64,000 nucleotides of DNA from positions 3,904,001 through 3,968,000 of the forward strand of contig OY730476.1 of assembly GCA_963422735.1 (NCBI GenBank), in the 5' to 3' direction. Both the position numbers and the translations under genes were made by a program. The notes beneath the pieces were generated by a model, which searched no databases, was not told the DNA's origin, and saw only the letters and a program-made list of their open reading frames with translations. This stretch comes from Candidatus Latescibacterota bacterium. GTDB taxonomy: Bacteria; Latescibacterota; UBA2968; UBA8231. Positions 1 to 64,000 of this stretch are shown here, piece after piece (position 1 is the stretch's first letter; the number at the start of each line of letters is the position of its first letter).

Positions 1-202
1 ATTCCGGCGTCTGCCGGTACTTGGCGAATTCGCTTTCCCAAGCCGCAGCACTTAGCGGCGGAACGACGCCGGTGACGACGTTCCACTCGACGATGGATAG
101 GCCCGAGCGGGTCAGGCGCACCCAGCCCCCGTACACTACAAGGACGACGATGAGAGCCGAGACAGCGAGGAGCCAGGTGGCGAGTTGACGATTGGTGGTC
201 AT
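1..202 (-). CDS. ctaA: Heme A synthase COX15/CtaA, N-terminal part (runs off window)
   Basis: Manual translation from ATG at 202: [67 protein letters not shown]; matches the type-2 CtaA GGxxRLTxSGLSIxEW...PPL...W..EF..Y...PE motif. Confidence 0.9.
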
Positions 203-298
203 GTGGCGGAGCTTGAACAGATCACTCGTAGAAAATATCTCATGGCGATATATCGGCAACTTTTGCCGCGTCGCCGTCCGCGATAGAAGGAGGAAAGT

Positions 299-1039
299 GT
301 GAAGCTAGCAAACAAAGATGCGTTGGTAACCGGCGGAGCTACCGGCATTGGCCGAGCCACTGCCGAGTTTTTCGCCCAAGAAGGGGCGCGCGTCCACATC
401 ATTGACTACAACGAAGCTGAGGGCCGAGCCGCTGTGGAACAGATCGAGGCCGCAGGAGGCCAAGCGCATTTTTACGCAACGGACGTGCGTTCGGAAGAGA
501 GCGTGGCCGCGTCGGTCGCGCAGATCAGAGAGCGCACCGCTCAACTCGATGTGGCGGTTTTCGCGGCCGGGGTCTTGACGGGAGCGTACAAGACCATTGA
601 GGAGCTGTCGGAGGAGGATTGGGACGCGACGCTCGACACCAACTTGAAGGGCACCTTCCTCTCGGCCAAATACGCGACGCCGCTCTTGGCAGCAGCCGGC
701 AAGTCCGTGCTGCTGATCATCGCCTCGGGTGCGGGGGTGCGAGGTGGCTCCTCGTCCTATGCTTATGCAGCGAGCAAGGCTGGGCAGCACGGGTTGCACT
801 ACAAGCTGGAAGGTGAGTTAAGCCCCAAAGGGGTGCGCTTGCATGTGATTTGCCCTGGGGGGATTGCAACGCCGCTGAAGCTGGAGAATATAGCGCAGGC
901 GGCAGAGGCCGCAGGCCGCGATCCAGAGGAAGCAAAGCGGAACGCCGTGCTGGGGGACCCAATGGGGGTGGCGCGGGTCTTGGCGTTTTTGGCTTCCGAG
1001 GAAGGGTCTTACGTGCGAGGGACGGTGTTCACTCGGTAG
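299..1039 (+). CDS. SDR family NAD(P)-dependent oxidoreductase
   Basis: TGGATGIG Rossmann motif, YAASK catalytic motif, AGGAGG RBS before GTG. Confidence 0.93.
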
Positions 1040-1041
1040 CC

Positions 1042-1881
1042 TTAGGCGCGTTCCCAACGGCTGGGGTCCATGCCCGGAGCCTCGGAGGCCATGTTCGGGG
1101 GCTTGTTGCCGCTGTCGTAGTCCCAGTGGCGCGTGTTGCGGTCGGCAAAGAGCGGGCGGATTTTGTCGGGCAAGGTCTGGAGGTCTTCCTCGCTATAGGG
1201 GCTGATCTCGTCAACCGGCCCGGCCCAAGCGGGTCGATAGGCGATGGCCAGCATTTCGCGCGGATAGGTGCCGACGTTGGGGAAGTTGCCATGGAAGACG
1301 CGGTGGTGGATGAGCACGGCAGAACCGGCCTTACAGGGAACCATGACTTCTTCGGGGTGGGATTCGTAGCGCGCATAGGGATTGGCGTCGGCGTGCAGGC
1401 ACAGATGCGAGCGCGGCACTACGCGGAAAGGCGAGACTTCTGGTATGAGGTCGTCGAGATAGTAGAGCACCCGTATCAACACCGGGCAAGAGCCTTCAAA
1501 GCCGAAAATTTTGGAGCCGTAGGGTTGGCCATCGGCGTGGAGGCTGATGCCGGGGTGGCCGGGTTCGGAGCGAGCATAGCCGTAGTGCATGAAGATCACT
1601 TCGTCGCCCAAAAGCTCGCGCAGGAACGCGAGCGTCGGCGGGTGGCCGAGCAAAGCGGTGATTTCGCCGCCGTCGAATTGGATGTTGCTGCGGCCGCGCT
1701 GGCGTTCGCTGTAATCGACGGCATTCGTCTCGAAAGTAGCGGTGATGGCTTTGAGACGGGCGATGTGGTCGGCGTCGAGCAGGTCGGGCAAGACGAGATA
1801 GCCTTCGACTTCGAGTTGGCGGATGCGCTGGCCGGTGGTGAGGGCCGACCAGTCGCGGTCGTCAATGCGGGGGGTGGCCAT
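1042..1881 (-). CDS. Phytanoyl-CoA dioxygenase (PhyH) family Fe/2OG dioxygenase
   Basis: EGYLVLPDLL, HAD...H facial triad, VVPRSH; start placed at MATPRIDD behind an AGGAGG RBS. Confidence 0.88.
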   Translation of the reverse strand: MATPRIDDRDWSALTTGQRIRQLEVEGYLVLPDLLDADHIARLKAITATFETNAVDYSERQRGRSNIQFDGGEITALLGHPPTLAFLRELLGDEVIFMHYGYARSEPGHPGISLHADGQPYGSKIFGFEGSCPVLIRVLYYLDDLIPEVSPFRVVPRSHLCLHADANPYARYESHPEEVMVPCKAGSAVLIHHRVFHGNFPNVGTYPREMLAIAYRPAWAGPVDEISPYSEEDLQTLPDKIRPLFADRNTRHWDYDSGNKPPNMASEAPGMDPSRWERA

Positions 1882-2060
1882 GATGGTCCTCCTTCCTTGT
1901 GCAGGGGTAGTGCTGGAAAGGATACGGCATGGAGCAGCCGCAATCAACGGCGGTGAGTTGCACGAGACAGACCGCCGTGCTGCAGCGGTCTGAAGTGATT
2001 CTATGATTTCATAGAAAGCACGATGTATCGGCCTAAGCTGAAAGGGAGATTATTCAAAAT

Positions 2061-2867
2061 ATGGCTGTTCCAAATGAGAAATAACTGCGTCTGCCAATTC
2101 TCGAAATAGCGGATGTCGCAAAAGAAGACATAGTGCCCAAGGAGTATCACAAAGAAGGTTATCGAACGTTTCTCGCTGACGAAGGATGATATACTAGAGA
2201 AGACACCGTCGGGAAGACGGAGGTTATACGATCGCGTATCTTGGGCACTCTCCTACTTAAAAAAAGCCGATTTTTTGCAGTCTCCTTCGCGTGCGCACTT
2301 CCAGATTACCCCGCAGGGTAAAGAACTGCTCGTAACGGGCGCGGACGATCTTCTTTCATTAACATGGAACGCCCTAGATGCAGTGCGACAGGGCGGGGAC
2401 ACCGCTGCCAACGATGAAGTCGGCACTGACTCGGAGGATAGTACGCCCGATGAGCAAATTGCGGTGCTTTATCGGGAGTTGAATGACAGACTTGCCGAAG
2501 AGCTATTGGAGAGGGTGGAACAGGTATCGCCCGACAGTTTTGAACGAACGGCATCATCAATCAGGATGCCTTGGGCCTTGAAAAGGTGTACATCCAAGCG
2601 AAACGCTGGCAAAGCCAAGTTGGCGAACCTGAAATCCGCAACGTCTCCGGCAGCCTTGAAGCGAAAGGAGCCAATAAGGGCGTATTTATCACGTCTTCGT
2701 CCTTCGGTCCAAAGGCGCGTTTCATCTCGGCGGGCAACAAGTTTATCCGGTTAATAGACGGTGAGGGACTTGCCCGTCTGATGATAAATCACGGCGTCGG
2801 CGTGGTCTCCGAAATCACATACGATGCGAAAAAACTGGACGAAAATTACTTTGCCGAGGACAGCTAG
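2061..2867 (+). pseudogene. mrr: Mrr restriction protein, degraded (early stop, frameshifts, deletions)
   Basis: MAVPNEK*LRLPILEIA start, SWALSYLKKA...FQITPQGK Mrr N-domain, and GIINQDALGLEKVYIQAKRW...KGVFITSSSF...LIDG..LARLMI catalytic domain, spread over different frames. Confidence 0.85.
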
Positions 2868-2900
2868 CCTGCACCAAGCAGCTAGAGCGAGTTAAAAACC

Positions 2901-3482
2901 TTGAGAGCGACACAATGCCCAAATTCCAAACTTGCGCTAGCAGTGTCGGGAAAGTCGCCTGAGTTTCCCAAGTACACCACTCAGATCATGAACCTCGCCA
3001 ATCAGAATGCACAGGGTACAAGGCCCAAGGTCGTCGGACAGATGACCGAACTATTCCGCGAATTCGCAGGGAAGTCCTTTAGCGAGTGGGACGCTTGGTA
3101 CCGAAAGAAAGAGCCGGAGGCGTTGGACAACGCGACCGATAAGGTCTATGCAATGGTAGAAAAACTTCAGTCAGCTGTTCAGCAGATTGATAAAGCTATG
3201 GTGCGCGAGTGGGTTGAGGACCTCGTCGTGGCGAAGACATTTGTCGGCTTGTGCTTTGAGGAGGGCATTCTGTCCAAGATCGCGGAGTACAAAGGAGCTA
3301 CGTACCGTCTATCAACCCCGGCCGAGGAATCACAAGGGATAGACGGATTCGTCGGCGATACAGCGGTTTCGATCAAGCCATCGACGTACTCTACCAAGGA
3401 CATGCTTGGCGAAAATCTCCAAGGGAAATTGGTGACTTACGAAAAAAAGAAAAACGGGATTACCTTCTCGTTTGATTTCTAA
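2901..3482 (+). CDS. MjaI-family type II restriction endonuclease
   Basis: FPKYTTQIMNLANQNAQGTRPKVVGQM and EESQGIDGFVG...VSIKP motifs; adjacent MTase; start uncertain. Confidence 0.8.
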   Translation: MRATQCPNSKLALAVSGKSPEFPKYTTQIMNLANQNAQGTRPKVVGQMTELFREFAGKSFSEWDAWYRKKEPEALDNATDKVYAMVEKLQSAVQQIDKAMVREWVEDLVVAKTFVGLCFEEGILSKIAEYKGATYRLSTPAEESQGIDGFVGDTAVSIKPSTYSTKDMLGENLQGKLVTYEKKKNGITFSFDF

Positions 3483-3526
3483 GTGCCAGAACAGGGTGTG
3501 CTCAACACTTATAGAGGATAGAATCA

Positions 3527-4657
3527 ATGCAGACCACCGCTAAGCTGATATGCGGCCCTGCCCAGTCCATGGCGGGAATCGCGGATGAGTCGGTCGATTT
3601 GATCGTCACCTCGCCGCCCTATCCGATGGTGGAAATGTGGGATGGGATTTTCGCGCTCCAAGACGCTCGCATCGAAGCGCAATTGGCGCACGGCAACGGA
3701 CAGGCTGCTTTCGCGCTCATGCACGAGCAACTCGATGCAGTATGGAGACAGTGCAACCGCGTCATGAAGCCGGGGGCCATTGCCTGCGTCAACATTGGTG
3801 ACGCCACCCGCACTATGGATGGCGACTTCCAGCTCTACTCCAATCACTCCCGCATACTGAGCAGCTTTCTCGACCAAGGTTTTGCCGCTTTGCCCGATAT
3901 ACTCTGGCGCAAACAGACCAACGCCCCCAACAAATTTATGGGGTCTGGGATGCTGCCTGTAGGAGCGTATGTAACCTACGAGCACGAGTACATTCTCGTG
4001 CTTAGAAAAGGGCGGCGGCGAACATTCACAACGGCCGCGGAAAAAGCCAAACGCCGAGAGAGTGCCTTTTTCTGGGAGGAGCGCAACGTCTGGTTCTCGG
4101 ACGTGTGGTTCGATGTAAAGGGAGCCTCACAGGGGCTTGTCGATGCACCGACCCGCGAACGCAGCGCGGCCTTTCCGTTTGAGTTGGCCTACCGGCTCAT
4201 TTGTATGTTTTCCGTCAAAGAAGACTTGGTCCTCGACCCGTTTGCGGGGACTGGAACGACGCTGGCGGCTGCCCTAACAGCGGGAAGAAATTCTGTGGGC
4301 ATGGAGATTGACGAGACGTTGGTACCGGTCGCGCAAAACCTGCTGCGCTCCGCATCTCCTGCCGCCAACGAGTACAACCGCGCCCGGCTAGCTCGGCACG
4401 CAGAGTGGGCTACCGCGCGCACGGCAGAGAGCGGTCCGTTGAAATACGCGAGCCGCCATTACGGATTTCCGGTAATGACGGCTCAGGAACAGGACTTGTT
4501 GCTAAACGACGTAACGGGAGTTATAGACGAGGCCGACGGTGTGACGTTGGTGATCCGGTACAGCGAGGAGCCGAAAGGCTGTTTTGCAGCGCAGGGTCTC
4601 AGTGCAAAGCGCAAGCGCAAGGCCGCCGCTCAGACGCTACTGCCGCTAGGATCTTAA
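3527..4657 (+). CDS. Site-specific DNA methyltransferase, beta class (probably N4-cytosine)
   Basis: TSPPY motif IV precedes DPFAGTGTT motif I. Confidence 0.92.
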   Translation: MQTTAKLICGPAQSMAGIADESVDLIVTSPPYPMVEMWDGIFALQDARIEAQLAHGNGQAAFALMHEQLDAVWRQCNRVMKPGAIACVNIGDATRTMDGDFQLYSNHSRILSSFLDQGFAALPDILWRKQTNAPNKFMGSGMLPVGAYVTYEHEYILVLRKGRRRTFTTAAEKAKRRESAFFWEERNVWFSDVWFDVKGASQGLVDAPTRERSAAFPFELAYRLICMFSVKEDLVLDPFAGTGTTLAAALTAGRNSVGMEIDETLVPVAQNLLRSASPAANEYNRARLARHAEWATARTAESGPLKYASRHYGFPVMTAQEQDLLLNDVTGVIDEADGVTLVIRYSEEPKGCFAAQGLSAKRKRKAAAQTLLPLGS

Positions 4658-4977
4658 TCGGCGTTGCGCTCCCCAGCCGTGCACACCGTACTTTGCAGTG
4701 CTTCATAGGCCGCCTCGCAATCGGCGAGCGCGGCACTTTGTTCCTTGATCTGTTGGTTCAGTGCTTGTACTTGGTCGTCGGTCACTGGGCCGTCACCGGC
4801 TTCGAGGAGCTGGTGAACCCGCGCTCCCAGATCCGCTTGAGTGCGGTGGAGTTGGGTCCTAGCAGCGGCGATATCGAGCCGGGCACGCGCTAGACGGGTT
4901 AGGTCACCGGCCTTATCGGCAGCGGCGACCGCACCTTCTTGTAGCCCTTTCACGAGATTGTTCCATAGGTTGTCCAC
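4654..4977 (-). CDS. Hypothetical helical/coiled-coil protein
   Basis: 107 aa ORF co-oriented with the BMC gene; GAGG RBS. Confidence 0.65.
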   Translation of the reverse strand: MDNLWNNLVKGLQEGAVAAADKAGDLTRLARARLDIAAARTQLHRTQADLGARVHQLLEAGDGPVTDDQVQALNQQIKEQSAALADCEAAYEALQSTVCTAGERNAD

Positions 4978-4993
4978 TGAGACCTCGTATGGT

Positions 4994-5443
4994 TTAAGTG
5001 TCTGGTGCCGAGGTGCGGCGCAATTCGCGGAGGAGCGTCTCTTTGTTGGCCCGAGAAACTTGGCGGCCCTTGAACTGAGCGTCGGGTAGCTGGCGCACGA
5101 GTTGGCGCAGGCGGACGACTGGCAAGCCCTCTAGTTCATCGGGGGGTGGCTGCGTTGGCGGGGTGGCGGCTTGGGGCTGGTGCAGGAGCAGGTTTTCTAT
5201 GTCTATATGGGGGGCGGGAATGACGCGGTGGCTGATCACTTGGCTGACCTTGTGTGCGGCTTCGACGCCGGCTTGCACCGCCACTTGGACGGCAGCAACC
5301 TCACCTCTAAAGTGCGTTGAAATCAGCCCGCCGCCGATGGGCTTGATGCCGAGGAACTCGACCGGAGCGGATTTTACGACCGCGTCGGCTGCTTCGATGA
5401 CGCCGACGAGACCGCGGGTCTCAATCAGCCCTATGGCAGCCAT
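4994..5443 (-). CDS. Bacterial microcompartment shell protein (BMC-H) with Pro-rich linker and C-terminal helical extension
   Basis: AIGLIETRGLVGVIEAADAVVKSA...GEVAAVQVAVQAG...VIPAPH BMC domain. Confidence 0.92.
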   Translation of the reverse strand: MAAIGLIETRGLVGVIEAADAVVKSAPVEFLGIKPIGGGLISTHFRGEVAAVQVAVQAGVEAAHKVSQVISHRVIPAPHIDIENLLLHQPQAATPPTQPPPDELEGLPVVRLRQLVRQLPDAQFKGRQVSRANKETLLRELRRTSAPDT

Positions 5444-5461
5444 TGGGCGCGCTTGGCTCGG

Positions 5462-5689
5462 TCAACGAATGTCGTTGATGGTGTGGGGGACGAGGGCTAG
5501 ATAGCGGGCGCGCTTGATGGAGCGGACGACGCGCGTCTGCTGCTTGCGCGTGGCGCCGGTGCGCCGGGTCGATTCGATCTTGCCGGTCGGCGTGATAAAC
5601 TTGACTAGGACATCGAGGCGCTTGTAGTCGATGTCTTCGGACTTGAGCTTGGCTACGGCCTCTCGGCGCGAACTGCGGAACTTGGCGAT
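5462..5689 (-). CDS. rpsR: 30S ribosomal protein S18 (no Cys, zinc-independent type); probable ATC start
   Basis: IDYKRLDVLVKFITPTGKI..RRTG..RKQQ..V.RSIKRARYLALVP; AAGGAG 7 nt upstream of ATC at 5689. Confidence 0.9.
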   Translation of the reverse strand: MAKFRSSRREAVAKLKSEDIDYKRLDVLVKFITPTGKIESTRRTGATRKQQTRVVRSIKRARYLALVPHTINDIR

Positions 5690-5750
5690 GACGACGCTCC
5701 TTTTTAAGGCACCCGCTTGCTTGGGCGGGCACGTAAATTTAAAAAAGCGA

Positions 5751-5779
5751 AAGATATAGGAGAGACCGGGGAATGTCAA
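5751..5779 (-). promoter_or_regulatory. Sigma-70 promoter of rpsR
   Basis: TTGACA-17 nt-TATCTT on the minus strand. Confidence 0.7.
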
Positions 5780-5807
5780 TATGTTGCCCCGGTCCGGACA
5801 CTCGCGG

Positions 5808-6974
5808 TCAACGCGGGTTCATTTCGTCATGGAGCTGGCGCATGATTTGGTGGTGCCCCATGCCCTCGCCCCAGAGCTTTTTGTACTTGGCCTCGTCGAT
5901 GCCATCGCGCTTGAGAAAGCCGCGGATGTCGTAGCGGCCCTCGACTTCTACGGGTAGGCCGCCCTCTTCGACCATGAGTTGTAGGGGATAGCTCTTTTCT
6001 TGCAGCGGCAGGTGAATCACGCGGTTGCGGCGCGCCGATTCGTAGAGGGCCATCATAATTTCCACGGTGTCGCGGGCCGTGGTGCCCGCGTTGCGGTGCT
6101 CGGCTTTGTGGCCTTCGAGACAGTCGATGAGTTCGCGGACTTGGGCGGCGTTGGTGTTGCCGCCAATGGCCTTGGTGCCTTCGGTGAGCGCGAGATCGAC
6201 TTCCTGCCAGCCGCCAGAGGAGGCGTTCATAAGCTGGAGCCGGGTCTCGCTCACCGATAAGATCCCCTTGCTGCCGCGGATTTCAAAGTGGCCGGCACCA
6301 GCTCCCTCGCGCATGAGGTCGGACTGAATGAAAAGCTGGAGATCGCCTGCGAAGTGGACCAAGCCCATACAGGCGTCTTCGACCATGGTGTCGCGCTCGT
6401 AGCGGTCGGTGCGGCGCTCGACTGCGCCCATGACCCATTGGGCGCGGGGGTCGCCGAGCACGAAGCGCGAGCCGTCAATGGCGTGCGTGCCCCAATTAGT
6501 CAGGCCGTCGGCGACCTTGTTGGTGACGAAGATCGGCTCGCCAATCGCGCCCTCTTCGACTAGTGCCTTGGCCTTTTCCCAACCCGGGGTAAAGCGGCGC
6601 TGATGGCTGATGACTAGTTGAGTACTATTCGCTTTGCAGGCGTCAACCATGGAGTCGGCTGCGGCCATGCCGATGGCCATGGGCTTTTCGCAGATGACGG
6701 CGCGGGCGCCGCCCTCGGCCGCGGCAATGGTGGGTGCCGGATGCAAAAGGTGCCAAGTGCAGACGCTGACGATATTGGGCCGGGCCTTTTCCATCATCTC
6801 TTCGACCGTCTCAAACTCCTGAGGGATGCCGTATTCGTCCAAGTAGGTTTTGCGAGCCATGGCGACCGGGTCGGCGACGGCGATCACCTCGACCTCATCC
6901 ACGAGATTGTAGCCTTCCATGTGGGCGTTGCCTATGGAGCCACAGCCGACGATTGCCGCGGTATAGCGTTTCAT
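5808..6974 (-). CDS. Gfo/Idh/MocA family oxidoreductase
   Basis: IVGCGSIG, ICEKPMA, HQRRF motifs. Confidence 0.92.
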   Translation of the reverse strand: MKRYTAAIVGCGSIGNAHMEGYNLVDEVEVIAVADPVAMARKTYLDEYGIPQEFETVEEMMEKARPNIVSVCTWHLLHPAPTIAAAEGGARAVICEKPMAIGMAAADSMVDACKANSTQLVISHQRRFTPGWEKAKALVEEGAIGEPIFVTNKVADGLTNWGTHAIDGSRFVLGDPRAQWVMGAVERRTDRYERDTMVEDACMGLVHFAGDLQLFIQSDLMREGAGAGHFEIRGSKGILSVSETRLQLMNASSGGWQEVDLALTEGTKAIGGNTNAAQVRELIDCLEGHKAEHRNAGTTARDTVEIMMALYESARRNRVIHLPLQEKSYPLQLMVEEGGLPVEVEGRYDIRGFLKRDGIDEAKYKKLWGEGMGHHQIMRQLHDEMNPR

Positions 6975-7104
6975 AGAGGATCTCTCCTTAGCGAAAATGG
7001 GATAACGAGTGTACTATGGGACATAATAAAGGATAGGCATTAGGTTATCTTCAAGTCATCAGGCCGTCCAACCCAAGCCTGCAGGCTTGGGGCGACCACC
7101 AATT

Positions 7105-7527
7105 ATGGAAACCCTATACGTCTCGCCCTTTCTCTCCATCCCGCTTTCCGAACTGCGTTTCAAGTTTCGCCGCAGTTCTGGACCGGGGGGACAAAACGTC
7201 AACAAGCTCAATACCTCCGTCGAGTTACAGTTTGATTTTGTCCACAGTGCGGTGCTCAGCAACGAGCAGCGCCAGCGGATTGCCGAGAAGCTCGCCACGC
7301 AGCTAAACAGCACAGGCGCTCTGTCGATCCAGTCGGAGCGATTTCGCACGCAGGGACGCAATCGCGCCGACTGCCTCAACAAGCTGGCCGCCCTGCTCGC
7401 CGCGGCACTCAAGACGCAGCCCAAGCGCCAAAAAACCAAACCCAGCCGCGCCGCCCAAGCGCGTCGCCTCGACAGCAAGCGGCGTCACTCCGATAAAAAA
7501 AAGAACCGCCGACCGCCTGTAGATTGA
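7105..7527 (+). CDS. arfB: Alternative ribosome rescue factor B (peptidyl-tRNA hydrolase)
   Basis: RSSGPGGQNVNK GGQ motif and basic C-terminal tail. Confidence 0.93.
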   Translation: METLYVSPFLSIPLSELRFKFRRSSGPGGQNVNKLNTSVELQFDFVHSAVLSNEQRQRIAEKLATQLNSTGALSIQSERFRTQGRNRADCLNKLAALLAAALKTQPKRQKTKPSRAAQARRLDSKRRHSDKKKNRRPPVD

Positions 7528-7642
7528 ATACCTGGCCGTCTTGGTGCGTCACAAGATTGTATTTGTGCATGTTCACGAAGTGTTCTATTTTCAACTTTAA
7601 CGTGAACGTAAATGTTGCTTACTGCAAACTGTGGGGACTGAA

Positions 7643-8488
7643 ATGAACGTACAAAATAGAGAAACAATGTACTCGGCGACCGATCTTTACTGGCGCGACA
7701 TAAAAGATGCCGAGCCGCTCAGTCGCGAGGAAGAAATTGCCCTCTTCAAGCGCGCCAAAGCAGGAGACGAAGAGGCGCGTCAGGCGCTGGTACAGGCCAA
7801 TTTGCGCTTCGTGGTTCGCGTCGCCCGCGAGTACCACGACTGTGGTCTCTCGCTGATTGAGCTGATTTCCGAAGGCAACTTCGGGCTGCTCGAAGCCGTC
7901 CAGCGCTTCGACGAGACCCGCGGCTTTAAGTTCATCACCTATGCGGTGTGGTGGATTCGCCAAGCCATCCTTCGAGCCTTAGCCGAACACGGCAAAATTG
8001 CCCGCCCGCCGCTGAGCCGGGTCAGCGATCGGCATAAGGTCGAAAAAAAGGCCGATGTTCTCGCCCAACAGTTGGGGCGCGCCCCAACTGTTGAAGAGAT
8101 CTCTGCTTGCGTCGATTTCTCGACAGAGCGCATCCGCAACGCCTTTGAGATGGGGCAGCCGGATCTGCCTTTGGACGCCCCTGCCTTTGCCGACGGCGAG
8201 ATGACGTTTGCGCAGACGTTTGTCTCGGCCGAACCTAGCTCGCACGAGCGCTTCATTGAGGGCGAAATGCGCGCGGCTGTGGCCGATTGTCTGAAGGTGC
8301 TCGACACCCGCGAGTCCCAGATCGTCCGCGCTTATTTTGGTCTCGACGACAGCGAGCCCAAGACCTTGGAGGAGATCGGCGCGTCCATGGGCGTCACACG
8401 CGAACGCGTGCGGCAGTTGCGGAACAGGGCTTTAAAAAAAATGAAAGACGAGTGCGGCGGGCAGTTGGTCGAGTTTTCGAGCAACTGA
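7643..8488 (+). CDS. RNA polymerase sigma-70 family factor (RpoD/SigA-like, lacking region 1.1)
   Basis: ANLRFVV, GFKFITYAVWWIRQAI, TLEEIG...VTRERVRQ. Confidence 0.93.
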   Translation: MNVQNRETMYSATDLYWRDIKDAEPLSREEEIALFKRAKAGDEEARQALVQANLRFVVRVAREYHDCGLSLIELISEGNFGLLEAVQRFDETRGFKFITYAVWWIRQAILRALAEHGKIARPPLSRVSDRHKVEKKADVLAQQLGRAPTVEEISACVDFSTERIRNAFEMGQPDLPLDAPAFADGEMTFAQTFVSAEPSSHERFIEGEMRAAVADCLKVLDTRESQIVRAYFGLDDSEPKTLEEIGASMGVTRERVRQLRNRALKKMKDECGGQLVEFSSN

Positions 8489-8558
8489 GAGGGTGCGCGG
8501 TACATTGCCGGGGGCTGTGCAGCGTCCTATTATTGAATAAGCTTAACGAGAGGACGCT

Positions 8559-8843
8559 ATGGCCCAGCTTCGACAGAAATTATTGGTGCTCTACGCCCAT
8601 TCTCCCGATTTGCATAGCCAAACTGTGGCTTGGTCGCTCTACGACGGCACGGGCGAGGAGCGGTCCAGCAGCGGCGATAGCGAGGAACCGCCCTATCCTT
8701 CGGTGGTGGCGGCCATGCGGGACGGGTGGAGGGTGGTTCAGTTTCCGCAGCAGTACCCGGCCCATCCGGGCATGGAATACAATACATCCTACCTGAAATA
8801 CGAGTACATCCTCGAAAAAATGGAGGAGATCGATGGTCGATAG
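8559..8843 (+). CDS. Small hypothetical protein overlapping the downstream PhyH gene
   Basis: 94 aa, GAGG RBS, 11 nt overlap with next gene. Confidence 0.7.
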   Translation: MAQLRQKLLVLYAHSPDLHSQTVAWSLYDGTGEERSSSGDSEEPPYPSVVAAMRDGWRVVQFPQQYPAHPGMEYNTSYLKYEYILEKMEEIDGR

Positions 8844-9645
8844 GCAATATCTCCTGAATACCAAGCAGCTAGCGCAGTTTGTCGCCGACGGCTCTTTGCG
8901 CTTCGACGAACTGGTGCCCGACGAGATCAATCGCGCCGCGTGCGCCGAGATGGAAGCCGGGGTCCCGCGAGGCCGCGCTGGCGCCCCGCTCGCCGAACTG
9001 TGGACCGATGCGGCGATCGGTCGAGTCGTGCGCCTGCCTCAGATCCAGGGGATTATCCACAGTCTGGTCGGCCCCGGCCCGCTCTACGACCACCATGCCG
9101 TGCATACGGTTGATGCTCACCGCGAACATGGGCAGATTTGGCACGCCGACGCGATCATCGACACCCGGCTGCACTTTGACATCCAGCTTTTTTACTTTGC
9201 CCACGACACACCGAGGGAGATGGGCGGCACCATGTTCCTCCCAGGCAGTCACTACCGCCGCATTAGCGAGTCGGATATCGCTCGCTATCAAAACTTCCTA
9301 GGGCAGATGCCGATGGTTTGCAAGGCCGGCACGGTGGCCGTGGCCCACCACGGCATCTGGCACTGCGCCCAGCCAAACCTAACCGGCCGCAAGCGCTATA
9401 TGTTCAAGCTGCGGCTCAATCCCACGGTGCGGCAAAAGAAGCTGTGGAATACCGACGACATCGACGACGCAGAGATCCCCGCGCTACTCAATGCCAATCA
9501 CCGTTGGTACGGCAACGAGGTGCGCTTAGAGGTCGTCAACCGCATCAAGCTGTGGCGCTTCTTGACCGGCGACGAAAGCTACGATGTGTCCTACTGGTTG
9601 TCACGGCTGGAGAACGCACCCGAAAATGAGCTACGGGCGGCGTGA
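8833..9645 (+). CDS. PhyH family Fe/2OG dioxygenase
   Basis: WHAD, GGTMFLPGSH, IWH motifs. Confidence 0.88.
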   Translation: MVDRQYLLNTKQLAQFVADGSLRFDELVPDEINRAACAEMEAGVPRGRAGAPLAELWTDAAIGRVVRLPQIQGIIHSLVGPGPLYDHHAVHTVDAHREHGQIWHADAIIDTRLHFDIQLFYFAHDTPREMGGTMFLPGSHYRRISESDIARYQNFLGQMPMVCKAGTVAVAHHGIWHCAQPNLTGRKRYMFKLRLNPTVRQKKLWNTDDIDDAEIPALLNANHRWYGNEVRLEVVNRIKLWRFLTGDESYDVSYWLSRLENAPENELRAA

Positions 9646-9663
9646 ACTGAACGCGCCCCAATG

Positions 9664-9700
9664 CAAAAAGCCGACCCAGCTTTTGGGTCGGCTTTTTTTG
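9664..9700. terminator. Bidirectional intrinsic terminator
   Basis: AAAAAGCCGACCCA-gctt-TTGGGTCGGCTTTTTTT between convergent genes. Confidence 0.85.
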
Positions 9701-9737
9701 TAGTGTTCATTGTATCGGCCTAGCGGCGTGGTGCTTC

Positions 9738-10493
9738 CTACTCGGAAGGCAAGGGCAATGCAGCGGGTGCGGGACTCGTGAAGATCGAGCGCGGCAGTTC
9801 GTCGAAGACCGCCACGTCGGTGTGCTGGCGCTCGCCGCGACCGTCGGAGAGCAAAATGGATCCGTGGCGTTGCCAGTTGGTCCAAGGGCCGGTAAAGCGC
9901 GGTTCGGCGTCAGCGGCCTCGCGGTAGAATGCCCATTGGGTCACTAACCGCGATTCTTGGTCGATCCAGACCGCGTATTTGTTCTGCGGAGTGACGCCGA
10001 CATCTTTGAACGTGAGTTCCAGCACTTCGGCTGGCCGGCCGTCTTCGGTGGCTTCTAAACCCCGGTAGCGCAGGGTGACGCCGGTGTCCTTGAGCTTGTA
10101 GGGCATGACTAGCCAGTACGAATCGTTGATATAGGCTCGATAGCCGTGGTCGAGTTTGGCTGCGAGAGTGTCGGGGTCGCTTATCTTCGCACCAGCGGCG
10201 AAGGCGCGGCCCTCTTTGCTGTGGATATTCATCAGTACCGTCAGATCGCCTTGCTCAAAGCGGATGTTCCCAGTCCACTTGTCCCACACGTGTAAGCGAA
10301 AACCGAAAAAGCGCCAAGTGATGTAGCGAGTGGCGTCCCAGTTGGCGCGCCCGCCCATCGCGGCCATGACTTCGTCGGCTAGGGCTATGGCTTTGGGATC
10401 GGAACCGATGGCGTTGAAGCCGGGGGCTGCGGGATTGTCGGCAGCATGAGCCGGGCCGATGCAAAAGAAAAAGGCTAAGAGTAAGTGGGGCAT
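9738..10493 (-). CDS. Exported hypothetical protein (LolA-like fold possible)
   Basis: Signal peptide ending AHA; AMGG..NWD, YINDSYWLVMPYKL, GVTPQNKY motifs. Confidence 0.7.
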   Translation of the reverse strand: MPHLLLAFFFCIGPAHAADNPAAPGFNAIGSDPKAIALADEVMAAMGGRANWDATRYITWRFFGFRLHVWDKWTGNIRFEQGDLTVLMNIHSKEGRAFAAGAKISDPDTLAAKLDHGYRAYINDSYWLVMPYKLKDTGVTLRYRGLEATEDGRPAEVLELTFKDVGVTPQNKYAVWIDQESRLVTQWAFYREAADAEPRFTGPWTNWQRHGSILLSDGRGERQHTDVAVFDELPRSIFTSPAPAALPLPSE

Positions 10494-10559
10494 GGGAATC
10501 CTTGCGGCTGCGGTGGTCGGAGCTAAAGACTCGGTGCTGAATGCTTGCAAACAAGCTCA

Positions 10560-12383
10560 TTAGGAATGGTCAGATAAAACATCAGGTAACAATTTCTCTA
10601 ACTCGGCCAATGGGGCCTCCAAGGTCTGGATGGCCTCGGTCCAGAACTGGATGTCTTCGAGGTCGCGGCCCAAGGCCCGGCGGGCCACGCCCTCGGCGGT
10701 GTCGCTGCCGGTGAGGCGGAGGAATTCCTCGTAGCGGGGTAGAAAGTCGCTGCCCTCTTGTTTAAACATTGAATACAGGCCGCGGCTGAGTAGGAAGCCA
10801 AAAGTGTAAGGGAAGTTGTAGAAGGTCACGTCGGTGATATAGAAGTGCAGCTTCGAGGCCCAGAAGTAGGGGTCTTCTCCTCCCTGTGCAAGCACATCGC
10901 CAAAGACTTCGCGCTGGGTTTCGACCATCAGCTCTTTGAGGCGACTGACCGTGAGTTCGCCGTCGGCGCGTTCTTCGTAGAGCTTTTTTTCGAACTGGTA
11001 GCGCACGGGTATATCCAGCAAGAAGATCGCGCCGTGGCCGATTTCTTGGTCGAGGGCACTGGCTTTTTGGGCCGGGCTGAAGGAAGGATCGGCGAGGATG
11101 CCCTCGGTGAGGATCATTTCGCCGAAGGTAGAGGCCGACTCGGCCAGAGTCATCGGGTAGAAGTGGGCGTAGGTGCGCATGTCGCGCATGATATAGCTGT
11201 GGAAGGCGTGGCCGACCTCGTGGGCAAGCGTGAGCACATCGCCGAGGGTGTCGTTGTAGGTCATATAGACGCGGGACTCGCGGGTCAACAGCGAACCCGT
11301 GCAGAAGGCACCGGGCCGCTTGCCGGGGCGGGGCGCGTGCTCAATCCATTGGCGTGTGCAGACTTGGCCGAGGAATTCGCCTAGGCGTGGGTAGGCTGCC
11401 GCAAAGGAGCGGGAGACGATATTCTTGGCCTCTTCCCAAGAAAGCTGCCCTTGGTTGGGTAGCGGCAGTGGCGCGCCCAGATCGTACCAAGCTACGCCCT
11501 CGATACCCATGAGCTGCGACTTGAGGGCAAGGATGCGTCGGGGCAGCTCGATTTGCTCGGCGATAGCCGCAAACATCGCGTCGAGGGTCTTGGGCGAAAT
11601 AGACGCTTGGAAGAGCGCGACATCGAGAAAGTGGCCAACGCCGCGGTACTGGTTGAGGGTCAGCCGCGTCCCCGAGATGGCGTTGAGCGCGGCACAGGCG
11701 ACGTCTTCGAGGCTCTCCCAGGCCCGGTTGCCGCCATCGAAGGCGGCTTGGCGGACCCGGCGGTCGGGATCTTCCATCAGGGCGCGGCGCTGCGAGATGG
11801 GGCGACACTCGGTGCGGCCGTCGGGAAACGTCATGTCGAATTCGAGCTTACCGGAGATCGAGTCGTAGAGGCGTCCCCAAGCGTGGAGACCGTCGACGCT
11901 GAGGTCGGCAGAGAGCATCTCCTTCTCCGGACTCATGGTGCGCTGCGCGTCTTCGCGCTGGCGGCGGAGGAAGTGGATGCAGTCGGCCAAGGCGAGCCGT
12001 TGGGCGAACTTGGCAAAAATTTCATCCGAGACATCTTTGAGCGCACGCAGGAGTTCGATATCGAGCTTTGCGCTCTCGGCCGCTAGCAGGGCAAAGGCCG
12101 CCTCCTCGCGGGCGTAGTCTTCATTGCGGGCGTCCGTCGCGGTGAGGCAACCGAGGTAGGAACCTAGATGAGAGAGGCGGTCGGTCAGGCCCTCCGTCAG
12201 GAGGAATATGGCCTCCCAAGCATCGGCATTGTCCTCGGTAAGCGGTGCTAGGGCGGCGGCTTGCTGACGTGCCGCCGCAAGATCTTTTTGCAGTTCATCC
12301 TTGAATTGCTGCATGGCTGGGCTATCAAATTCGGCGAAATAGCTAGTCAGATCCCAGTCCATGGCTGTCGGGGTATTGGTCAT
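10560..12383 (-). CDS. pepF: M3 family oligoendopeptidase F
   Basis: WDL start, GKRPGAFC, TLAHEVGHAFH zinc motif, AESASTFGE, FYNFPYTFG. Confidence 0.92.
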   Translation of the reverse strand: MTNTPTAMDWDLTSYFAEFDSPAMQQFKDELQKDLAAARQQAAALAPLTEDNADAWEAIFLLTEGLTDRLSHLGSYLGCLTATDARNEDYAREEAAFALLAAESAKLDIELLRALKDVSDEIFAKFAQRLALADCIHFLRRQREDAQRTMSPEKEMLSADLSVDGLHAWGRLYDSISGKLEFDMTFPDGRTECRPISQRRALMEDPDRRVRQAAFDGGNRAWESLEDVACAALNAISGTRLTLNQYRGVGHFLDVALFQASISPKTLDAMFAAIAEQIELPRRILALKSQLMGIEGVAWYDLGAPLPLPNQGQLSWEEAKNIVSRSFAAAYPRLGEFLGQVCTRQWIEHAPRPGKRPGAFCTGSLLTRESRVYMTYNDTLGDVLTLAHEVGHAFHSYIMRDMRTYAHFYPMTLAESASTFGEMILTEGILADPSFSPAQKASALDQEIGHGAIFLLDIPVRYQFEKKLYEERADGELTVSRLKELMVETQREVFGDVLAQGGEDPYFWASKLHFYITDVTFYNFPYTFGFLLSRGLYSMFKQEGSDFLPRYEEFLRLTGSDTAEGVARRALGRDLEDIQFWTEAIQTLEAPLAELEKLLPDVLSDHS

Positions 12384-12639
12384 GGGGCGTTTTCCTTGCT
12401 GTGATGTAAGTGCCGGATAAAAATAACAGTCCCCTCTGGCACAAAGGCAAATTGGTCCCTAAACGATGGCCTCTCTATATTGGCCGCTTCTATCTCGTCC
12501 ACTTATTTGCAGAGGTCCGCGATGCTCAAGTGCTCAACTTCCCTGTAGTCGGCCGACTTAGCTAATCTCGCGGCTGATATCCGGCGCGTCGGGGCTTCCA
12601 CCTCGACGTGGCCGATGGCCATTATGCGCCGACGATGCT

Positions 12640-13021
12640 GTTTTTTCCAGAGCTGGTGGCGGCAACCAGTGCCGGATCGCTTGGTGTGGTCCGGGGCGCG
12701 AAGCGGACCAGCGGTTGGCCGTTCTTGCCAATGAGGAATTTCTCGAAGTTCCAAGAGATGTCGCCGAGCGAGATAGGCATAGAGCGGATGACGGTCGGGG
12801 CCGTTGACCTCTATCTTGCCAAAGAGCAGAAACGGGTCTGACAGAAGTCGAGAATTTGCTCCTCGTTGCCCCCGAACTGGTTGCAGGGAAAGCCGAGGAC
12901 CACTAAGCCCTTGGCGATGCAGTGGGCGTATTGCGGGGTCAGGCCGCACTCGCCGAGAAGTGCCTTCGTCGGCATCCTGGCCGCGAATGGTTGGGGCCGT
13001 GAAGTCGTGGACGCTACTCAT
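12640..13021 (-). pseudogene. Glutathione peroxidase, multiple deletions/frameshifts
   Basis: [54 protein letters not shown] pieces in different frames. Confidence 0.85.
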
Positions 13022-13169
13022 ATTTCTCTCCTTGTAATTCGACGGTTCGGTTGAAGTTGAGTTAAACTCTAATATTGCCGCTCGCCTAGCTGCGTTCAAT
13101 GCCCGGTACATATCCGATGCATCTTGCCTATCTTTTCATGCCCACCTAACACAAGCAGAGAAAGAGATT

Positions 13170-13982
13170 ATGACCGACCGACCGACCATCGAAATTTACT
13201 CAATCGGCACCGAACTTTTAAACGGACAGATCCAAGACACCAACTCTTTCTGGATGGCGCAGCAGATTGCGGCACTCGGCGGCTATGTGCGGCGGATCGC
13301 AATCCTCGACGATGATATGGACGAGTTGACCGGCGTACTCAAAGACGCTTGTCAGCGCGGAACCCGAGTGGTGATCACCACTGGGGGACTTGGGCCGACG
13401 CCCGACGACATGACGGTCGAGGCCATCGCCAAGATCATGGGGGTAGGCATGGAAGTCGATGAAACCTTGGTCAAACACTATATGGAAAGCCGCGGCATCG
13501 AAAAGCGCGCTGACGTCAGCGAAGGGCTGGTCAAGATGGCGACCAAACCGGCAGGTACTTGGGCCCATCCCAACCCGGCGGGCGTGGCGCCCTGCGTGGA
13601 GTCGCAGGTCGGCACGACCACGATTTACAGCCTACCCGGTCCGCCGCGTGAGGTCGAAGCGCTGTTCCGCCAGTCGGTAGAGGATGCCTTGGCCAGGATA
13701 TACGACGATGTGCGGCTCTCGTTGCGGGTCGTCGTCAACCTACCCGAATCGCAGTGCGGCCCGATCCTGCACAGTGTGATGAGCCAATGTCCCAATACCT
13801 ACCTCAAGGCCTTCGTCGCGTTGAGCGAGCGCACTGCCGACGGTCAGCGGCTGCCGGTGGATATCGTCGCTTGGGGCAAGGAGGTTGAGGAGGCGCAGGC
13901 CCTGCTCGACAAGGCTTTGGCGGAGTTTAAAGCTCAGGCGTACGAGAAGGGCAGCGAGGTCGAGATCCGCGACGAGCAATAA
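13170..13982 (+). CDS. CinA-like molybdopterin-binding domain protein
   Basis: IGTELLNGQIQDTNS, TTGGLGPTPDDMT, LPGPPRE. Confidence 0.88.
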   Translation: MTDRPTIEIYSIGTELLNGQIQDTNSFWMAQQIAALGGYVRRIAILDDDMDELTGVLKDACQRGTRVVITTGGLGPTPDDMTVEAIAKIMGVGMEVDETLVKHYMESRGIEKRADVSEGLVKMATKPAGTWAHPNPAGVAPCVESQVGTTTIYSLPGPPREVEALFRQSVEDALARIYDDVRLSLRVVVNLPESQCGPILHSVMSQCPNTYLKAFVALSERTADGQRLPVDIVAWGKEVEEAQALLDKALAEFKAQAYEKGSEVEIRDEQ

Positions 13983-14044
13983 GTACGCTAAGTACCAACG
14001 GCAATGACAGCCTAGCGGTCCCGGTCAATGTGCGGCACGCTTGC

Positions 14045-14455
14045 TTATTCACCGTTGCCACCGAGTGCAGCCCGTTCGTCCTTTGATAATCCATAGAACT
14101 CGAATACAGTCGCATTGCAGGCAGCAATGTTGCGGCTATTGGCAGTGGTCAGTGGTCAGTGGTCAGGGGTCAGGGGTGTTGCATTGCAGGCAGCAATGTT
14201 GCGGCTATTAGCAGCTTCCCCCAGAGCATTGTTGAGTTTTTCATCCGCGTCCTGCCAGTAAGGCAATCGAATACGGCGCAGATATTGCGCCTGAAATCGC
14301 AAGTAGCCGCCGCGCATCCGGGTCGAATAGATCGACACAAGCCCCGATAGCAGCACTGCTTGCAGCGCGTACAAACCCCATTCATCGCTCGTGATAAAAT
14401 AAAGATTGCGGTGCGGGTAAAGCTTGCCGCATTCATAGACGATATGGGCTTGCCA
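14045..14455 (-). pseudogene. C-terminal fragment of a PaeR7I/Eco57I-like adenine methyltransferase, interrupted by a repeat insertion
   Basis: [24 protein letters not shown]...[19 protein letters not shown]...ACNATVFEFYGLSKDERAALGGNGE*. Confidence 0.75.
14112..14214. repeat. 34 bp direct duplication flanking a heptamer tandem array
   Basis: GCATTGCAGGCAGCAATGTTGCGGCTATT(G/A)GCAG at 14112 and 14181, separated by (CAGTGGT)3(CAGGGGT)2. Confidence 0.9.
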
Positions 14456-14499
14456 TTCTGAGGCTGCCTCCCCTTTTACCAATGCTGTCAATCGCAACA

Positions 14500-14951
14500 G
14501 GTTCGACATGATTTATTCCCAAGTGCTCATGGAGCCGTGGACGATTTATACAGCGTGTACCGAAGCATGGAGAAATGGCTGAAGCCGGCATGCGATTGAT
14601 TTCAGTTCGCATGGACTTGCCGCAGAGTGGAACGGGCACTAGGCCTATGGCGATCTAGCTTGGAAACTGATCCGGGGCAACCGGATATACCTATTGAACC
14701 GGGAGCATCGGTCAACGCACCTGGCTTTGCTGGAGGAATGCGGCTTTGAAATCCGATGCTTGGTGGACACGAAGAGAGAATCGTTTATCGGGCGGAACGA
14801 GCTCGCATATAGGTTCCAGGACATGTCCGAAGACGATCTGACGACCAGCGGCGCGTTCATTCAGGCATCAAAGCGCAGAGACACCGGAAGCTTGACAATG
14901 GACGCCTCTAGGGCGGATGCCGGGACGCGATTTGATGATCGGCATGTCTAA
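14500..14951 (+). pseudogene. C-terminal fragment of a class I SAM methyltransferase-like protein
   Basis: HAIDFSSHGLAAEWNGH*AYGDLAWKLIRGNRIYLLNREH; in-frame TAG at 14640. Confidence 0.55.
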
Positions 14952-15089
14952 GGAACGCGGCCCTGCGCCAGGCGGGCTGGACCAGACGAAACCCTTCATT
15001 GACCGGTTTGTTCTGGCCTCGCACCGGCGTGCGGATCGGCAGACGCTGTCCCCTTTCTACTACCTTATACTGACATCCTTCTACTAAGT

Positions 15090-15920
15090 TTAGCCTGAAG
15101 ACGCCCGCGCCGCGCTTAGTGCGTCGTAGCAAAACTGCGCTGTGCTCCAAGCGTCGTACCCGTCTACGTTCCATATCTGACCGGTGACCTCTGGGCAGAG
15201 GTACTGGTCCCAACCGGCGGCTTGCATGGCCTTGCAGTAAGCCCTCATGTCCAGCTTGCCGCTGCCGGGCAGGAGATAGCGGACCCGTCCGTCCTCGTCG
15301 AGATAGCCGTCCTTGATGTGATTGTGGACCGAGTACTGGAGATTCAGGTCAAGCGAGTGCTGCAAGTCGATGCCCTCGACCCAGAAGTGGCTGTAGTCGA
15401 AGTTGAGGCCGAGGTGCGGGTGGTTGGTTTGCTGCATGAGCCAAGCGGCTTTTTCTGGCGTCTCAAAGTCGTCGCCGGCATGCGGCTCGATGGCGACGGT
15501 GACGTCGTATTCGGCAGCCATATCGGCCACCTCGAGTACCAGCCCGACGATGCGCTCCTTGCCGGTCTCCCAAGCGGGTTTGGGATGGCCGAGGGTGGTG
15601 CTGACGACCATAGGGCGGTCGTCGAGCCGAAGTGCGCGGCCCAGCTCAAAGGTCGCCCTAAACTGCGCGAGTGCGGCTGCGCGTCCCTCGCCTTCGACGC
15701 AGGGCGAGAGCAGGGCCATCAATGCCGGGGTCGGGAAGCCGAGCTGGCCGAAGAGGTCGGCGAGTTTTCTGCGTGCGGCCGCGTCCATGTTGGCCGGCTC
15801 GGTTGGCCAGCCGGGGGTGACGGCGATTTCCATGCCCTCGTAGCCCATGTTCGCAAGGCGCGGCAGGGCCCCAAAGACGTCGAGTTGCTTCATTCCATAG
15901 GTGCTGTAGTAGAGTTTCAT
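15090..15920 (-). CDS. Sugar phosphate isomerase/epimerase (xylose-isomerase-like TIM barrel)
   Basis: GYEGMEI, AIEPH, NFDYSH, HIKD motifs; GGAGG RBS before MKLYYSTYG. Confidence 0.88.
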   Translation of the reverse strand: MKLYYSTYGMKQLDVFGALPRLANMGYEGMEIAVTPGWPTEPANMDAAARRKLADLFGQLGFPTPALMALLSPCVEGEGRAAALAQFRATFELGRALRLDDRPMVVSTTLGHPKPAWETGKERIVGLVLEVADMAAEYDVTVAIEPHAGDDFETPEKAAWLMQQTNHPHLGLNFDYSHFWVEGIDLQHSLDLNLQYSVHNHIKDGYLDEDGRVRYLLPGSGKLDMRAYCKAMQAAGWDQYLCPEVTGQIWNVDGYDAWSTAQFCYDALSAARASSG

Positions 15921-16511
15921 GCGGTGGCAACCTCCTGTTGTGCGCCCATGCGCTCGCGCTCGGCGATGAGCAAGTTGATCCAGTGTTTCACATAGTGCCC
16001 GTGATCGTGCCAAGTGCGGCCGCTGATGAGGTTGCCATCAACGACGCAGGGCGCGTTTATAAAGGTGCCGCCGCAGACTTCGAGGTCGAATTGGCACTTG
16101 GGCACGGTGGCCATGCGTCGCCCCTTGACGCAATCGGCGCGGGCGGGGATTTCAACGCCGTGGCAGACGCAGCCTACGGGCTTGTCGCGGTCAAAAAAGT
16201 AGCGGGTAATGCGAATCAAGTCCGGGTCGTCGCGGATGTATTCTGGGGCGCGCCCCAGAGAAAAAGATCCCCGCGTACTCTGCGGGCACGACGTGGCGGA
16301 AGGCGATGTCCGCTTGGATGGTATAGCCCTCAGATTCGCGGGTGATGTCCCAGCCTGCCGCAGGGACCTCGTGCAGAACCATGTTATAGCGGCGGGCTTC
16401 CGGCCCGGCGACCACGGGTGCGAATCCCTCTTCTTGGACGCGCAGGTAGGGATAGAGCGTATCGACGGTTTCGGTGGCATCGCCGACGATGATGAGGACT
16501 TTGGCGGTCAC
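15917..16511 (-). pseudogene. DJ-1/PfpI family protein with a single frameshift near 16250
   Basis: KVLIIVGDATE...GIFFSG / RAPEYIR...CVCHG...VVDGNLISGRTWHD in two frames. Confidence 0.82.
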
Positions 16512-16610
16512 TGCATTCTCCCTTGGACGATATGGGCTGGTAGGATACATTTTTCGCGCCGGAAAAACTAACGTGCCATATTGGGCACAGCAAGATGTAA
16601 GGAGGTTATC

Positions 16611-17462
16611 GTGAAATACCGCCGCTTAGGACAGACGGACATGGAGTTGAGCACAATTGGCTTAGGCGGACTGTTGGCCCGCTACGAGGGGGCCAACGGC
16701 CATCCGCCGCCGGCGGAGAAGCGCCGGATTTACCTGCGGGCCGCCGAGCTGGGCATCAATCTCTTCGACATGGGCTACGGCGACGAGGTCCACATCCCCG
16801 ATGAGCTGAAAGGCCCGCGGGACGACCACTTCTTTTCGCTCAAGGTGGGTGCGCCCGCAGCCGCTGAGGTGGAGGGGACTATCGACAAGCACCTCGCCAA
16901 TGTGCGCCGCGAGGCCATCGACATTTTGCGGGTACACCACTATGCCTATCTGCAAAACGAGGGCTTGGCCGAGCGCATCGCCGAGTGTAAGGCCAAAGGC
17001 AAAGTGCGCGCTTTGTGCTTGATTCGGCACATGCTGGCCGACCAACAAGCCTATGCCGAGCGCGGCCCTGAACCCGCAGCGGACGCCGATTTGGTCATCT
17101 ACAACTACGTCTGTCGCTGGCAGGCCCCGGGCATTGCGGCGTCGGCCCGGGCCGGCAAGGGCGTGCTGATTATGAAGGCCTTGGGCGGCCAGTGGCTTAG
17201 CTGGGCCGACAAGACGCAGACCGACTGGTCGGCGGAGACGGAGGCCACAGTCGAGAGGCTTTCGCCACGGGGCGTGGGCATTCGCGGAGAGTTACCGCTG
17301 GTCTATCCGATTGTCTCAGGCCCTTGGCACGAACTGGCCGAGCCGGGCGAGCCGGTGCCGCGCACCGAGCGGGCAATACAGTGGGTGCTGGCGACCGAGG
17401 GGGTACATTGCACTTTGGTGGCCTTTGCCAGCGTCGAGGAATTAGAGGAAGGGTTGGGGTGA
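16611..17462 (+). CDS. Aldo/keto reductase family protein
   Basis: YRRLGQTDMELSTIGLGG, GINLFD, IMKALGG; AAGGAGG RBS. Confidence 0.82.
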   Translation: MKYRRLGQTDMELSTIGLGGLLARYEGANGHPPPAEKRRIYLRAAELGINLFDMGYGDEVHIPDELKGPRDDHFFSLKVGAPAAAEVEGTIDKHLANVRREAIDILRVHHYAYLQNEGLAERIAECKAKGKVRALCLIRHMLADQQAYAERGPEPAADADLVIYNYVCRWQAPGIAASARAGKGVLIMKALGGQWLSWADKTQTDWSAETEATVERLSPRGVGIRGELPLVYPIVSGPWHELAEPGEPVPRTERAIQWVLATEGVHCTLVAFASVEELEEGLG

Positions 17463-17486
17463 TGGAGGCAAGCGCCGTCAAGTAGG

Positions 17487-17735
17487 AACTGACGTTACGC
17501 AGCTTCTGGCTGCCCGTACATCGTCATTCCCGCGGACGCGGTTCGGCAGTTTTAACGATACGGCTTGCAGCCCCGACCTACTGGGTCGGCATCTGGGCCG
17601 GGGCCTCTTGCCGGCGGGCGGTTGGTCGGTTTCATGCCGGCGATAGGGGGGGCTGGATGCCTGCTTGTCACGCCTTGCGGCGCGGTGAAGCGCAGGCATG
17701 ACAGAGAGGCCGCGTCGGACTTGCATGATGACGGT
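17487..17735. mobile_element. MITE-like repeat element (CTGACGTTACGCAG terminus), degenerate
   Basis: Left end matches 21831 and 29164; internal GTCACGCC...GGCGCGGTGAAGC shared with 29232 and 33755; right end uncertain. Confidence 0.5.
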
Positions 17736-17749
17736 TTTCGTTAGGGCTC

Positions 17750-20014
17750 TTAGTAGGCCACGGAAACGACCTGGCTGACCCGCTCAGTGCGTGCGTCTCC
17801 CCTGACCTCGACGCGCAAGACATAGTTCCCTGGTGCTACCAGACCGCCGGCGTGGTCGCGTCCGTCCCATTCTATGGCCACTCGTCCGGCCACCTGTTCC
17901 TCTTCGCTTAAAAGATGCACCCGCCGCCCGGTCAGGTCGAAAACGGCCACTCGCACTGTGCGCGGGTCCAGTACTTTGAGCAGATTGAATTCGAGTGCGA
18001 GCCGGTCGCCAATGCCGTCGCCATTGGGAGTTAGGACCTCGGTCGAGATTGTCAGGTCTCCGAGCAGATCCGGGTCCGCGGGCAGGGCTACGGACACGGT
18101 CTCGCTCGCCACGGCCTCGCTGGCATTCCCCGCGTCAACCTGCTGCACCTCGCCCTCCAGATTGCTGTTGAAGAGCAAAGCGTCAAAACGAGTCTGGTTG
18201 AGGTAGAGCGTACTCTCGAAATCAATCTCCAAAAGCCCCGAGCGTCGCACGACGCGATCGAGGACGAGCAGGGTCCCATCTTCCCGCTCCTCGACTTGGA
18301 CTGTGGCCTCTGCCCCATTGATGCGCAAGATTCTGAAGCGCACGGCGGCCGACGAACTCAGCAGGATTTGGTCGAATCCTCGGTTGGCCGCCGTCGCGGT
18401 TGAGCGGAGGAAATAGGTGAAATTTTGGGGCGTACCTGGCTCGACCTCGGCCGGGTAGATTTCCGCCTGCGTCTGTTGCGCTAGCGGCGGGTGGAAGTGC
18501 AAGACCAGCGTTTCCAGTGCTGGGGCACTAAACGGGTTTTCGCTCAAAAGCCGCACTTCGATTTGGGCGAACTGCCGCGGTCCCGGCGACAAAAAACCCT
18601 GACCGGGAACCTCGTAAACCGGACTCCAATTACTCCAATCTGAACCCACCGTGCGCACTGTGTCGATCAGTCCGCGAAATGAAGGAATGAGCTTGTTGTA
18701 TTTCCTTTCGGAGACTCCTTTGCCGTTCTTGTCGTAAAAAAAGTACTCTTCGGCGAGCAAATTGCCGGTGCGGCTGCGAATTTTTAGGCGAGTATCGGGC
18801 GGCACTTGGGCTTGCCAGTCGAGTGCTGAGACTGTCTTTTCCCCGCCCAAGTCGAAAATCGGCGAAAGTGCCGTCAAGGCGGCGGGAAACCCTTCGCCAA
18901 AGACTTGGAACTCCGCGGTCGTGCCCGAGAGCGCGCCAGAGGTCATGCCAAAGAGAAGCTGGATATAGCGCAGCTTAGTCGGGGAGAAGCGCTCCTCAAA
19001 GTGGACGATGTCGCGCTGGTTGCGCGGCGATTCGGGTAGTTCCCCCAGCGAGACCCAGCGCAGCGAACCATCTGGTGCCAGCGAGCCGTCCGACCCCGAC
19101 ATCTTGTACCACAGGTAGTTGATGGACCCAAAGCGGGTGCGGGCTTTCTCGCCGGTCGTCGGCAGTCCGGTGAAATCCCCCAACAACCGCACTCGATCGA
19201 CCCAAAAAAGTACGCCCAAGTCGAGGATGAAACGTCCCACCGGCTTCACCCCGCGCCCCTCCTTGCGACCCCAGTACGAGGTGATATCTCCGTCAATTAG
19301 GTTGCGGCTAATCAAGGGATTCTCGTAGCGCTCGTCCCGGCCCGAGCCGACTAGGCTATGCACCGCAATCTGACCACCGCGCTCTTGCGTCCCTAGGGAC
19401 AGATTGTCGCCCACGCTCTCTACCGATAGTTCGCTGAGCTGAGCACCAAGAGTCTTCCTATCGGCTTGGATGCGAATGTGCTTCAGGGGCTTGAGGCCAA
19501 AGTCGATCTCGATGACCCGATCTTGGTTAAAGCTGTACAGACGGCGGTCGTTGTAGCGCAGAGTCCCCTCAATGGCCACGCCAGCGTTGGTGAAGAAAGG
19601 CTCGCCGTCGGAGGTGAAAACCTTGAAGAATTCGAGTGGCTCGCCGCCTTCGGCAAAATGCAGGCGTATTGTGCGCGCTGAGACCACCCGGCCTAGATCG
19701 ACCTCTATCCACCAATCCTCCAGCGGCGCCTCGGCCGCGGGCGTCCAAGCCGTCTCCACATCTCCGTCGATTAGCCGGGCCGCACGATCCAGAGCCGTGC
19801 CCGCGTCGCGGATGCCGCCGCCAAAGGCCGCAGCGTTCTGCACCGCGTCGATATCTTGGCGCACGAACGCGGGCTTGAGTACGCTGTCGGCGATATCGGC
19901 TGCATCGCCGGGCAGGGTCCACCCGCTCCAGCCGCCCGGACCGCCAAGGCGCAGTTCCTCGGCTCCGAGGGCTTGGACGACGAGCAGGGCCGCACCCAGT
20001 ATCGACAAGTACAT
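17750..20014 (-). CDS. Large secreted protein with discoidin-like domains and a C-terminal FlgD Ig-like domain
   Basis: Signal peptide; LIDGD..T.W...IEVDLGR twice; TPNGDG...VFDLTGRRV...WDGRD..G..VAPGNY tail. Confidence 0.8.
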   Translation of the reverse strand: MYLSILGAALLVVQALGAEELRLGGPGGWSGWTLPGDAADIADSVLKPAFVRQDIDAVQNAAAFGGGIRDAGTALDRAARLIDGDVETAWTPAAEAPLEDWWIEVDLGRVVSARTIRLHFAEGGEPLEFFKVFTSDGEPFFTNAGVAIEGTLRYNDRRLYSFNQDRVIEIDFGLKPLKHIRIQADRKTLGAQLSELSVESVGDNLSLGTQERGGQIAVHSLVGSGRDERYENPLISRNLIDGDITSYWGRKEGRGVKPVGRFILDLGVLFWVDRVRLLGDFTGLPTTGEKARTRFGSINYLWYKMSGSDGSLAPDGSLRWVSLGELPESPRNQRDIVHFEERFSPTKLRYIQLLFGMTSGALSGTTAEFQVFGEGFPAALTALSPIFDLGGEKTVSALDWQAQVPPDTRLKIRSRTGNLLAEEYFFYDKNGKGVSERKYNKLIPSFRGLIDTVRTVGSDWSNWSPVYEVPGQGFLSPGPRQFAQIEVRLLSENPFSAPALETLVLHFHPPLAQQTQAEIYPAEVEPGTPQNFTYFLRSTATAANRGFDQILLSSSAAVRFRILRINGAEATVQVEEREDGTLLVLDRVVRRSGLLEIDFESTLYLNQTRFDALLFNSNLEGEVQQVDAGNASEAVASETVSVALPADPDLLGDLTISTEVLTPNGDGIGDRLALEFNLLKVLDPRTVRVAVFDLTGRRVHLLSEEEQVAGRVAIEWDGRDHAGGLVAPGNYVLRVEVRGDARTERVSQVVSVAY

Positions 20015-20179
20015 TTGGATTTTTCCGCTAAATGACGCCTGAGAGATCTTTCAATCCGTTTACGGCCTTAATCCAATGGACTCCTGCTTGTCCTGCCTTT
20101 AGGCGTGACATTCAGTTCAGTAAAGAAAAACAAAAATGGTAGCTAATGTTTTTGAAAAACCACTGAGCTTGCAGCCGAT

Positions 20180-21157
20180 TTAACTCGCGTACACGGCCTC
20201 GCGTAGCCCTTTGATATAGCCGATGGCGAACAGGCGCCCGATCGACGAATAGCCCGGGCTGTCGTTTCGGTCGCCCTCCATCGTCGGCACGTGGTCGGGG
20301 CGCAGGACGCCTTCAAAGCCAATGTCGCGGTAGGCTTCCATGCAGGCGCGCATGTCGGTCTTGCCTTCGTCGTGGAAGGTCTCGACGAATTTTTCGGGCG
20401 TGCCGCGCACATCGCGAAAGTGGACGAAAAAGATGCGGTCGCCAAAGTGGCGGATGACGCTAGGCAAGTCGTCGGTCATCAGGGTGAAGTTGCCTTGGCA
20501 CAGGCAGATGCCATTGGCGGGGCTGGGTACTAGGTCGATGAGCTTCTGGTAATTTTCGATGCTGCGCATGATGCGCCCCATACCGCGGAGGGGCGACAGC
20601 GGCGGGTCGTCCGGGTGCATGGCGAGTTTGACGCCAGCTTCCTCGGCGACTGGCACGACCTTTTCGAGAAAGTACTTCAGGTTGTCCCAAAGCTGCTCTT
20701 CGGTGACGACGCCGGCGTCGGTCAGGGGCGCGTTTTTCATCAGCTCGTTGTCAAAGCCGGTGACCATAGCACCGCCGCGCCCAGGCGCGGCCATTGAGGT
20801 GCGGGTCCAGTTGAGCACAGGCATCCACTCGGGACACCAGACCGGAATACCGATTTTGCCCATGTTGCGAATCAGCTCGCAGGCGTATTCGATCTCTTCG
20901 TCTCGGTCGGAAAGGCCGAGCTTGGCTTTGTTGAGCGGCGGACGGGCCTCGATGACATCGAGGGAGAAGCCGCCGTCGTTAAACGCGGTCTTCATCCGCA
21001 CGAGGTTGGTATAGCTCCAAGGCCGTTGCTCGGGGTGGATGTCGGCGGGGTCGCCGGGTGTGGAGAAACCGCCGACCACGTGATCAACTCCGCATTGCTT
21101 GACCATCCTCCACAGCGGCGTGGGGTGATCGGGCAGGACTTCGGCAATTTTGATCAT
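20180..21157 (-). CDS. uxuA: Mannonate dehydratase
   Basis: NWTRT, LWDNLKYFLEKVVPVAEEAGVKLAMHPDDPP, HFRDV, RPDHVP. Confidence 0.92.
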   Translation of the reverse strand: MIKIAEVLPDHPTPLWRMVKQCGVDHVVGGFSTPGDPADIHPEQRPWSYTNLVRMKTAFNDGGFSLDVIEARPPLNKAKLGLSDRDEEIEYACELIRNMGKIGIPVWCPEWMPVLNWTRTSMAAPGRGGAMVTGFDNELMKNAPLTDAGVVTEEQLWDNLKYFLEKVVPVAEEAGVKLAMHPDDPPLSPLRGMGRIMRSIENYQKLIDLVPSPANGICLCQGNFTLMTDDLPSVIRHFGDRIFFVHFRDVRGTPEKFVETFHDEGKTDMRACMEAYRDIGFEGVLRPDHVPTMEGDRNDSPGYSSIGRLFAIGYIKGLREAVYAS

Positions 21158-21249
21158 GTCGTTCCTTTTTTTGGTGAAGTGAAAGTTGGGGCTTAGGAAA
21201 AAGAAATATCTGCTGTTGGGCGAGGTGAGGTCAATATAGTTCAGCGGGT

Positions 21250-21747
21250 TCAGCGAATAAAAGGGTAAACTAGGCCGGTCAGCGCGTCCTCGATGCGGAT
21301 GCGGTGCGAGAGCAAGGTCCGTGCGGGCAGGGCATCGGCGGCAAAATAGCCGATGTCCGTGCTTTCTGAGGAGAGCCGCAATGCGCCGGCAATAGGGTCG
21401 CAGATAAAGATGTGGGTGACGTAGTGGACGATGGTGCCGTTGGGATAGCGCATAAACGGGTAGCTTTCCGGCCCGGAGTAAACTCCAATCAGCCGCTCGA
21501 CGAGCACCTCTAAGCCCGTTTCCTCATGGACTTCGCGCACCACGCTCTGTTCGACAGACTCGCCGAGTTCGACTTGGCCGCCGGGCAGGCCCCAAAAGCC
21601 GTTGTCTGCGCGCTGTTGCAGCAGGATTTTGCCGGTCTTGTCGCGGATAAAGCCATTAGTCGCCACGCCGAACCGGTCGGGCATTTTCGTCAGCGGCGCG
21701 CCCGTGTTGTCGCGCCATTGGGTATAGTCGAATTCCTCTGTGTGCAT
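21250..21747 (-). CDS. NUDIX hydrolase
   Basis: PGGQVELGESVEQSVVREVHEETGL Nudix box. Confidence 0.9.
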   Translation of the reverse strand: MHTEEFDYTQWRDNTGAPLTKMPDRFGVATNGFIRDKTGKILLQQRADNGFWGLPGGQVELGESVEQSVVREVHEETGLEVLVERLIGVYSGPESYPFMRYPNGTIVHYVTHIFICDPIAGALRLSSESTDIGYFAADALPARTLLSHRIRIEDALTGLVYPFIR

Positions 21748-21829
21748 CGCCGATATACTCACGTTAGGAAAGCGGGCCGTAGGCCGCAATCGCTGCGCTG
21801 TGGAACAAGGTGCGGTACTCATCGCCAGT

Positions 21830-21900
21830 ACTGACGTTACGCAACCTTAAGCCCGCTTGCGATCCATGTTTGGGTAGGTTCGTCCCTCCCGGCATCAGTT
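21830..21900. repeat. Short copy of the MITE-like family
   Basis: CTGACGTTACGCA...AAGCCCGCTTGCG...GCATCAGTT, sharing both ends with 29161-29357. Confidence 0.55.
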
Positions 21901-22127
21901 AAGTCCGCCGCGATGACCACATCCTGCTTCTATCCCCAAAATTCCGCCGACGAAAATCATCATAAGTCGTTAAAAAATAATAGATTAATTCCTTGCGTCG
22001 GTTGTAGGTTGAGCAATGTCAAAACCAGACTCCGGCATTCGCGCTCTCCACGCTCGGAAGGCCATGTCCACGACCGCGATACGGATATTCTGCTGCCGCG
22101 GCTCAGAGTGATCTAACGCTAGTGCGG

Positions 22128-23924
22128 CTATCCCTGTACCGGCTGCAAATTGAGCAACACCAACAGCCACACCCGGTGCCAATACGCGCTGTTGATGTAA
22201 GGGCTATATTCCGAGGGCCAGTTGCGCCAGTAAGTTTGGTTGTGGGGAATGCGGTGATACCACTGCAAGATCGGGATCGACGGCAGTTCGGCGAGCCAGA
22301 TTTGCATGGCTTGGCGGTACAATTGCACTAGCTGCGGATCGCGCGGCGCGATTTCTGCCATTTGATCGACGATCTGGTCGAATTCCTCGTTCTGCCAGCG
22401 CCAGAAATGCTCGGCGGGTGTACCGGTTGGCTGCACGAAGCGGCTGTGGTAGAGCCGCAGCGTAAAGTACGGGTCGCGCACGCTGCCGCCGTGCCCAGTG
22501 ATAAAGGCGCGGGCCGTGCCGTGCGACATGCGGGTATAGGTGTCCGGGGTGTTGCGGAAGTCCGCGTCAAAACCCGCTTTCTCTAGCTGTGCCACTAGAA
22601 CCGGCGTGATGTCTTGGAAGATCGAGGAGATGTCGATGACCATCTTAAACGGCGTTCCATCCTTAGTCCAATAGCCGCCTTCGGGCCGCTTCCAGCCCAT
22701 ACTTTTCATCAACGCCGCGCTCTTGGCCAAATCAAAGACCCCGATTTCGTATTGCTCTAGCAGATCTTCGACCTCGCTGAAATAAGGTCGAAGCGCAGGA
22801 TAAGCGGGAAAGGGCAAGAGCGTCGAGGTGCCCGCTCCCTGCCAGCCGATCTCCACGAGCTGAGCGCGGTCAATGGCGTAGTTGATCGCGCGGCGCACAT
22901 CCACATCCGAGAAGGGGGCCTCTAGGTTGTTAAAGCCCAGCGAAATGGGCCAGAAATCCACATAGCCGTACGGCGGCTCCCGCCCGGTCCAAGTAGTAAC
23001 GCGGGGATTGCGGTCGAGTACGGTTAGGATGTTGGGTGGCCGGAGGTCTAGGCAGGTATCCATGTGGTTGGTAATTAGGTTCTGGACGCGCTTGGCTTCC
23101 TCCATGTAAGGCAGGTAGATGATGCGCTCGACTTTGGGCAGGGATTGGAAGCCGATGGCGGCGGCCCACCAATCCGGGCGCAAGTCCCAGATGCGCTGCT
23201 GGGGGGTTGATAGCGCCAGCTTGTAAGGCCCGGAAAACACGGGCCATCCTTTTTGCGGATCGAAGTGTTCAAAGGTGTCTGGCGACTGCCCTTCCCACAC
23301 GTGCTTGGGCACAATCGGCACCCCATTGCCGAAGTTGTGGGCGAAATACGAAAAGACAAAGCGCGGATTGGGCGCGGTCAGCGCGATGCGCGCCGTCAGG
23401 CTATCAACGGCCACGGCCTCTTGGACCCAGTTTTTCATGTCGGTCGAATAGGATAACAGAGGCGCGTTGTCCTTGAGCATGTTGATCGTAAAAACCAAGT
23501 CGTGAGCCGTCCACGGCTGCCCGTCGCTCCACTTGACTCTTGGGCGAATGGCGATCTCCACCTCGGTATAGGCGTCGTTGAAGCGGTGCCCCGTGGCAAT
23601 CCAGGGAATCAGCTTGCCCTCGAAGGCATTGTAAAAGTACAGCGGCTCGAAAACGAAGTTGTACCCAGTGCGCGAGGTGGTTTCCGGCAGATAGGGGTTG
23701 AACGAATTGTAGTCTTGGATCTGCCCGGCGCATGTGCCGCTTTCGGCGCAATCCACGATCAAGGTCCGGTTCCGTGGGACCTCTATAAGCGCCGAGCCGT
23801 CCGCTTGGCGTTCCTCGGCGTCTGCGCGCTGGCCGGCCGCTTCCGATGGCTCTTGGTCGGAGGGGCTATCGCCGCAGCCGCTGAGCAGCCACGCGCTGAG
23901 CAATGTGCAAACGCTGCGTTTCAT
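22128..23924 (-). CDS. ABC transporter substrate-binding lipoprotein, family 5
   Basis: LSGC lipobox, VKWSDGQPWTAHD, VRRAINYAIDR. Confidence 0.92.
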   Translation of the reverse strand: MKRSVCTLLSAWLLSGCGDSPSDQEPSEAAGQRADAEERQADGSALIEVPRNRTLIVDCAESGTCAGQIQDYNSFNPYLPETTSRTGYNFVFEPLYFYNAFEGKLIPWIATGHRFNDAYTEVEIAIRPRVKWSDGQPWTAHDLVFTINMLKDNAPLLSYSTDMKNWVQEAVAVDSLTARIALTAPNPRFVFSYFAHNFGNGVPIVPKHVWEGQSPDTFEHFDPQKGWPVFSGPYKLALSTPQQRIWDLRPDWWAAAIGFQSLPKVERIIYLPYMEEAKRVQNLITNHMDTCLDLRPPNILTVLDRNPRVTTWTGREPPYGYVDFWPISLGFNNLEAPFSDVDVRRAINYAIDRAQLVEIGWQGAGTSTLLPFPAYPALRPYFSEVEDLLEQYEIGVFDLAKSAALMKSMGWKRPEGGYWTKDGTPFKMVIDISSIFQDITPVLVAQLEKAGFDADFRNTPDTYTRMSHGTARAFITGHGGSVRDPYFTLRLYHSRFVQPTGTPAEHFWRWQNEEFDQIVDQMAEIAPRDPQLVQLYRQAMQIWLAELPSIPILQWYHRIPHNQTYWRNWPSEYSPYINSAYWHRVWLLVLLNLQPVQG

Positions 23925-23993
23925 ATTAGACCTCGCATCGGTTTAGGGGGGACACACCAGCCGCGCCAATTAAGCGCGAGCAAACCGTCTCAT

Positions 23994-25721
23994 TTAACCT
24001 CGCGTTGGTTGCAGGTTCAACAACACCAAAAGCCACGTTCGGTGCCAGTAAGCTGTGTTGATATACGGATTGTCCGCCGATGGCCAGTTGCGCCAGTAGG
24101 TTTGGTTGTGTGGCAAGCGGTGGTAAAATTGCAGCAAGGGTACGGCTGGCAACTCGCGCAGCCAAATCGCCAACGCCTCTCTGAACAGGCCCACCAAGCG
24201 CGGGTCGTCGGGTGAGGTTTGTCCCATCTGATCGACGAGTGCGTCATAGTCGGGGTTTTCCCAGCGCCAGAAGGTCGGCGTCGCCGTGCCCGTCGGTTGG
24301 GCAAAGCGACTGTGGTAGAGCCGCAGCGTAAAATATGGGTCGCGCACCGAGCCACCGTTACCAAATAGATAGGTCTTGGCCGCGCCCGTGGTCATCCGCG
24401 TGTAGTTGTCCGAGGTCATCCGCATGTTGGCTGCAAAGCCGGCCCGCTGCAACTGCTCGACTAGGATCGGCGCGATGTCTTGGAAGGTCTGGCTGATGTC
24501 GAGCAACATCCTAGCCTGTGCTCCATCCCGCGTCCAGATGCCCTCGGCGTCCCGCTGCCACCCCGAATCCTGCATCAGGGCCGCGCTGCGGGCCGGATCG
24601 AACAGCCCCACCGGATACTGCGCCAGCAGGCCTTGGACTTGGGCCGTGTAACGCCTGAGCCGCGGGAAGTCGGGAAATGGCAACGGGGTTGGTCGTCCCG
24701 CCCCCTGCCAGCCAACCTCCACCAGCTGATCGCGGTTGATGGCGTGGTTTACGGCCCAGCGGAAGGCCGGCTCGTCGTAGGGCGGCTCTTGGGCATTGAA
24801 ACCCAGCGAAATGGGCCACCAGTCCAGATAGCCATAGGGCGGCTCTTGGCCACTCCAAGTTGTCACCTTGGGATTTTGGTCTAGAATCGTGCGGATGTTG
24901 GGCGGTAGCATGTCGGCGCACAGGTCCATGGCATTGGTGGCAAGGTTCTGGACCTGTTTGGCCTCCTCCATATAGGGTAAGTAAATCAGCCGCTCGACTT
25001 GCGGCGGCTGACGGAAGCCGATCTTGGCGCCCCACCAGCCTTCGCGCCGGTCCCATATCCGCTGTTCCGGCACGGAGTACACCAAGCGGTACGGCCCGCT
25101 TACTACGGGCCAGCCCTGCGCCAGATCGAAGTTGGCGAAGGTCTTTGGGTCTTGGCCCTCCCAGATGTGCCGAGGCACAATCGGTACGCCATTGTCGAAG
25201 TTGTGGGTGAAATACGTGAAGACGAAGCGCGGATTGGGAGCTGTCAACGCAATGTGCGCCGTCAGGCTGTCGCTGACTACGGCCTTTTTTACCCAAGTCT
25301 GCATATCGACCGCAAAAGTCAGTTCCGGCGCGTTGTCCTTGAGCATGTTGATCGTAAAAACCACGTCGTGCGCCGTCCACGGCTGCCCATCGCTCCACTC
25401 GACCCCGGGCCGAATCGCGATGGTGACCTCAGTATAATCTGCGTTGTACTCGTACCCAGTGGCGATCCAAGGAATGATCTCGTCGCGATAGGCGTTGTAA
25501 AAATAGAGCGGCTCGTAGAGGAAGTTATACCCCGTGCGCGAGACCTTGCCGGGCAGGTAGGGGTTAAAGGCGTCGTAGTCTTGGAACTGGCCGCTGCACG
25601 TGCCTTGATCGACGCAGTCGGTGATTAAGGTGCGCTCGCGCGGCACGTATTGCAGGTGACCCTCGTCGCTACAAGCGGCGCAGACCAAAGCTAGGATCAG
25701 CGAGAAAGCGGGGTGCGTCAA
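23994..25721 (-). CDS. ABC transporter substrate-binding lipoprotein, family 5 (tandem paralog)
   Basis: Same motifs as its neighbour; TTG start behind AAGGAG; CAAC lipobox. Confidence 0.9.
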   Translation of the reverse strand: MTHPAFSLILALVCAACSDEGHLQYVPRERTLITDCVDQGTCSGQFQDYDAFNPYLPGKVSRTGYNFLYEPLYFYNAYRDEIIPWIATGYEYNADYTEVTIAIRPGVEWSDGQPWTAHDVVFTINMLKDNAPELTFAVDMQTWVKKAVVSDSLTAHIALTAPNPRFVFTYFTHNFDNGVPIVPRHIWEGQDPKTFANFDLAQGWPVVSGPYRLVYSVPEQRIWDRREGWWGAKIGFRQPPQVERLIYLPYMEEAKQVQNLATNAMDLCADMLPPNIRTILDQNPKVTTWSGQEPPYGYLDWWPISLGFNAQEPPYDEPAFRWAVNHAINRDQLVEVGWQGAGRPTPLPFPDFPRLRRYTAQVQGLLAQYPVGLFDPARSAALMQDSGWQRDAEGIWTRDGAQARMLLDISQTFQDIAPILVEQLQRAGFAANMRMTSDNYTRMTTGAAKTYLFGNGGSVRDPYFTLRLYHSRFAQPTGTATPTFWRWENPDYDALVDQMGQTSPDDPRLVGLFREALAIWLRELPAVPLLQFYHRLPHNQTYWRNWPSADNPYINTAYWHRTWLLVLLNLQPTRG

Positions 25722-25786
25722 GAGCTTCTCCTTTTTGCGGTGGCTGCCAAAACGTATCAACGCACATTGGGATGGTCAACGCCCGG

Positions 25787-26950
25787 TCAGCCACCCAAGA
25801 CAGCCGCATCCACACGGCCACCTTCTGGCGCGTGGTACGACACCTGCACTGACTCCGAACCCCTCGGACTCGCCGCAGCCTGCGCGACCGACCCCGCACC
25901 CGCTGGGTTGGTCGCCCGCACCTCGAATGTGTACTTCACGCCGTTTTCCAGTCCTTCTACTGTCTGATCCCGCGCTGACGCATCCCCCGCCACGGGTATC
26001 CACGACGACCAGTCTCCCCAAATCGGACGCCAGCGCGCTTCATACCGCGCAATCACTGGTCCCTCCGTCGCGGCTGCCGACCACGTAAGCGCCACCCACC
26101 CGTCTCCAGCCACCGCCTGCAACTTCGCCAGAGCCTACGGCCATCTTCGTTGGAATCATTGTCATGGGCTCTGATCTTATCCACCCAGAGATTACCCGCG
26201 CCGGTCCAATCAATCTGATACCGCACCGATTCGCCACCTGCTGGAACAGAATAACGAATCGCAAACTCCTGATACGTATCAACTGCATCAAACTGCGATT
26301 TCAACACATCCTGAGTACCCAATACGGTACCATCAGAATGTCTGAGGATTCTCAGGATAGCAATTCGGTCTGTGCCGCTAATGTCGTCCGTCTTCATCCA
26401 GAAGATGTGTAACCCATAGTGAGCGTCGGGGTAGGCATAGCGCAGCCGAATGCCAGATCCTGGGGTACTAGGCGTGTCCAGCAGCAGGCCGGAGGTATGC
26501 CGTGCTGTATTCGCATGCCAGCCGTCTCCTTCCCGCTCGCCGATGGGATGGGTGAAAAGGCTCGAGTCCTCCGCTTCCAGCGTCTTGGCCCAATAGGTCT
26601 TACTCGAGTCCCGCCACCTTAGCGGAACGTTCCAACTATACAGTTGAACCTTGAGACCTCGTTGGTGGGCTAGTGTCATGAACCTTTGATTGACAGCGGC
26701 GGCATTCCTTTGCTCCAAAGCGGCATGGGTGGTGTTGAAGTGGGCTTCGACCACCTGATCGAGCCGAGTTGCGAACTGCGCCGGTTGATGATTGAACAGC
26801 CGCTCGAAATCGCGCAGCCTGTAGCTGGAAATAGAGTGCATCACTGAGCCTCCAGGACAACGACGAGGTGCTCGTGGGGGTCAACAGGTCTTCATACTCC
26901 ACCGTGCGTCCTCCTAAGACCGCCCGGCGGAGGAATGTGAGGTTTTTGAA
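25787..26950 (-). pseudogene. Fragments of a large secreted protein with a carbohydrate-binding-like and a fibronectin type III domain
   Basis: VALTWSA...YEARW...VEGLENGVKYTFEVRATNPAGAG Fn3; upstream beta-sandwich ORF pieces in shifted frames. Confidence 0.65.
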
Positions 26951-26977
26951 TATTCTCTCATGCCCCCAGCTCAGCCC

Positions 26978-27634
26978 TCAACCACATCCGTTGCAACCGT
27001 AGCTCTTGACAAACGCACAGTTCTGACCTACTGGCTCAGTATGAAAGTAGAACGAATAAAAACCCACAGGGTCGGAAAACACTCTCGTCGTAACCAAGGT
27101 GTCTCCGCCGTAGGTCAAGGTGAAGAGGCTTTTGAGGTCGGAGCCGTCTGGATAATCGAGGTGATCAAGTCCGCTGGTCAAGACGGTGTAGCCGGCGTCG
27201 TCAGCCCCGTCGAAGCGAAACATAGACCGCTCGCCATCGGCGGTGCGCTCCATCAGGTGCGTCCCCTCCCAGCGTAGCTTCTTGCCGGCGATGAAATGCG
27301 GCGGGGCCGGCGGCCAGTTGGCCGGCATGTCGCTGATCACGTAATACGTCTTGCCGTCGATGACCTCCGTGCGCAATACCTCTATGGTGAAGAGGGGGAA
27401 ATTGGAAGATTTATCGAGGGGTGCCTCTAGAAAGTACACGGGATATAGGGAGATAAGTCTGTCCTCAAAACCAAAAGGACCCTGGTTATCGTAAGAATGG
27501 CGGTAGGTCCACGAGTTGCCCACGGCCAATGGCAGGTAATCGGCCACCTCGTCGTCGGTGGCGGCGGCTGGCTGCACTCCGCTCAGGCTGAGCAGCACCG
27601 CTAAGATCAAGCAAGTCCTCTTTTTCGCTTCCAT
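26978..27634 (-). CDS. Secreted hypothetical protein (possibly truncated)
   Basis: Signal peptide MEAKKRTCLILAVLL...AAA, YLPLAVGNSWTY; AAGGAG RBS. Confidence 0.7.
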   Translation of the reverse strand: MEAKKRTCLILAVLLSLSGVQPAAATDDEVADYLPLAVGNSWTYRHSYDNQGPFGFEDRLISLYPVYFLEAPLDKSSNFPLFTIEVLRTEVIDGKTYYVISDMPANWPPAPPHFIAGKKLRWEGTHLMERTADGERSMFRFDGADDAGYTVLTSGLDHLDYPDGSDLKSLFTLTYGGDTLVTTRVFSDPVGFYSFYFHTEPVGQNCAFVKSYGCNGCG

Positions 27635-27778
27635 GATAGGTCTCCTTGGTGAGCGATGAGAAATCCGTTCCAGCGGCGAGGAGCCGACCCGAGACGGAAT
27701 GGGAAGGGTACTCAACGACAATACCCCTATGTCGTGCGGCCTCCTTTTCCGCACCGGCTTCGACTTCAACGATAGATA

Positions 27779-27794
27779 AGCATCTTCCGTGCCA
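27779..27794 (-). promoter_or_regulatory. Sigma-54 (-24/-12) promoter
   Basis: TGGCACGGAAGATGCT with correct GG-N10-GC spacing, downstream of a sigma-54 activator gene. Confidence 0.72.
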
Positions 27795-27991
27795 ACGAGT
27801 AGGCTACGCACCAAAAAAGTCTTCCCAAGTACCCTAAAGAATTGAAAAACAGGAATTTAAAAAGGTAGGAGGAATTCTCCTACGCTTCGTTGAGCCGCCG
27901 TCGTTGCTCGGTATATGAACCACCTTTTGCTCCTATCAAACCACCTTCTGTTCCCTTGCACCACGTTTTGTGCATCAGGATCCTGTTGCCT

Positions 27992-28520
27992 CTACGCGGG
28001 CTTGGGTCGTTGTATCCCATACTTGCGCATCCGATAGCGCAGCGTCTGATGACTCATACCCAACAACCGAGCCGCTCCCCGATCCCCTGAGACAATCCAA
28101 TTCTTCCTCTGCAGTGCCGCGATAATGCGCTGCTGCTCATCCTGACCCTCCGTACGCTCTTGGCCCTCAGCCTCCGGGGCAACCGCAGACGCCGAAGACG
28201 ACAAAGCCTGCCCCATGTCTTCTGCCGCCAATACCTCTGCTAGTTCAAGGCGCTCCCCTTCGCATAGGATCACCATCCTTTCCATCCAATGGGCTAACTC
28301 CCGCACATTCCCCGGCCAAGTAGAACCCTGCAAATGCGCCAGCACCTCGTCGCTCAACCTCGGCACCGGTCGCTGGAATTTGTGGGCATACTGACGCACA
28401 AAATGCGTCGCTAACAGAGGGATGTCCTCCGGCCGATCCCGCAGCGGCGGCAACACCACCGGAAACATACTCAAGCGATAGTACAGATCCGCCCGGAACG
28501 TCCCCTCCTGCACCGCCTTT
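27992..28520 (-). pseudogene. Sigma-54-dependent Fis-family activator, C-terminal fragment
   Basis: FRADLYYRL, PPLRDRPEDI, WPGNVREL and Fis HTH present; Walker A, GAFTGA and sensor domain missing. Confidence 0.85.
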
Positions 28521-28539
28521 GGCAGATTCTATATTCATA

Positions 28540-29110
28540 TCGCCGAGGACGACGGTGTCGTGGCGATCAATCCAGTTCGCGCTGGCGTCGGAGCCGGTTT
28601 TTCTTGCCGGCCTCCGGTCGCAAATGCAACGAAATCAGTACGAAGTCTAAGGCCCCGTCTAGCGAACGGAAGGCAACGGGGTTAGGGAACGCGCTCGTAG
28701 TCGGTGTGGGCGGAGCGGTCCCCGCAGGTAGATTATTGGCCCGTGCGACCTTTAGAAGGCCGGTCGCTGAGCCTCGCCCGTCCCGGTATCCTCCTCGGAC
28801 AGGATGTGGGAAAAGCCCAACGCCGACATCGCCGCGAAATACTCGGCGGCTTCTGCATCGGGTTTGTAGGCTTTGCCGTTGGGGAATCGGCCCTTGTAAG
28901 GCGGGCGACAAGCTCTTGGATTGCGGCGATAGCGCAATTGCTGACGGCCCGGGCGAGCATTTGGTCATCGCGGACCTTAGATTGGCCCAAAAACTGAATG
29001 TTGAAGGAGCAGACAGTCAGCGCCGTCGGGTGTTTGGTTTGTGGCTTTAATAGGAGATACGCGGCGACCACTAGCAACGCGATGGCAATTCCCATGATTA
29101 GATAGCGCAT
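28540..29110 (-). pseudogene. Endonuclease/exonuclease/phosphatase family protein, frameshifted and truncated
   Basis: TVCSFNIQFLG, AIQEL, DFVLISLHL in different frames. Confidence 0.72.
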
Positions 29111-29160
29111 TTGTCAACTCATCTCAGGGCTCGGCTCAGTGCAGTTTGGTTATATTTGCT

Positions 29161-29357
29161 TAACTAACGTTACGCAGTGGTTTGTCGCGGACGAACCAGT
29201 CCATGCGGGCGGTCCCAACCGGTGGCCCCCGCTGGATGTCACGCCTAAAAGCCTGCGCCCGCGCAAGCGGGCTTCACCGCGCCTTTAGGCGTGACATCCA
29301 GTAGGGGGAAGTGGGACAAAACCGCGTAGGGTGCGGCAAACTGCGTAGCATCAGTTA
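29161..29357. mobile_element. MITE-like element with terminal inverted repeats and an internal 18 bp inverted repeat
   Basis: TAACTAACGTTACGCAGT...ACTGCGTAGCATCAGTTA termini; CTGGATGTCACGCCTAAA...TTTAGGCGTGACATCCAG at 29232-29301. Confidence 0.7.
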
Positions 29358-29399
29358 TTTATACAAAACGCCACTTCGACCCAAAACGCGAGGCAAGAC

Positions 29400-31019
29400 A
29401 TGTACGACCTGTTAATCCGCAACGCCCAGCTTCTCGACGGCAGCGGCCAGCCGGCTTTTAGCGGCGACATCGCCGTTGAGCAGGGCCGCATCGTGGCCAT
29501 CGGCGACCTTGCTGCGGCTACTGCCCGGCACACCATCAACGCCGAAGGCCGCATTGCCTGCCCCGGCTTTATCGACATCCACACGCATTCGGACCTGACC
29601 ATTGCCCTCGACGGCCGCGCGCTCAGCTCCCTCGCGCAGGGCATTACGACCCAAGTCATGGGCAACTGCGGCGTCTCGGCCGCGCCCACCCGCGACTACG
29701 AGCCGTACTACGGCCCACTCGACCCGGCGATGACCCGTGGCTTGGAATGCGATTGGACCCATTTTGGCGATTATTTCCAGCGGCTTGAGGCCAATGGATT
29801 GGGCACGAACGCCGCGACTTTGGTCGGCCACGGCAATGTGCGCGTTGCCGCCATGGGTTACGACGACCGCCCGCCGACTGCGGCCGAGATGGAGCAGATG
29901 AAGGTGCTCGTCGCCCGTGCGATGGAAGACGGTGCGATGGGACTTTCGTCGGGCTTGGCCTACGCGCCCGGCCCGTATGCGGCGTTGGAAGAACTGGTCG
30001 AGTTGGGGCAGGTCGTCTCTGAGTACGGCGGCATCTACACCTCGCACATCCGCAACCAGACCGAGTCGATTGCCCAAGCTGTCGGCGAGGTCATTGCCGT
30101 CGGCGAGCAAGCCGCGGTTGCGGCCCACGTCTCGCACATGCAGCCCGGTGCCCCGATGATAGGCGCGACTAGCGACTTACTCGCTACGATTGACCAGAAA
30201 CGCCGCGCGGGCTGCGACATTAGCTGCGACGCCATTCCCTATACGGTCGGCAGCACCACTCTCAAGTCGCTGTTGCCTCCTTGGGCCTTGGCCGGCGGCG
30301 ACGAGGCCCTGCTGAAGAGGCTCCAAGACCCGGAGACCCGCGCCAAGATCGAGCAGGACACCAGGCAGTACGGAGCTGAGAGCGGTGGCAGCCGCAAGCG
30401 CAACTTGGCGCGGAATGGGCAATGGGACAAGATCTGGTTGGGCAGTGCCGAGCGAAACGCCGCCCTAGTCGGCCTGAGCTTTGCCGAGATTGGTCGGCGG
30501 CGCGGCCAAGACCCCCACGACGCGGTCTGCGACATTCTCGTCGAAGAGCGCGCGCGGCCGTGGATGCTGGCCGAGGATGTGTCTGAGGAGGACTTCCTCA
30601 ACATCGCCCGCCATCCCACCGGCGGCGTCATCTCCGATGGTTTCTCGCTGGTGCCCGAAGGAACTTTGGCCGAGGGCAAGCACCATCCTCGATCTTATGG
30701 GGCCTTCCCCTACTTCCTGCGCCGCTTCGTCCGCGAGCAAGACGCACTGCACTGGCACGAGGCTATCCACAAGCTCACCGGCCACCCCGCCGCCCGCTTC
30801 CGCTTGGGTGCGCGGGGACTCTTGCGCGAAGGCTATTGGGCCGATCTCGTGGTCTTTGACCCCGAAGCCATCGGCGAGTGTGCCGACTTTGCCAACCCGT
30901 ACTGCTACCCGCAGGGCATCGACTGCGTAATTGTCAATGGACGGATCGCTGTTGAACAAGGAGAAATAGCCGACAGCCGCGCCGGACAGATCGTCCGGGC
31001 CGCGCCGGCTTCGACCTAA
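29400..31019 (+). CDS. N-acyl-D-amino-acid deacylase (D-aminoacylase)
   Basis: PGFIDIHTHSD, GNCG, SHIRN, HPRSYGAFP, ADLVVFDP. Confidence 0.92.
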   Translation: MYDLLIRNAQLLDGSGQPAFSGDIAVEQGRIVAIGDLAAATARHTINAEGRIACPGFIDIHTHSDLTIALDGRALSSLAQGITTQVMGNCGVSAAPTRDYEPYYGPLDPAMTRGLECDWTHFGDYFQRLEANGLGTNAATLVGHGNVRVAAMGYDDRPPTAAEMEQMKVLVARAMEDGAMGLSSGLAYAPGPYAALEELVELGQVVSEYGGIYTSHIRNQTESIAQAVGEVIAVGEQAAVAAHVSHMQPGAPMIGATSDLLATIDQKRRAGCDISCDAIPYTVGSTTLKSLLPPWALAGGDEALLKRLQDPETRAKIEQDTRQYGAESGGSRKRNLARNGQWDKIWLGSAERNAALVGLSFAEIGRRRGQDPHDAVCDILVEERARPWMLAEDVSEEDFLNIARHPTGGVISDGFSLVPEGTLAEGKHHPRSYGAFPYFLRRFVREQDALHWHEAIHKLTGHPAARFRLGARGLLREGYWADLVVFDPEAIGECADFANPYCYPQGIDCVIVNGRIAVEQGEIADSRAGQIVRAAPAST

Positions 31020-31061
31020 GCACTTAGCTGAAGGGCGGTTGCTGCCCCTTAGTGCTCAATG

Positions 31062-31096
31062 AAGCCCCGTCCCTCTTGTTTGAGGGCGGGGTTTTT
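31062..31096 (+). terminator. Intrinsic terminator
   Basis: GCCCCGTCCCTC-ttgttt-GAGGGCGGGGT followed by a T run. Confidence 0.75.
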
Positions 31097-31138
31097 AAGA
31101 TGTGCTGTATGTACGCAAAATACGAAATATGCCGATAT

Positions 31139-31167
31139 TTGACAAAGAGTGTTCGATAATCTAAACT
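31139..31167 (+). promoter_or_regulatory. Sigma-70 promoter
   Basis: TTGACA-17 nt-TAAACT upstream of the HTH-IrrE gene. Confidence 0.7.
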
Positions 31168-31202
31168 ATTTGTCGTCACCTATCTACTTAGGAAGGTGCT
31201 CC

Positions 31203-32420
31203 ATGGCCATTACCCTTGCAGAAATCGGGCGACGATTGCGCGTGGCACGGGAAAGTCGGCAACTCACGCAGGAGGTCGCCGGTGAGGCACTCGGCCTACG
31301 ACGCTCGGCGATCAGCCTCATGGAATCCGGCCAGCGGCAGGTCTCCACGCTCGAACTGACCCGGCTTGCCGAGTTGTACGGTCGGCCAGTCGAATGGTTC
31401 GTCAACCCCAACAGCCCAGTTGAACGAGAAGACCCGGTCGTCGCGCTCTTTCGCGCCGAGCCGGGCCTGCAAGGCGAGGTCGTCCAAAAGCAGGCTCAGC
31501 GTTGTATGCGCTTGCTCCGAGAAGGAGCGTCGCTGCGGCGGCTGACGGGTGCCAGAGTTGCTGTCTCCCTACCGCGTTACGAACTGCCGCCTCCGCGCTC
31601 TGTGGGACAGGCGATTGACCAAGGCCAGCTTGTGGCTGAGCAAGAGCGGCGTCGTCTCGATTTGGGCAATGCACCCGTCAAAGTGCCTGAGACCTTGGCT
31701 CACCAGAATATCTGGACGGCTGCTTTGCCGTTGCCCGATGAAATATCGGGTCTCTTTCTGAGCAGCCCCGACTTTGGCATGGCGATTTTGGCCAATCTCG
31801 CTCAAGCCCCGGTGCGGCGGCGGTTTTCGTTCGCCCACGAACACGGCCACGCGCTTATGGACCGCGATGAGCTAGCCACTGTTACAAGCACCCACAACGC
31901 CCAGACGCGCACCGAACAGCGGGCCAATGCCTTTGCCGCTGCTTTCCTCATGCCGGAGGAAGGGGTACGAGATTTTCTGCACAACTTGGGCAAAGGAAGG
32001 AGCACTCGCCGGGTGGAAGCTGCGATGGATGCGGTCACCGAAGAAGGAATCCAAGGTCAGTTGCGCCGCCCGGCGCGGTCCCAGAACGTAACCTATGCAG
32101 ATGTGGCACTTATGGCTTGGCACTTTGAGGTAAACTATGCAGCGGCGGTGTGGCGGCTGCGCGGCTTGAATCTCGTCAGCCAAGAACATGCCCAGACGCT
32201 TCTCGGGCAGACTGAAGAGGCCAAGTGCTATCTCCGCGCTGTATCGGATGTCGAGGATTCCGCAGACGGCGCCCATTGGGAGCACGAGTTGAATTGGCAG
32301 ATTCTATCGCTGGCTTTGGAGGCGCGGTGGCGCGGGGAGATTTCGCAGGGTCGTCTGTTGGAAGTGGGGCAGCTGTTGGGCATTGACGACGAGACGCTTC
32401 TCGACTTAGCTGAATGCTGA
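31203..32420 (+). CDS. XRE HTH plus ImmA/IrrE family metallopeptidase
   Basis: N-terminal HTH (IGRRLRVARESRQLTQE...ESGQR), RRFSFAHEHGH, EQRANAFAAAFLMP. Confidence 0.92.
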   Translation: MAITLAEIGRRLRVARESRQLTQEVAGEALGLRRSAISLMESGQRQVSTLELTRLAELYGRPVEWFVNPNSPVEREDPVVALFRAEPGLQGEVVQKQAQRCMRLLREGASLRRLTGARVAVSLPRYELPPPRSVGQAIDQGQLVAEQERRRLDLGNAPVKVPETLAHQNIWTAALPLPDEISGLFLSSPDFGMAILANLAQAPVRRRFSFAHEHGHALMDRDELATVTSTHNAQTRTEQRANAFAAAFLMPEEGVRDFLHNLGKGRSTRRVEAAMDAVTEEGIQGQLRRPARSQNVTYADVALMAWHFEVNYAAAVWRLRGLNLVSQEHAQTLLGQTEEAKCYLRAVSDVEDSADGAHWEHELNWQILSLALEARWRGEISQGRLLEVGQLLGIDDETLLDLAEC

Positions 32421-32483
32421 ATTGGCTTCGACGACTCGATTGAGCTCAGCCGAAACGCAAGTGGCCTTCCTTGGATTCTGTAA

Positions 32484-32996
32484 ATGCAGCAGAAAGATCC
32501 AACGCCGATTGTTATTGATGCTTCGGTCCTGCTGAATTTCGTGAAAATTGGTCGTGTTGAGTTGCTTAGTCATCTCGGCCCAGCGGTCGTGTTGCCCGAC
32601 CAAGTGCTCGATGAAATAAGGCGTCCAGAATAAAAGAAGGCGGTCGAAGATGCTGTGGCAGCGGGCATACTTGACTTACAAAGCGTTGACGGCCTAGCGG
32701 AAGTTGCTCTATTCGCCAAACTTCAAGCAGACGGCCGGCTTGGTGCAGGCGAGTGCGATGTCCTCGCCGTTGCACTCATGCAGGGTTGGGTCGCCGGGCT
32801 TCAGGACCGCAGGGCGCGAGTTGAAGGGCAACGCCGGCGTAGAGACTTGGTAATCTATCAGACGGAGGACTTGGTGCTGAAGTTGATCGAGAATGAAACC
32901 TTGACCGTTGAAGAAGCTGACGGGTTTCTCTCTGAGTGGGCGGCGAATCACCAGAAGGAGAGTTTAAACAATAGAAAGATAACAAGTTGGCTATAA
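32484..32996 (+). pseudogene. PIN domain (DUF3368-like) toxin with a nonsense codon
   Basis: IVIDASVLLNF...VLDEIRRPE*KKAV...LGAGECDVLAVA...DRRAR; in-frame TAA at 32631. Confidence 0.8.
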
Positions 32997-33059
32997 AGAC
33001 TATAGTTCGTTTCGGGCTGAACAGGATAGACTTGCCGAATATTGTGGCTGCTCCACCGA

Positions 33060-33664
33060 TGCTCAATACACGCGGCATGTCCATCGCCGCGCTGATGCGT
33101 TGCAAGTTCCTCCTCGCCAAGAAAATCGGAAACAAGATCGCCGCCATTCGCCAAGAGGAACGAAGCAGCGTCTATCAGCAGTACCTCTTGGTGCCCGAAG
33201 CCAACACAGCGGTCTCTTTCGACATGGCTTTCGCGTTTACGGGCAACATGTACTGGGATCAAAAGCACTATCGCGGGCGCTGGAAACCGGGCAAGCACTT
33301 CTTAGGCCCGGATCGCGTTCCCGCCTTTGACGGCGCGGAAATGTGATGCGCTCGGGTCATTGATAGTCTGGCGGCCGTGCAGTACTGGATTCGCAATGTA
33401 GCGCGCCATCCCAACTCGTTTTGGCTGCCCACCGCAACGGACAAATTCTACCCGGACTTTGTCGCCTTGCTAAACGACGGTCGTCTCCTCGTTGTCGAAT
33501 ACAAGGGCGCACATCTCGCCGAAGGGACTGATACCAACGAAAAGCGGACTATTGGTGCCCTTTGGGAGCGAGAGAGCAAAGGCATGGGCTTCTTCATCAT
33601 CGCGGAGAAAATGGTCCATGGGAAGGACGTGTGGCAGCAATTAGAAGAGAAAATCGGAATTTGA
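33060..33664 (+). pseudogene. Type III restriction (Res) subunit C-terminal nuclease fragment
   Basis: VQYWIRNV...FYPDFVALLNDGRLLVVEYKG; no helicase part, frameshift near 33343. Confidence 0.75.
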
Positions 33665-33754
33665 AATATGTTTCCGGCGGACGATTTGAAGTTTGCGAGA
33701 GCGAGACGCCCACGCTCTCAGAGGCGTTGATATCTCAAGCAGTTTGGTCCTTTT

Positions 33755-33830
33755 CTGGATGTCATGCCTAAAAGCCTGCGCCCGTGAAAACGGGTGGCGC
33801 GGTGAAGCCCGCCTACGCGGGAATGACAGC
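33755..33830. repeat. Copy of the internal palindromic module of the MITE-like family
   Basis: CTGGATGTCATGCCTAAAAGCCTGCGCCCG nearly identical to 29232-29261. Confidence 0.75.
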
Positions 33831-33944
33831 GCGGGCCGTCGTTCAAGATCAACCGAAAGCAAAATGAGTTTTGAAAACGCTTCTTAGGAGGGATGTTCAC
33901 CGCTTCACCCTCTTCACTGCTGTACCTCGTTTTCGGATGCGTAG

Positions 33945-35222
33945 ATGAGCTATGCCCAGCTAACCCGCTTCATGTTGCCCCTAGTGGTGACGGCGCTGGT
34001 GCAAGAGCTTAGTGGCCAGTTCCTCAACGGCGGCATGGCGCGCATGCCGCGGGCAGTCGAAACGCTGGCTGCCTTCGGCTTGGCCTTTGGCTTGGCTGTC
34101 TTCCTCGCCGGCACCTTATCCCAGGTGCGGCAGCTCGGCTTGGTCCTCGTCGAGCACACCCAAGGCTACCGAGTCTGCTCCCGCTTTGTGCTCGCCGCCG
34201 GGCTGCTGTTGGCCGGCATCTTGGCCAGCTTGGCGCTGACGCCTTTGGGGACTTGGATTATCAACGACCTGCACGGGGTTGATCCCGCACTCGGCGACGC
34301 GGTGCGCTTGGCCCTGCTGTGGCTCGTCCCCTACCCCGTCCTGCAGGGGATGACGCGCTTTTACAGCGGCGAACTCATCCGCGTTCGCCGCACCGACGTC
34401 CCCGCCTATGCCACCACCACTGGGATCGTCCTCAGCATCCTCGCGGTCTTTGCCCTGCTGCCGCTTGGCTTTGTCCGCCAGACCCCCATCTTACTGCCGG
34501 TCTTAGCCACGTACACAGGTGCCCTTACCGAGCTTTGCGTGGTCGCGTGGGGCCGCTGGCGCTTAGTGCGCCGGCCCGCACAAGCCACTGCACCGGCCCT
34601 GACCTACTTCTACGTCCTGCGCTTTTTCTGGCCCTTGGCGCTAATCATGGCCGTGCAGGCTGGTACCCGGCCGCTGATCAACATGTTCGTCGCCCGCAGC
34701 ATCGACGGCACCCAAGCGCTGGCCGTGCTGACCATCGTCTATGCGCTCGGCCACATCCCCTATGGCTGGCTCAACGAACTGCGCAACCTGCCGACGGCCT
34801 TCCGCCAAGAAGGGGACTTGGCCAAGATTCGCCGCTTCTGCTTGGGCTGTTGTCTGTTTTCCTGTGCGTGGATGGCGGCCCTGTTTTGGACGCCGGCTGT
34901 CAATTACATACTCGGCACTTGGATCGGCATCGGCTCCGAGTTGATCGCCGACTGCAAGACGCCCCTGCTCCTCTTTACGGGCTTTCCTTTTGTCGTCAGC
35001 CTGCGCAGCTACTTCCACGGCATTGGTCTACTCCAGCACCGCACCCAAGCTATGGCACCGAGTGCCCCGTCGCGGGTAGCGACCGTCTTGCTGATGCTGG
35101 GTCTGCTTTCCAACTTCGATCTCCACGGCGCAACCCAAGCCGTGGGTGCCTTAATCAGCGGCCACACCGTAGAGGCCCTAGTCGTCTGGTGGAGCATCGG
35201 GCGCGGTCGGCGAGCCTCTTGA
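33945..35222 (+). CDS. ANKH-like (MATE-related) multi-pass membrane transporter
   Basis: About 10-12 hydrophobic segments; [50 protein letters not shown], LHGAT motifs. Confidence 0.82.
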   Translation: [425 protein letters not shown]

Positions 35223-35268
35223 CGCAGCTAGGGCTGTATCCAACGTTCTCTACGTGAATTTTGCGGGA

Positions 35269-35293
35269 GGGCAACCACAAGGATTGCCCCTAC
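35269..35293 (-). repeat. REP-like palindrome
   Basis: GTAG-GGGCAATCCTTGTGGTTGCCC: GTAG tetranucleotide followed by a hairpin. Confidence 0.6.
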
Positions 35294-35342
35294 AAAACGG
35301 TCTTGACCCAACAACAAACCCCGGATAAAGGACGCCATACCC

Positions 35343-36983
35343 ATGAACGGCAACCAAGCCATTGCTCACATCCTCAAGGCCGAAGGCATCGCGTGGCTGT
35401 CGGCTTTTCCCGCCCAGTCGCTGATTGACGAGGCGGCACGCGCTGGGATCCGGCCCGTTATCTGCCGCCAAGAGCGGACGGGCGTCAACATGGCCGACGG
35501 CTTCAGCCGCACGACCAATGGCCGCCCCTTTGGCGTCTTCACCATGCAGACCGGGCCGGGGGCTGAAAACGCGCTCGGCGGCGTGGCCCAGGCCTACGCC
35601 GATTCCATCCCGGTGTTGCTCCTGCCCGGCGGCGTGTTCACGGCCCGCACGCAAGTGCCGCCCAACTTCGACGCGGTGCCCAACTACCGAGGCATCACCA
35701 AATGGGCTGCCAACATCAACCAAGTCGAACGCATTCCCGAGCTGATGCGCCGCGCCTTCAGCCAGCTCGTCCACGGTCGCCTCGGGCCGGTGCTCTTGGA
35801 AATCCCCAGCGACTTGGCCACCGCTGAGCTCCCAGACGACGCCCTCGACTATCAACCGGTCAAAGCCTACAAGTCGGGGGCCGACCCAGACGCGGTCCGC
35901 GATTTGGTTGCCGCGCTCGTCAAGGCCGAATGCCCGGTCGTCAACGCGGGGCACGGCGTACTGTGGGCCGAAGCCACGGACCTGCTCGTAGCCCTCGCCG
36001 AGCTGCTCAACGCGCCCGTTATGACCACCTTGGCTGGCAAGAGCGCGTTTCCCGAAAACCATCCACTCGCGCTGGGCACCGGCGGTCACACTGGCACGCT
36101 GATGGTCGATCGCTTCCTGCAAAAGACCGATTTCGTCTTGGGCGTGGGCACCAGCTTTACCATCTCGGCCTTCAATGCCCCCATGCCCGACCGCGCCGTC
36201 TTGGCGCAGGTGACCAACTGCGCGGAGGATCTCAACAAAGACTACCGAATCGACTTGGGGGTCATCGGCGATGCGCGGATCGTGCTGGAACAGATCATCG
36301 AGGAAGTCCGTCGGCAGCTTGGGGCCGACGGGCGCGCCGACGGGCGCGGGACTGCGGCCGAGATTGCGGCCATCCGCGCTGAATTCAACGCCGCGTGGGC
36401 TCCGAGATTCCGCTCGGACGAGGTGCCGATAAACCCCTACCGGGTCTTCGCCGAGCTCGCCCGCGCCGTGGATGTGCCCAACACCATCATCACCCACGAC
36501 TCGGGCTATCCCCGCGATCAGCTCGTGCCGTTCTGGCGGCCTCAAATCCCCAGAGGGTACATCGGCTGGGGCAAATCGACCCAACTCGGCTACGGCTTGG
36601 GTTTGGCATTAGGGGCCAAGTTAGCCGCGCCGGACAAGCAGATCATCAACATCATGGGCGACGCGGCTTTTGGCATGGCGGGTCTCGACATCGAGACCGC
36701 GGTGCGCGCAGAAATTCCCATTCTCACGGTGGTGCTCAACAACGGCGTGATGACCCACTACGACCAGCACATGCCCTACGCTAGCGAGCACTGGCAGAGC
36801 AACCAGCTCGGCGGCCACTACGCACAGGTGGCCGAGGCCCTCGGTGCCCACGCCGAGCGCGTCGAATCGCCCCCGGACTTGGCACCGGCCATCCAACGTG
36901 CGCTCGTGGCCAACCGCGAAGGCCGCGCCGCTCTAGTGGAAGTAATGACTAAGGCGGAAGAAAACATCGCCAAATTTTGGTAA
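35343..36983 (+). CDS. Thiamine pyrophosphate-dependent enzyme (acetolactate synthase-like)
   Basis: RQERTGVNMADG, GPGAEN, GDAAFGM...NN TPP motif. Confidence 0.92.
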   Translation: MNGNQAIAHILKAEGIAWLSAFPAQSLIDEAARAGIRPVICRQERTGVNMADGFSRTTNGRPFGVFTMQTGPGAENALGGVAQAYADSIPVLLLPGGVFTARTQVPPNFDAVPNYRGITKWAANINQVERIPELMRRAFSQLVHGRLGPVLLEIPSDLATAELPDDALDYQPVKAYKSGADPDAVRDLVAALVKAECPVVNAGHGVLWAEATDLLVALAELLNAPVMTTLAGKSAFPENHPLALGTGGHTGTLMVDRFLQKTDFVLGVGTSFTISAFNAPMPDRAVLAQVTNCAEDLNKDYRIDLGVIGDARIVLEQIIEEVRRQLGADGRADGRGTAAEIAAIRAEFNAAWAPRFRSDEVPINPYRVFAELARAVDVPNTIITHDSGYPRDQLVPFWRPQIPRGYIGWGKSTQLGYGLGLALGAKLAAPDKQIINIMGDAAFGMAGLDIETAVRAEIPILTVVLNNGVMTHYDQHMPYASEHWQSNQLGGHYAQVAEALGAHAERVESPPDLAPAIQRALVANREGRAALVEVMTKAEENIAKFW

Positions 36984-36993
36984 GGAGGAGAAA

Positions 36994-38076
36994 ATGAACC
37001 CATACAAAGCCGTTCTCATCGGCTGCAGCCGCATGGGTGCTTTTATCGACAACGAGGTTCCTGCCGATATGCGCCCGTACTCCCACGCCGCCGGGTACGA
37101 GGCTTGTGAGCGTACGGACCTTATCGCCTGCTCGGACCTGCGCCCCGAGGTGATGGGAAGGGTCGGCAAGCGCTACGGCATCCCCGCGGACAAGCAATAC
37201 ACCGACCATCGAGAGATGCTCGTGCGCGAAAAGCCGGACATCGTCAGCGTCGCCACCCAGCCCGAGCACCGCGCCGAAATCGTCATCGCAGCGACCGAAG
37301 CAGGTGCCCGCGCCATCTACGCGGAAAAGGCGTTCTCGGCCTCGCTAGAGGAAGCCGATCGCATGGTCGCAGCCTGCCAGCGCCACAACGTCGTGCTCAA
37401 CATGGGCACCAATCGCCGCTTCCACCCCGGCTACGACCAAATGAAGGCCGTCATCGACTCCGGGAGAATTGGTGCGTTGCAAACCCTCATCATCCACCAG
37501 ACCAGTGCGCTCTTCAACGGTGCCAGCCACAGCTTTGACCTGCTCCAGCGTCTCAACTCCGACGCCCCTGCCGCTTGGGTGCAAGCGCATTTGCCCAATG
37601 GCGACGAGATCATCGACGGCGATGTCCTGCGCGAGGACCCGGTCGGGCACGGCATCATCCAGTTCGCCAACGGGGTCACCGCGTACGCGCTCAATTCGGG
37701 TCGGGGATTGGAAGTGGAGGCCGTCTGCGAAAAGGGCGTGGTGACGGCACTGGGCACTGATAAAGAGTGGCAGTTGCGGGCACCGGTAGCACGCGATCAC
37801 CGGGGCCGCGATACATTGGGTTTGGTGGAATTTCCCTCTTTCGAGCACCGGGCTTCGACGCTCTGTCTAATCGAGGATCTGGTCCGCGCACTCGATACGG
37901 GCGAGCCTCCGCGCGGCGGTGCCGAGCTAGCACGGGCCAATACCGAGCTAATTTTCGCATTTGTCGAGTCGCACCAACGCGGCGGTGCTCGCGTAGAGTT
38001 GCCGCTTGCCGGGAGCAAGTATCGGCTGGCGCGGGATCGCGCGCCGCGGCAGCCTAAGTACGAGGCGGGCGTTTGA
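36994..38076 (+). CDS. Gfo/Idh/MocA family oxidoreductase
   Basis: LIGCSRMG, PDIVSVATQPEHR, AEKA, NRRF. Confidence 0.9.
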   Translation: MNPYKAVLIGCSRMGAFIDNEVPADMRPYSHAAGYEACERTDLIACSDLRPEVMGRVGKRYGIPADKQYTDHREMLVREKPDIVSVATQPEHRAEIVIAATEAGARAIYAEKAFSASLEEADRMVAACQRHNVVLNMGTNRRFHPGYDQMKAVIDSGRIGALQTLIIHQTSALFNGASHSFDLLQRLNSDAPAAWVQAHLPNGDEIIDGDVLREDPVGHGIIQFANGVTAYALNSGRGLEVEAVCEKGVVTALGTDKEWQLRAPVARDHRGRDTLGLVEFPSFEHRASTLCLIEDLVRALDTGEPPRGGAELARANTELIFAFVESHQRGGARVELPLAGSKYRLARDRAPRQPKYEAGV

Positions 38077-38222
38077 GTCTGTCTGGCGTTAGATAAACCG
38101 ACAAACTGTTTCTCATATCCTAAGAGAAATTCTACTTGGCTCCATGCGTTTCGATGAGTGACGATAGTTTCGGTGGAGCCTCGCTGCCCCTCGCGTACAA
38201 ACCAAAAGATGGGACTAAACCC

Positions 38223-38712
38223 TCATTGCTCTAACTTTACGGTCAATGACCGGGTGCGTTGAGCAATGGTCTTGGATTCGTCGAGTTCGCCATCTCCAAC
38301 GTTCAACTCCTGAAATCGCCGCATAGGGGGCAAGACTCTGCGCTCCAGCGAACCGATGGGCCGATTGTAACTCTCAATAGTCTGATCGATACGCCACCTC
38401 AAATTGTTGAGGTGGCGAAAGAATGGTTCCATGCGCTGGTAGAGCTCTTTGCTCGTAGCTGCTATTTGACGTGCATTTTTAGACACCGCTTGTTGTTGCC
38501 ATTCATAAGCAACAGCCTTCAAGAGTGCCAAAAGCGTCACAGGTGTCGCTATCAGTACCTTACTTTTCAAGGCATCGTCTAACAAATTTGGCTCTTCTAT
38601 AAATGCCGCCTCAACACTGGCTTCGACTGGCACAAACATGACGACAAACTCCGGAGCCTTTTCGAATTGCGCCCAGTAGGCTTTTTGTTCCAATTCGCGC
38701 ACCCGATTATGC
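38223..38712 (-). pseudogene. rmuC: RmuC C-terminal fragment
   Basis: KAYWAQF..APEFVVMFVP.E, ATPVTLLALLKAVAY.WQQ, YN..IGSLERRVLP. Confidence 0.82.
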
Positions 38713-38713
38713 A

Positions 38714-39515
38714 CTATGCGAGAACAGCGGCAGTAGTGCTGCGCCCAACGCCACCCTTGACCGAGAACAACGTGTAGCGCATCGGCGTCCTTTGCGGGTC
38801 TGAATCGCCGACTGTCCACCAATCGCGGCTGGTTACTAGACGATCGACCCAATACACGCCGGGAAGAATCTCTTGCGCCATGTCGTTGAGTGCTTTCAGC
38901 ATGGCGTCATCCACGAACAGAACGGCCTCTTCGGCAGGGTAGCCATGTTTGCCGAGCGTTTTGTGTAGGCCAGCGGCGAGGCGTTGCAGCGTACTATCCT
39001 CTTGAACTGCGTCCGACACCAATATACGCACCCTTCCGAACAAATCTCGCGCCAAGTAGATGGAAGTAGTCTCGTCGGGAATTGCCTCGCTTTTGAGCAT
39101 ATCGGTCACGCGCTGCTGCATGGCATCGAAGGAAACGAAGTAGCCATCCTGTTCTGCGCGTTGAACCATATAATAAACCGTACAAGCTGCTTTGCGATGC
39201 GGCTCCACGTCTGCTCTTTGGAAATGGCATCCACGGGCATAGCGGTTGTGATGCGACCAGTTATGGAACGGGTCGCCGTTCGGGATTTGACTCAGGTACT
39301 GCGATCCATTCCTACCGTTGACGAAGCTCTTGAAGATCAGCCACAGCTTCTTCACATGATTTTGGTGCTGTTCATCAGTCGGTTTTCCATCCGATTCGAC
39401 AGACATCCCAAGGGCCTTCATCACCGCCTTGCTGAACCCGTATAACTGATCGGCGTTTGCACAGCGACTCTGGTCGGAGAGTAGCTCCGCGTCTTGCCAG
39501 TGGCGTCGGCAGGAT
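38714..39515 (-). pseudogene. HEPN-like small protein fused to the N-terminus of a KGGVGR-motif ParA-like ATPase, truncated
   Basis: RHWQDAELL...NADQLYGF...PFHNWSHHNRYA then LARDLFGRVRI...FSVKGGVGRSTTAAVLA*. Confidence 0.68.
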
Positions 39516-39518
39516 GTA

Positions 39519-40817
39519 TCACTGTCGGGTTTCACCGTTATCTGACCGCGCCCAAGTAGCCACAAATTTGTCCACGCCAAAGCCTTCGGGCATCTCGCTG
39601 TTAAAGGTGCGCAGCGGCCGAGATTCAAAGTTCGGCGGGTCGGCTGCGGGCCGGAGGGCTGTGTATATATTGCTGTAATGTTGGTGGACGCGAGCCTCGT
39701 CTTGCTGCAATTGCTCGTTGAGTGCGGCAAAGCGGGTTTGCAGGGCCGTGGCCTCAGCAGCGGTGAAGCGCTGCGCCATATCCTCGGCGTAGTATGCAGG
39801 CGGCGATCCGTCGATCAGTGGCTGGCGCTCTTGCATGGACATTTGGGCGATCTCCGGCCGATGCAGGAGGACGACCTTGTTGGCGATCCGGCACAACAGC
39901 ACCACGCTCACCATGCGGCCGAACTCGCCCGGGTGCAGCTCGGCCAAGCAATGGCGGAACTTTTGCTCGTCGCTGGCAATCAGCGCGCAGAAGGTCTCCT
40001 CAATCTGGTCGCGCTCCTGATCGTAGTACTTGGCCCAGTGGGCAAAATGGGCCTCGGCCGCGGACGGGATGTATTGCCGGAAGCCATCGGTGTGATACCA
40101 GTCGAGATGGTGGTGATACGAGAGAATCTGGCCGCCGAAGGAGCGATAGCCGAGGTGGATGGTGCGGCGTAGCTGGCTGGTGTACTTGCTGCCCCAGTGC
40201 ATCATCAGGTTGGGATAGACGATCCCGTCGCCGGGCTGTAGCTCGACGGGGATTCCGCCTTCTAGCGGTGCTTTTGGGTCCAGCATGAGCTGCCGCCGCT
40301 GCGCTTCGTTGGTCGGCTGCTTGTGACTGGTGGGCAGGATCCAGAATACGTCGTCTTCGTAGAGCGCGATGTTCCACTGCACATATCCTGGGGCGTTGGC
40401 CATTAGATCCGCTTGCATGCCGCTGAGCGGTGCCTGCTCAGCCGAGCTCGCGTCGCGGTGCCAGTCCGTGTACCCATAATCGATCAGCCCGCTGCACAGC
40501 GCACCAAAGGCGGTGAGGGCCGTCACCGGAGCCTGCATGAGCTGGGCACTGACGCCGAAGGTGGTCTCGCCGAGACAAAAGTCGATGACATCGGCGGTCT
40601 CGGTGCCAATCGAATTCATGTTCAGCCGCGGATGGATGCTCTCGTACCAAGTACTGCCGAGCGGCTCGCCGGGTTGGTGCGCGGCTGCCGAGCATGCCTT
40701 TTCCTGGTCCACCATCCACTCGATGGCGAGCCGCATCGCGCCCAACCGCTCGGGCGGCACGACGTTGCGCAAGATCAGATAGCCTTTGCGGCGGAATTGT
40801 TGCAGATCGACTTGCAT
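39519..40817 (-). CDS. PhyH family dioxygenase with long C-terminal extension
   Basis: FRRKGYLILRNVV, WHRD, QWNIALY, PGDG...MHWG, RRTIH. Confidence 0.85.
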   Translation of the reverse strand: MQVDLQQFRRKGYLILRNVVPPERLGAMRLAIEWMVDQEKACSAAAHQPGEPLGSTWYESIHPRLNMNSIGTETADVIDFCLGETTFGVSAQLMQAPVTALTAFGALCSGLIDYGYTDWHRDASSAEQAPLSGMQADLMANAPGYVQWNIALYEDDVFWILPTSHKQPTNEAQRRQLMLDPKAPLEGGIPVELQPGDGIVYPNLMMHWGSKYTSQLRRTIHLGYRSFGGQILSYHHHLDWYHTDGFRQYIPSAAEAHFAHWAKYYDQERDQIEETFCALIASDEQKFRHCLAELHPGEFGRMVSVVLLCRIANKVVLLHRPEIAQMSMQERQPLIDGSPPAYYAEDMAQRFTAAEATALQTRFAALNEQLQQDEARVHQHYSNIYTALRPAADPPNFESRPLRTFNSEMPEGFGVDKFVATWARSDNGETRQ

Positions 40818-40829
40818 GACTCTCTCCTA

Positions 40830-42236
40830 TCAGCTAGGGGACCGCTGGGCGGCTTGTTCGATCAAAAGCCGATTCTGCTGGCTTTGCCGTACCTGCGCCT
40901 CTAAAGCGACCGGGTCCCACTCGGACAATAGCCGCTCTTGGAGGTCGGCTAAGGTGGCCGCGTAGGCTGGAAGGCCCGCTAGGTCGTCGAATTCGTTGGG
41001 GTCGGCCTCTACGTCGTATAGCTGGGGTGGATCCCCCAAGCTGTAGTGGAGCTTGTAGCGGCCGCGTCGCAACATGGCCGTTGGCCGCGCCACGCCGTGG
41101 GCTAGGTATTCGGAAAAGGCTTCGTCTTTCCAGTCTGCGCCTTGCCCTTGCAGCAATCCCAATAGACTATCGCCGTTCAGCGGTCCCGAGCTGGGTGCGC
41201 CGGCCACATCGACGATGGTCGCCACCATATCCACCAGCGACACTACTTCGCCGATGTGCCGACCGGCCGGGATCTGCCCGGGATAGACCATTTGCAGCGG
41301 CACCTTGGCGGACGCCTCGTACAGGCTCGACTTCCGCCACATACCGTGCTCGCCGTTCATTTCTCCGTGATCGCTGAAGTGCACGATGAGCGTGTTGTCG
41401 CGCTGCCCGGTTTCCTCTAGGGCAGCAAGCAGGCGGCCGATCTTTTCGTCTAGATAGGTAATCAGCCCGTAGTAGCCAGCGCGTGCGCGGCGCACTTGTT
41501 CTTCGGGGAAATCGCCCGCCCCGAACATCGCCCGCATCCGCTGGTGTACGGGGTGTTGGCTTTCGAGATGGCCGGGGGGAATCTCCGGCATGTCGATTTG
41601 CTCGAGGGGATAGAGATTGAAAAACCGCTCGGGCACCACGAGCGGAAAATGCGGCGCAATAAACGAGACATTCAGTGCCCAAGGCCGCTGCTTGCGGCCC
41701 GGGTCGCGCAGATAGGCCAGCGCTTGTTTCTCCACCAGATCATCGACTTCGATCTCTTGGGTCGTCCCCGGCCCGGCCTCGGCGACCCCACCCCAAGGTG
41801 CTTTGGCCGGTGGTGTGCCCTTGCTCCAGTCGGGTGTACCGCGTGGGACGCCATCTTTGGTCCACAGCTCGGCGTGCAAATCGCGCGCTAGCTGGGCGCG
41901 GAAGCCGTGCAATTGGTCCGGGCCGCAAAAGTGCTGTTTGCCCGAGAGCACCACATCGTAGCCAACGGCGCGCAGCCGATGGGCCCAAGTGACCGCATCC
42001 GACGGCAGGGGGCTGGCATTGTCAAAGGACCCGATCTGGCTGATGTAGCGGCCGGTCATAAATGACATCCGCGACGGTAGGCAGAGCGGAGAGTTGCAAT
42101 AGGCGTTGTCAAAGGTCGCGCCCTCGGCGGCCAATTGATCCATAAAGGGTGTCTGCACGAGCGGATGCCGGTAGGGGCCGCTGTACATGGGCGCGTGTTC
42201 GTCCGTCATAATGAGCAGTATGTTGGGGCGATTCAC
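40830..42236 (-). CDS. Sulfatase (choline-sulfatase-like)
   Basis: PNILLIMTDEH, CLPSRMSFMTG, GKQH, SDHG. Confidence 0.93.
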   Translation of the reverse strand: MNRPNILLIMTDEHAPMYSGPYRHPLVQTPFMDQLAAEGATFDNAYCNSPLCLPSRMSFMTGRYISQIGSFDNASPLPSDAVTWAHRLRAVGYDVVLSGKQHFCGPDQLHGFRAQLARDLHAELWTKDGVPRGTPDWSKGTPPAKAPWGGVAEAGPGTTQEIEVDDLVEKQALAYLRDPGRKQRPWALNVSFIAPHFPLVVPERFFNLYPLEQIDMPEIPPGHLESQHPVHQRMRAMFGAGDFPEEQVRRARAGYYGLITYLDEKIGRLLAALEETGQRDNTLIVHFSDHGEMNGEHGMWRKSSLYEASAKVPLQMVYPGQIPAGRHIGEVVSLVDMVATIVDVAGAPSSGPLNGDSLLGLLQGQGADWKDEAFSEYLAHGVARPTAMLRRGRYKLHYSLGDPPQLYDVEADPNEFDDLAGLPAYAATLADLQERLLSEWDPVALEAQVRQSQQNRLLIEQAAQRSPS

Positions 42237-42312
42237 GGGTTGCTCCTAGTTTGCAGGCGTGAAAAGTTGCGGGCGAAGATAAGCCAAACAAATTGCGTCA
42301 ACCAGCCGCCGC

Positions 42313-42740
42313 TCAGCCATCAGCCCGTACGCCCAAGCCGTGTACATAGACCAATTCGCTGCCGCAGTAGCCCGTCCACAAGACCAAGCCGCCGATCAGG
42401 ACGCCGAGGGCGATCCACGTATAGAGCGGCCACCCCGCAAGCCGTCCCTTGAGGTGCAAGGGCAAGCGTCCGAGAACGGCCCCCAATCCCAACAGCAAAG
42501 TCCAAGTAGCGAGGGAGTCGTGCGTGGCTAACGACGCGGCGGCCGGCCTTCCCAAGCCTTGGCTGCGGCTGCGTTGCCGCTGAGTACGGCTGCCGTTGCC
42601 GCTAGTACGCCCAACACCAGCAAGCCGTACGCTAGATGGTGTCCGGCGCGGCGACCTAGCCACAGCGCACCTAGATCGCACAGTGGACTCAGCGACAAGA
42701 GCGCGATGGGGTAGTGGACGATGAAGGGATGCCAATCCAT
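42313..42740 (-). pseudogene. DUF2231-like membrane protein with one frameshift near 42545
   Basis: HPFIVHYPIALL N-terminus and TGYCGSELVYVHGLGV C-terminus in different frames. Confidence 0.72.
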
Positions 42741-42764
42741 ATTGTTAAGGATAGCTAAGTAAAA

Positions 42765-42855
42765 CAGTGGTTAGTGGCCAGTGACCAGTTCCAACCCATC
42801 CTCGGGCCGGCGCGGACTAACCACAGGCCACTAACCACAGGCCACTAACCACTAA
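42765..42855. repeat. Inverted heptamer-array element
   Basis: CAGTGGT TAGTGGC CAGTGAC arm, 26 bp core, then a reverse-complement arm (ACTAACC ACAGGCC)2 ACTAACC. Confidence 0.8.
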
Positions 42856-42871
42856 TTGCGGAGCATGCCCC

Positions 42872-44164
42872 ATGGCCACAGACCTGTGCCAACACATCGC
42901 CGATACGCTGCTAATCGACACGCACGAGCACCTGCGCCCCGAGCGCGACTGGATCGAGAACGGCCCGGACATCCTGCAAGACCTTTTTGGCAACTACGTG
43001 CCCGCCGACCTGATCGCCGCCGGTGCTACTCGCGAGGACTTGCACAAGCTCAACGACGCTTCCGACCCGGACTTTGGTGCGCGCTTTGACCGCATCCGCT
43101 CGGCCTTTGCGGCCATCCGCTTCACCGGCTACGGCGAGGCCGTGCGCATCCTCGCGCACGAAGTTTACGGCATGGCCGATTTTAGCGGAGACGAGCTGCA
43201 CAAGGCGCAAGAGAAACTCACTGCTTGGCGCCGGCCCGGCGGGCGGCACGAGTTGCTCAGCCAAGTAGGTCGGCTCGATCACGTGCAGACCGACGACTTT
43301 TCTTGGCCCTGCCCGCCCGACGAGTCCGGTGTGGACTTTTTCCTCTACGACTTGTCGTGGGCCACCTTTTGCAACGGCCAAATCGACGCCGAGGCCATTG
43401 AGCGAGAAACCGGCGTGGCCGTCACCGACCTAGCTAGCCTCAAGCAGGGCATGGAAGCCCTCTTCGCCCAGCACGGCCCCCACGCTATAGCGGTCAAAGC
43501 CCAGCACGCGTACAACCGCACGCTGCGCTGGGAAGAGCGCGCCGACGCCGACGCCGAGCGCGTGCTCCAACGCTTGCTGCAGGGCGCGGAACTCGACGAG
43601 CCGAGCCGGTTGCTTTTGGGCGACTGGTGCTGGGCACGGGGCACAGAGCTGGCGATCGAATACGAGCTGCCGTTCAAGATCCATACCGGCTACTACGCTG
43701 GCAACGACCGCATGCCCGTTGACCGCATCAAAAGCGGCCACCTCTGCCCCTTGCTGGCCCGCTACCTCGATTGCCGCTTTGTGCTGATGCACATTGCCTA
43801 TCCTTATTCCAACGAATTGGTCGCGCTGGCCAAACACTACCGCAACGCGTACGCCGACCTGTGCTGGGCGTGGTCCATTGACCCGTACAGCGCGTGCGAC
43901 TTTGTGCGCCGCTTTATCCGCGCCGCGCCCGCGTCCAAGCTATTCGCCTTTGGCGGCGACACCGGCTGGCCGACCAGCTCGGTAGCCTACGCGATTCAGG
44001 CGCGTCGCTGGCTCGCCCGCGCACTGCAAGGCGAGATAGACGACGGCTTATTGACCGAGGCCGAAGCCATAGAGCTAGCGACGCGCTTTATGCGCGGCAA
44101 CCAAGAGGCCTGTTTCGACTTGACTGGGACGCGGCAGGTGCTGCGGGTTTCAGCGGCTAGCTAG
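42872..44164 (+). CDS. Amidohydrolase family protein (uronate isomerase-like)
   Basis: IDTHEH, KIHTG, VLMHIAYPY, ADLCW, FGGD. Confidence 0.85.
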   Translation: MATDLCQHIADTLLIDTHEHLRPERDWIENGPDILQDLFGNYVPADLIAAGATREDLHKLNDASDPDFGARFDRIRSAFAAIRFTGYGEAVRILAHEVYGMADFSGDELHKAQEKLTAWRRPGGRHELLSQVGRLDHVQTDDFSWPCPPDESGVDFFLYDLSWATFCNGQIDAEAIERETGVAVTDLASLKQGMEALFAQHGPHAIAVKAQHAYNRTLRWEERADADAERVLQRLLQGAELDEPSRLLLGDWCWARGTELAIEYELPFKIHTGYYAGNDRMPVDRIKSGHLCPLLARYLDCRFVLMHIAYPYSNELVALAKHYRNAYADLCWAWSIDPYSACDFVRRFIRAAPASKLFAFGGDTGWPTSSVAYAIQARRWLARALQGEIDDGLLTEAEAIELATRFMRGNQEACFDLTGTRQVLRVSAAS

Positions 44165-44443
44165 GTTGCATTAGGGCAGGAACGCCAACAGACGCTCGCG
44201 GTGTGCCCGGACTTTCTACCTTTATTCACCACAAGCCCGCTACCGAGTCGCGGTGAAGCGTTCGGGTCGTGACGTTTGCATAGGTGCGGCCCAAATCGGC
44301 ATCTAGCGTGGAAATATCGGCGAAACGTCCAAAAAGGTTGTCTTGCCAGACGCATTCGGCCCAACGAGGACGTGAAAAGGGCGCAGCGGCCTATGTACAT
44401 ACCGCAAACAGCGATAATTCAAGGCTTCAACTCGCGTTATCAT
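44161..44443 (-). pseudogene. AAA/ABC-type ATPase N-terminal stub
   Basis: Manual translation MITRVEALNYRCLRYVHRPLRPFHVLVGPNASGKTTFLDV, then breaks. Confidence 0.72.
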
Positions 44444-44604
44444 CAGTCGGCTCCATCTGCGTTGTCTGTCATAGGGCTATTCATAAACCAAATTTTACTT
44501 TGCGGAATTCTTCTAAGACTAGACGCGAGAAAACGCTCAGCAATTATAGCGCAGCATCGCTCTTTAGTCCGCATCTTCTCCGACGCCACAGTAAGCCACT
44601 CACC

Positions 44605-45339
44605 CTACTGAAACAACTGCGTCGTCGGCTTGATCACCAAGAGGGGTACGCAGGCGCGGGGCGGCAGCGAGGCGACGAAGAGCGCGGCTTGGGCTAGCTC
44701 TTCGGGTTGCAACATGGCGGCCCGGCGTTGGGCACTGACGGGTTCGGGCCGCTGGGCCAAAATCGGCGTCTCTACCTCGCCGGGACAAATCGCGCAGGCG
44801 CGGATGCCGGACGCGACTTCCTCCTCGTTGATCGAGTTGGTTAGAGCCACCGCCCCGTGCTTGGAGGCTGAGTACGCGGCACCGGCCAGCTTGCTGGCCC
44901 GCAGGCCGGCGATGGACGAAATCGTGATGATGAGACCGTCGTTTTTTTGCCGCATCCCAGGCAGCACCGCCCGCACCATGTTGTACACCCCGGTGAGATT
45001 GATGGCAATGGTCTGGTCCCAGTCCTCGGGTGCCACTGCGCCGACCGCACGCGGATTGGTGTTGATGCCGGCGTTGTTGACTAGTACATCGACAGCACCC
45101 CACTCGGCCTTGACAGCCGATGCTAGGGCTTCGACAGCGCGGCGGTCGGATACGTCGCAGGAGTAGAGCAAAATCCGATCGGCATCGAGGCCAGCGGCCG
45201 CGGCAGCGAGCGGCTCAGGACGTCGGCCAACAAACGCCACCCGCGCTCCTGCGTCAGCAAAATCGCGCGCTATGGCCGCGCCGATCCCAGTGCCCGCGCC
45301 GGTGACTACAACGACGTTATCGGCGAATTGCTGCATCAT
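44605..45339 (-). CDS. SDR family oxidoreductase
   Basis: [17 protein letters not shown]. Confidence 0.92.
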
Positions 45340-46805
45340 TCCGCTCCCTTTTTGAGTGCTTGCAAGTGCTGGGCTTCCTCGCGCTGCTTGTAAAACGAGT
45401 CGAGGGGAAAGCAGCCGGAAATCATGCCGTTGCGTGGCGCGGTCGTGCAATCGGAAAACGTGCGGCAGATGAGGCGGCGTTGCAGTTGGCCGGTTTGCAA
45501 CACGTCGCAGGGCAGGTCGGGATAGGACAAAACCATCCGCCCCAAGCCGATAAAATCTACCATGCTCGCCCGCACGAGAGCTTGCCCCACGTGTGGCAGA
45601 TACTCCTGCAAGTAGGAATAACCCGACCCGACGAACAGACTGCGCGGGAAGCGCGCCTTGAGCCGGGCGACCACTTCTACTTGCCGCGCCACCCCGCACA
45701 GCGGGTCTTCCGGTGGCAGGTATCCATCGGAAGGGGGAAAGAGCGCTGGCCGCTGGATGTGCGGATTATAGTAAGGGCTGCCACAGGACAGGTTAAACAG
45801 CTCCACGCCCAAGCTTTCCAACGAGGCGATGAACTGCTCGGCCTCGCCTAAGTCAAGTTGCCGAGGATCGGCCTGATTGACCCCAAAGCCGTACTCGTAG
45901 GGCAGGCAGCTTTGGTGCGGCTCGGGCACCCCATGCCCGGGCTTGCCGTCGATACTCGCGTCTGGATCGGGCCGGAAGGGCACCAAGTCGAAGGCACTCA
46001 GCCGTACGCCGATGCCGAGGCCGGGTGCTCGGTTGCGGATCCCCTCGATGATGGAGCGGACAAAGCGCGTGCGATTTGTAAAAGAGCCGCCAAAAGGGCC
46101 GGGCCGCGTAAATGCGCTGAGGAATTCGTGCCCTAGGTAGCCGTGGCAATGCTTGATATCCACGAAGTGGTAGCCCAACTCATGGGCGATTTGTGCGCTA
46201 GTAACATAGCGGTCGATCAACTCCTCGATATAGGCGTCCGTCAAGAGCGGATGGTCCGCGGCAAGGCCGAATTTGCAATCCAAGATCGGGTGGTGATAGA
46301 GAATGGCTGGCGCGGCTCGATCCTTGCAATAGGGCCGGCAAAACCGCCCCGAATGCGTTAGTTGCAGCCCGAGGAGCAGGTCGTCGGTGGTGCCGAATCG
46401 CTCGCGGTGCGCCGACAGGAGGATGTCGCGCAGCTCGGCCATGCCGGCGCGGTTTTCTTGGCGCGCCATGAGCTGGTTCGGGTTGGCGCGGCCCTCGGGC
46501 ACCACGGCAAACGCCTCCCCGCCCCAGATGAGCTTGGCCCCGCTGCGCCCGAAATTCCGCCAGCGTCGGCGCGTCAAGTCGCTGGGCTGGCCGTCCTTAG
46601 TCCCATCCCACCCTTCCATCGGCTGAATGGCAAAGCGGTTGCCGATGCGGATGTCGCCGCTGCGGGCCGCTTGGGCCAGCGGGGATGTGGGGGCGGTTGC
46701 TATCTGGTCGTCGCAGGGCAATTCCGCACCTAAACGGGCCAGATGGGCGCGGAAATCCGCCGCCTGCTTAAAGCTAGAGATGCGCGGATAACGCACCTTG
46801 GCCAT
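45336..46805 (-). CDS. NADH:flavin oxidoreductase (old yellow enzyme family)
   Basis: [49 protein letters not shown]. Confidence 0.9.
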
Positions 46806-47557
46806 TAAGGGGCCTCCCGGCGTTGCAGATACAGCATCAGCCCCAAGCCGAAGGCGATCATGGCGATGCTGAGGAGTTGGGCTTGGCTCAGGTCCCACAG
46901 CACACGCGGGTTGATTCGAATGAATTCCACCAAGAACCGCGCCAGCCCGGCGAGGATGAGATAGAGGCTGAACAACAGGCCCGAAGTTGCGACGTGGGTC
47001 CGTCTCCTCCACAGGAAGGCAGCGATCCCCAAGTGCGCGAGGGTTTCGTACACTGGCGCGGGATGGACCTTTTCAAGGGTCGGCACCACCCCGTTGGGAT
47101 AGGCCATGCCCCAGGGAAGATCCGTCGGCACCCCGTAGTCGCCATCGCCGGCGAGTTGGCAGCCGATTCGCCCGATCCCGTAGCCCACGGCAAGGGCAAT
47201 GCCCATCGAGTCGGCGACTTGGCCCAGCGGCGCACTGTGGCGGCGAATTTGCCAAAGTGCGCCAGCGGCGGCGACGACAAATCCCCCGTACCAAGTCAAG
47301 CCGTAGCCGGAAAACAGTAGGTCGAACACGTCGCCCCAAGTCTCAGGAGACGTTTCAAATATCACAAAGTAGAGCTTGGCACCGACTAGCCCGCCGATCA
47401 TACAGGTGGTGACAATCGTCGATCCCAGCTCTTCGTGTAGCCCTTGGCGCTTGAACTCGCGGTTGAGCACATGCAGGGCCGTTAGGAAACCGAGGGCGAC
47501 CATGAGGCCAAACGTGCCAATGTTAATGGGACCGATCTCGAATAGGTAGGGATACAT
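46805..47557 (-). CDS. lgt: Prolipoprotein diacylglyceryl transferase
   Basis: [36 protein letters not shown]. Confidence 0.92.
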
Positions 47558-47559
47558 AA

Positions 47560-50500
47560 TCAGATATTTTTGCGGCCCAGAGCCTCGATCTGTCGCTTAA
47601 GTGCCGCGGCGATCTCGTAGTAAATCTCATAGGGGCTCAACGTCTCGGTGCATCCCTTAAAAGAGATAGTTTCCAAGGGAGGGCCAAAGAGCAGGCGCAA
47701 GGGGTGGCGCGCTGGTTTGCGCGTCCCCTTGGGCAAGGCTTCGCGGGTGCCGGCAATGTGCAGGGGCACTACGGGCGCGTCCAGCTCGTAGGCCAAAAGC
47801 CCCACGCCCGCCTTAAACGACTGTAGCTGGCTGCTGACCGAGCACGTGCCTTCGGGAAAGACCAGCAGCGGGCGGCGTACCCCCACCGATTGCCGCGCCC
47901 GTACCAAGCCTGCGGCAAAGTCGCCGTGGCCGTTGAAAGGGACGGCGTTGACAAAGGTGTACAAAAACCAGCGCAGCTCGGAGTCGGCAAGGTAATGCTC
48001 GCTGGTTGCGATATTGAGGTGGTCCACGTGGGAGCGCACGGCCGCGTACACGCAAGCACCGTCGAGATGGCTGGCGTGGTTGGCGGCAATCAGGTATGGC
48101 CGATCTTGCGGCAAGTGCTCTAGGCCACCGGCCCGGAGGTCGAAAAAGCGGCGGAACAAAGGGCCGCCGGTCTCCCACAGGATTTCCTGCAGCATCTTTT
48201 TGCCGGCCTCGCTTTCTGGCTCGGCACTCGGCTCGGCGTACAAAATGCCCGACCAGTACGCGGGCGACCGCTCCACCTCCCAGTCCACCCCGTCGCGCAA
48301 GTGATCCTCTATCTGTGCCAAGACGCTGCGGAGCGTGCTCTGTGTACGCAAAAACCCATCGACTTGGGTCCCCAGCCGCTGGCCGAGCCACGCGGCGAAC
48401 TCCACCGCCATCAGCGAATCCAGCAAGGTATCGAGTGGCGCGTCTATATGAGCCGCTACTTCTCCGGTGCTCAGACCAGCGAGCAGGCCGATTTGGCGCT
48501 GGATCGCCCGCTCCCATTCCGGCAGGGCTGTGCCCGGGCAGTCTTCGCTCTCGATGGCGGACAACAGGGCTTGGCGGTCCACGGTGCCGTCGTCTAGCCT
48601 CGGCAGCGGTCGGGTCCAAAAGTGCAGGCACTGGATCCGGTGATGGCTGGGCAAGGTGCGCGAAATCTCGTAGGCCTCGCGCAGGGCCTCGGCTTCCTCG
48701 GCGTTGCGGTTGAGCACGGCCACGCCGCGCACTTCTTCATCCCCAGTGCGAGCCGAGGGCACGCCGACTACGCTCAGCTCGGCCACATGCGGCAAGCCGT
48801 AGTAGAGCGATTCAACTTCGCGTAGATAGGCGTTGTGGTCAGCCCCATTGACGAGCAGGTCTTTGCTCCGCCCTTCGACGAAGAGATATCCTTCGTCGTC
48901 GAGGCAACCAAGGTCGCCGGTATGTAACCACCCGTCGCGCAACACCGCTTGGGTTAGCTCCTCTTGGGAGAAGTATCCCTTCATGACGTTGGCACCTTGC
49001 ACCAAAACCTCGCCGACGCCGCGCTCGTCCGGCTCGGCGATCTGCACTTGCTGCCCAGGCAGCACCTGTCCCACCGACCGGGCTTTGTCCTGCTTGGGCG
49101 CGTTGACCGCCACGATTGAGGCCGCTTCGCTCAGTCCATATCCTTGACAAATCGTCACGCCGAGACGCTCATAAGCGCCGATGAGGTCGTCAGACAGAGC
49201 CGCGCCGATGCTGACGACCCGCCTCAGAGCGGCTAGCGCAGCCGTAGCTCTGGCCCCGAGGTGCTCGATGCGGTCGGCCAAGACGCGCAACAGGCGCGGC
49301 GCGGTCAACAGCACGGTCGTATCCGTATCGCGCAGGGCTCGGAGTATCTCGCGGCTGTTGACAGCCTCTAAATACGTGATGGTGGCCCCGCCGACCAGTG
49401 GCAGCAGCAAGCCGCCGGTGAATTCGAGAGCTTGGTGCAGAGGCAGAGTCGAGAGCATGCGGTCGGATTCGTAGATGCGCAGCACCTCGCCTTGGGCGAG
49501 GACGTTGGAAATGAGATTGCGATGACTCAACACCACTCCGCGCGACTCGATGACCGAGGTAAAGATGATCGACGCCGTGGCGTCTGGCTCGACTCGCGGC
49601 GGCTTCCAAGGGCCTTCTCCGACGGACGCGGCTGACTCGGGAGCGCACCCGAACGGCAGACCGTCGCGATCTAAATTAAAAAAGGCCATCTCCTTGTGGG
49701 CTGCCACGCCCTCGGGTGAGAGCTGGGAAAAGCACTTTTCCGCTGCAATCAACGCCTTCGCTTGGACAAAGTCACACAGCCTCCAGATGTCTTCCTCGTG
49801 CGTCTGCGGGTCGATGGGCACGACTGCTAGCCCGTGCAGGCTGGCCGCCATGTAGGCGACGACCCACTCCGGCCCGTTGTCCCCGCATAGCAGGACCCGT
49901 GTACCAGCCGACATGCCCTGTGCTTGCCAACTGCGTGCCACGCGCTCGGCGCGGGTGATCAACTCACCGTAGCTGATCCGCGTCCAGCCGGCTCGGCGCT
50001 CGATTTGCAAGGCCGTTCTGGCGGCGTAGCGGCCGCAGGCCCAGCGCAACAGGTCCGGGATAGTGCGGATGCTTTCCTCGATGCGCCAGCGCTGCTCTTC
50101 GCCCCCCACTTCGCCCGGTGCCGCGCTCAACGGCTCTTGGTCGTCGGCCCCGCCTAGCTCGTGGCTCCGGAGGCCGGGTAGGTGGGTCTTTTGATAATAT
50201 TGATACCAGTCGATCCGCCGTACGTCCATGTTGAATATCCGCTGCTCTTCGGGGGGCAGCGACTCGTAAAGGGCCAACATGCGCTTGGTTTCATAACGGC
50301 AATCGAGGGTCGTGTACGGGCTGAACAGGTCGGTGAAGTACTGGACGCGCTTGAGCCGCGTCTTGAGCGCGGCCAAGCGGCGCTTCTTCTGGGCCGGTGC
50401 CCAACGCTCGGGCAGGTATTCGTAGAGCTTTTGCTTTATCTCTAGAGGATAGAGGTACTTCCAGTTGAAGACGCGCTGGAAGCGGGCTACCGTCGGGAAG

Positions 50501-51738
50501 GTCCAATCCACTAGCTCGGGCCGCGAGCCGTCCTTGTTGAGGAGGGGGTGCTCCTCAAAATAGCCTTTGACGTACTTGAACATCCGGGTGTTGGGTAGCG
50601 GGTTTTCTTCGCTGGTCGCCGCGTGGAAGACTTCCACGGTGGAGGCCGTGGCCTGCGCGGCTGCGGTCAGCACGGTATTGACGACGATGTCCACAGGTAC
50701 CAAGTCCATGGGTGCGCCGATTGCGGCTGGGAAGTCCGGGACGATCCCCCGCCCGTAGGCCACCACTAGCGGATCGGTCACTTTAAGCCCGTGTATCCAG
50801 CCTGGATGCGGGTCTTCGAGCGCACCTTCGGTGACGCTGGGCCGCACGATGGCCAGCGGCACTTGGCCGCGGTGCTTGACGAGTAGTTGTTCGCCCATGG
50901 CCTTGGTAAAAGTGTACACGTCATTCCAGCCATGCTGCCGCGCTCGGCGCATCCCTTCCTCGACCAGCTTGCGCTCGATCCAGCGGCGACAGCGGTCGTC
51001 AATCAGCTTTTGCAAGCGGCTGTCCGAGAGTGTGCGGCGGTGGCTCTGCTCGACGATCTCGCGGCGGAATGCTTGCTGTTGCTCGGTGCTTTGCGCTTGG
51101 GCACGGATTGTTTGGCAGAGGGCTTGCGCTTGGGCGATCTCTTCTTCGGGGACGAAAGGTTGTGGAGGCGTGCTGCCGTCGATTAGGTGCTGAATGGTGC
51201 GATCGACCGGCAGTACTCGCTCGGGGACGGCACCGGTGAGGCGCCCGTTGACGTACGCGGTTGATACGTGTACTAAGATGGGCTTTTTGCGGCCTTCGCG
51301 GGCCAGCCGCAAAAGCTCCTGAGGTGCCAAGGTGTTGAATTGGATCGCCGAGTCGAGCGGTTCGTCGAAGGTGACGCTGGCCGCGTTGCCGATGATGAGG
51401 TCAACTTCCGCAAGCAGCTCGTCGCGCGACACTTCGTCTAGCCCGAGGCCCGGCTGTCGCATGTCGCAGGCGAGGGCGCGCACCTTCTGTCGCGCCGCGG
51501 CAAAGGCGGCTGGTTCCTCTTGGCGGAAGCGGTCGAAGACGACCCGCTTGAAAAGCTCGTCCAGCCGCTCCTCTACCGGCAGTGCGGCCCCACCAGGACC
51601 CCGACCGGGCCGCAACACGAGGTACAAGCGCCGCACGCCGGGCAAATAGCGCAGGATCTTGGCCGTCAGCCCCTGCCCGTAAAACCCGGTGCCGCCGGTC
51701 AGCAATACGGTGCGGTCCTGATAGAATTCTCTAATCAT
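47560..51738 (-). CDS. ElbD-like multidomain enzyme: fatty acyl reductase - adenylation-like - ACP - acyltransferase
   Basis: TGGTGFYG, HVSTAYV, YTFTK (FAR); YGLSE, TGDLG, GRSKD (AMP-binding); LDSLMAVE (ACP Ser); NHASHLD, FPEGT (PlsC-type). Confidence 0.88.
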   Translation of the reverse strand: MIREFYQDRTVLLTGGTGFYGQGLTAKILRYLPGVRRLYLVLRPGRGPGGAALPVEERLDELFKRVVFDRFRQEEPAAFAAARQKVRALACDMRQPGLGLDEVSRDELLAEVDLIIGNAASVTFDEPLDSAIQFNTLAPQELLRLAREGRKKPILVHVSTAYVNGRLTGAVPERVLPVDRTIQHLIDGSTPPQPFVPEEEIAQAQALCQTIRAQAQSTEQQQAFRREIVEQSHRRTLSDSRLQKLIDDRCRRWIERKLVEEGMRRARQHGWNDVYTFTKAMGEQLLVKHRGQVPLAIVRPSVTEGALEDPHPGWIHGLKVTDPLVVAYGRGIVPDFPAAIGAPMDLVPVDIVVNTVLTAAAQATASTVEVFHAATSEENPLPNTRMFKYVKGYFEEHPLLNKDGSRPELVDWTFPTVARFQRVFNWKYLYPLEIKQKLYEYLPERWAPAQKKRRLAALKTRLKRVQYFTDLFSPYTTLDCRYETKRMLALYESLPPEEQRIFNMDVRRIDWYQYYQKTHLPGLRSHELGGADDQEPLSAAPGEVGGEEQRWRIEESIRTIPDLLRWACGRYAARTALQIERRAGWTRISYGELITRAERVARSWQAQGMSAGTRVLLCGDNGPEWVVAYMAASLHGLAVVPIDPQTHEEDIWRLCDFVQAKALIAAEKCFSQLSPEGVAAHKEMAFFNLDRDGLPFGCAPESAASVGEGPWKPPRVEPDATASIIFTSVIESRGVVLSHRNLISNVLAQGEVLRIYESDRMLSTLPLHQALEFTGGLLLPLVGGATITYLEAVNSREILRALRDTDTTVLLTAPRLLRVLADRIEHLGARATAALAALRRVVSIGAALSDDLIGAYERLGVTICQGYGLSEAASIVAVNAPKQDKARSVGQVLPGQQVQIAEPDERGVGEVLVQGANVMKGYFSQEELTQAVLRDGWLHTGDLGCLDDEGYLFVEGRSKDLLVNGADHNAYLREVESLYYGLPHVAELSVVGVPSARTGDEEVRGVAVLNRNAEEAEALREAYEISRTLPSHHRIQCLHFWTRPLPRLDDGTVDRQALLSAIESEDCPGTALPEWERAIQRQIGLLAGLSTGEVAAHIDAPLDTLLDSLMAVEFAAWLGQRLGTQVDGFLRTQSTLRSVLAQIEDHLRDGVDWEVERSPAYWSGILYAEPSAEPESEAGKKMLQEILWETGGPLFRRFFDLRAGGLEHLPQDRPYLIAANHASHLDGACVYAAVRSHVDHLNIATSEHYLADSELRWFLYTFVNAVPFNGHGDFAAGLVRARQSVGVRRPLLVFPEGTCSVSSQLQSFKAGVGLLAYELDAPVVPLHIAGTREALPKGTRKPARHPLRLLFGPPLETISFKGCTETLSPYEIYYEIAAALKRQIEALGRKNI

Positions 51739-51764
51739 AGCGGAATGCCCTGCCACAAGGAGGC

Positions 51765-51911
51765 TCACTGCGCGGGACGCTTAGGATCGCGACCCTTGCC
51801 GCCGCACCGATTCCGGTCTAGCCCTTGCTTTGTGATATAGGGGTGTTCGACCTGTTTTTCCAGTTCGCGGCGCTTGTCGGCCCACTCGATGTCCCGTTTT
51901 CGCTTGGCCAT
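51765..51911 (-). CDS. Small basic protein, 48 aa (below ORF-track cutoff)
   Basis: MAKRKRDIEWADKRRELEKQVEHPYITKQGLDRNRCGGKGRDPKRPAQ*, directly upstream of and co-oriented with the ElbD-like gene. Confidence 0.5.
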   Translation of the reverse strand: MAKRKRDIEWADKRRELEKQVEHPYITKQGLDRNRCGGKGRDPKRPAQ

Positions 51912-51977
51912 GTTTTGATGTTATCTTTGTATCAAGGTTAATCTACGCGCAAGGCCGCTCATAAGACAACCCAAGCT

Positions 51978-52883
51978 ATGTCCAAACACTGGGTCTTGAT
52001 AGCCAATCCAACGGCGGGCAGTACCCGCGCCCGCAGCTTCGCCGAGCAGGCCGCCCTGGCCCTGCAAGCTGCCGGCCAAGCGGTCGAATTGCACTACACG
52101 CGGGCCAAGGGCCACGCAGCCGAGCTGGCGCAGCAGGCCGTGGCCGAGGGTGCTGAGCGGCTCGTGGTCTGCGGCGGCGACGGCACGATCAGCGAGACGC
52201 TCGCACCCCTCGCTGGCTCGCACGCGGCCTTGGGGCTGCTACCCTGCGGCACGTGCAACGACTTGGCCCGCGCCCTCGCCGTGCCGCTCCGGGTGGAAGC
52301 GGCCATAGGCAACCTGCTCCACGGCAGGGTGCGCGCCATAGACTTGGGGCGGGCCGACGACCGCTTCTTCGCCACAATCGCCGCCTTTGGCTTTGACGCC
52401 GAAGTCAACCGTCGCATGGAAAGCGTCCAAGGGCCTCTGTCCGGGCGGGTCCGCTATATCCTGGAAGCATTGCGGCACGTCGCTTGCTATCAGCCGGCTC
52501 GGGTTCGCCTCTGCGGCGATTTCGGGGAGATTGAGCAAGAGGTGCTGCAAGTATCTACCGCCAATGCGCGGAACTATGGGGGCAATTTGTGCGTTGCCCC
52601 AGATGCCGACCTCGGCGATGGCCTCTTCGACGTGGTCGTCGTCGATGCGGTGCCGCGGCGGGCGATCCTGTCGCTGATGCTCCGCCTTTTTTGGCAAGGA
52701 CACATCCGCCATCCAGCCGTGCGCTTGATGCGCACGGCCCGCCTAGTGCTGCACACCGATGCGCCGCACAGCGTATATGCAGACGGCGACTACTTGGGCC
52801 AGACGCCACTCGTGCTGGAAATTAGCCCGGCCGCTCTGCAGGTGGTGGTGCCGAGTTCTTGCTCGCAGGGGGTGCGTTGCTGA
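51978..52883 (+). CDS. Diacylglycerol/lipid kinase family protein (YegS/DagK)
   Basis: ANPTAG, GGDGTISE, PCGTCNDLA, YGG, DGLFDV, ADGD. Confidence 0.92.
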   Translation: MSKHWVLIANPTAGSTRARSFAEQAALALQAAGQAVELHYTRAKGHAAELAQQAVAEGAERLVVCGGDGTISETLAPLAGSHAALGLLPCGTCNDLARALAVPLRVEAAIGNLLHGRVRAIDLGRADDRFFATIAAFGFDAEVNRRMESVQGPLSGRVRYILEALRHVACYQPARVRLCGDFGEIEQEVLQVSTANARNYGGNLCVAPDADLGDGLFDVVVVDAVPRRAILSLMLRLFWQGHIRHPAVRLMRTARLVLHTDAPHSVYADGDYLGQTPLVLEISPAALQVVVPSSCSQGVRC

Positions 52884-52886
52884 TGT

Positions 52887-52979
52887 TAGTGGCCAGTGGC
52901 CAGTGGCCAGTGACCAGTGGTCAGTGGTCCGTCCTCGCACGGCACCCTAGGGGAGAGGGACAGGCCACTAACCACAGGC
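52887..52979. repeat. Inverted heptamer-array element
   Basis: TAGTGGC(CAGTGGC)2CAGTGAC(CAGTGGT)2, core, then ACAGGCCACTAACCACAGGC. Confidence 0.8.
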
Positions 52980-53330
52980 GTCTTTGTGAACTACCTGCCC
53001 TGCGAGTGAGGATGACATGCTTGAGACACCCTTCGGGAGTAGGTCGATGCAAGCGAATAGAAACTTGGCCAACATGCTGCACATACAGGCACTTGTCTTG
53101 CAGCTTGCACCCGTCGCCATGTCGGTATTCGAGAGACCGAAAGCGATTGGCCCCCTTGAATCGCGGGAAGCCCGGGGTGTCTCCGGCTCTCAGACGACGA
53201 AAAAAGGCTCGGAATGCCTTATCCAAGCGACGGAGTATTTGCTGCATACTAGTTGCATTGAGCAGGCCAAAATCCTCAAGATGCAGACGATATTGGCGAG
53301 TGCGCTGCATGTCTTACACGCCCTTTTGTT
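52980..53330 (-). mobile_element. tnpB: IS200/IS605 family tnpB fragment
   Basis: QQILRRLDKAFRAFFRR...PGFPRFKGANRFRSLEY; RuvC and zinc finger absent. Confidence 0.8.
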
Positions 53331-53444
53331 CAGTAATATACCGCTCAATCGTTTTTGTCTATACACGACCTATACTAGCGACAAAATAACTGCGGGACCA
53401 CGAGGTAGAAAGACGGTCAAGACGGCAGTGCCCCGCTGAGTACT

Positions 53445-54422
53445 ATGGCTACCCGAGCACAGCAAATACGCCTGGGCATCTTCTTCTTGGTTTCTCTCGC
53501 CGTTCTCGCGCTCTTCTTCATCGTCGTCGCTGGCAGCCATATCCTGCGCCAGCGCGATACCTATTACATCGAGTCCAACTCGCCCGTCAGCGGCCTCAAC
53601 AAAGGCGCGGACGTCAAGTACTTGGGCTTTAGCATTGGCCGAGTCGAGGGCATCGCAATCGCACAGGATCATCTCTCTACGGTAGTAGTCGAGATTTCGG
53701 TTGAGAGGCGGCTGGCCGAAAACGCCATCCGCACCGACGCGCAAGCGCGAATGGCCTCGCTGGGGATCACCGGCCTGAAGTTCATTGAGCTTTTTGGGGG
53801 CAGCGACGACGCCCCGCCCCTCCCTCCGGGGTCCACAATTGTCGCGGACGAGACCTTTTTTAGCAGCATGCAAGAGCGCGCCGAAGTGCTCAGTGCCAAG
53901 GTTGAACAGACCATCGACAACCTAAACGCGCTGCTCAGCAGCGAAAACCAGCGCGTCTTCACCGAGTTGCTGAGCAACGCGGGCAACCTGCTGGCGACGG
54001 CCAACGCGCTGGTTGAGGACAACCGCTCTGCATTCGACGAGGCGGCGGCCAATATGGTCGCCACCAGTCGCTCGCTCGCCAAAACCAGCGCGACGTTGGC
54101 GGCGACGGCCGATTCCCTGCACATCTTGCTCGTGGGCGAGAAGCTGCAACAGACGGTTGACGATCTGCAAGTGACGATGCACAAGTTGCGCCAGCAAATG
54201 GACGGTCCGGTTCCCCTGCTCGTCGCACGGATGGACACCGTGATAAGCCATATCGACCAGACCTTTGTGGGCATCGACCAGACCGTAGGGGCTAGCCGAC
54301 AGAATCTCTTGCGCGCCATGCAGGAACTGGAGGAAACTTTGCAGAATATCCGCGAAACCACCGAACTAATCCGCGAGAACCCCGCGGTGCTCATCCGAGG
54401 TCGCAGTGGTGCGACCCAATAA
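53445..54422 (+). CDS. mlaD: MCE/MlaD family protein with long helical C-terminus
   Basis: N-terminal TM, VSGLNKGADVKYLGFSIGRV, GITGLKFIEL, ENPAVLIRG. Confidence 0.9.
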   Translation: MATRAQQIRLGIFFLVSLAVLALFFIVVAGSHILRQRDTYYIESNSPVSGLNKGADVKYLGFSIGRVEGIAIAQDHLSTVVVEISVERRLAENAIRTDAQARMASLGITGLKFIELFGGSDDAPPLPPGSTIVADETFFSSMQERAEVLSAKVEQTIDNLNALLSSENQRVFTELLSNAGNLLATANALVEDNRSAFDEAAANMVATSRSLAKTSATLAATADSLHILLVGEKLQQTVDDLQVTMHKLRQQMDGPVPLLVARMDTVISHIDQTFVGIDQTVGASRQNLLRAMQELEETLQNIRETTELIRENPAVLIRGRSGATQ

Positions 54423-55164
54423 CCGAGTGCGCCGCTGCGGTCAGGTCCTCGTCTTGGTCATAGCGCTAGCCGGCTGCGCCCAGTTGCTAGGCGGCGAAAC
54501 CAAGCTGCCGCAACGGCGCTATTTCAAGTTGCCTATCGAACCCTTGCGCGGTAGTGTGGAAGATTCCGAGCGCCCGTACCCTTTCCAAGTGCAGGTCAAG
54601 GGCTTTGAGGTGCCCCGAGCGTATGACCGCACCCACATCATCCGCCGCCGCGACCAGTACGAGCTGCAGCGCGACAACCTCCACCACTGGATGGAGCGGC
54701 CCGGCGACATGATCACCGACGCGGTCAAGCAGTACTTGCGCCAAGCCGACCTCTTTACCTATATCGGCGGGGATCGCGATTTTTTCGAGCACCGTCCGGA
54801 TTACGTGTTCAGCGGCTCGATCAAAGCCATTGAGCGCTTCGACAGCGGCGATCTGTGGGCGGCCCATCTCGTTATGACGATGAAACTAGTGAGGCAAGCC
54901 GATGGCAAGGTTATATGGCAGGACGATTTCGACGAGGAGAAACAGGTTTTCTCCCCGGCCGTGAAATACACGGTGGCCGCGTTGAGCGGGATTTTGGGCC
55001 AGCGGATGAAAAAGGCGATCGGAGAGATCGACTTCAAGTTCAGCAACAAGCAGCGGCCCGCGCCCATCGCGTCCGACGCGGAAGCTGCACCAGCGGCCCG
55101 AGATACAGTGCTGCAGACCGAAGCCGATCACTACGAGCTCATACCGGGGAAGCTGGTCCCCTAG
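54406..55164 (+). CDS. ABC-type transport auxiliary lipoprotein (PqiC-like)
   Basis: LAGC lipobox, RYF.L, WMERPGDMI, PDYVFSGSI. Confidence 0.8.
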   Translation: MVRPNNRVRRCGQVLVLVIALAGCAQLLGGETKLPQRRYFKLPIEPLRGSVEDSERPYPFQVQVKGFEVPRAYDRTHIIRRRDQYELQRDNLHHWMERPGDMITDAVKQYLRQADLFTYIGGDRDFFEHRPDYVFSGSIKAIERFDSGDLWAAHLVMTMKLVRQADGKVIWQDDFDEEKQVFSPAVKYTVAALSGILGQRMKKAIGEIDFKFSNKQRPAPIASDAEAAPAARDTVLQTEADHYELIPGKLVP

Positions 55165-55172
55165 GACTTGGC

Positions 55173-56675
55173 ATGTACAAGCTGCTCTATATCCTGATCG
55201 CCCTACCGTTGCTCGCCGGCCCCGCTGCGGGCAACAGCTATACTTGGGTCGCCCCACCTGGGCGCGGCCAACTCGAACAGGATCCAACCCTGATTCCCAA
55301 GGGCAAGGGCTTTCTCTTCGTGCCGACGATGACCGGCTCCCTCAACGAGCCCAGTTTCCTCGTCTTACAGGGCAACAGACCTATCCGCGAAGCCTCCCCC
55401 GGCACCGGCGTGTTGCTCTCGCCCGGCAACTACAAATTGCTGGTCGGCTCGGGCGCGGACATCCAGATGATGAGCCGCACCGTGCCAATCCAAGAGGGCA
55501 TGACGACCTTGATAAAGCCCTTCTGGGCCGGACTAGTCATCAACGTCATATCCGAGAACCGCGCATCGATCAACGAATCCTATGAACTGTACCGGGAGTC
55601 CTCTCAGGAAAACTACGGCCTCGGCTTCGGCCTCGAGGAGGAGCGAGGCGAGGCGGTCAAAACTTGGCTTCTGCCCCCAGGCGTTTACTCGGTAGTGCAA
55701 GTCGGCGACAATGTATCAACCACCCGCAAGTTCAGCGTCCGTTTAGAGCCGGGCGAGTTGGTCCAGCGCAATCTAGTAGTGGACACCAGCGACGATACCT
55801 TCATCGGCTTCTACCCCCCGACTCAACAGGGTTTTCTCACCCAAGTAGCTGACTCGCGCTGGAAGACCTCCTTGCAGCTAAGCGGCTCACCCCGGCTGTC
55901 CACCTCGCAGAATACCACCGGCGCAGATCGCTCGGTCCTCTTGCTCTCCGCTGAGGTCATCGGCAGCAGCGTCTATAACACGGACCGCCACTACGCCAAT
56001 CTGCGGTTGGACTTTGAAGAGGGCTTCACCCGCGAGGAGGGCGACGACTTCCGCAAGTTCATCGACAAGTTCGAGGTCCGCGCTACGTATATCTATCGGC
56101 TTTCCAAGCGGATCGGCCCCTATTTGCGCGGGGTGTTCAACACCAAGCTATTCGCCACTGAGGACCGCTTCGACCAGCCGCGCAATCTTCTGATCCGCGA
56201 TGGCGAGATCGAGGGCATGATGGGCATTAGCGAATTTATCCTCTCTCCGCCCTTCAGCCCCCTTGAACTGCGCCAAGGCATTGGCATCAACTCCCAGGTC
56301 ATCAGCAGCTTTCCCCTGAACCTCGACATGCGCGTTGGTTTTGGGGCACGTCAAAGCTATGTTACCGATACCTATGACCTAAACTCCTCCCGCACCATCG
56401 CCGACAAGTTGCAGGACAAGACCGCCACCGGCTTGGAGGCCGTGCTGCTCCTCCGGTCGCGTTTCTCGCGCTTCCCCAGCTTGGATTCGGAGTTTGACAT
56501 CCTAATCCCGGAGACGGCCACCGACACTTGGGAGTTCACTTGGGAAAACCGCTTGCGCTTGCCGCTTAGTCGCTTCATCAACATGGTCGTCGTCTTCGAT
56601 TTCGAGCGCAAGCTGCCGGTCCAGCGGCTGCAATCTATGCAACAGGTCCTGCTGCGCCTCAACTATTTGCTATGA
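55173..56675 (+). CDS. Secreted protein, probable outer-membrane beta-barrel with N-terminal beta-sandwich domains
   Basis: Signal peptide; alternating amphipathic strands in the C-terminal half; ends LLRLNYLL; lies within the MCE operon. Confidence 0.65.
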   Translation: MYKLLYILIALPLLAGPAAGNSYTWVAPPGRGQLEQDPTLIPKGKGFLFVPTMTGSLNEPSFLVLQGNRPIREASPGTGVLLSPGNYKLLVGSGADIQMMSRTVPIQEGMTTLIKPFWAGLVINVISENRASINESYELYRESSQENYGLGFGLEEERGEAVKTWLLPPGVYSVVQVGDNVSTTRKFSVRLEPGELVQRNLVVDTSDDTFIGFYPPTQQGFLTQVADSRWKTSLQLSGSPRLSTSQNTTGADRSVLLLSAEVIGSSVYNTDRHYANLRLDFEEGFTREEGDDFRKFIDKFEVRATYIYRLSKRIGPYLRGVFNTKLFATEDRFDQPRNLLIRDGEIEGMMGISEFILSPPFSPLELRQGIGINSQVISSFPLNLDMRVGFGARQSYVTDTYDLNSSRTIADKLQDKTATGLEAVLLLRSRFSRFPSLDSEFDILIPETATDTWEFTWENRLRLPLSRFINMVVVFDFERKLPVQRLQSMQQVLLRLNYLL

Positions 56676-57763
56676 CGTGGGTGCAGAGCGACGGCTTGGG
56701 GATCGCGCTCGGTGGCGCGCTTTCGCTACGCACCATCGGTGCCCTCGCTCCCCAGGCCCGCGCACTCATCGCCGAGCATCCGCGTTCCGCGCTCCGCGCC
56801 GACTTGCGCCAAGTCGAACACCTCGACATCGCAGGGGCCGTTTTCCTGCGCGGATTATCCGACCTCGCCCTCTCCTTGGACAAGGAACTCCGCCTCGCCG
56901 AGCTGCCGGCCCATTTGCAGCCTGTCTTCGACTTTGCCACGCCCGCGCCGCCCGCGCCGCCCGCGCTGCGCCTCGCCGCCCTTGAACGCCTCGGCGCTTG
57001 GGTGCGTGCTCAAGGCGTCTGCGCTGCCGATTTTCTCTATCTGATGGCCGACCTGAGCGTTTTCTCGGTCCTATCCCTATTCCGCCGCGATCAGATTCGC
57101 CGGGGCAGTTTTGGCGAGCAAGCGTACGCGATTGGTGCGCAGGCCCTGCAGATCGTCGGGTTGATTCTCTTTCTCGTCGGCGCGGTTTCGGCTCTCCAGT
57201 CGGCAGCTCAACTCCGCCAGTTCGGGGCCGATATTTTCGTCGCCAACCTGCTGGGGATTGGCCTGACCCGCGAGTTGGGGCCGCTGATGACCGCGATCAT
57301 GGTATCTGGCCGCTCTGGGTCGGCCATTGCCGCCGAGATCGCCACCATGAAGTTCACCGAGGAGTTGGACGCCCTGCAGACTATGGGAATCGACCCGCTG
57401 CGCTTTGTGGTCGTGCCCAAGCTGTGGGCCATGATCGTCTGCATGCCGCTTTTGACGATCATGGCCAACTTCGTTGGCATCCTCGGAGGCACCTTCATCG
57501 GCTTGGTGTCGCTGGACATCCCGGCTACTGTGTTTCTCAACCAGGTCTTCTCGTCGCTCTTTCTCAAGGACTTGCTCACCGGGCTGGTCAAAAGCGCGTC
57601 CTTTGCGTGGCTTATCGCGATCATCTCGGTTCATCACGGCCTCAATTTCAGCGGCGGAGCCGAGGGTGTCGGCCGGGCGACGACCTCGGCGGTCGTGTCT
57701 TCGCTGTTTGGCATCATTGTCCTCGACGCCTTCTGGGGTATTGTCTTCTACCTCAAATGGTGA
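56672..57763 (+). CDS. mlaE: MlaE-family permease with N-terminal STAS domain
   Basis: DLRQVEHLDIAG STAS; RELGPLMTAIMVSGRSGSAIAAEIATMK..EELDAL; GVGRATT. Confidence 0.92.
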   Translation: MTWVQSDGLGIALGGALSLRTIGALAPQARALIAEHPRSALRADLRQVEHLDIAGAVFLRGLSDLALSLDKELRLAELPAHLQPVFDFATPAPPAPPALRLAALERLGAWVRAQGVCAADFLYLMADLSVFSVLSLFRRDQIRRGSFGEQAYAIGAQALQIVGLILFLVGAVSALQSAAQLRQFGADIFVANLLGIGLTRELGPLMTAIMVSGRSGSAIAAEIATMKFTEELDALQTMGIDPLRFVVVPKLWAMIVCMPLLTIMANFVGILGGTFIGLVSLDIPATVFLNQVFSSLFLKDLLTGLVKSASFAWLIAIISVHHGLNFSGGAEGVGRATTSAVVSSLFGIIVLDAFWGIVFYLKW

Positions 57764-58503
57764 CTCGCGCCATCGACATCCAAAACCTCTGCGTGTCCTA
57801 CGGCGAGACGGCCGTCCTAAGCGGGATTGACGCGTACATAGAAGAAGGGGAAATCGCCGTTGTGCTCGGCGGCAGCGGCTGCGGCAAGAGTACCTTGCTC
57901 AAGGCGATCATCGGCTTGGTGCAACCCGCCTCAGGCCGCGTCGAAATCCTCGGTCAAGACGCGACGGCCCTCGACGACGAGGAGCTGGCGGCCCTGCGCA
58001 AGCGGCTGGGTGTCATGTTTCAATACGGTGCTTTGCTCAACTCGTTGACGATTGAGCAAAACGTCGCCCTGCCCTTGGAAATGCACACGGACCTAGAGCC
58101 GGCCCTGATTGGGGAGATCGTGCGCACCCGCCTCGCCTTGGTGGGCTTAGGGCACGCCTGCGACCGCTACCCCAGCGAGCTATCGGGCGGGATGCGCAAA
58201 CGCGCCGCCCTCGCGCGGGCCATGGTCATGGACCCAGAGATTCTCTTCTGCGACGAGCCGGGCGCGGGCCTCGACCCGGTCACCGCCGCCGAGATCGACG
58301 CGCTCCTCCTCGCGCTCAACCGCGAATTGGGCATCACCATCGCTATTATTACCCACGAGTTACTTAGCATCGAGCGGCTCGACGGTCGCCTCATCATGCT
58401 CGACCAAGGCCGCGTGGCATTTACCGGCACGGTCGCCGGGGCCAAGCGAGCGCAGCACCCGGTGGTCCGCTCTTTCTTTTACCCGTCCGATTCGTCCGCA
58501 TGA
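57757..58503 (+). CDS. mlaF: MlaF-family ABC ATPase
   Basis: GGSGCGKS, FQYGAL, LSGGMRKRAALARA, CDEP.AGLDP. Confidence 0.92.
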   Translation: MVTRAIDIQNLCVSYGETAVLSGIDAYIEEGEIAVVLGGSGCGKSTLLKAIIGLVQPASGRVEILGQDATALDDEELAALRKRLGVMFQYGALLNSLTIEQNVALPLEMHTDLEPALIGEIVRTRLALVGLGHACDRYPSELSGGMRKRAALARAMVMDPEILFCDEPGAGLDPVTAAEIDALLLALNRELGITIAIITHELLSIERLDGRLIMLDQGRVAFTGTVAGAKRAQHPVVRSFFYPSDSSA

Positions 58504-58976
58504 AAACCATCCTCATCGCCGCCCTGAGCGAGAACAGGGTCATTGGCCGCGCCAACGCCATCCCGTGGCACTACCCGGCCGACATGAAGCACTTCGTCCG
58601 CGTCACTCGGGAGCACGCGGTCGTGGCCGGTCGCAAAACCTACGAGACCTTTCAGACGCGCCCCTTGCCCCGGCGCCTCAACTTCGTCCTCACCCGCAAT
58701 TCAGACTACGCGGTCGCAGAGGGCGCGGTTGTCTGCACGAGCTTGGCCGAGGTGTTGCAGCGTGCCCGCGCCCACGGCAGCGAAAAACTCTTCGTGCTCG
58801 GAGGGGCCCAAGTCTATGTGCAGGCCCTGCCCTTGGCCGACGAAATGATCCTGACGCACTTGCCCATCCAAGTCGAGGGCGACGCGTTCTTTCCGAGGTG
58901 GGACGAAGGCGAGTGGGAGGTGGTAGAAAGGCGCTGCACAGGCGAGTTGGTTTTTGCCACCTATCGCCGCCGTTGA
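58500..58976 (+). CDS. folA: Dihydrofolate reductase
   Basis: ENRVIG...IPWHYPADMKHF, GRKTYE, PLPRRLN, GGAQVY, GDAFFP. Confidence 0.93.
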   Translation: MKTILIAALSENRVIGRANAIPWHYPADMKHFVRVTREHAVVAGRKTYETFQTRPLPRRLNFVLTRNSDYAVAEGAVVCTSLAEVLQRARAHGSEKLFVLGGAQVYVQALPLADEMILTHLPIQVEGDAFFPRWDEGEWEVVERRCTGELVFATYRRR

Positions 58977-59026
58977 GGAGGCCTACCCGCATTGATCGAT
59001 AGCTAACCAAAAGAGGACATAAAACC

Positions 59027-60232
59027 ATGAGTAAGAGAAGGCAGATCATGTTTCAACAGTTAGAAATGGCGCCGGCGGACCCCATCTTGGGGCTGAGCGC
59101 GGCGTTCAAGAGCGACGCGAATCCAAACAAAATCAACCTCAGCGTTGGCGTCTATCGGGATGCGAGCGGCCAGACGCCGGTTTTGGCTTCAGTGCAAACG
59201 GCGCAAGAGCGCGTCTTGGCTGCGGAAAAGACCAAGAGCTATTTGAGCATTGAGGGCAGCCCGGAATACGGCACTGCCGTGCGGGAGCTAATTTTGGGCG
59301 TTGGGCACGAAGCGGCCAAACGCGCCATCACCGTGCAAAGCCCCGGCGGCACTGGAGCCTTGCGCCTAGCGGGCGATTTCCTCGCCCAGCACCTAGGCAA
59401 CCGGTCCGTGTGGATAAGCGACCCGACTTGGGCCAATCATCCCAAGGTCTTTGCCGCAGCCGGCCTACAAGTCGAGACCTATTCCTATTTTGACGCCCGT
59501 GCCAACAGCCTCGATGCCGACGCCTTACTCGCCGCGCTCGGGCAAATTCCCTCTGGCCACGTGGTGCTGTTGCACGGCTGTTGCCACAACCCCACCGGCT
59601 GCGACCCCACCCCGGACACTTGGCGGCAGATCGCTGAGGTCGTTGCCGAGCGCGGCCTGTTGCCCTTAGTCGATTTTGCCTATCAGGGATTCGGCGATGG
59701 GTTGTGCGAGGACGCGGCTGGCCTGCTGGCACTCTGCGACGCGGGCTGCGAGCTACTCGTGGCTAGCTCCTTTTCCAAAAACTTCAGCCTGTACAACGAG
59801 CGCGTCGGTGCCCTGACTTTGATCGCCGCGGACGCCGAGGCCGCGCTCAGGGCCTTGAGCCATCTCAAAATCGCAGCGCGCACCAGCTACTCCAATCCCC
59901 CGGCCCACGGCGCGGCCATTGTCAGTGAAATCCTCGGCGACTCGGTGCTTTGCCGCCAATGGGAAGGCGAATTGGCCCAGATGCGCGAGCGAATCAACCG
60001 CGTGCGCCAACGGCTCGTCGCTCGGCTCAGCGAGCAGGGCGTAGGGCGCGACTTTTCGTTTATTGAGCGGCAGCGAGGGATGTTCTCTTTCTCGGGCTTG
60101 AACGCCGAGCAGGTCGAGGTGCTGCGGGAACAGTACGCGATCTACATCGTAGCGGGAGGGCGCATCAACGTCGCCGGCCTGACCGAAGACAACCTCGATT
60201 ACTTCTGCGCCTCGGTGGCCGCCGTCCTGTGA
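59027..60232 (+). CDS. aspC: Aspartate/aromatic amino acid aminotransferase
   Basis: APADPILGL, NLSVGVYRD, HGCCHNPTG, DFAYQGF, SFSKNFSLYNERVG. Confidence 0.92.
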   Translation: MSKRRQIMFQQLEMAPADPILGLSAAFKSDANPNKINLSVGVYRDASGQTPVLASVQTAQERVLAAEKTKSYLSIEGSPEYGTAVRELILGVGHEAAKRAITVQSPGGTGALRLAGDFLAQHLGNRSVWISDPTWANHPKVFAAAGLQVETYSYFDARANSLDADALLAALGQIPSGHVVLLHGCCHNPTGCDPTPDTWRQIAEVVAERGLLPLVDFAYQGFGDGLCEDAAGLLALCDAGCELLVASSFSKNFSLYNERVGALTLIAADAEAALRALSHLKIAARTSYSNPPAHGAAIVSEILGDSVLCRQWEGELAQMRERINRVRQRLVARLSEQGVGRDFSFIERQRGMFSFSGLNAEQVEVLREQYAIYIVAGGRINVAGLTEDNLDYFCASVAAVL

Positions 60233-60233
60233 G

Positions 60234-61298
60234 CTATTGCACCGAAAAGCTCACAGCGCGCACCAGCACCGGGGTGCCGGTGAGGATTTCCGCTTGGCTC
60301 GACAAGGTGTTGCCGTCGTCGTACACAAAGGTCTCTGGCCGGCCTAGGTAAATATCCTCGTTGCCGCGCAAAATCTCGAGGGGTTCGAGGTGCTGGAGAA
60401 AGTCGATCAGTGCCTGATCGAGCATTTCTAGCCCGGTGAAGCGGTCGATTTGCCCCTCTTGGACAAGCGTGGCGAATTGCTCGTAGAACGGCTCGGCGTT
60501 TTCGGCCAGTAGCCGTGGGCCAGCGAGGAAGTACAGGGTATAGACTTGATCGATCTCGTTGAAGGTGATCCAATTGTTCTCGCCTGGGCCATATTGGACG
60601 ATGTCCGAATAGACGAATTGTTCGTCAAATAAGGTCTCTAACGCGCCGGCGGAGCTGCATAAAAAGGCGTGGACCTCGACGTCTCGGCTCAGTTTGAAGC
60701 GCAGTTGCAGTTGGTCGCCTTGCTGCAATTGTACGCCCTCTGCCAGTTCGACAGTTTGGGCGACGCCTCCTTCTTCGCGTTTGGCAATCAGGTGCAATTC
60801 TACTTCAACTGGCCCATCGCTCGCGTCGGTTCCACGCTGGCGCAAGGCGACCTCATGGCGCACGTCCCGCTCCAAGATGCGGGCGGTGCGGGCCGCCACT
60901 AGTTCGCCGCTGGCCCGCTCGACTAAAAACATCCGCACGTACATCCACGGGGCGTCCGCTTCGAGCCGTCCGCCCAATGCGAGCGCGGCGCGCCCTCCTT
61001 GCTTTAGGCCCACTAATTCCTCGTTGCGCCACCGCTTCCCGGTCGTGTCCGCCAGCCCCACCGCGACCTCGGCCCCCATTAGCGCGGATAGCAAGTAGTC
61101 GTCGAGTACCTTGGTCGCCTCGGTCTGTACGCCGGCGGGGTCGCGCAATCCCAGCCAGTCAACCTCGCCCTCCCGGCCCTCGACGATCGCCGCTAGGTTT
61201 TGGGCCGTAGTCGCTAGCTGACGGCTTTGCTTCTGCCCGCCGACAAAGGGTACACAGCCGCTAAGAGAGAGTATGAGTACAATCACCAGCGCAGCCAT
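60234..61298 (-). CDS. Lipoprotein, probably with a DUF4384-like C-terminal domain
   Basis: LSGC lipobox; LQQGDQLQLRF...SSAG...LF pattern. Confidence 0.62.
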   Translation of the reverse strand: MAALVIVLILSLSGCVPFVGGQKQSRQLATTAQNLAAIVEGREGEVDWLGLRDPAGVQTEATKVLDDYLLSALMGAEVAVGLADTTGKRWRNEELVGLKQGGRAALALGGRLEADAPWMYVRMFLVERASGELVAARTARILERDVRHEVALRQRGTDASDGPVEVELHLIAKREEGGVAQTVELAEGVQLQQGDQLQLRFKLSRDVEVHAFLCSSAGALETLFDEQFVYSDIVQYGPGENNWITFNEIDQVYTLYFLAGPRLLAENAEPFYEQFATLVQEGQIDRFTGLEMLDQALIDFLQHLEPLEILRGNEDIYLGRPETFVYDDGNTLSSQAEILTGTPVLVRAVSFSVQ

Positions 61299-61299
61299 G

Positions 61300-63009
61300 T
61301 CACTTCTCCAGCCGCCGCAAAACGGGCAACAGCATATCCTCGGCCACGCGCTCCCAACTCATCTTCCGAGCCGCCGCATAGCCTTCGGCAAGCAGCCTGT
61401 TGCGGCCGGTCGCGCCCGCGGCCAACTGACTGGCCAAAGCGCTGGCTACCACCCGGCTTTGCAATGCTTCGACCTGTGTGCGTTCCCGCAAGCCAATCGG
61501 TTGGTCGGCGCGGCCCACCTCGTCGAGTTGGGTATAGGCTCCCTCGATAAAGCCGTCCAGCCCCGCCTCTCCGGCTGCTTGGCGCACAAAGCCGCGGCAG
61601 CCGCACACATCGCTGATCACGCTGATGGTGCCAGAGCTTAAGCACTCGACTTGGGAAATGCCGAAAGGCTCGTAAATTGACTGTCCGAACTCCACGTCGC
61701 TGCCTCGGCGCAAATCGGCAAACTCCGCATTGGCCGGCAGGAAAGTGCCACAGCTTTGTTGGTCCCAACCGAATTGGTTGACAAAAAGTGCCTTGACGGC
61801 ACGTGTGCGCGCATTAAAGGCGCGGACTAAAAGGTCGAATTTTAGCTCGCCGCTGCTGAGATCGCTCCCCCCCTCGCGGTGGACCAGCGGCCAACCGTAA
61901 GCGACCATCTGCTGGACATCCTCGGGATCGCGGCGGCCGGTCTCGGTTGTCAACGCGATAAACAGCACCTGTTGCCCTCGCTTCCACAGGTGGCGATCGA
62001 GGTGTTCGAGCACCAGCAAATCGCGCCACAATCCCTTGCTCTCGACTAGGCGAGCGACGTGCGTGAAGATCAGATCTGGGGTCCAACCCAAGAGCGCGGA
62101 CCCGCTGGCCTGCATTTTTTTTCGCGCCGCCTCCCGATCGGCCGCGGACAACTCAGCGGCCGGCACCCCATTATACACGAGGTCAATGGGACGAGCGGCG
62201 AATTCCGGCCCGAGAAAGCGCAACTCCTCCACCACCCAATCGCCGACGGCGAGGACTGCGTCGAGACGATAGGCTTGGCTGACGAGGGCGTGTTTGAAAT
62301 AGCCGTCTTGAGGACCGAATAGCTCGTCGATGTACTGGCCATTTGCTCGCGCTTGGCGCAGCGCATTGTAAAAGGCAATGTCGCGCCCGGGCCGCTCCTC
62401 CACTAAGGGCCGCACGGTGGCCACTTCGTGCGCGTAGAACAGGGTCTTACACGCCGCATCGCTCATCAGGGCCTTGAAGGCGGTACCTAGCCCCATGAAC
62501 TCATGCGCCAACAGCAAGAAGGGCGCGTCCCCAACCAGTGAGCGCACGGCCGCGAAACCCGGCTCGGCTAAGCGCATGTATTGCTCGTATTCCCAGTCCT
62601 GTTCGTAGCGGTGTGATTCGAGGCCAAAGTGGAGGAATAGATCGCGTTTGAATTCGTTCAGCCGCTGAGGTGGGTGGCTCACATCCACCAGCAGCACCTC
62701 TGGCGAGGCTCGGTGCCCGTCTTGGGTCAGCAAGCGTCGGCCATAGACCAATCGCACGCCAAATTCCCGCTCGACTGAGCTGAGTCGGTTGGCGACGTTG
62801 GCGGCGCGGATGCTGCGGCTGGCGTCGTAGAGGATCTCGCCGTCTGGGCCGAGTGGTTGGGCACTGTTTGGATCGACTAGGGGGCCGAGCAGGATGGTGC
62901 GTTGGCAATGGCTCTGGTAGCTGCGGGCCGTGATCAGGCCGCGCAGGACCGTGCCAATGCCACCGGCTTGCTGCACGGCTTCGTGCGTGACGTGGACGAG
63001 CGTGGCCAT
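61300..63009 (-). CDS. GT-B glycosyltransferase, glycogen-synthase (GT3)-like
   Basis: HEAVQQAGGIGTVL, AHEFMG, YNGV, ARLVESKG, SIYEPFGISQVEC. Confidence 0.75.
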   Translation of the reverse strand: MATLVHVTHEAVQQAGGIGTVLRGLITARSYQSHCQRTILLGPLVDPNSAQPLGPDGEILYDASRSIRAANVANRLSSVEREFGVRLVYGRRLLTQDGHRASPEVLLVDVSHPPQRLNEFKRDLFLHFGLESHRYEQDWEYEQYMRLAEPGFAAVRSLVGDAPFLLLAHEFMGLGTAFKALMSDAACKTLFYAHEVATVRPLVEERPGRDIAFYNALRQARANGQYIDELFGPQDGYFKHALVSQAYRLDAVLAVGDWVVEELRFLGPEFAARPIDLVYNGVPAAELSAADREAARKKMQASGSALLGWTPDLIFTHVARLVESKGLWRDLLVLEHLDRHLWKRGQQVLFIALTTETGRRDPEDVQQMVAYGWPLVHREGGSDLSSGELKFDLLVRAFNARTRAVKALFVNQFGWDQQSCGTFLPANAEFADLRRGSDVEFGQSIYEPFGISQVECLSSGTISVISDVCGCRGFVRQAAGEAGLDGFIEGAYTQLDEVGRADQPIGLRERTQVEALQSRVVASALASQLAAGATGRNRLLAEGYAAARKMSWERVAEDMLLPVLRRLEK

Positions 63010-63193
63010 TGTAGAGTTGGGTCAAAGAAGGAGAAAGTTAGTTCGGCGATCTACTCCCTAGCCGCCGCGTCGTCTTGGTTATTCTTACGACTTCTCACTT
63101 GCTGCAAACCGTGGGTCGAAGATAATGCGCTCAAATCCCAGTATTGATCCCCCTCAGTGGAGGGCCGATTCGTGGAGTGCGTATATGTACAGT

Positions 63194-63808
63194 TCATTTC
63201 AGCAGAGGTACTGGATATCCACACATGATCCTCTGTAATAGGTGCGGTTCGTCTTCAAAGAAGGATTGGAAACTGGGGTCGTTCTGAACCTGATCTGCTA
63301 GAAAAGCCCCACGTCTCTCTTCCTGCCTGATGAAGGCTATAATTTGTTGAGTTGCCCAATGCACTGCTCCGCTATCTACTCGTCTTGGTGGGTAGAATCG
63401 TCCACGTTCAACGAGGGGTCCCCATGATGATCTCAGCAGATTCGCCTCGTCTTGGGGCACGAAGAACAAGGGAAATTGGATGTGGCACAATTCCAAGCGG
63501 AAACTCAGGTTTTCCTGAAGCAGATTTGAATAGGCCAATTCGACGCTGGTCCATCCACGCCCTTGCGAGAGAAAGTTTGCCGTGACAAAATACACAACGT
63601 GCCGGCAGCGTATAATGCCCTCTCGAAGGGCGGCAAACGCTTCTTGGCCTCTAGGGTAATGATGACGGTCGAGCCACGGCCAGTACTCGTTGTTTTCTAG
63701 CGCATTGAACGCGGGCTGCACTAGGTGAACTCGATCTTCAGCACAATGTAAGAGAAACACATGATGGGTACAACGCGGTAGATGCTTGATCTTCCAATCG
63801 CCGATCAT
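63194..63808 (-). CDS. TIR domain protein
   Basis: VFLLHCAED...WLD...LREGIIRCRHVVYFVTANFL...WTSVEL, with the conserved Glu. Confidence 0.82.
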   Translation of the reverse strand: MIGDWKIKHLPRCTHHVFLLHCAEDRVHLVQPAFNALENNEYWPWLDRHHYPRGQEAFAALREGIIRCRHVVYFVTANFLSQGRGWTSVELAYSNLLQENLSFRLELCHIQFPLFFVPQDEANLLRSSWGPLVERGRFYPPRRVDSGAVHWATQQIIAFIRQEERRGAFLADQVQNDPSFQSFFEDEPHLLQRIMCGYPVPLLK

Positions 63809-63817
63809 TCAAGCGGC

Positions 63818-64000
63818 CTATTCATCCAGCGGAGGGAAGGGTGCCACTTCCAGAGTAGATGCGGCGATGCCTGTAAGCGCAGTAATCAACTCCTCGCCAA
63901 GGGAGGTCGGACAAGCGAATATACGATGCTTAATTTCCATAACACCGCCTTCGGCCATGTTTTCACACGCCTTCATAATAGGGCCGAGCGTGTATTTCTC
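63818..64000 (-). CDS. C-terminus of an unknown protein directly upstream of the TIR gene (partial)
   Basis: Open frame EKYTLGPIMKACENMAEGGVMEIKHRIFACPTSLGEELITALTGIAASTLEVAPFPPLDE*, stop 9 nt before the TIR ATG. Confidence 0.55.
   Translation of the reverse strand, partial: EKYTLGPIMKACENMAEGGVMEIKHRIFACPTSLGEELITALTGIAASTLEVAPFPPLDE

Follow-up and report, generated by a model that had tools for sequence, protein, structure and literature searches.

In humans, extracellular pyrophosphate and citrate are under the control of ANKH, mutations in which lead to craniometaphyseal dysplasia and chondrocalcinosis. Within a 64,000-nucleotide stretch of contig OY730476.1 from a Candidatus Latescibacterota bacterium, here called the window, lies a gene whose product had been claimed, in a preliminary description, to be a full-length bacterial counterpart of this protein. 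The locus raises the questions of whether the gene truly belongs to the ANKH family, what such a protein might carry in a bacterium, and where its lineage stands relative to the animal proteins. The reading that we favor, at a probability of roughly 0.6, is that of an intact, maintained ANKH-family secondary transporter, inherited in apparently host-associated Latescibacterota, that exports an organic or phosphorylated anion.

The gene, its family and its animal relatives

The gene (Table 1) is an intact reading frame that fills its coordinates exactly, from ATG to TAA. An internal TAG break was considered and rejected, because the TAG is a stop codon immediately preceding the ATG and was counted inside the gene only through a profile match that begins 3 nt upstream. 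When the 425-residue protein was compared with Pfam-A at E <= 10, the sole family found was ANKH (PF07260; E 5.8e-51), which we take to be the family of animal ANKH/SLC62A1 (TC 2.A.66.9) within the MOP superfamily. The score of 174.2 bits stands against a cut-off of 22, with residues 2-294 aligned onto positions 9-311 of the 344 in the profile. At the same threshold neither MatE (PF01554) nor any other Pfam family matched, which settles the proposed comparison of the two profiles in favor of ANKH, and no NCBIfam model matched the protein. All 50 aligned homologues likewise match PF07260 only, with MatE in none of them (E <= 0.01). Together with the colinear alignments and the tree described below, the profile score bears out the original claim, and, judged from its sequence, the protein is almost certainly a true full-length bacterial member of the ANKH family. 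In an AlphaFold (AF2) model (pLDDT 91.3, pTM 0.87, helices 6+6) it has the 12-helix, two-lobe MOP/MATE fold; a sequence search of the PDB found no structure of ANKH.

Animal references were ANKH proteins from a search of representative sequences, named by their cluster members. Against P0147, a fish protein of the ANKHB type whose cluster includes 'progressive ankylosis protein homolog B' of sturgeon and paddlefish, BLASTP found 145 of 435 positions identical (33%; 53% positives; E 6e-72), with residues 3-414 of the window protein running colinearly with residues 10-444 of the fish protein. The corresponding values for P0145, an ANKH-B-like protein of the calcareous sponge Sycon ciliatum, were 151 of 433 (35%; E 5e-77). 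Sponge and fish ANKH ranked 21 and 23 among all matches in a library of 1.84 billion representatives, and because their E-values in that search were 1.5e-63 and 8.8e-59, respectively, the similarity lies far beyond chance. All five of the sequence blocks previously proposed as colinear (window-protein residues 101, 228, 272, 314 and 393) align with the matching blocks of P0147. The accompanying phrase 'closely resembling' is justified for the full-length relationship, whereas the closeness itself amounts to 33-35% identity.

The bacterial protein shares with animal and other holozoan ANKH its Pfam family, a colinear alignment across all 12 helices at that level of identity, and a sister-clade relationship. 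It differs in its length (425 aa versus about 480-530 aa), in the absence of the roughly 50-residue C-terminal tail of animal ANKH (the alignment stops at fish residue 444 of 496), in its shorter loops between helices 6 and 7 and helices 8 and 9, and in its location among catabolic genes. Searches for longer homologues returned three bacterial-type PF07260 proteins with a 271-aa sub-range of the ORF as query and two with region 204-267, and no metazoan protein with either.

Among bacteria, proteins of this kind are already catalogued. PF07260 proteins from MAGs of Anaerolineae, Latescibacterota, Gemmatimonadota and Caldilineaceae, labelled 'hypothetical protein', belong to the same clade, have the same length and are 46-94% identical; an automatic Pfam assignment is on record for 120 of 120 among the matches listed, and one JGI record of a bacterial relative is named 'progressive an...'. 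The window protein is an ordinary member of this set, and only its local context, an insert at the amidohydrolase junction, is particular. Our literature search found no paper on bacterial ANKH homologues; TCDB and classification work on the MOP superfamily may hold bacterial Ank entries, and the accessible portion of PMC3924187 mentions no Ank family.

Inheritance, gene neighbourhood and candidate function

Within its genus the gene was matched in 29 of 30 genomes, and within the family in 56 of 75; dN/dS was 0.10-0.14 in all 11 comparisons with relatives; it is under purifying selection and maintained. At least half of the window's sampled words are present in seven sequencing runs from four studies, under three coded organism labels, which makes the host-associated life implied by the earlier suggestion of a possible symbiont plausible; one of the three labels also has Hi-C genomic libraries. 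Runs holding small shares of the window (X13-X20) are no evidence of habitat. A relative's ANKH gene is present in RNA libraries: contigs from two metatranscriptome runs of one study, X19 and X20, are about 91% alike over positions 33945-34414, and those of X20 also over 34814-35021. The contigs are the relative's, and RNA libraries can hold DNA. Run X10, guessed to be RNA, covers just 33989-34088 of the gene, and nothing follows from stretches that no contig covers.

Table 1. Features of the ANKH locus, in coordinates of the window.
Feature	Position	Strand	Remarks
Amidohydrolase (Amidohydro_3)	29400..31019	+	Pfam; best NCBIfam PRK09061, below its cut-off
Insert in the amidohydrolase-to-ANKH gap	31020..33944	+	about 2.9 kb; absent from 13 relatives
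XRE-HTH + M78 peptidase gene in insert	31149..32420		RmrA-like in PADLOC
Two insert ORFs	32987..33346, 33377..33664		match C-terminal end of type III restriction enzyme profile
Dispersed repeat in insert	33755..33828		about 70 nt
ANKH-family (PF07260; MOP-superfamily fold) transporter gene	33945..35222	+	425 aa, 12 predicted transmembrane helices
Thiamine-pyrophosphate (TPP) enzyme	35343..36983	+	NF004807/PRK06154 equivalog, 743.6 bits vs cut-off 607
Gfo/Idh/MocA-family oxidoreductase	36994..38076	+	downstream neighbour

Close relatives preserve the gene order of the locus (amidohydrolase, ANKH, TPP enzyme, oxidoreductase): across 29 close loci (67-94% identity; tblastn synteny), the three neighbours were found in 22, 26 and 27, respectively. 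The amidohydrolase lies directly upstream, abutting the ANKH gene, in 13 close relatives, with an ATGA stop/start overlap read in five (L002, L004, L014, L022 and L031), while inserts split this junction in at least 8 relatives as well as in the window, with the ANKH gene retained. The window's insert has a lower GC content (0.549 at 32001-34000) than its surroundings; that of the ANKH gene region, 0.641, is near its neighbours'. The wider region contains a sulfatase, UxuA, solute-binding proteins and other catabolic enzymes. None of the close-locus neighbours was found in 11 distant loci (46-53% identity), where the adjoining genes are mixed (OMP barrel, HpcH/HpaI aldolase, DHDPS-family, GDSL lipase, esterase, ceramidase-like, GNAT and zinc ADH). 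Because the distant loci are heterogeneous and share no neighbour with the close ones, gene context does not point consistently to any substrate. A scan around the gene yielded one promoter-like and one terminator-like element; both lie on the minus strand, and their number does not exceed that in shuffled sequences.

Under the favored reading, the protein would be an inner-membrane secondary transporter of the MOP superfamily that has passed by descent through one family of uncultured Latescibacterota with an apparent host association. Its N- and C-lobes would work by alternating access to export a small anion, organic or phosphorylated, for which citrate or another di- or tricarboxylate, or else a nucleotide, would be candidates. 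This anion may be recognised by arginines R242, R251, R354 and R377 of helices 7, 10 and 11, which their helix numbers would place in the cavity, with the pseudo-symmetric Q-x7-N-x4-R motifs of helices 1 and 7 possibly assisting. Conservation was counted over 19 bacterial and 23 eukaryotic ANKH rows, requiring the same residue in at least 85% of each; 26 positions are identical at this level in both groups, among them Q238, R242, P243, N246, Y273, W275, R354, T367, R377 and E410. R251 is arginine in 18 of 19 bacterial and 17 of 23 eukaryotic rows, and all four arginines named above are common to the bacterial protein and eukaryotic ANKH.

Positions mutated in human disease also recur. With the mutation list given in the available part of PMC13356900 and the fish alignment as a bridge, human L244, C331, F377 and G389 are identical to L231, C302, F347 and G359 of the window protein, whereas M48 and S375 are replaced by T40 and T345. 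In the accessible text of PMC7371198, the L244S mutation abolishes citrate and PPi release from cells, and release of ATP/NTP and citrate is established for human and mouse ANKH only; the available portions of both papers describe export by cells rather than transport measured on purified protein. By analogy, the bacterial transporter may be an organic-anion exporter, a tentative assignment to which we give somewhat less than even odds, and for ATP or citrate export in particular the case would be one of analogy only. Since identity is only about a third, the substrate may differ from that of animal ANKH.

A different role is conceivable, though we judge it unlikely: the protein could serve as an importer or exchanger for a compound, such as a sugar acid or an N-acylated molecule, that the neighbouring amidohydrolase, TPP enzyme and Gfo/Idh/MocA oxidoreductase consume or produce. 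The kept four-gene order and the catabolic character of the wider region speak for such a pathway role, as do the aldolase-type genes (HpcH/HpaI, DHDPS family) directly upstream in some distant loci, and given the abutting or overlapping amidohydrolase among catabolic neighbours, uptake or exchange fits at least as well as citrate or ATP export. However, the synteny is limited to close kin and could reflect plain descent, as none of the 11 distant loci shares it, and inserts have split the junction without loss of the gene. In addition, the characterised MOP-superfamily members known to us are exporters, flippases or antiporters, which counts against an importer.

Fold and phylogenetic position

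A tree of 65 rows and 441 columns (IQ-TREE, LG+C20 PMSF, bacterial outgroups) contains a 50-row ANKH clade, supported at 99/95, that stands apart from the other MOP-type matches. The window protein groups with metazoan ANKH inside this clade, and the refuting outcome named with the original claim, a better score to generic MATE families and a place far from metazoan ANKH, did not occur. Two further explanations draw on the fold.

One takes the protein for an ordinary cation-coupled efflux pump of the MATE type, for drugs or metabolites, whose match to the ANKH profile would be incidental. The top Foldseek matches are MATE, MurJ and Wzx structures (probability 1.00); the best E-value belongs to PfMATE (6fhz; E 2.6e-8, TMq 0.68), with many MATE structures after it and human MATE1 (9r1f) and WzxE also among the matches, and 'MATE family efflux transporter' clusters are among the nearest by features in the ESM Atlas. 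MATE transporters, including NorM, indeed have the same MOP fold of 12 helices in two six-helix lobes, but the MATE structures are only 11-18% identical to the window protein and their profile matches neither it nor its homologues. MATE pumps also carry acidic cation-coupling sites, whereas the conserved charged residues of the ANKH clade are mostly arginines or otherwise basic. As the MatE profile found no match and the protein groups with metazoan ANKH to the exclusion of the other MOP-type matches, we regard such a pump as very improbable.

The other is a MurJ/Wzx-like flippase for lipid-linked glycan, which we consider very improbable. Its attraction is that the highest TM-scores (MurJ/Wzx, 0.71-0.76) fall to MurJ (7wax, TMq 0.76; 6nc8, 0.72), WzxE being matched as well; the model probably shares an inward-facing state with these structures, which would account for such scores. 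The fold is common to both, but MurJ has 14 helices rather than 12, the protein matched no flippase-family profile (MurJ/Wzx) in Pfam or NCBIfam and belongs to the ANKH clade, and the annotated neighbours in the window and the distant loci include neither a glycosyltransferase gene nor a polysaccharide gene.

Within the ANKH clade, a 21-row bacterial clade that includes the window protein (95/87) is sister to, and not inside, a 28-row eukaryote-bearing clade (96/90) into which 12 of the 13 eukaryotic rows named as ANKH fall. The bacterial clade comprises Latescibacterota, Anaerolineae, Caldilineaceae and Gemmatimonadota-labelled MAGs, one of them titled groundwater. By mean BLASTP bits to 14 metazoan-clade rows the window protein ranks 5th of the 21, and an AU test rejects a position of its 7-row subclade adjoining the eukaryotes (p 0.0175). 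The earlier suggestion that this bacterium marks the lineage nearest the animal family must therefore be given up, as it is the bacterial clade as a whole that is sister. Three further proteins, P0168, P0192 and P0180, lie at the base of the eukaryote-side clade; if they and the P0162 clade are bacterial, the closest kin of eukaryotic ANKH would be these proteins rather than the clade of the window protein. A metagenome scan with the ANKH alignment found six short loci, all P0226-like (58-99.5%), and one of these, L044, adjoins an EIPR1-type beta-propeller gene, a neighbour that suggests a eukaryotic origin of the locus.

A recent transfer of a 'eukaryote-like' gene from an animal host to its symbiont is hardly credible and was rejected: sponge ANKH is the best-scoring named eukaryotic match and the genome seems host-associated, but the sponge protein is just 35% identical, the gene is spread through its family and matches its neighbours in GC, and tree and AU test contradict a capture, with a single bacterial clade that spans several phyla and includes the groundwater-titled MAG.

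Named ANKH members found here come from sponge, cnidarian, lophophorate, echinoderm, hemichordate, amphioxus and choanoflagellate, whereas the available part of a 2024 paper states that invertebrate Ankh was not found in Ensembl (PMC11417794). With invertebrate and choanoflagellate members and a bacterial sister clade, ANKH is not a vertebrate invention. A bolder proposal, which we hold to be distinctly doubtful, is that the bacterial ANKH clade is the prokaryotic source of eukaryotic ANKH through one ancient transfer before the animal/choanoflagellate split, and that its members, including the symbiont's, already export citrate and/or NTPs.

Meaning for the bacterium and the family

If that proposal of a source lineage were true, host-associated Latescibacterota would release mineralisation- and phosphorus-relevant anions into the host matrix, and their protein would offer a direct and tractable model of human ANKH. 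In the bacterium, the gene adds one more uncharacterised transporter within a catabolic neighbourhood. The homologue could suit model studies: the tail is missing, the conserved arginines and four positions mutated in disease are retained, and the predicted structure is a confident one. Through reconstitution and structure work, so compact a protein could settle what ANKH-type proteins carry.

ANKH-family membership and predicted fold

The ANKH gene of the window encodes a genuine member of the ANKH family (425 residues, ATG to stop), intact and unexceptional, an assignment that we regard as nearly certain. Of the Pfam-A families, PF07260 ('Progressive ankylosis protein (ANKH)') alone matches the protein at E<=10: the E-value is 5.8e-51, the score is 174.2 bits where the curated threshold is 22, and residues 2-294 align with profile positions 9-311 of 344. 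No NCBIfam model matched, and a PDB sequence search returned solely a chance antibody match (E 0.09), so that this search revealed no relative of ANKH with a solved structure. The window's contig, a single contig of 4.95 Mb (95% complete), has one ANKH match; the 'TAG inside' reported for it is the stop codon immediately preceding the ATG. Two long frames overlap the gene, as expected in a stretch with 64% G+C.

An exhaustive phmmer search over 1.84 billion cluster representatives gave 1175 matches with E<=1e-3, of which 576 reached E<=1e-10 and 67 reached E<=1e-30, and representatives from this search, named through their cluster members, served as the animal ANKH sequences for comparison. 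Ten of the longer matches were traced to their clusters: the calcareous sponge Sycon ciliatum (P0145, 'progressive ankylosis protein homolog B-like'), fish ANKHB from sturgeon, paddlefish and others (P0147), Branchiostoma (P0150), a crinoid (P0152), the choanoflagellate Hartaetosiga (P0157), Lingula (P0158), Saccoglossus (P0159), Hydractinia (P0163), a bryozoan (P0172) and a EukProt transcript that carries no name (P0148). By BLASTP the window protein is colinear with the fish protein from residue 3 to 414 (145/435 identical, 33%; 53% positives; E 6e-72) and shares 35% identity with the sponge protein (E 5e-77). The preliminary description had proposed a full-length bacterial counterpart of vertebrate ANKH from five blocks read as colinear with the human protein; the profile score and these identities bear it out, and all five blocks (window residues 101, 228, 272, 314 and 393) align with their fish counterparts. 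Unlike animal ANKH, the window protein lacks a C-terminal tail (the fish protein has 496 residues, and the alignment ends at its residue 444), and its 6-7 and 8-9 loops are shorter. Four much longer matches, P0151 (1018 aa), P0165 (1136 aa, ANKH-like domain at residues 672-1104), P0171 (848 aa) and P0243 (945 aa), carry the ANKH-like domain in the C-terminal part and are fused forms.

An AlphaFold2 model built on a 50-sequence alignment (pLDDT 91.3, pTM 0.87) groups the helices 6+6: helices 1-6 at approximately 3-32, 37-68, 72-98, 114-146, 151-171 and 183-207, a loop at 208-220, and helices 7-12 at 221-250, 255-285, 291-314, 331-363, 373-388 and 395-424. Its top Foldseek PDB matches are exclusively transporters of the MOP superfamily, all at 11-18% identity, among them inward-facing PfMATE (6fhz; E 2.6e-8, TMq 0.68), MurJ (7wax; TMq 0.76), human MATE1, plant MATEs and WzxE; the model thus shows a predicted MOP fold. 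When 19 bacterial and 23 eukaryotic rows were compared, 26 positions held the same residue in at least 85% of both sets, including Q238, R242, P243 and N246 (helix 7), Y273 and W275 (helix 8), R354 (helix 10), T367, R377 (helix 11) and E410 (helix 12), with R251, Q25, N28, H110 and N277 slightly below that level. The window protein retains ANKH's arginine cluster. A Q-x7-N-x4-R spacing, read from the sequence, recurs in helix 1 (Q20/N28/R33) and helix 7 (Q238/N246/R251), as expected from the internal repeat of the MOP fold. Human mutations, taken from a 2026 review (PMC13356900), were mapped through the fish protein, whose residues at the listed positions are the expected ones. Human positions L244, C331, F377 and G389 are identical in the window protein (L231, C302, F347, G359), whereas S375 and M48 are T345 and T40. 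In cells, L244S abolished the release of citrate and PPi (PMC7371198).

Phylogeny of bacterial and eukaryotic ANKH

Trees were built with FastTree from 111 full-length matches and then with IQ-TREE (LG+C20 PMSF, 65 rows x 441 columns), with nine distant MOP-type matches serving as the root; the two agree in picture. From the root there branch a clade with Planctomycetes P0191, a clade of P0162, P0184 and P0193, and a 50-row ANKH clade (99/95) that includes the window protein. Within the latter, the long-branch EukProt row P0148 splits off first. A 21-row clade (95/87) unites the window protein with all named bacterial rows (Latescibacterota, Anaerolineae, Caldilineaceae, Gemmatimonadetes), and its sister is a 28-row clade (96/90) that takes in animals, three choanoflagellates (Monosiga and Salpingoeca among the names) and an MMETSP protist transcript, together 12 of the 13 eukaryotic rows with names. 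Three basal rows of the 28-row clade (P0168, P0192, P0180) carry no organism names, as is also the case in the P0162 clade. A group adjoining the animals (P0176, P0198, P0205, P0185, P0226) is probably eukaryotic; an EIPR1-type beta-propeller gene adjoins a P0226-like metagenome locus.

P0226-like ANKH proteins of 617-700 aa, encoded without introns, were seen on marine metagenome contigs with a GC of 0.36-0.49 (loci L042-L047), probably from small marine eukaryotes; in L044 (366-2450) the neighbor is the EIPR1-type WD40 gene. These proteins branch beside animal ANKH, nearer than choanoflagellates.

Given this sister relationship, no named prokaryotic group stands closer to animal ANKH than the bacterial ANKH clade taken as a whole. 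As the outgroups are bacterial too, the eukaryotic gene is more simply read as bacterial in origin, though this is not proven. According to an ANKH evolution paper, Ensembl yielded no invertebrate Ankh (PMC11417794). The further suggestion that the window's lineage marks the bacteria closest to the animal family did not hold: within the bacterial clade that lineage is not special. When the 21 bacterial rows are ordered by their mean BLASTP bits against 14 rows of the metazoan clade, the window protein comes 5th; ahead of it are two proteins from Anaerolineae, the representative P0125 and one further protein from Latescibacteria. The best tree placing its 7-row subclade, which was chosen after the tree was known, beside the eukaryotes is 24.4 log-likelihood units worse (p-AU 0.0175).

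Genomic context and maintenance in Latescibacterota

A scan of genome contigs found 40 loci with the ANKH gene. Of these, 29 are close (67-94% identity; titled Candidatus Latescibacterota MAGs and a few Gemmatimonadota MAGs) and 11 distant (46-53%; including Gemmatimonadetes, Caldilineaceae and a Latescibacterota MAG titled groundwater). Among the 168 genomes of the phylum sampled, 66 have a PF07260 match: 29/30 in the window's genus, 56/75 in its family, 9/31 in a second family and 0/61 in the other twelve families; none occurred in 14 control genomes. Compared pairwise with the window's gene, 11 of the 29 close loci give dN/dS values of 0.10-0.14, showing that purifying selection acts on the gene. 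It is therefore an old, maintained resident of the lineage.

Close relatives share the order amidohydrolase, ANKH gene, TPP enzyme (NF004807 equivalog, 743.6 bits) and Gfo/Idh/MocA oxidoreductase. The amidohydrolase abuts the ANKH gene in 13 loci; in 5/5 of those read, its stop codon TGA and the ANKH start codon overlap as ATGA, suggesting that their translation is coupled. In the window and at least eight relatives (L006, L007, L008, L010, L013, L016, L019, L028) this junction, an insertion hot spot, is split by differing inserts, each ending at the ANKH start; the window's own insert leaves the ORF intact. Its two short ORFs match within the last 210 positions of their profile and hence resemble what is left of a res gene that has decayed. 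In sequencing run X6, contig depth rises ~5-fold at a dispersed repeat, one copy of which lies directly upstream of the amidohydrolase gene, and loose ends are numerous there.

Features of the window in and around the ANKH locus
Feature	Position (strand)	Remarks
UxuA mannonate dehydratase gene	20180-21157 (-)	
Two family-5 solute-binding protein genes	22128-25760 (-)	
Amidohydrolase gene	29400..31019 (+)	
Junction insert	31020-33944	2.9 kb; lower G+C
XRE-HTH/M78 peptidase gene	inside insert	matches PADLOC RmrA models
ORF	32987..33346	positions 687-768 of 898-position type III restriction enzyme profile
ORF	33377..33664	positions 801-894 of same profile
Dispersed repeat	33755-33828, also 29232-29283	~70 nt, hairpin-rich; 14 matches in genome
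ANKH gene	33945..35222 (+)	
Overlapping long frame	34319..35257 (+)	
Overlapping long frame	35250..36584 (-)	
TPP enzyme gene	35343..36983 (+)	
Gfo/Idh/MocA oxidoreductase gene	36994..38076 (+)	
RmuC-family ORF	38223-38852 (-)	208 aa; profile positions 145-287 of 291; may be truncated or mis-started rmuC
SGSH_C-domain sulfatase gene	40830-42236 (-)	

The window stretch is present, at half or more of sampled words, in 7 public runs from 4 studies. These runs are filed under three coded organism labels, for one of which Hi-C genomic libraries exist, a pattern consistent with a host-associated bacterium. Some isolate prefixes in the titles of matching genome records presumably come from sponge-microbiome studies. 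Sponge-associated PAUC34f/SAUL bacteria are now classed within Latescibacterota and may be tied to the window's genome. The SAUL/PAUC34f group is described as associates of sponges, corals and tunicates (PMC8546597). Contigs ~91% alike across the first 470 nt of the ANKH gene, from two metatranscriptome runs of one study, show only that the ANKH gene of a relative occurs in RNA libraries.

Putative function and significance

By analogy with animal ANKH, the window protein may be an organic-anion exporter, a tentative reading to which we give a probability of roughly 0.45. It would work by alternating access, with its conserved arginines holding a negatively charged substrate. This cargo would most likely be a carboxylate, for example citrate, or an anion of the nucleotide/pyrophosphate type, and it would be moved outward, as described for animals (PMC7371198). 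The main rival, a transporter serving the adjacent catabolic enzymes, seems unlikely. The wider region is catabolic (sulfatase, UxuA, solute-binding proteins, SDR, amidohydrolases), and this context hints at organic-acid or carbohydrate catabolism and names no substrate; the 11 distant loci share none of the close loci's neighbors, having instead a mixture of hydrolases, aldolases and an outer-membrane barrel. A MATE-type drug pump or a glycan flippase, the roles called to mind by the Foldseek matches, is improbable for a protein whose one Pfam-A family is PF07260, and recent capture from a host, conceivable for a host-associated bacterium, is likewise improbable for a gene found in 56 of 75 genomes of its family.

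The bacterial branch of ANKH is already catalogued and experimentally untouched. The PF07260 label is precomputed for all 120 homologues listed, one JGI record among them being named 'progressive an...', and bacterial 'ANKH domain-containing proteins' form clusters in the ESM Atlas. The literature searched, supplements and TCDB being outside the scope, contained no paper on the bacterial proteins; ANKH itself is classified as SLC62A1 / TC 2.A.66.9 and listed with a MATE fold (PMC9333335). For work on human ANKH the window protein is of value as a tractable model, and it adds a data point on the bacterial clade that is sister to the eukaryotic one.

Follow-up and report, generated by a model that had tools for sequence, protein, structure and literature searches.

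A candidate envelope-lipid locus, specific to one family of Latescibacterota, in which an ElbD-like gene is joined to the only lgt of the genome

Why does a gene with the domain architecture of Myxococcus ElbD lie directly upstream of lgt in a sponge-associated Latescibacterota bacterium, and does the arrangement mean that lipoproteins in this organism carry an ether-linked anchor? An earlier note on the window (the whole 64,000-nucleotide stretch of DNA that was analysed, to which all positions here refer) had proposed that the locus makes alkyl-glycerol lipids and that a dedicated Lgt attaches them to lipoproteins. We have followed up this proposal in the source genome, a single contig of 4.95 Mb that is 95% complete, and in its relatives.

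The ORF map and domain searches located all the genes named in the note at its coordinates and in its order. On the minus strand the ElbD-architecture gene (47560-51738, 1392 aa) is followed, after the 2 nt that had been claimed, by lgt (46805-47557, 250 aa), an OYE-like flavoenzyme gene (45336-46805, 489 aa) and a classical, FabG-like SDR gene (44605-45339, 244 aa), recognised by its adh_short match. The full ORF of the first gene is 47560-51768; counted from the conserved ATG at 51738 its product has the claimed length, and relatives align from residue 8-11 onwards. The overlaps described among the next three genes are real where they are short, lgt and the OYE gene sharing 1 nt of stop and start in the junction TAATG and the OYE stop overlapping the SDR start by 4 nt in ATGA, whereas the longer ones arise from alternative upstream starts in the ORF list and are not real. 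Beyond an intergenic region (51739-51977), in which a consensus scan gave no sigma-70-like site, the opposite strand encodes in order a lipid kinase of the YegS type, MlaD, a PqiC-like lipoprotein, a probable barrel, STAS-MlaE and MlaF.

Pfam matches divide the product of the ElbD-architecture gene into a FAR region (NAD_binding_4 and Sterile), AMP-binding and AMP-binding_C, and Acyltransferase. The carrier domain, between the adenylation and acyltransferase regions, is represented by a PP-binding match that includes a conserved D-S-L serine and lies below threshold (E 0.0026; 18.4 bits, cut-off 20.8). The motifs by which such reductases and acyltransferases are defined, GxxGxxG, YxxxK, HX4D and FPEGT, are all present. 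The P-loop and the A10 lysine are regarded as essential in ANL enzymes; alignment to PDB structures shows the P-loop of this adenylation domain to be two residues shorter and to have no lysine, and another residue stands in place of the A10 lysine. A table of motifs in the relatives shows that these losses hold across the family. The FAR motifs are intact in every genome examined, while the catalytic His of the acyltransferase has gone in two of the four genera examined outside g1 (G055 in g4 and G110 in g6) and at least 16 genomes have lost the entire adenylation-carrier-acyltransferase module. Many relatives thus carry the module in decayed form or not at all, but retain FAR, lgt and the OYE gene.

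Myxobacteria need ElbD to make alkyl and vinyl ether lipids. The domain order of the window's gene is that given for Myxococcus xanthus ElbD, FAR-ACS-ACP-AGPAT, in the parts of a review consulted (PMC9131029), as the earlier note had stated. The likeness to ElbD of the elbABCDE operon (Lorenzen et al. 2014, via PMC9131029 and PMC13012113) is one of description, and both genomes also hold an AGPS gene elsewhere. The two genes differ in that the ACS activity of ElbD was demonstrated in vitro according to PMC9131029, whereas the adenylation motifs are degenerate here. They differ also in their partners: lgt, the OYE gene and the SDR gene lie downstream in the window, and domain searches found no elbB (HAD), elbC or elbE in the locus, in accord with the note. 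Nor did the queries used recover these partners elsewhere in the genome; the HAD of a phylum relative, G015, gave no match, hence no ElbB-like orthologue, and the LarA-like query from G015 gave only weak LarA-family matches, with no close ElbC-like orthologue. G015 itself carries the order ElbD-HAD-ADH-LarA_N-kinase. Because the adenylation motifs are degenerate and neither an ElbB-like HAD nor a close ElbC-like orthologue was found, the gene probably lacks the full function of ElbD.

The genome holds candidate genes for another source of ether lipids. The FAR domain of the ElbD-like gene is the sole FAR match in the genome, and an AGPS-SDR pair is located 830 kb from the locus. The AGPS orthologue is 63% identical to a relative's protein, which itself matches mammalian AGPS (PDB 4bby) at E 1e-151. 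A further gene elsewhere in the genome, X, encodes a candidate GNPAT; it has no significant Pfam domain and its resemblance to acyltransferases is weak (E 0.0013 to 0.12, below cut-off; atlas 0.79). Of the enzymes of the AGPS route, FAR and AGPS are thus clearly encoded, whereas the DHAP acyltransferase has X as its candidate and the alkyl-DHAP reductase the SDR gene beside AGPS. The aerobic AGPS pathway of eukaryotes and M. xanthus (MXAN_1676-1674) comprises FAR, GNPAT and AGPS (PMC13012113, consulted in part), and sister families carry a comparable operon, FAR-X-AGPS-SDR. The window's family differs in having its FAR gene out of the AGPS operon and upstream of lgt. Since the only FAR occurs together with an AGPS-SDR pair, the genome is likely, from its gene content, to have ether-lipid capacity via FAR and AGPS. 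The claim that the locus may make alkyl-glycerol lipids is therefore supported by the FAR and AGPS genes, but not by the adenylation domain of the ElbD-like gene, whose motifs are degenerate. The presence of elbD and agps in sponge Latescibacterota has been reported previously, matches to both in MAGs being given in the portion seen of a preprint (10.64898/2026.06.23.733905).

The proposal of a dedicated Lgt does not survive. The lgt product matches PF01790 over its full length (positions 1-240 of 240; 164.6 bits, cut-off 24.9), falling short of the NCBI equivalog cut-offs (TIGR00544, 97.7 against 118.9), and it is the single PF01790 match in the genome, alongside one Lsp and two Lnt, with which it makes up the lipoprotein pathway of the cell. 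As the only Lgt in the single contig, with no separate housekeeping copy, it is not a dedicated one. A tree places the FAR-linked Lgts in one clade (SH-aLRT 99) within a C146/D151 class that also includes the sole, FAR-unlinked Lgts of other families; the window's copy is that inherited vertically in its family rather than a dedicated paralogue.

Its residues lead to the same view. Six residues, Y26, H103, R143, N146, G154 and R239, are absolutely required in E. coli Lgt according to the part seen of PMC13251419, which also describes natural Lgts with N146C/E151D and with H103Y/W/F, and partial complementation of E. coli by the N146C Lgt of L. interrogans. The window's Lgt has N146C, E151D, H103Y and Y26F and keeps R143, G154, R239 and E243. 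Apart from Y26F, these features are shared with the Lgts of L. interrogans and M. smegmatis (MSMEG_5408) as given in that source, from which it differs in being the sole Lgt, as in most of the phylum sampled, in being short, and in its predicted operon with lipid-synthesis genes. The N146C/E151D/H103Y set is common to 21 of 32 aligned Latescibacterota Lgts and to all 34 distant representatives, most of them not FAR-linked; the N146C/E151D class is both already described and common in the phylum. Y26F is found in 10/10 aligned FAR-linked Lgts, while unlinked copies in sister families retain Y26; it also occurs in 15 of the 34 unrelated representatives. The enzyme thus looks, by its sequence, like an ordinary housekeeping Lgt and not one specialised for ether anchors.

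The flavoenzyme is encoded by a single-copy gene, conserved at 61-65% identity throughout the class, which in sister families adjoins mreC and not lipid genes. Old Yellow Enzymes are FMN TIM barrels with an H..H/N-G-Y active-site motif. The PF00724 match here is limited to positions 9-231 of 342; against OYEs in the PDB (E 3e-15) H-G-Y is aligned with the first His off by one position, and in length the protein exceeds typical OYEs by ~130 aa. The SDR gene directly follows it only in genera g1 and g7.

Among 29 related loci, 26 show the gene order of this locus, two are cut by contig ends and one has no lgt, a recurrence far beyond chance. The FAR/ElbD-lgt-OYE adjacency is found from listed coordinates in 52 of 64 family genomes; in the remainder it was inferred from gap size in three, five are cut by contig ends and four are exceptions. 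The synteny asked of ElbD and lgt is therefore kept through one family but is absent from sister families, where lgt, FAR and the OYE gene are far apart (0 of 25 single-contig genomes). The coupling itself, with the 2-nt gap, TAATG and ATGA, is maintained in 16 of 18 genera, including those with FAR-only forms, and such persistence could reflect a real functional link of FAR, Lgt and the flavoenzyme. In genus g3 the ElbD gene adjoins the Mla operon with no linked lgt or OYE gene, and a canonical Lgt is encoded elsewhere; in one genome FAR is followed directly by the OYE gene. The lipid kinase recurs close to ElbD/FAR in families f1, f2 and f14. Gene order alone weighs little within the family, because a functionally unrelated folA-aminotransferase pair beside mlaF is equally conserved in position.

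Of the divergent operon described in the note, the domain matches bear out the kinase, MCE, PqiC-like, MlaE and MlaF genes, and the barrel is probable. The kinase (51978-52883, plus strand, as are all that follow) is of the YegS/Rv2252/BmrU, DAG-like type, with DAGK_cat and YegS_C and TIGR00147 above cut-off. The MCE/MlaD-family protein (53445-54422; PF02470), the MlaE permease (56672-57763; PF02405, TIGR00056 above cut-off) with an N-terminal STAS domain (MlaB-like; STAS_2 below cut-off) and the MlaF-type ATPase (57757-58503; ABC_tran, PF00005, with its start codon) belong to one operon. The PqiC-like auxiliary lipoprotein (54406-55164; ABC_trans_aux, PF03886) has an N-terminal L-A-G-C lipobox and is therefore a predicted substrate of Lgt. 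The product of 55173-56675 has a signal peptide, a beta-sandwich and long beta-strands; its DUF3078 match is below cut-off, its look-alikes in the atlas belong to DUF3078/DUF481-bearing clusters (0.98-0.99), and AlphaFold predicts, with low confidence (pLDDT 58.6, pTM 0.37), an all-beta fold of long strands. It is probably an outer-membrane barrel. The system thus shares with the Mla and Pqi systems of diderms an MlaD-like MCE protein, MlaE, MlaF, a STAS domain and a PqiC-like lipoprotein, and differs from them in the fusion of STAS to MlaE and in having a ~500-aa probable outer-membrane beta protein within the operon; MlaC and MlaA were not recognised in the locus.

The genes present, their copy numbers, their motifs and their synteny are observed, and from these we infer every chemical step that follows. 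A somewhat probable explanation is that the two divergent operons form an envelope-lipid locus peculiar to this family of sponge-associated Latescibacterota. The translationally coupled minus-strand operon carries a FAR with a decaying adenylation-carrier-acyltransferase module, a single general-purpose Lgt, a class-wide OYE and an SDR. The FAR domain would reduce acyl thioesters to fatty alcohol, which AGPS-SDR and the GNPAT-like protein encoded elsewhere would convert to 1-O-alkyl-glycerol-3-phosphate by the myxobacterial and eukaryotic route; the neighbouring kinase may re-phosphorylate alkyl(acyl)glycerols and the Mla/MCE system may carry lipids across the envelope. Lgt would lipidate all lipoproteins from the phosphatidylglycerol pool, including the PqiC-like one encoded opposite, and its position would stem from envelope functions being expressed together, an arrangement fixed in one family, rather than from specialisation of the enzyme for ether anchors. 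The carrier and acyltransferase motifs of the window's copy are intact, and its module may therefore work without a canonical adenylation site.

A fully working ElbD, which would activate, carrier-load and reduce fatty acids to give alkyl-glycerol lipids independently of AGPS, as in Myxococcus, the OYE and SDR replacing ElbB, ElbC and ElbE, is suggested by the domain order, by the intact carrier serine, HX4D and FPEGT and by the translational coupling of the two downstream genes, the more so as the parts of PMC9131029 consulted give as unknown how the elb route forms the ether bond in Myxococcus. It is nevertheless unlikely, given the family-wide state of the P-loop and A10 position, the damage to the module in relatives that keep FAR, lgt and OYE, the lack of matches to ElbB-like and close ElbC-like genes, and an OYE that is class-wide and elsewhere sits next to mreC. 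A neutral gene order, with lgt, OYE and FAR joined once in the family ancestor without a common pathway and ElbD a remnant with no ether-lipid role, would account for the dispersal of these single-copy genes in sister families, for the decay of the module and for the equal stability of folA and the aminotransferase gene beside the Mla operon. We consider it distinctly improbable, however, when the FAR domain is intact in every genome examined and is the genome's only one, accompanied by a conserved AGPS, when the overlapping stop and start codons are retained across genera and when the kinase is near ElbD/FAR in three families.

The ether anchor itself is speculation for this lineage. In favour of an Lgt tuned to alkyl-acyl-phosphatidylglycerol made by its neighbours are FAR-lgt coupling across a family, Y26F in every aligned FAR-linked Lgt against Y26 in the unlinked sister copies, and a plausible ether-lipid pathway; a sole Lgt would modify every lipoprotein. 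Against this, a sole Lgt is not a dedicated one, Y26F recurs in unrelated representatives, lgt stands apart from FAR in the sister families, which carry FAR-AGPS operons as well, and the g3 loci and the FAR-OYE genome do without the linkage. The reading is thus very doubtful, and we have as little confidence in its fuller form, in which a largely alkyl-acyl PG pool is the reason for co-translation of Lgt, FAR and the flavoenzyme and every lipoprotein bears a 1-O-alkyl-2-acyl-glyceryl thioether anchor. A literature search found no report of an ether-linked lipoprotein anchor in bacteria.

Between the kinase and MCE genes the window carries a strain-specific insert of 561 nt (52884-53444), consisting of a heptamer repeat, which recurs in ~50 other places in the genome, and then a stretch of lower GC. 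Relatives have ~55 nt at this point and a contig from a relative's RNA library skips 52884-53444; the insert is outside the conserved locus.

The gene content and order of the locus, checked from open reading frames, junctions and domains, are as the earlier note had described. Four closely packed genes lie on the minus strand: a gene of ElbD architecture (47560–51738, 1392 aa counted from the conserved ATG); lgt (46805–47557), which starts 2 nt past the ElbD stop; an OYE-family gene (45336–46805), whose ATG has one base in common with the lgt stop; and a classical SDR (44605–45339) with a 4-nt overlap between its ATG and the OYE stop. The long gene overlaps originally reported were due to alternative upstream starts, and the true minus-strand overlaps are those of 1 nt and 4 nt. 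Pfam identified fatty-acyl reductase (FAR), AMP-binding and acyltransferase domains in the ElbD-like gene, with the carrier domain below threshold. The recognition of an ElbD domain order was thus correct, FAR–AMP-binding–carrier–acyltransferase being that of Myxococcus xanthus ElbD according to the accessible portion of the review PMC9131029. The plus strand encodes, in order, a YegS-type lipid kinase, an MCE/MlaD protein, a PqiC-like lipoprotein with the lipobox L-A-G-C, a protein of ~500 aa, STAS-MlaE, MlaF, FolA and an aminotransferase. The ~500-aa product is likely an outer-membrane beta protein: its DUF3078 score is under the cut-off, its atlas look-alikes score 0.98–0.99 and its AlphaFold model is all-beta, with a pLDDT of 58.6, a confidence too low for a fold search. 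The genome is a single contig of 4.95 Mb, 95% complete, of which the window spans positions 3,904,001–3,968,000, and its nearest public relatives are Latescibacterota MAGs.

We collected 31 loci, 29 of them from true relatives. In 26 of the 29, lgt is found directly 3′ of ElbD/FAR; two stop at a contig edge and in one FAR is followed by the OYE gene. Across the family's 64 genomes, the window's included, the listed coordinates show FAR/ElbD, lgt and OYE adjoining in 52. Three more have a gap of fitting size where the coordinates of lgt are unlisted, five are split by contig ends and four are exceptions. These are one genome with FAR next to OYE and lgt elsewhere, both genomes of genus g3, where ElbD adjoins the Mla operon without a linked lgt or OYE and the sole Lgt is canonical, and one g8 genome (84% complete) where neither FAR nor lgt nor OYE was found. 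At least 16 genomes have, next to lgt, a gene of ~540–560 aa that encodes FAR alone. In families f2 and f3, all 25 genomes carrying the three genes on one contig keep them distant (nearest pair 89 kb). In sister families, lgt is flanked by a DNA methyltransferase gene and cysS/hemB. The ElbD–lgt adjacency, whose conservation the earlier note had proposed to check, therefore holds within the family but in none of these 25 genomes, and the operon position of lgt is a family-level feature. As an internal control, folA and the class I/II aminotransferase gene (58500–60232), directly 3′ of mlaF, stay joined to the Mla operon just as stably across the family, so that conserved order in this family is weak evidence of a shared pathway. 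In the E. coli K-12 annotation lgt adjoins thyA, also folate-linked; the likeness to folA here is probably coincidence.

The coupling had been read as a dedicated Lgt giving lipoproteins an ether-linked anchor, with a second, housekeeping lgt to be looked for. A PF01790 search of the genome found one Lgt, the window's copy, which rules out a dedicated paralogue; with a single Lgt, the window's lgt must serve the entire lipoprotein pathway. The same genome has one Lsp and two Lnt. The two full-length Lnt homologues (G000:C1:4939681–4940826 and 879578–880765 of the window's genome) both score over the TIGR00546 cut-off, and one may be part of a fusion, as the open frame that holds it runs to 845 aa.

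Two further readings were rejected. One is that the 'true' housekeeping gene is the second lgt of relatives, an additional canonical N146 copy being present in nine of the 64 family genomes. Six of the nine were examined (L045–L048, L073 and L074, from G120, G121, G110, G147, G094 and G132); in the tree they cluster tightly on very short branches, spanning four genera. They are carried on a segment of ~6–8 kb with a DNA identity of 90–94% between these genera, whose resident loci gave no blastn match of 300 nt or more to the window. A segment so alike across genera with diverged resident loci rules this reading out. On these comparisons the extra copies seem to be recent transfers, and the FAR-linked copy is the resident one; the segment looks like a recently spread island with a spare lgt. 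The N146 copy of another relative, G144, has an in-frame TAA.

The other reading takes the odd residues of the window's Lgt as a mark of ether specialisation. Compared with E. coli Lgt, R143, G154, R239, E243 and R246 are kept, and the changes are Y26F, H103Y, N146C, E151D and W153Y. According to the text available of PMC13251419, E. coli Lgt cannot do without Y26, H103, R143, N146, G154 and R239; the paper also reports that distant natural Lgts bear N146C and E151D, with Y, W or F possible at H103, its examples being L. interrogans Lgt (partial complementation) and MSMEG_5408. Among the Lgts aligned, 21 of the 32 from Latescibacterota have C146, as do 34/34 distant 50%-cluster representatives; at E values up to 1e-30 the C146/D151 class counts 291 representatives. 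In a tree of 67 rows, the nine FAR/ElbD-linked Lgts of the family group as a single clade (SH-aLRT 99) within this class; the sole unlinked Lgts of f2 and of three other families (f8, f13 and f14) also belong to the class. The same residues are thus found in unlinked sole Lgts and in all the distant representatives, which rules out the specialisation reading, and the tree, a check named in the earlier note, goes against a dedicated enzyme. The window's lgt encodes an ordinary Lgt, the only one of its lineage. An Lgt of the N146C class can therefore be the only one of a diderm lineage, which bears on how the essential residues of Lgt are defined.

Ether-lipid genes were found away from the locus. 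The sister families have an operon of FAR, an unnamed protein X, AGPS and SDR, with the FAR gene first, and their AGPS-like protein matches mammalian alkyl-DHAP synthase (PDB 4bby) at E 1e-151. In the window's genome, the AGPS orthologue shares 63% identity and is followed at once by an SDR; the pair lies 830 kb from the locus. An X orthologue (47% identity) is encoded elsewhere, and the sole FAR of the genome is the N-terminal domain of the window's ElbD-like gene. X has 645–673 aa and no significant Pfam domain, and lies between FAR and AGPS in relatives' loci L041 (4801–6738), L042 (8170–10191) and L086 (6847–8787). The three X orthologues tested all gave acyltransferase signals that were weak and under threshold, and the atlas score was 0.79; this makes X a candidate bacterial DHAP acyltransferase, analogous to GNPAT, as a lead only. 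Against the set of FAR, GNPAT and AGPS known from Myxococcus and eukaryotes (PMC13012113, in the part accessible), the window's genome has FAR and AGPS, with X as a weak GNPAT-like candidate.

The domains of the ElbD-like protein differ in their state. The FAR motifs GxxGxxG and YxxxK are intact in 10/10 sequences compared. The P-loop of the adenylation domain is two residues shorter and lacks its lysine in the window's genus (g1), an arginine stands in place of that lysine in the family's other genera, and the A10 lysine is replaced in 8/8 family sequences. Both motifs are kept in a sister family's split A-ACP-AT gene, and the A10 lysine in a full-length ElbD of f14. The histidine of the acyltransferase HX4D motif is missing in two of the four non-g1 genera examined (G055 of g4 and G110 of g6); the window's own copy retains HX4D, FPEGT and the carrier serine. 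In the f14 relative, ElbD is followed by the usual elb partners, a HAD protein, a Zn-ADH, a LarA_N protein and a lipid kinase. Used as queries against the window's genome, these f14 proteins gave no HAD match and only weak LarA-family matches. In the locus itself no elb partner gene is present, as the earlier note had remarked. The reductase would thus be retained for the AGPS route, with the remainder of ElbD under relaxed constraint in the family, and ether lipids would most likely be made through FAR and AGPS rather than by the full ElbD route. The ether-lipid role put forward for the locus is plausible as a capacity.

Sponge symbionts have been suspected as the origin of the abundant ether lipids of sponges. 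The capacity of this lineage was largely anticipated in print: the portion available of 10.64898/2026.06.23.733905 reports "standalone elbD hits" with co-occurring agps in sponge Latescibacterota MAGs, and DAG kinases adjoining elbD in other phyla; lgt, lipoprotein and Mla do not occur in its main text. The locus together with the AGPS–SDR pair provides a concrete ether-lipid gene set for Latescibacterota and suggests that the working part of such a hit is a reductase feeding AGPS, the other domains decaying. The linkage of lgt does not demonstrate a novel type of lipoprotein anchor. In a literature search, no title or abstract opening among the matches listed described an ether-linked anchor on a bacterial lipoprotein, the nearest being archaeal. 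The boldest reading left, alkyl-acyl-glyceryl anchors on all lipoproteins of the family, is possible but speculative, and one Lgt, one FAR and one AGPS make a cheap test case for the passing of ether lipids to lipoproteins by Lgt.

The OYE-family protein (489 aa) is encoded by a single-copy gene with 61–65% identity across a whole class of Latescibacterota and is better conserved than Lgt or FAR; in the sister families its gene is convergent to mreC, which is uninformative as a functional clue. A promoter and terminator scan of 44300–53500 was likewise uninformative: it gave no promoter-like site, and its 9 terminator-like sites compare with an expectation of 8.4. Some stretches of ElbD, lgt, OYE, the lipid kinase and the Mla genes are covered by contigs of two metatranscriptome libraries and one library guessed to be RNA. 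The metatranscriptome contigs are 90–95% alike to the locus and so derive from relatives, and one contig (46669–46983) bridges the lgt/OYE junction. These contigs were not counted as evidence, since they do not establish that the genes share one transcript and may stem from carried-over DNA. The kinase is separated from mlaD by an insert of 561 nt (52884–53444); relatives lack it and have ~55 nt there, and a relative's RNA-library contig connects 52884 straight to 53444. The insert opens with a heptamer tandem repeat, the remainder being of lower GC, and its minus strand may read as a fragment of an IS605-type TnpB. Look-alikes of the heptamer repeat are found at ~50 other sites in the genome, one of them just upstream of the AGPS gene.
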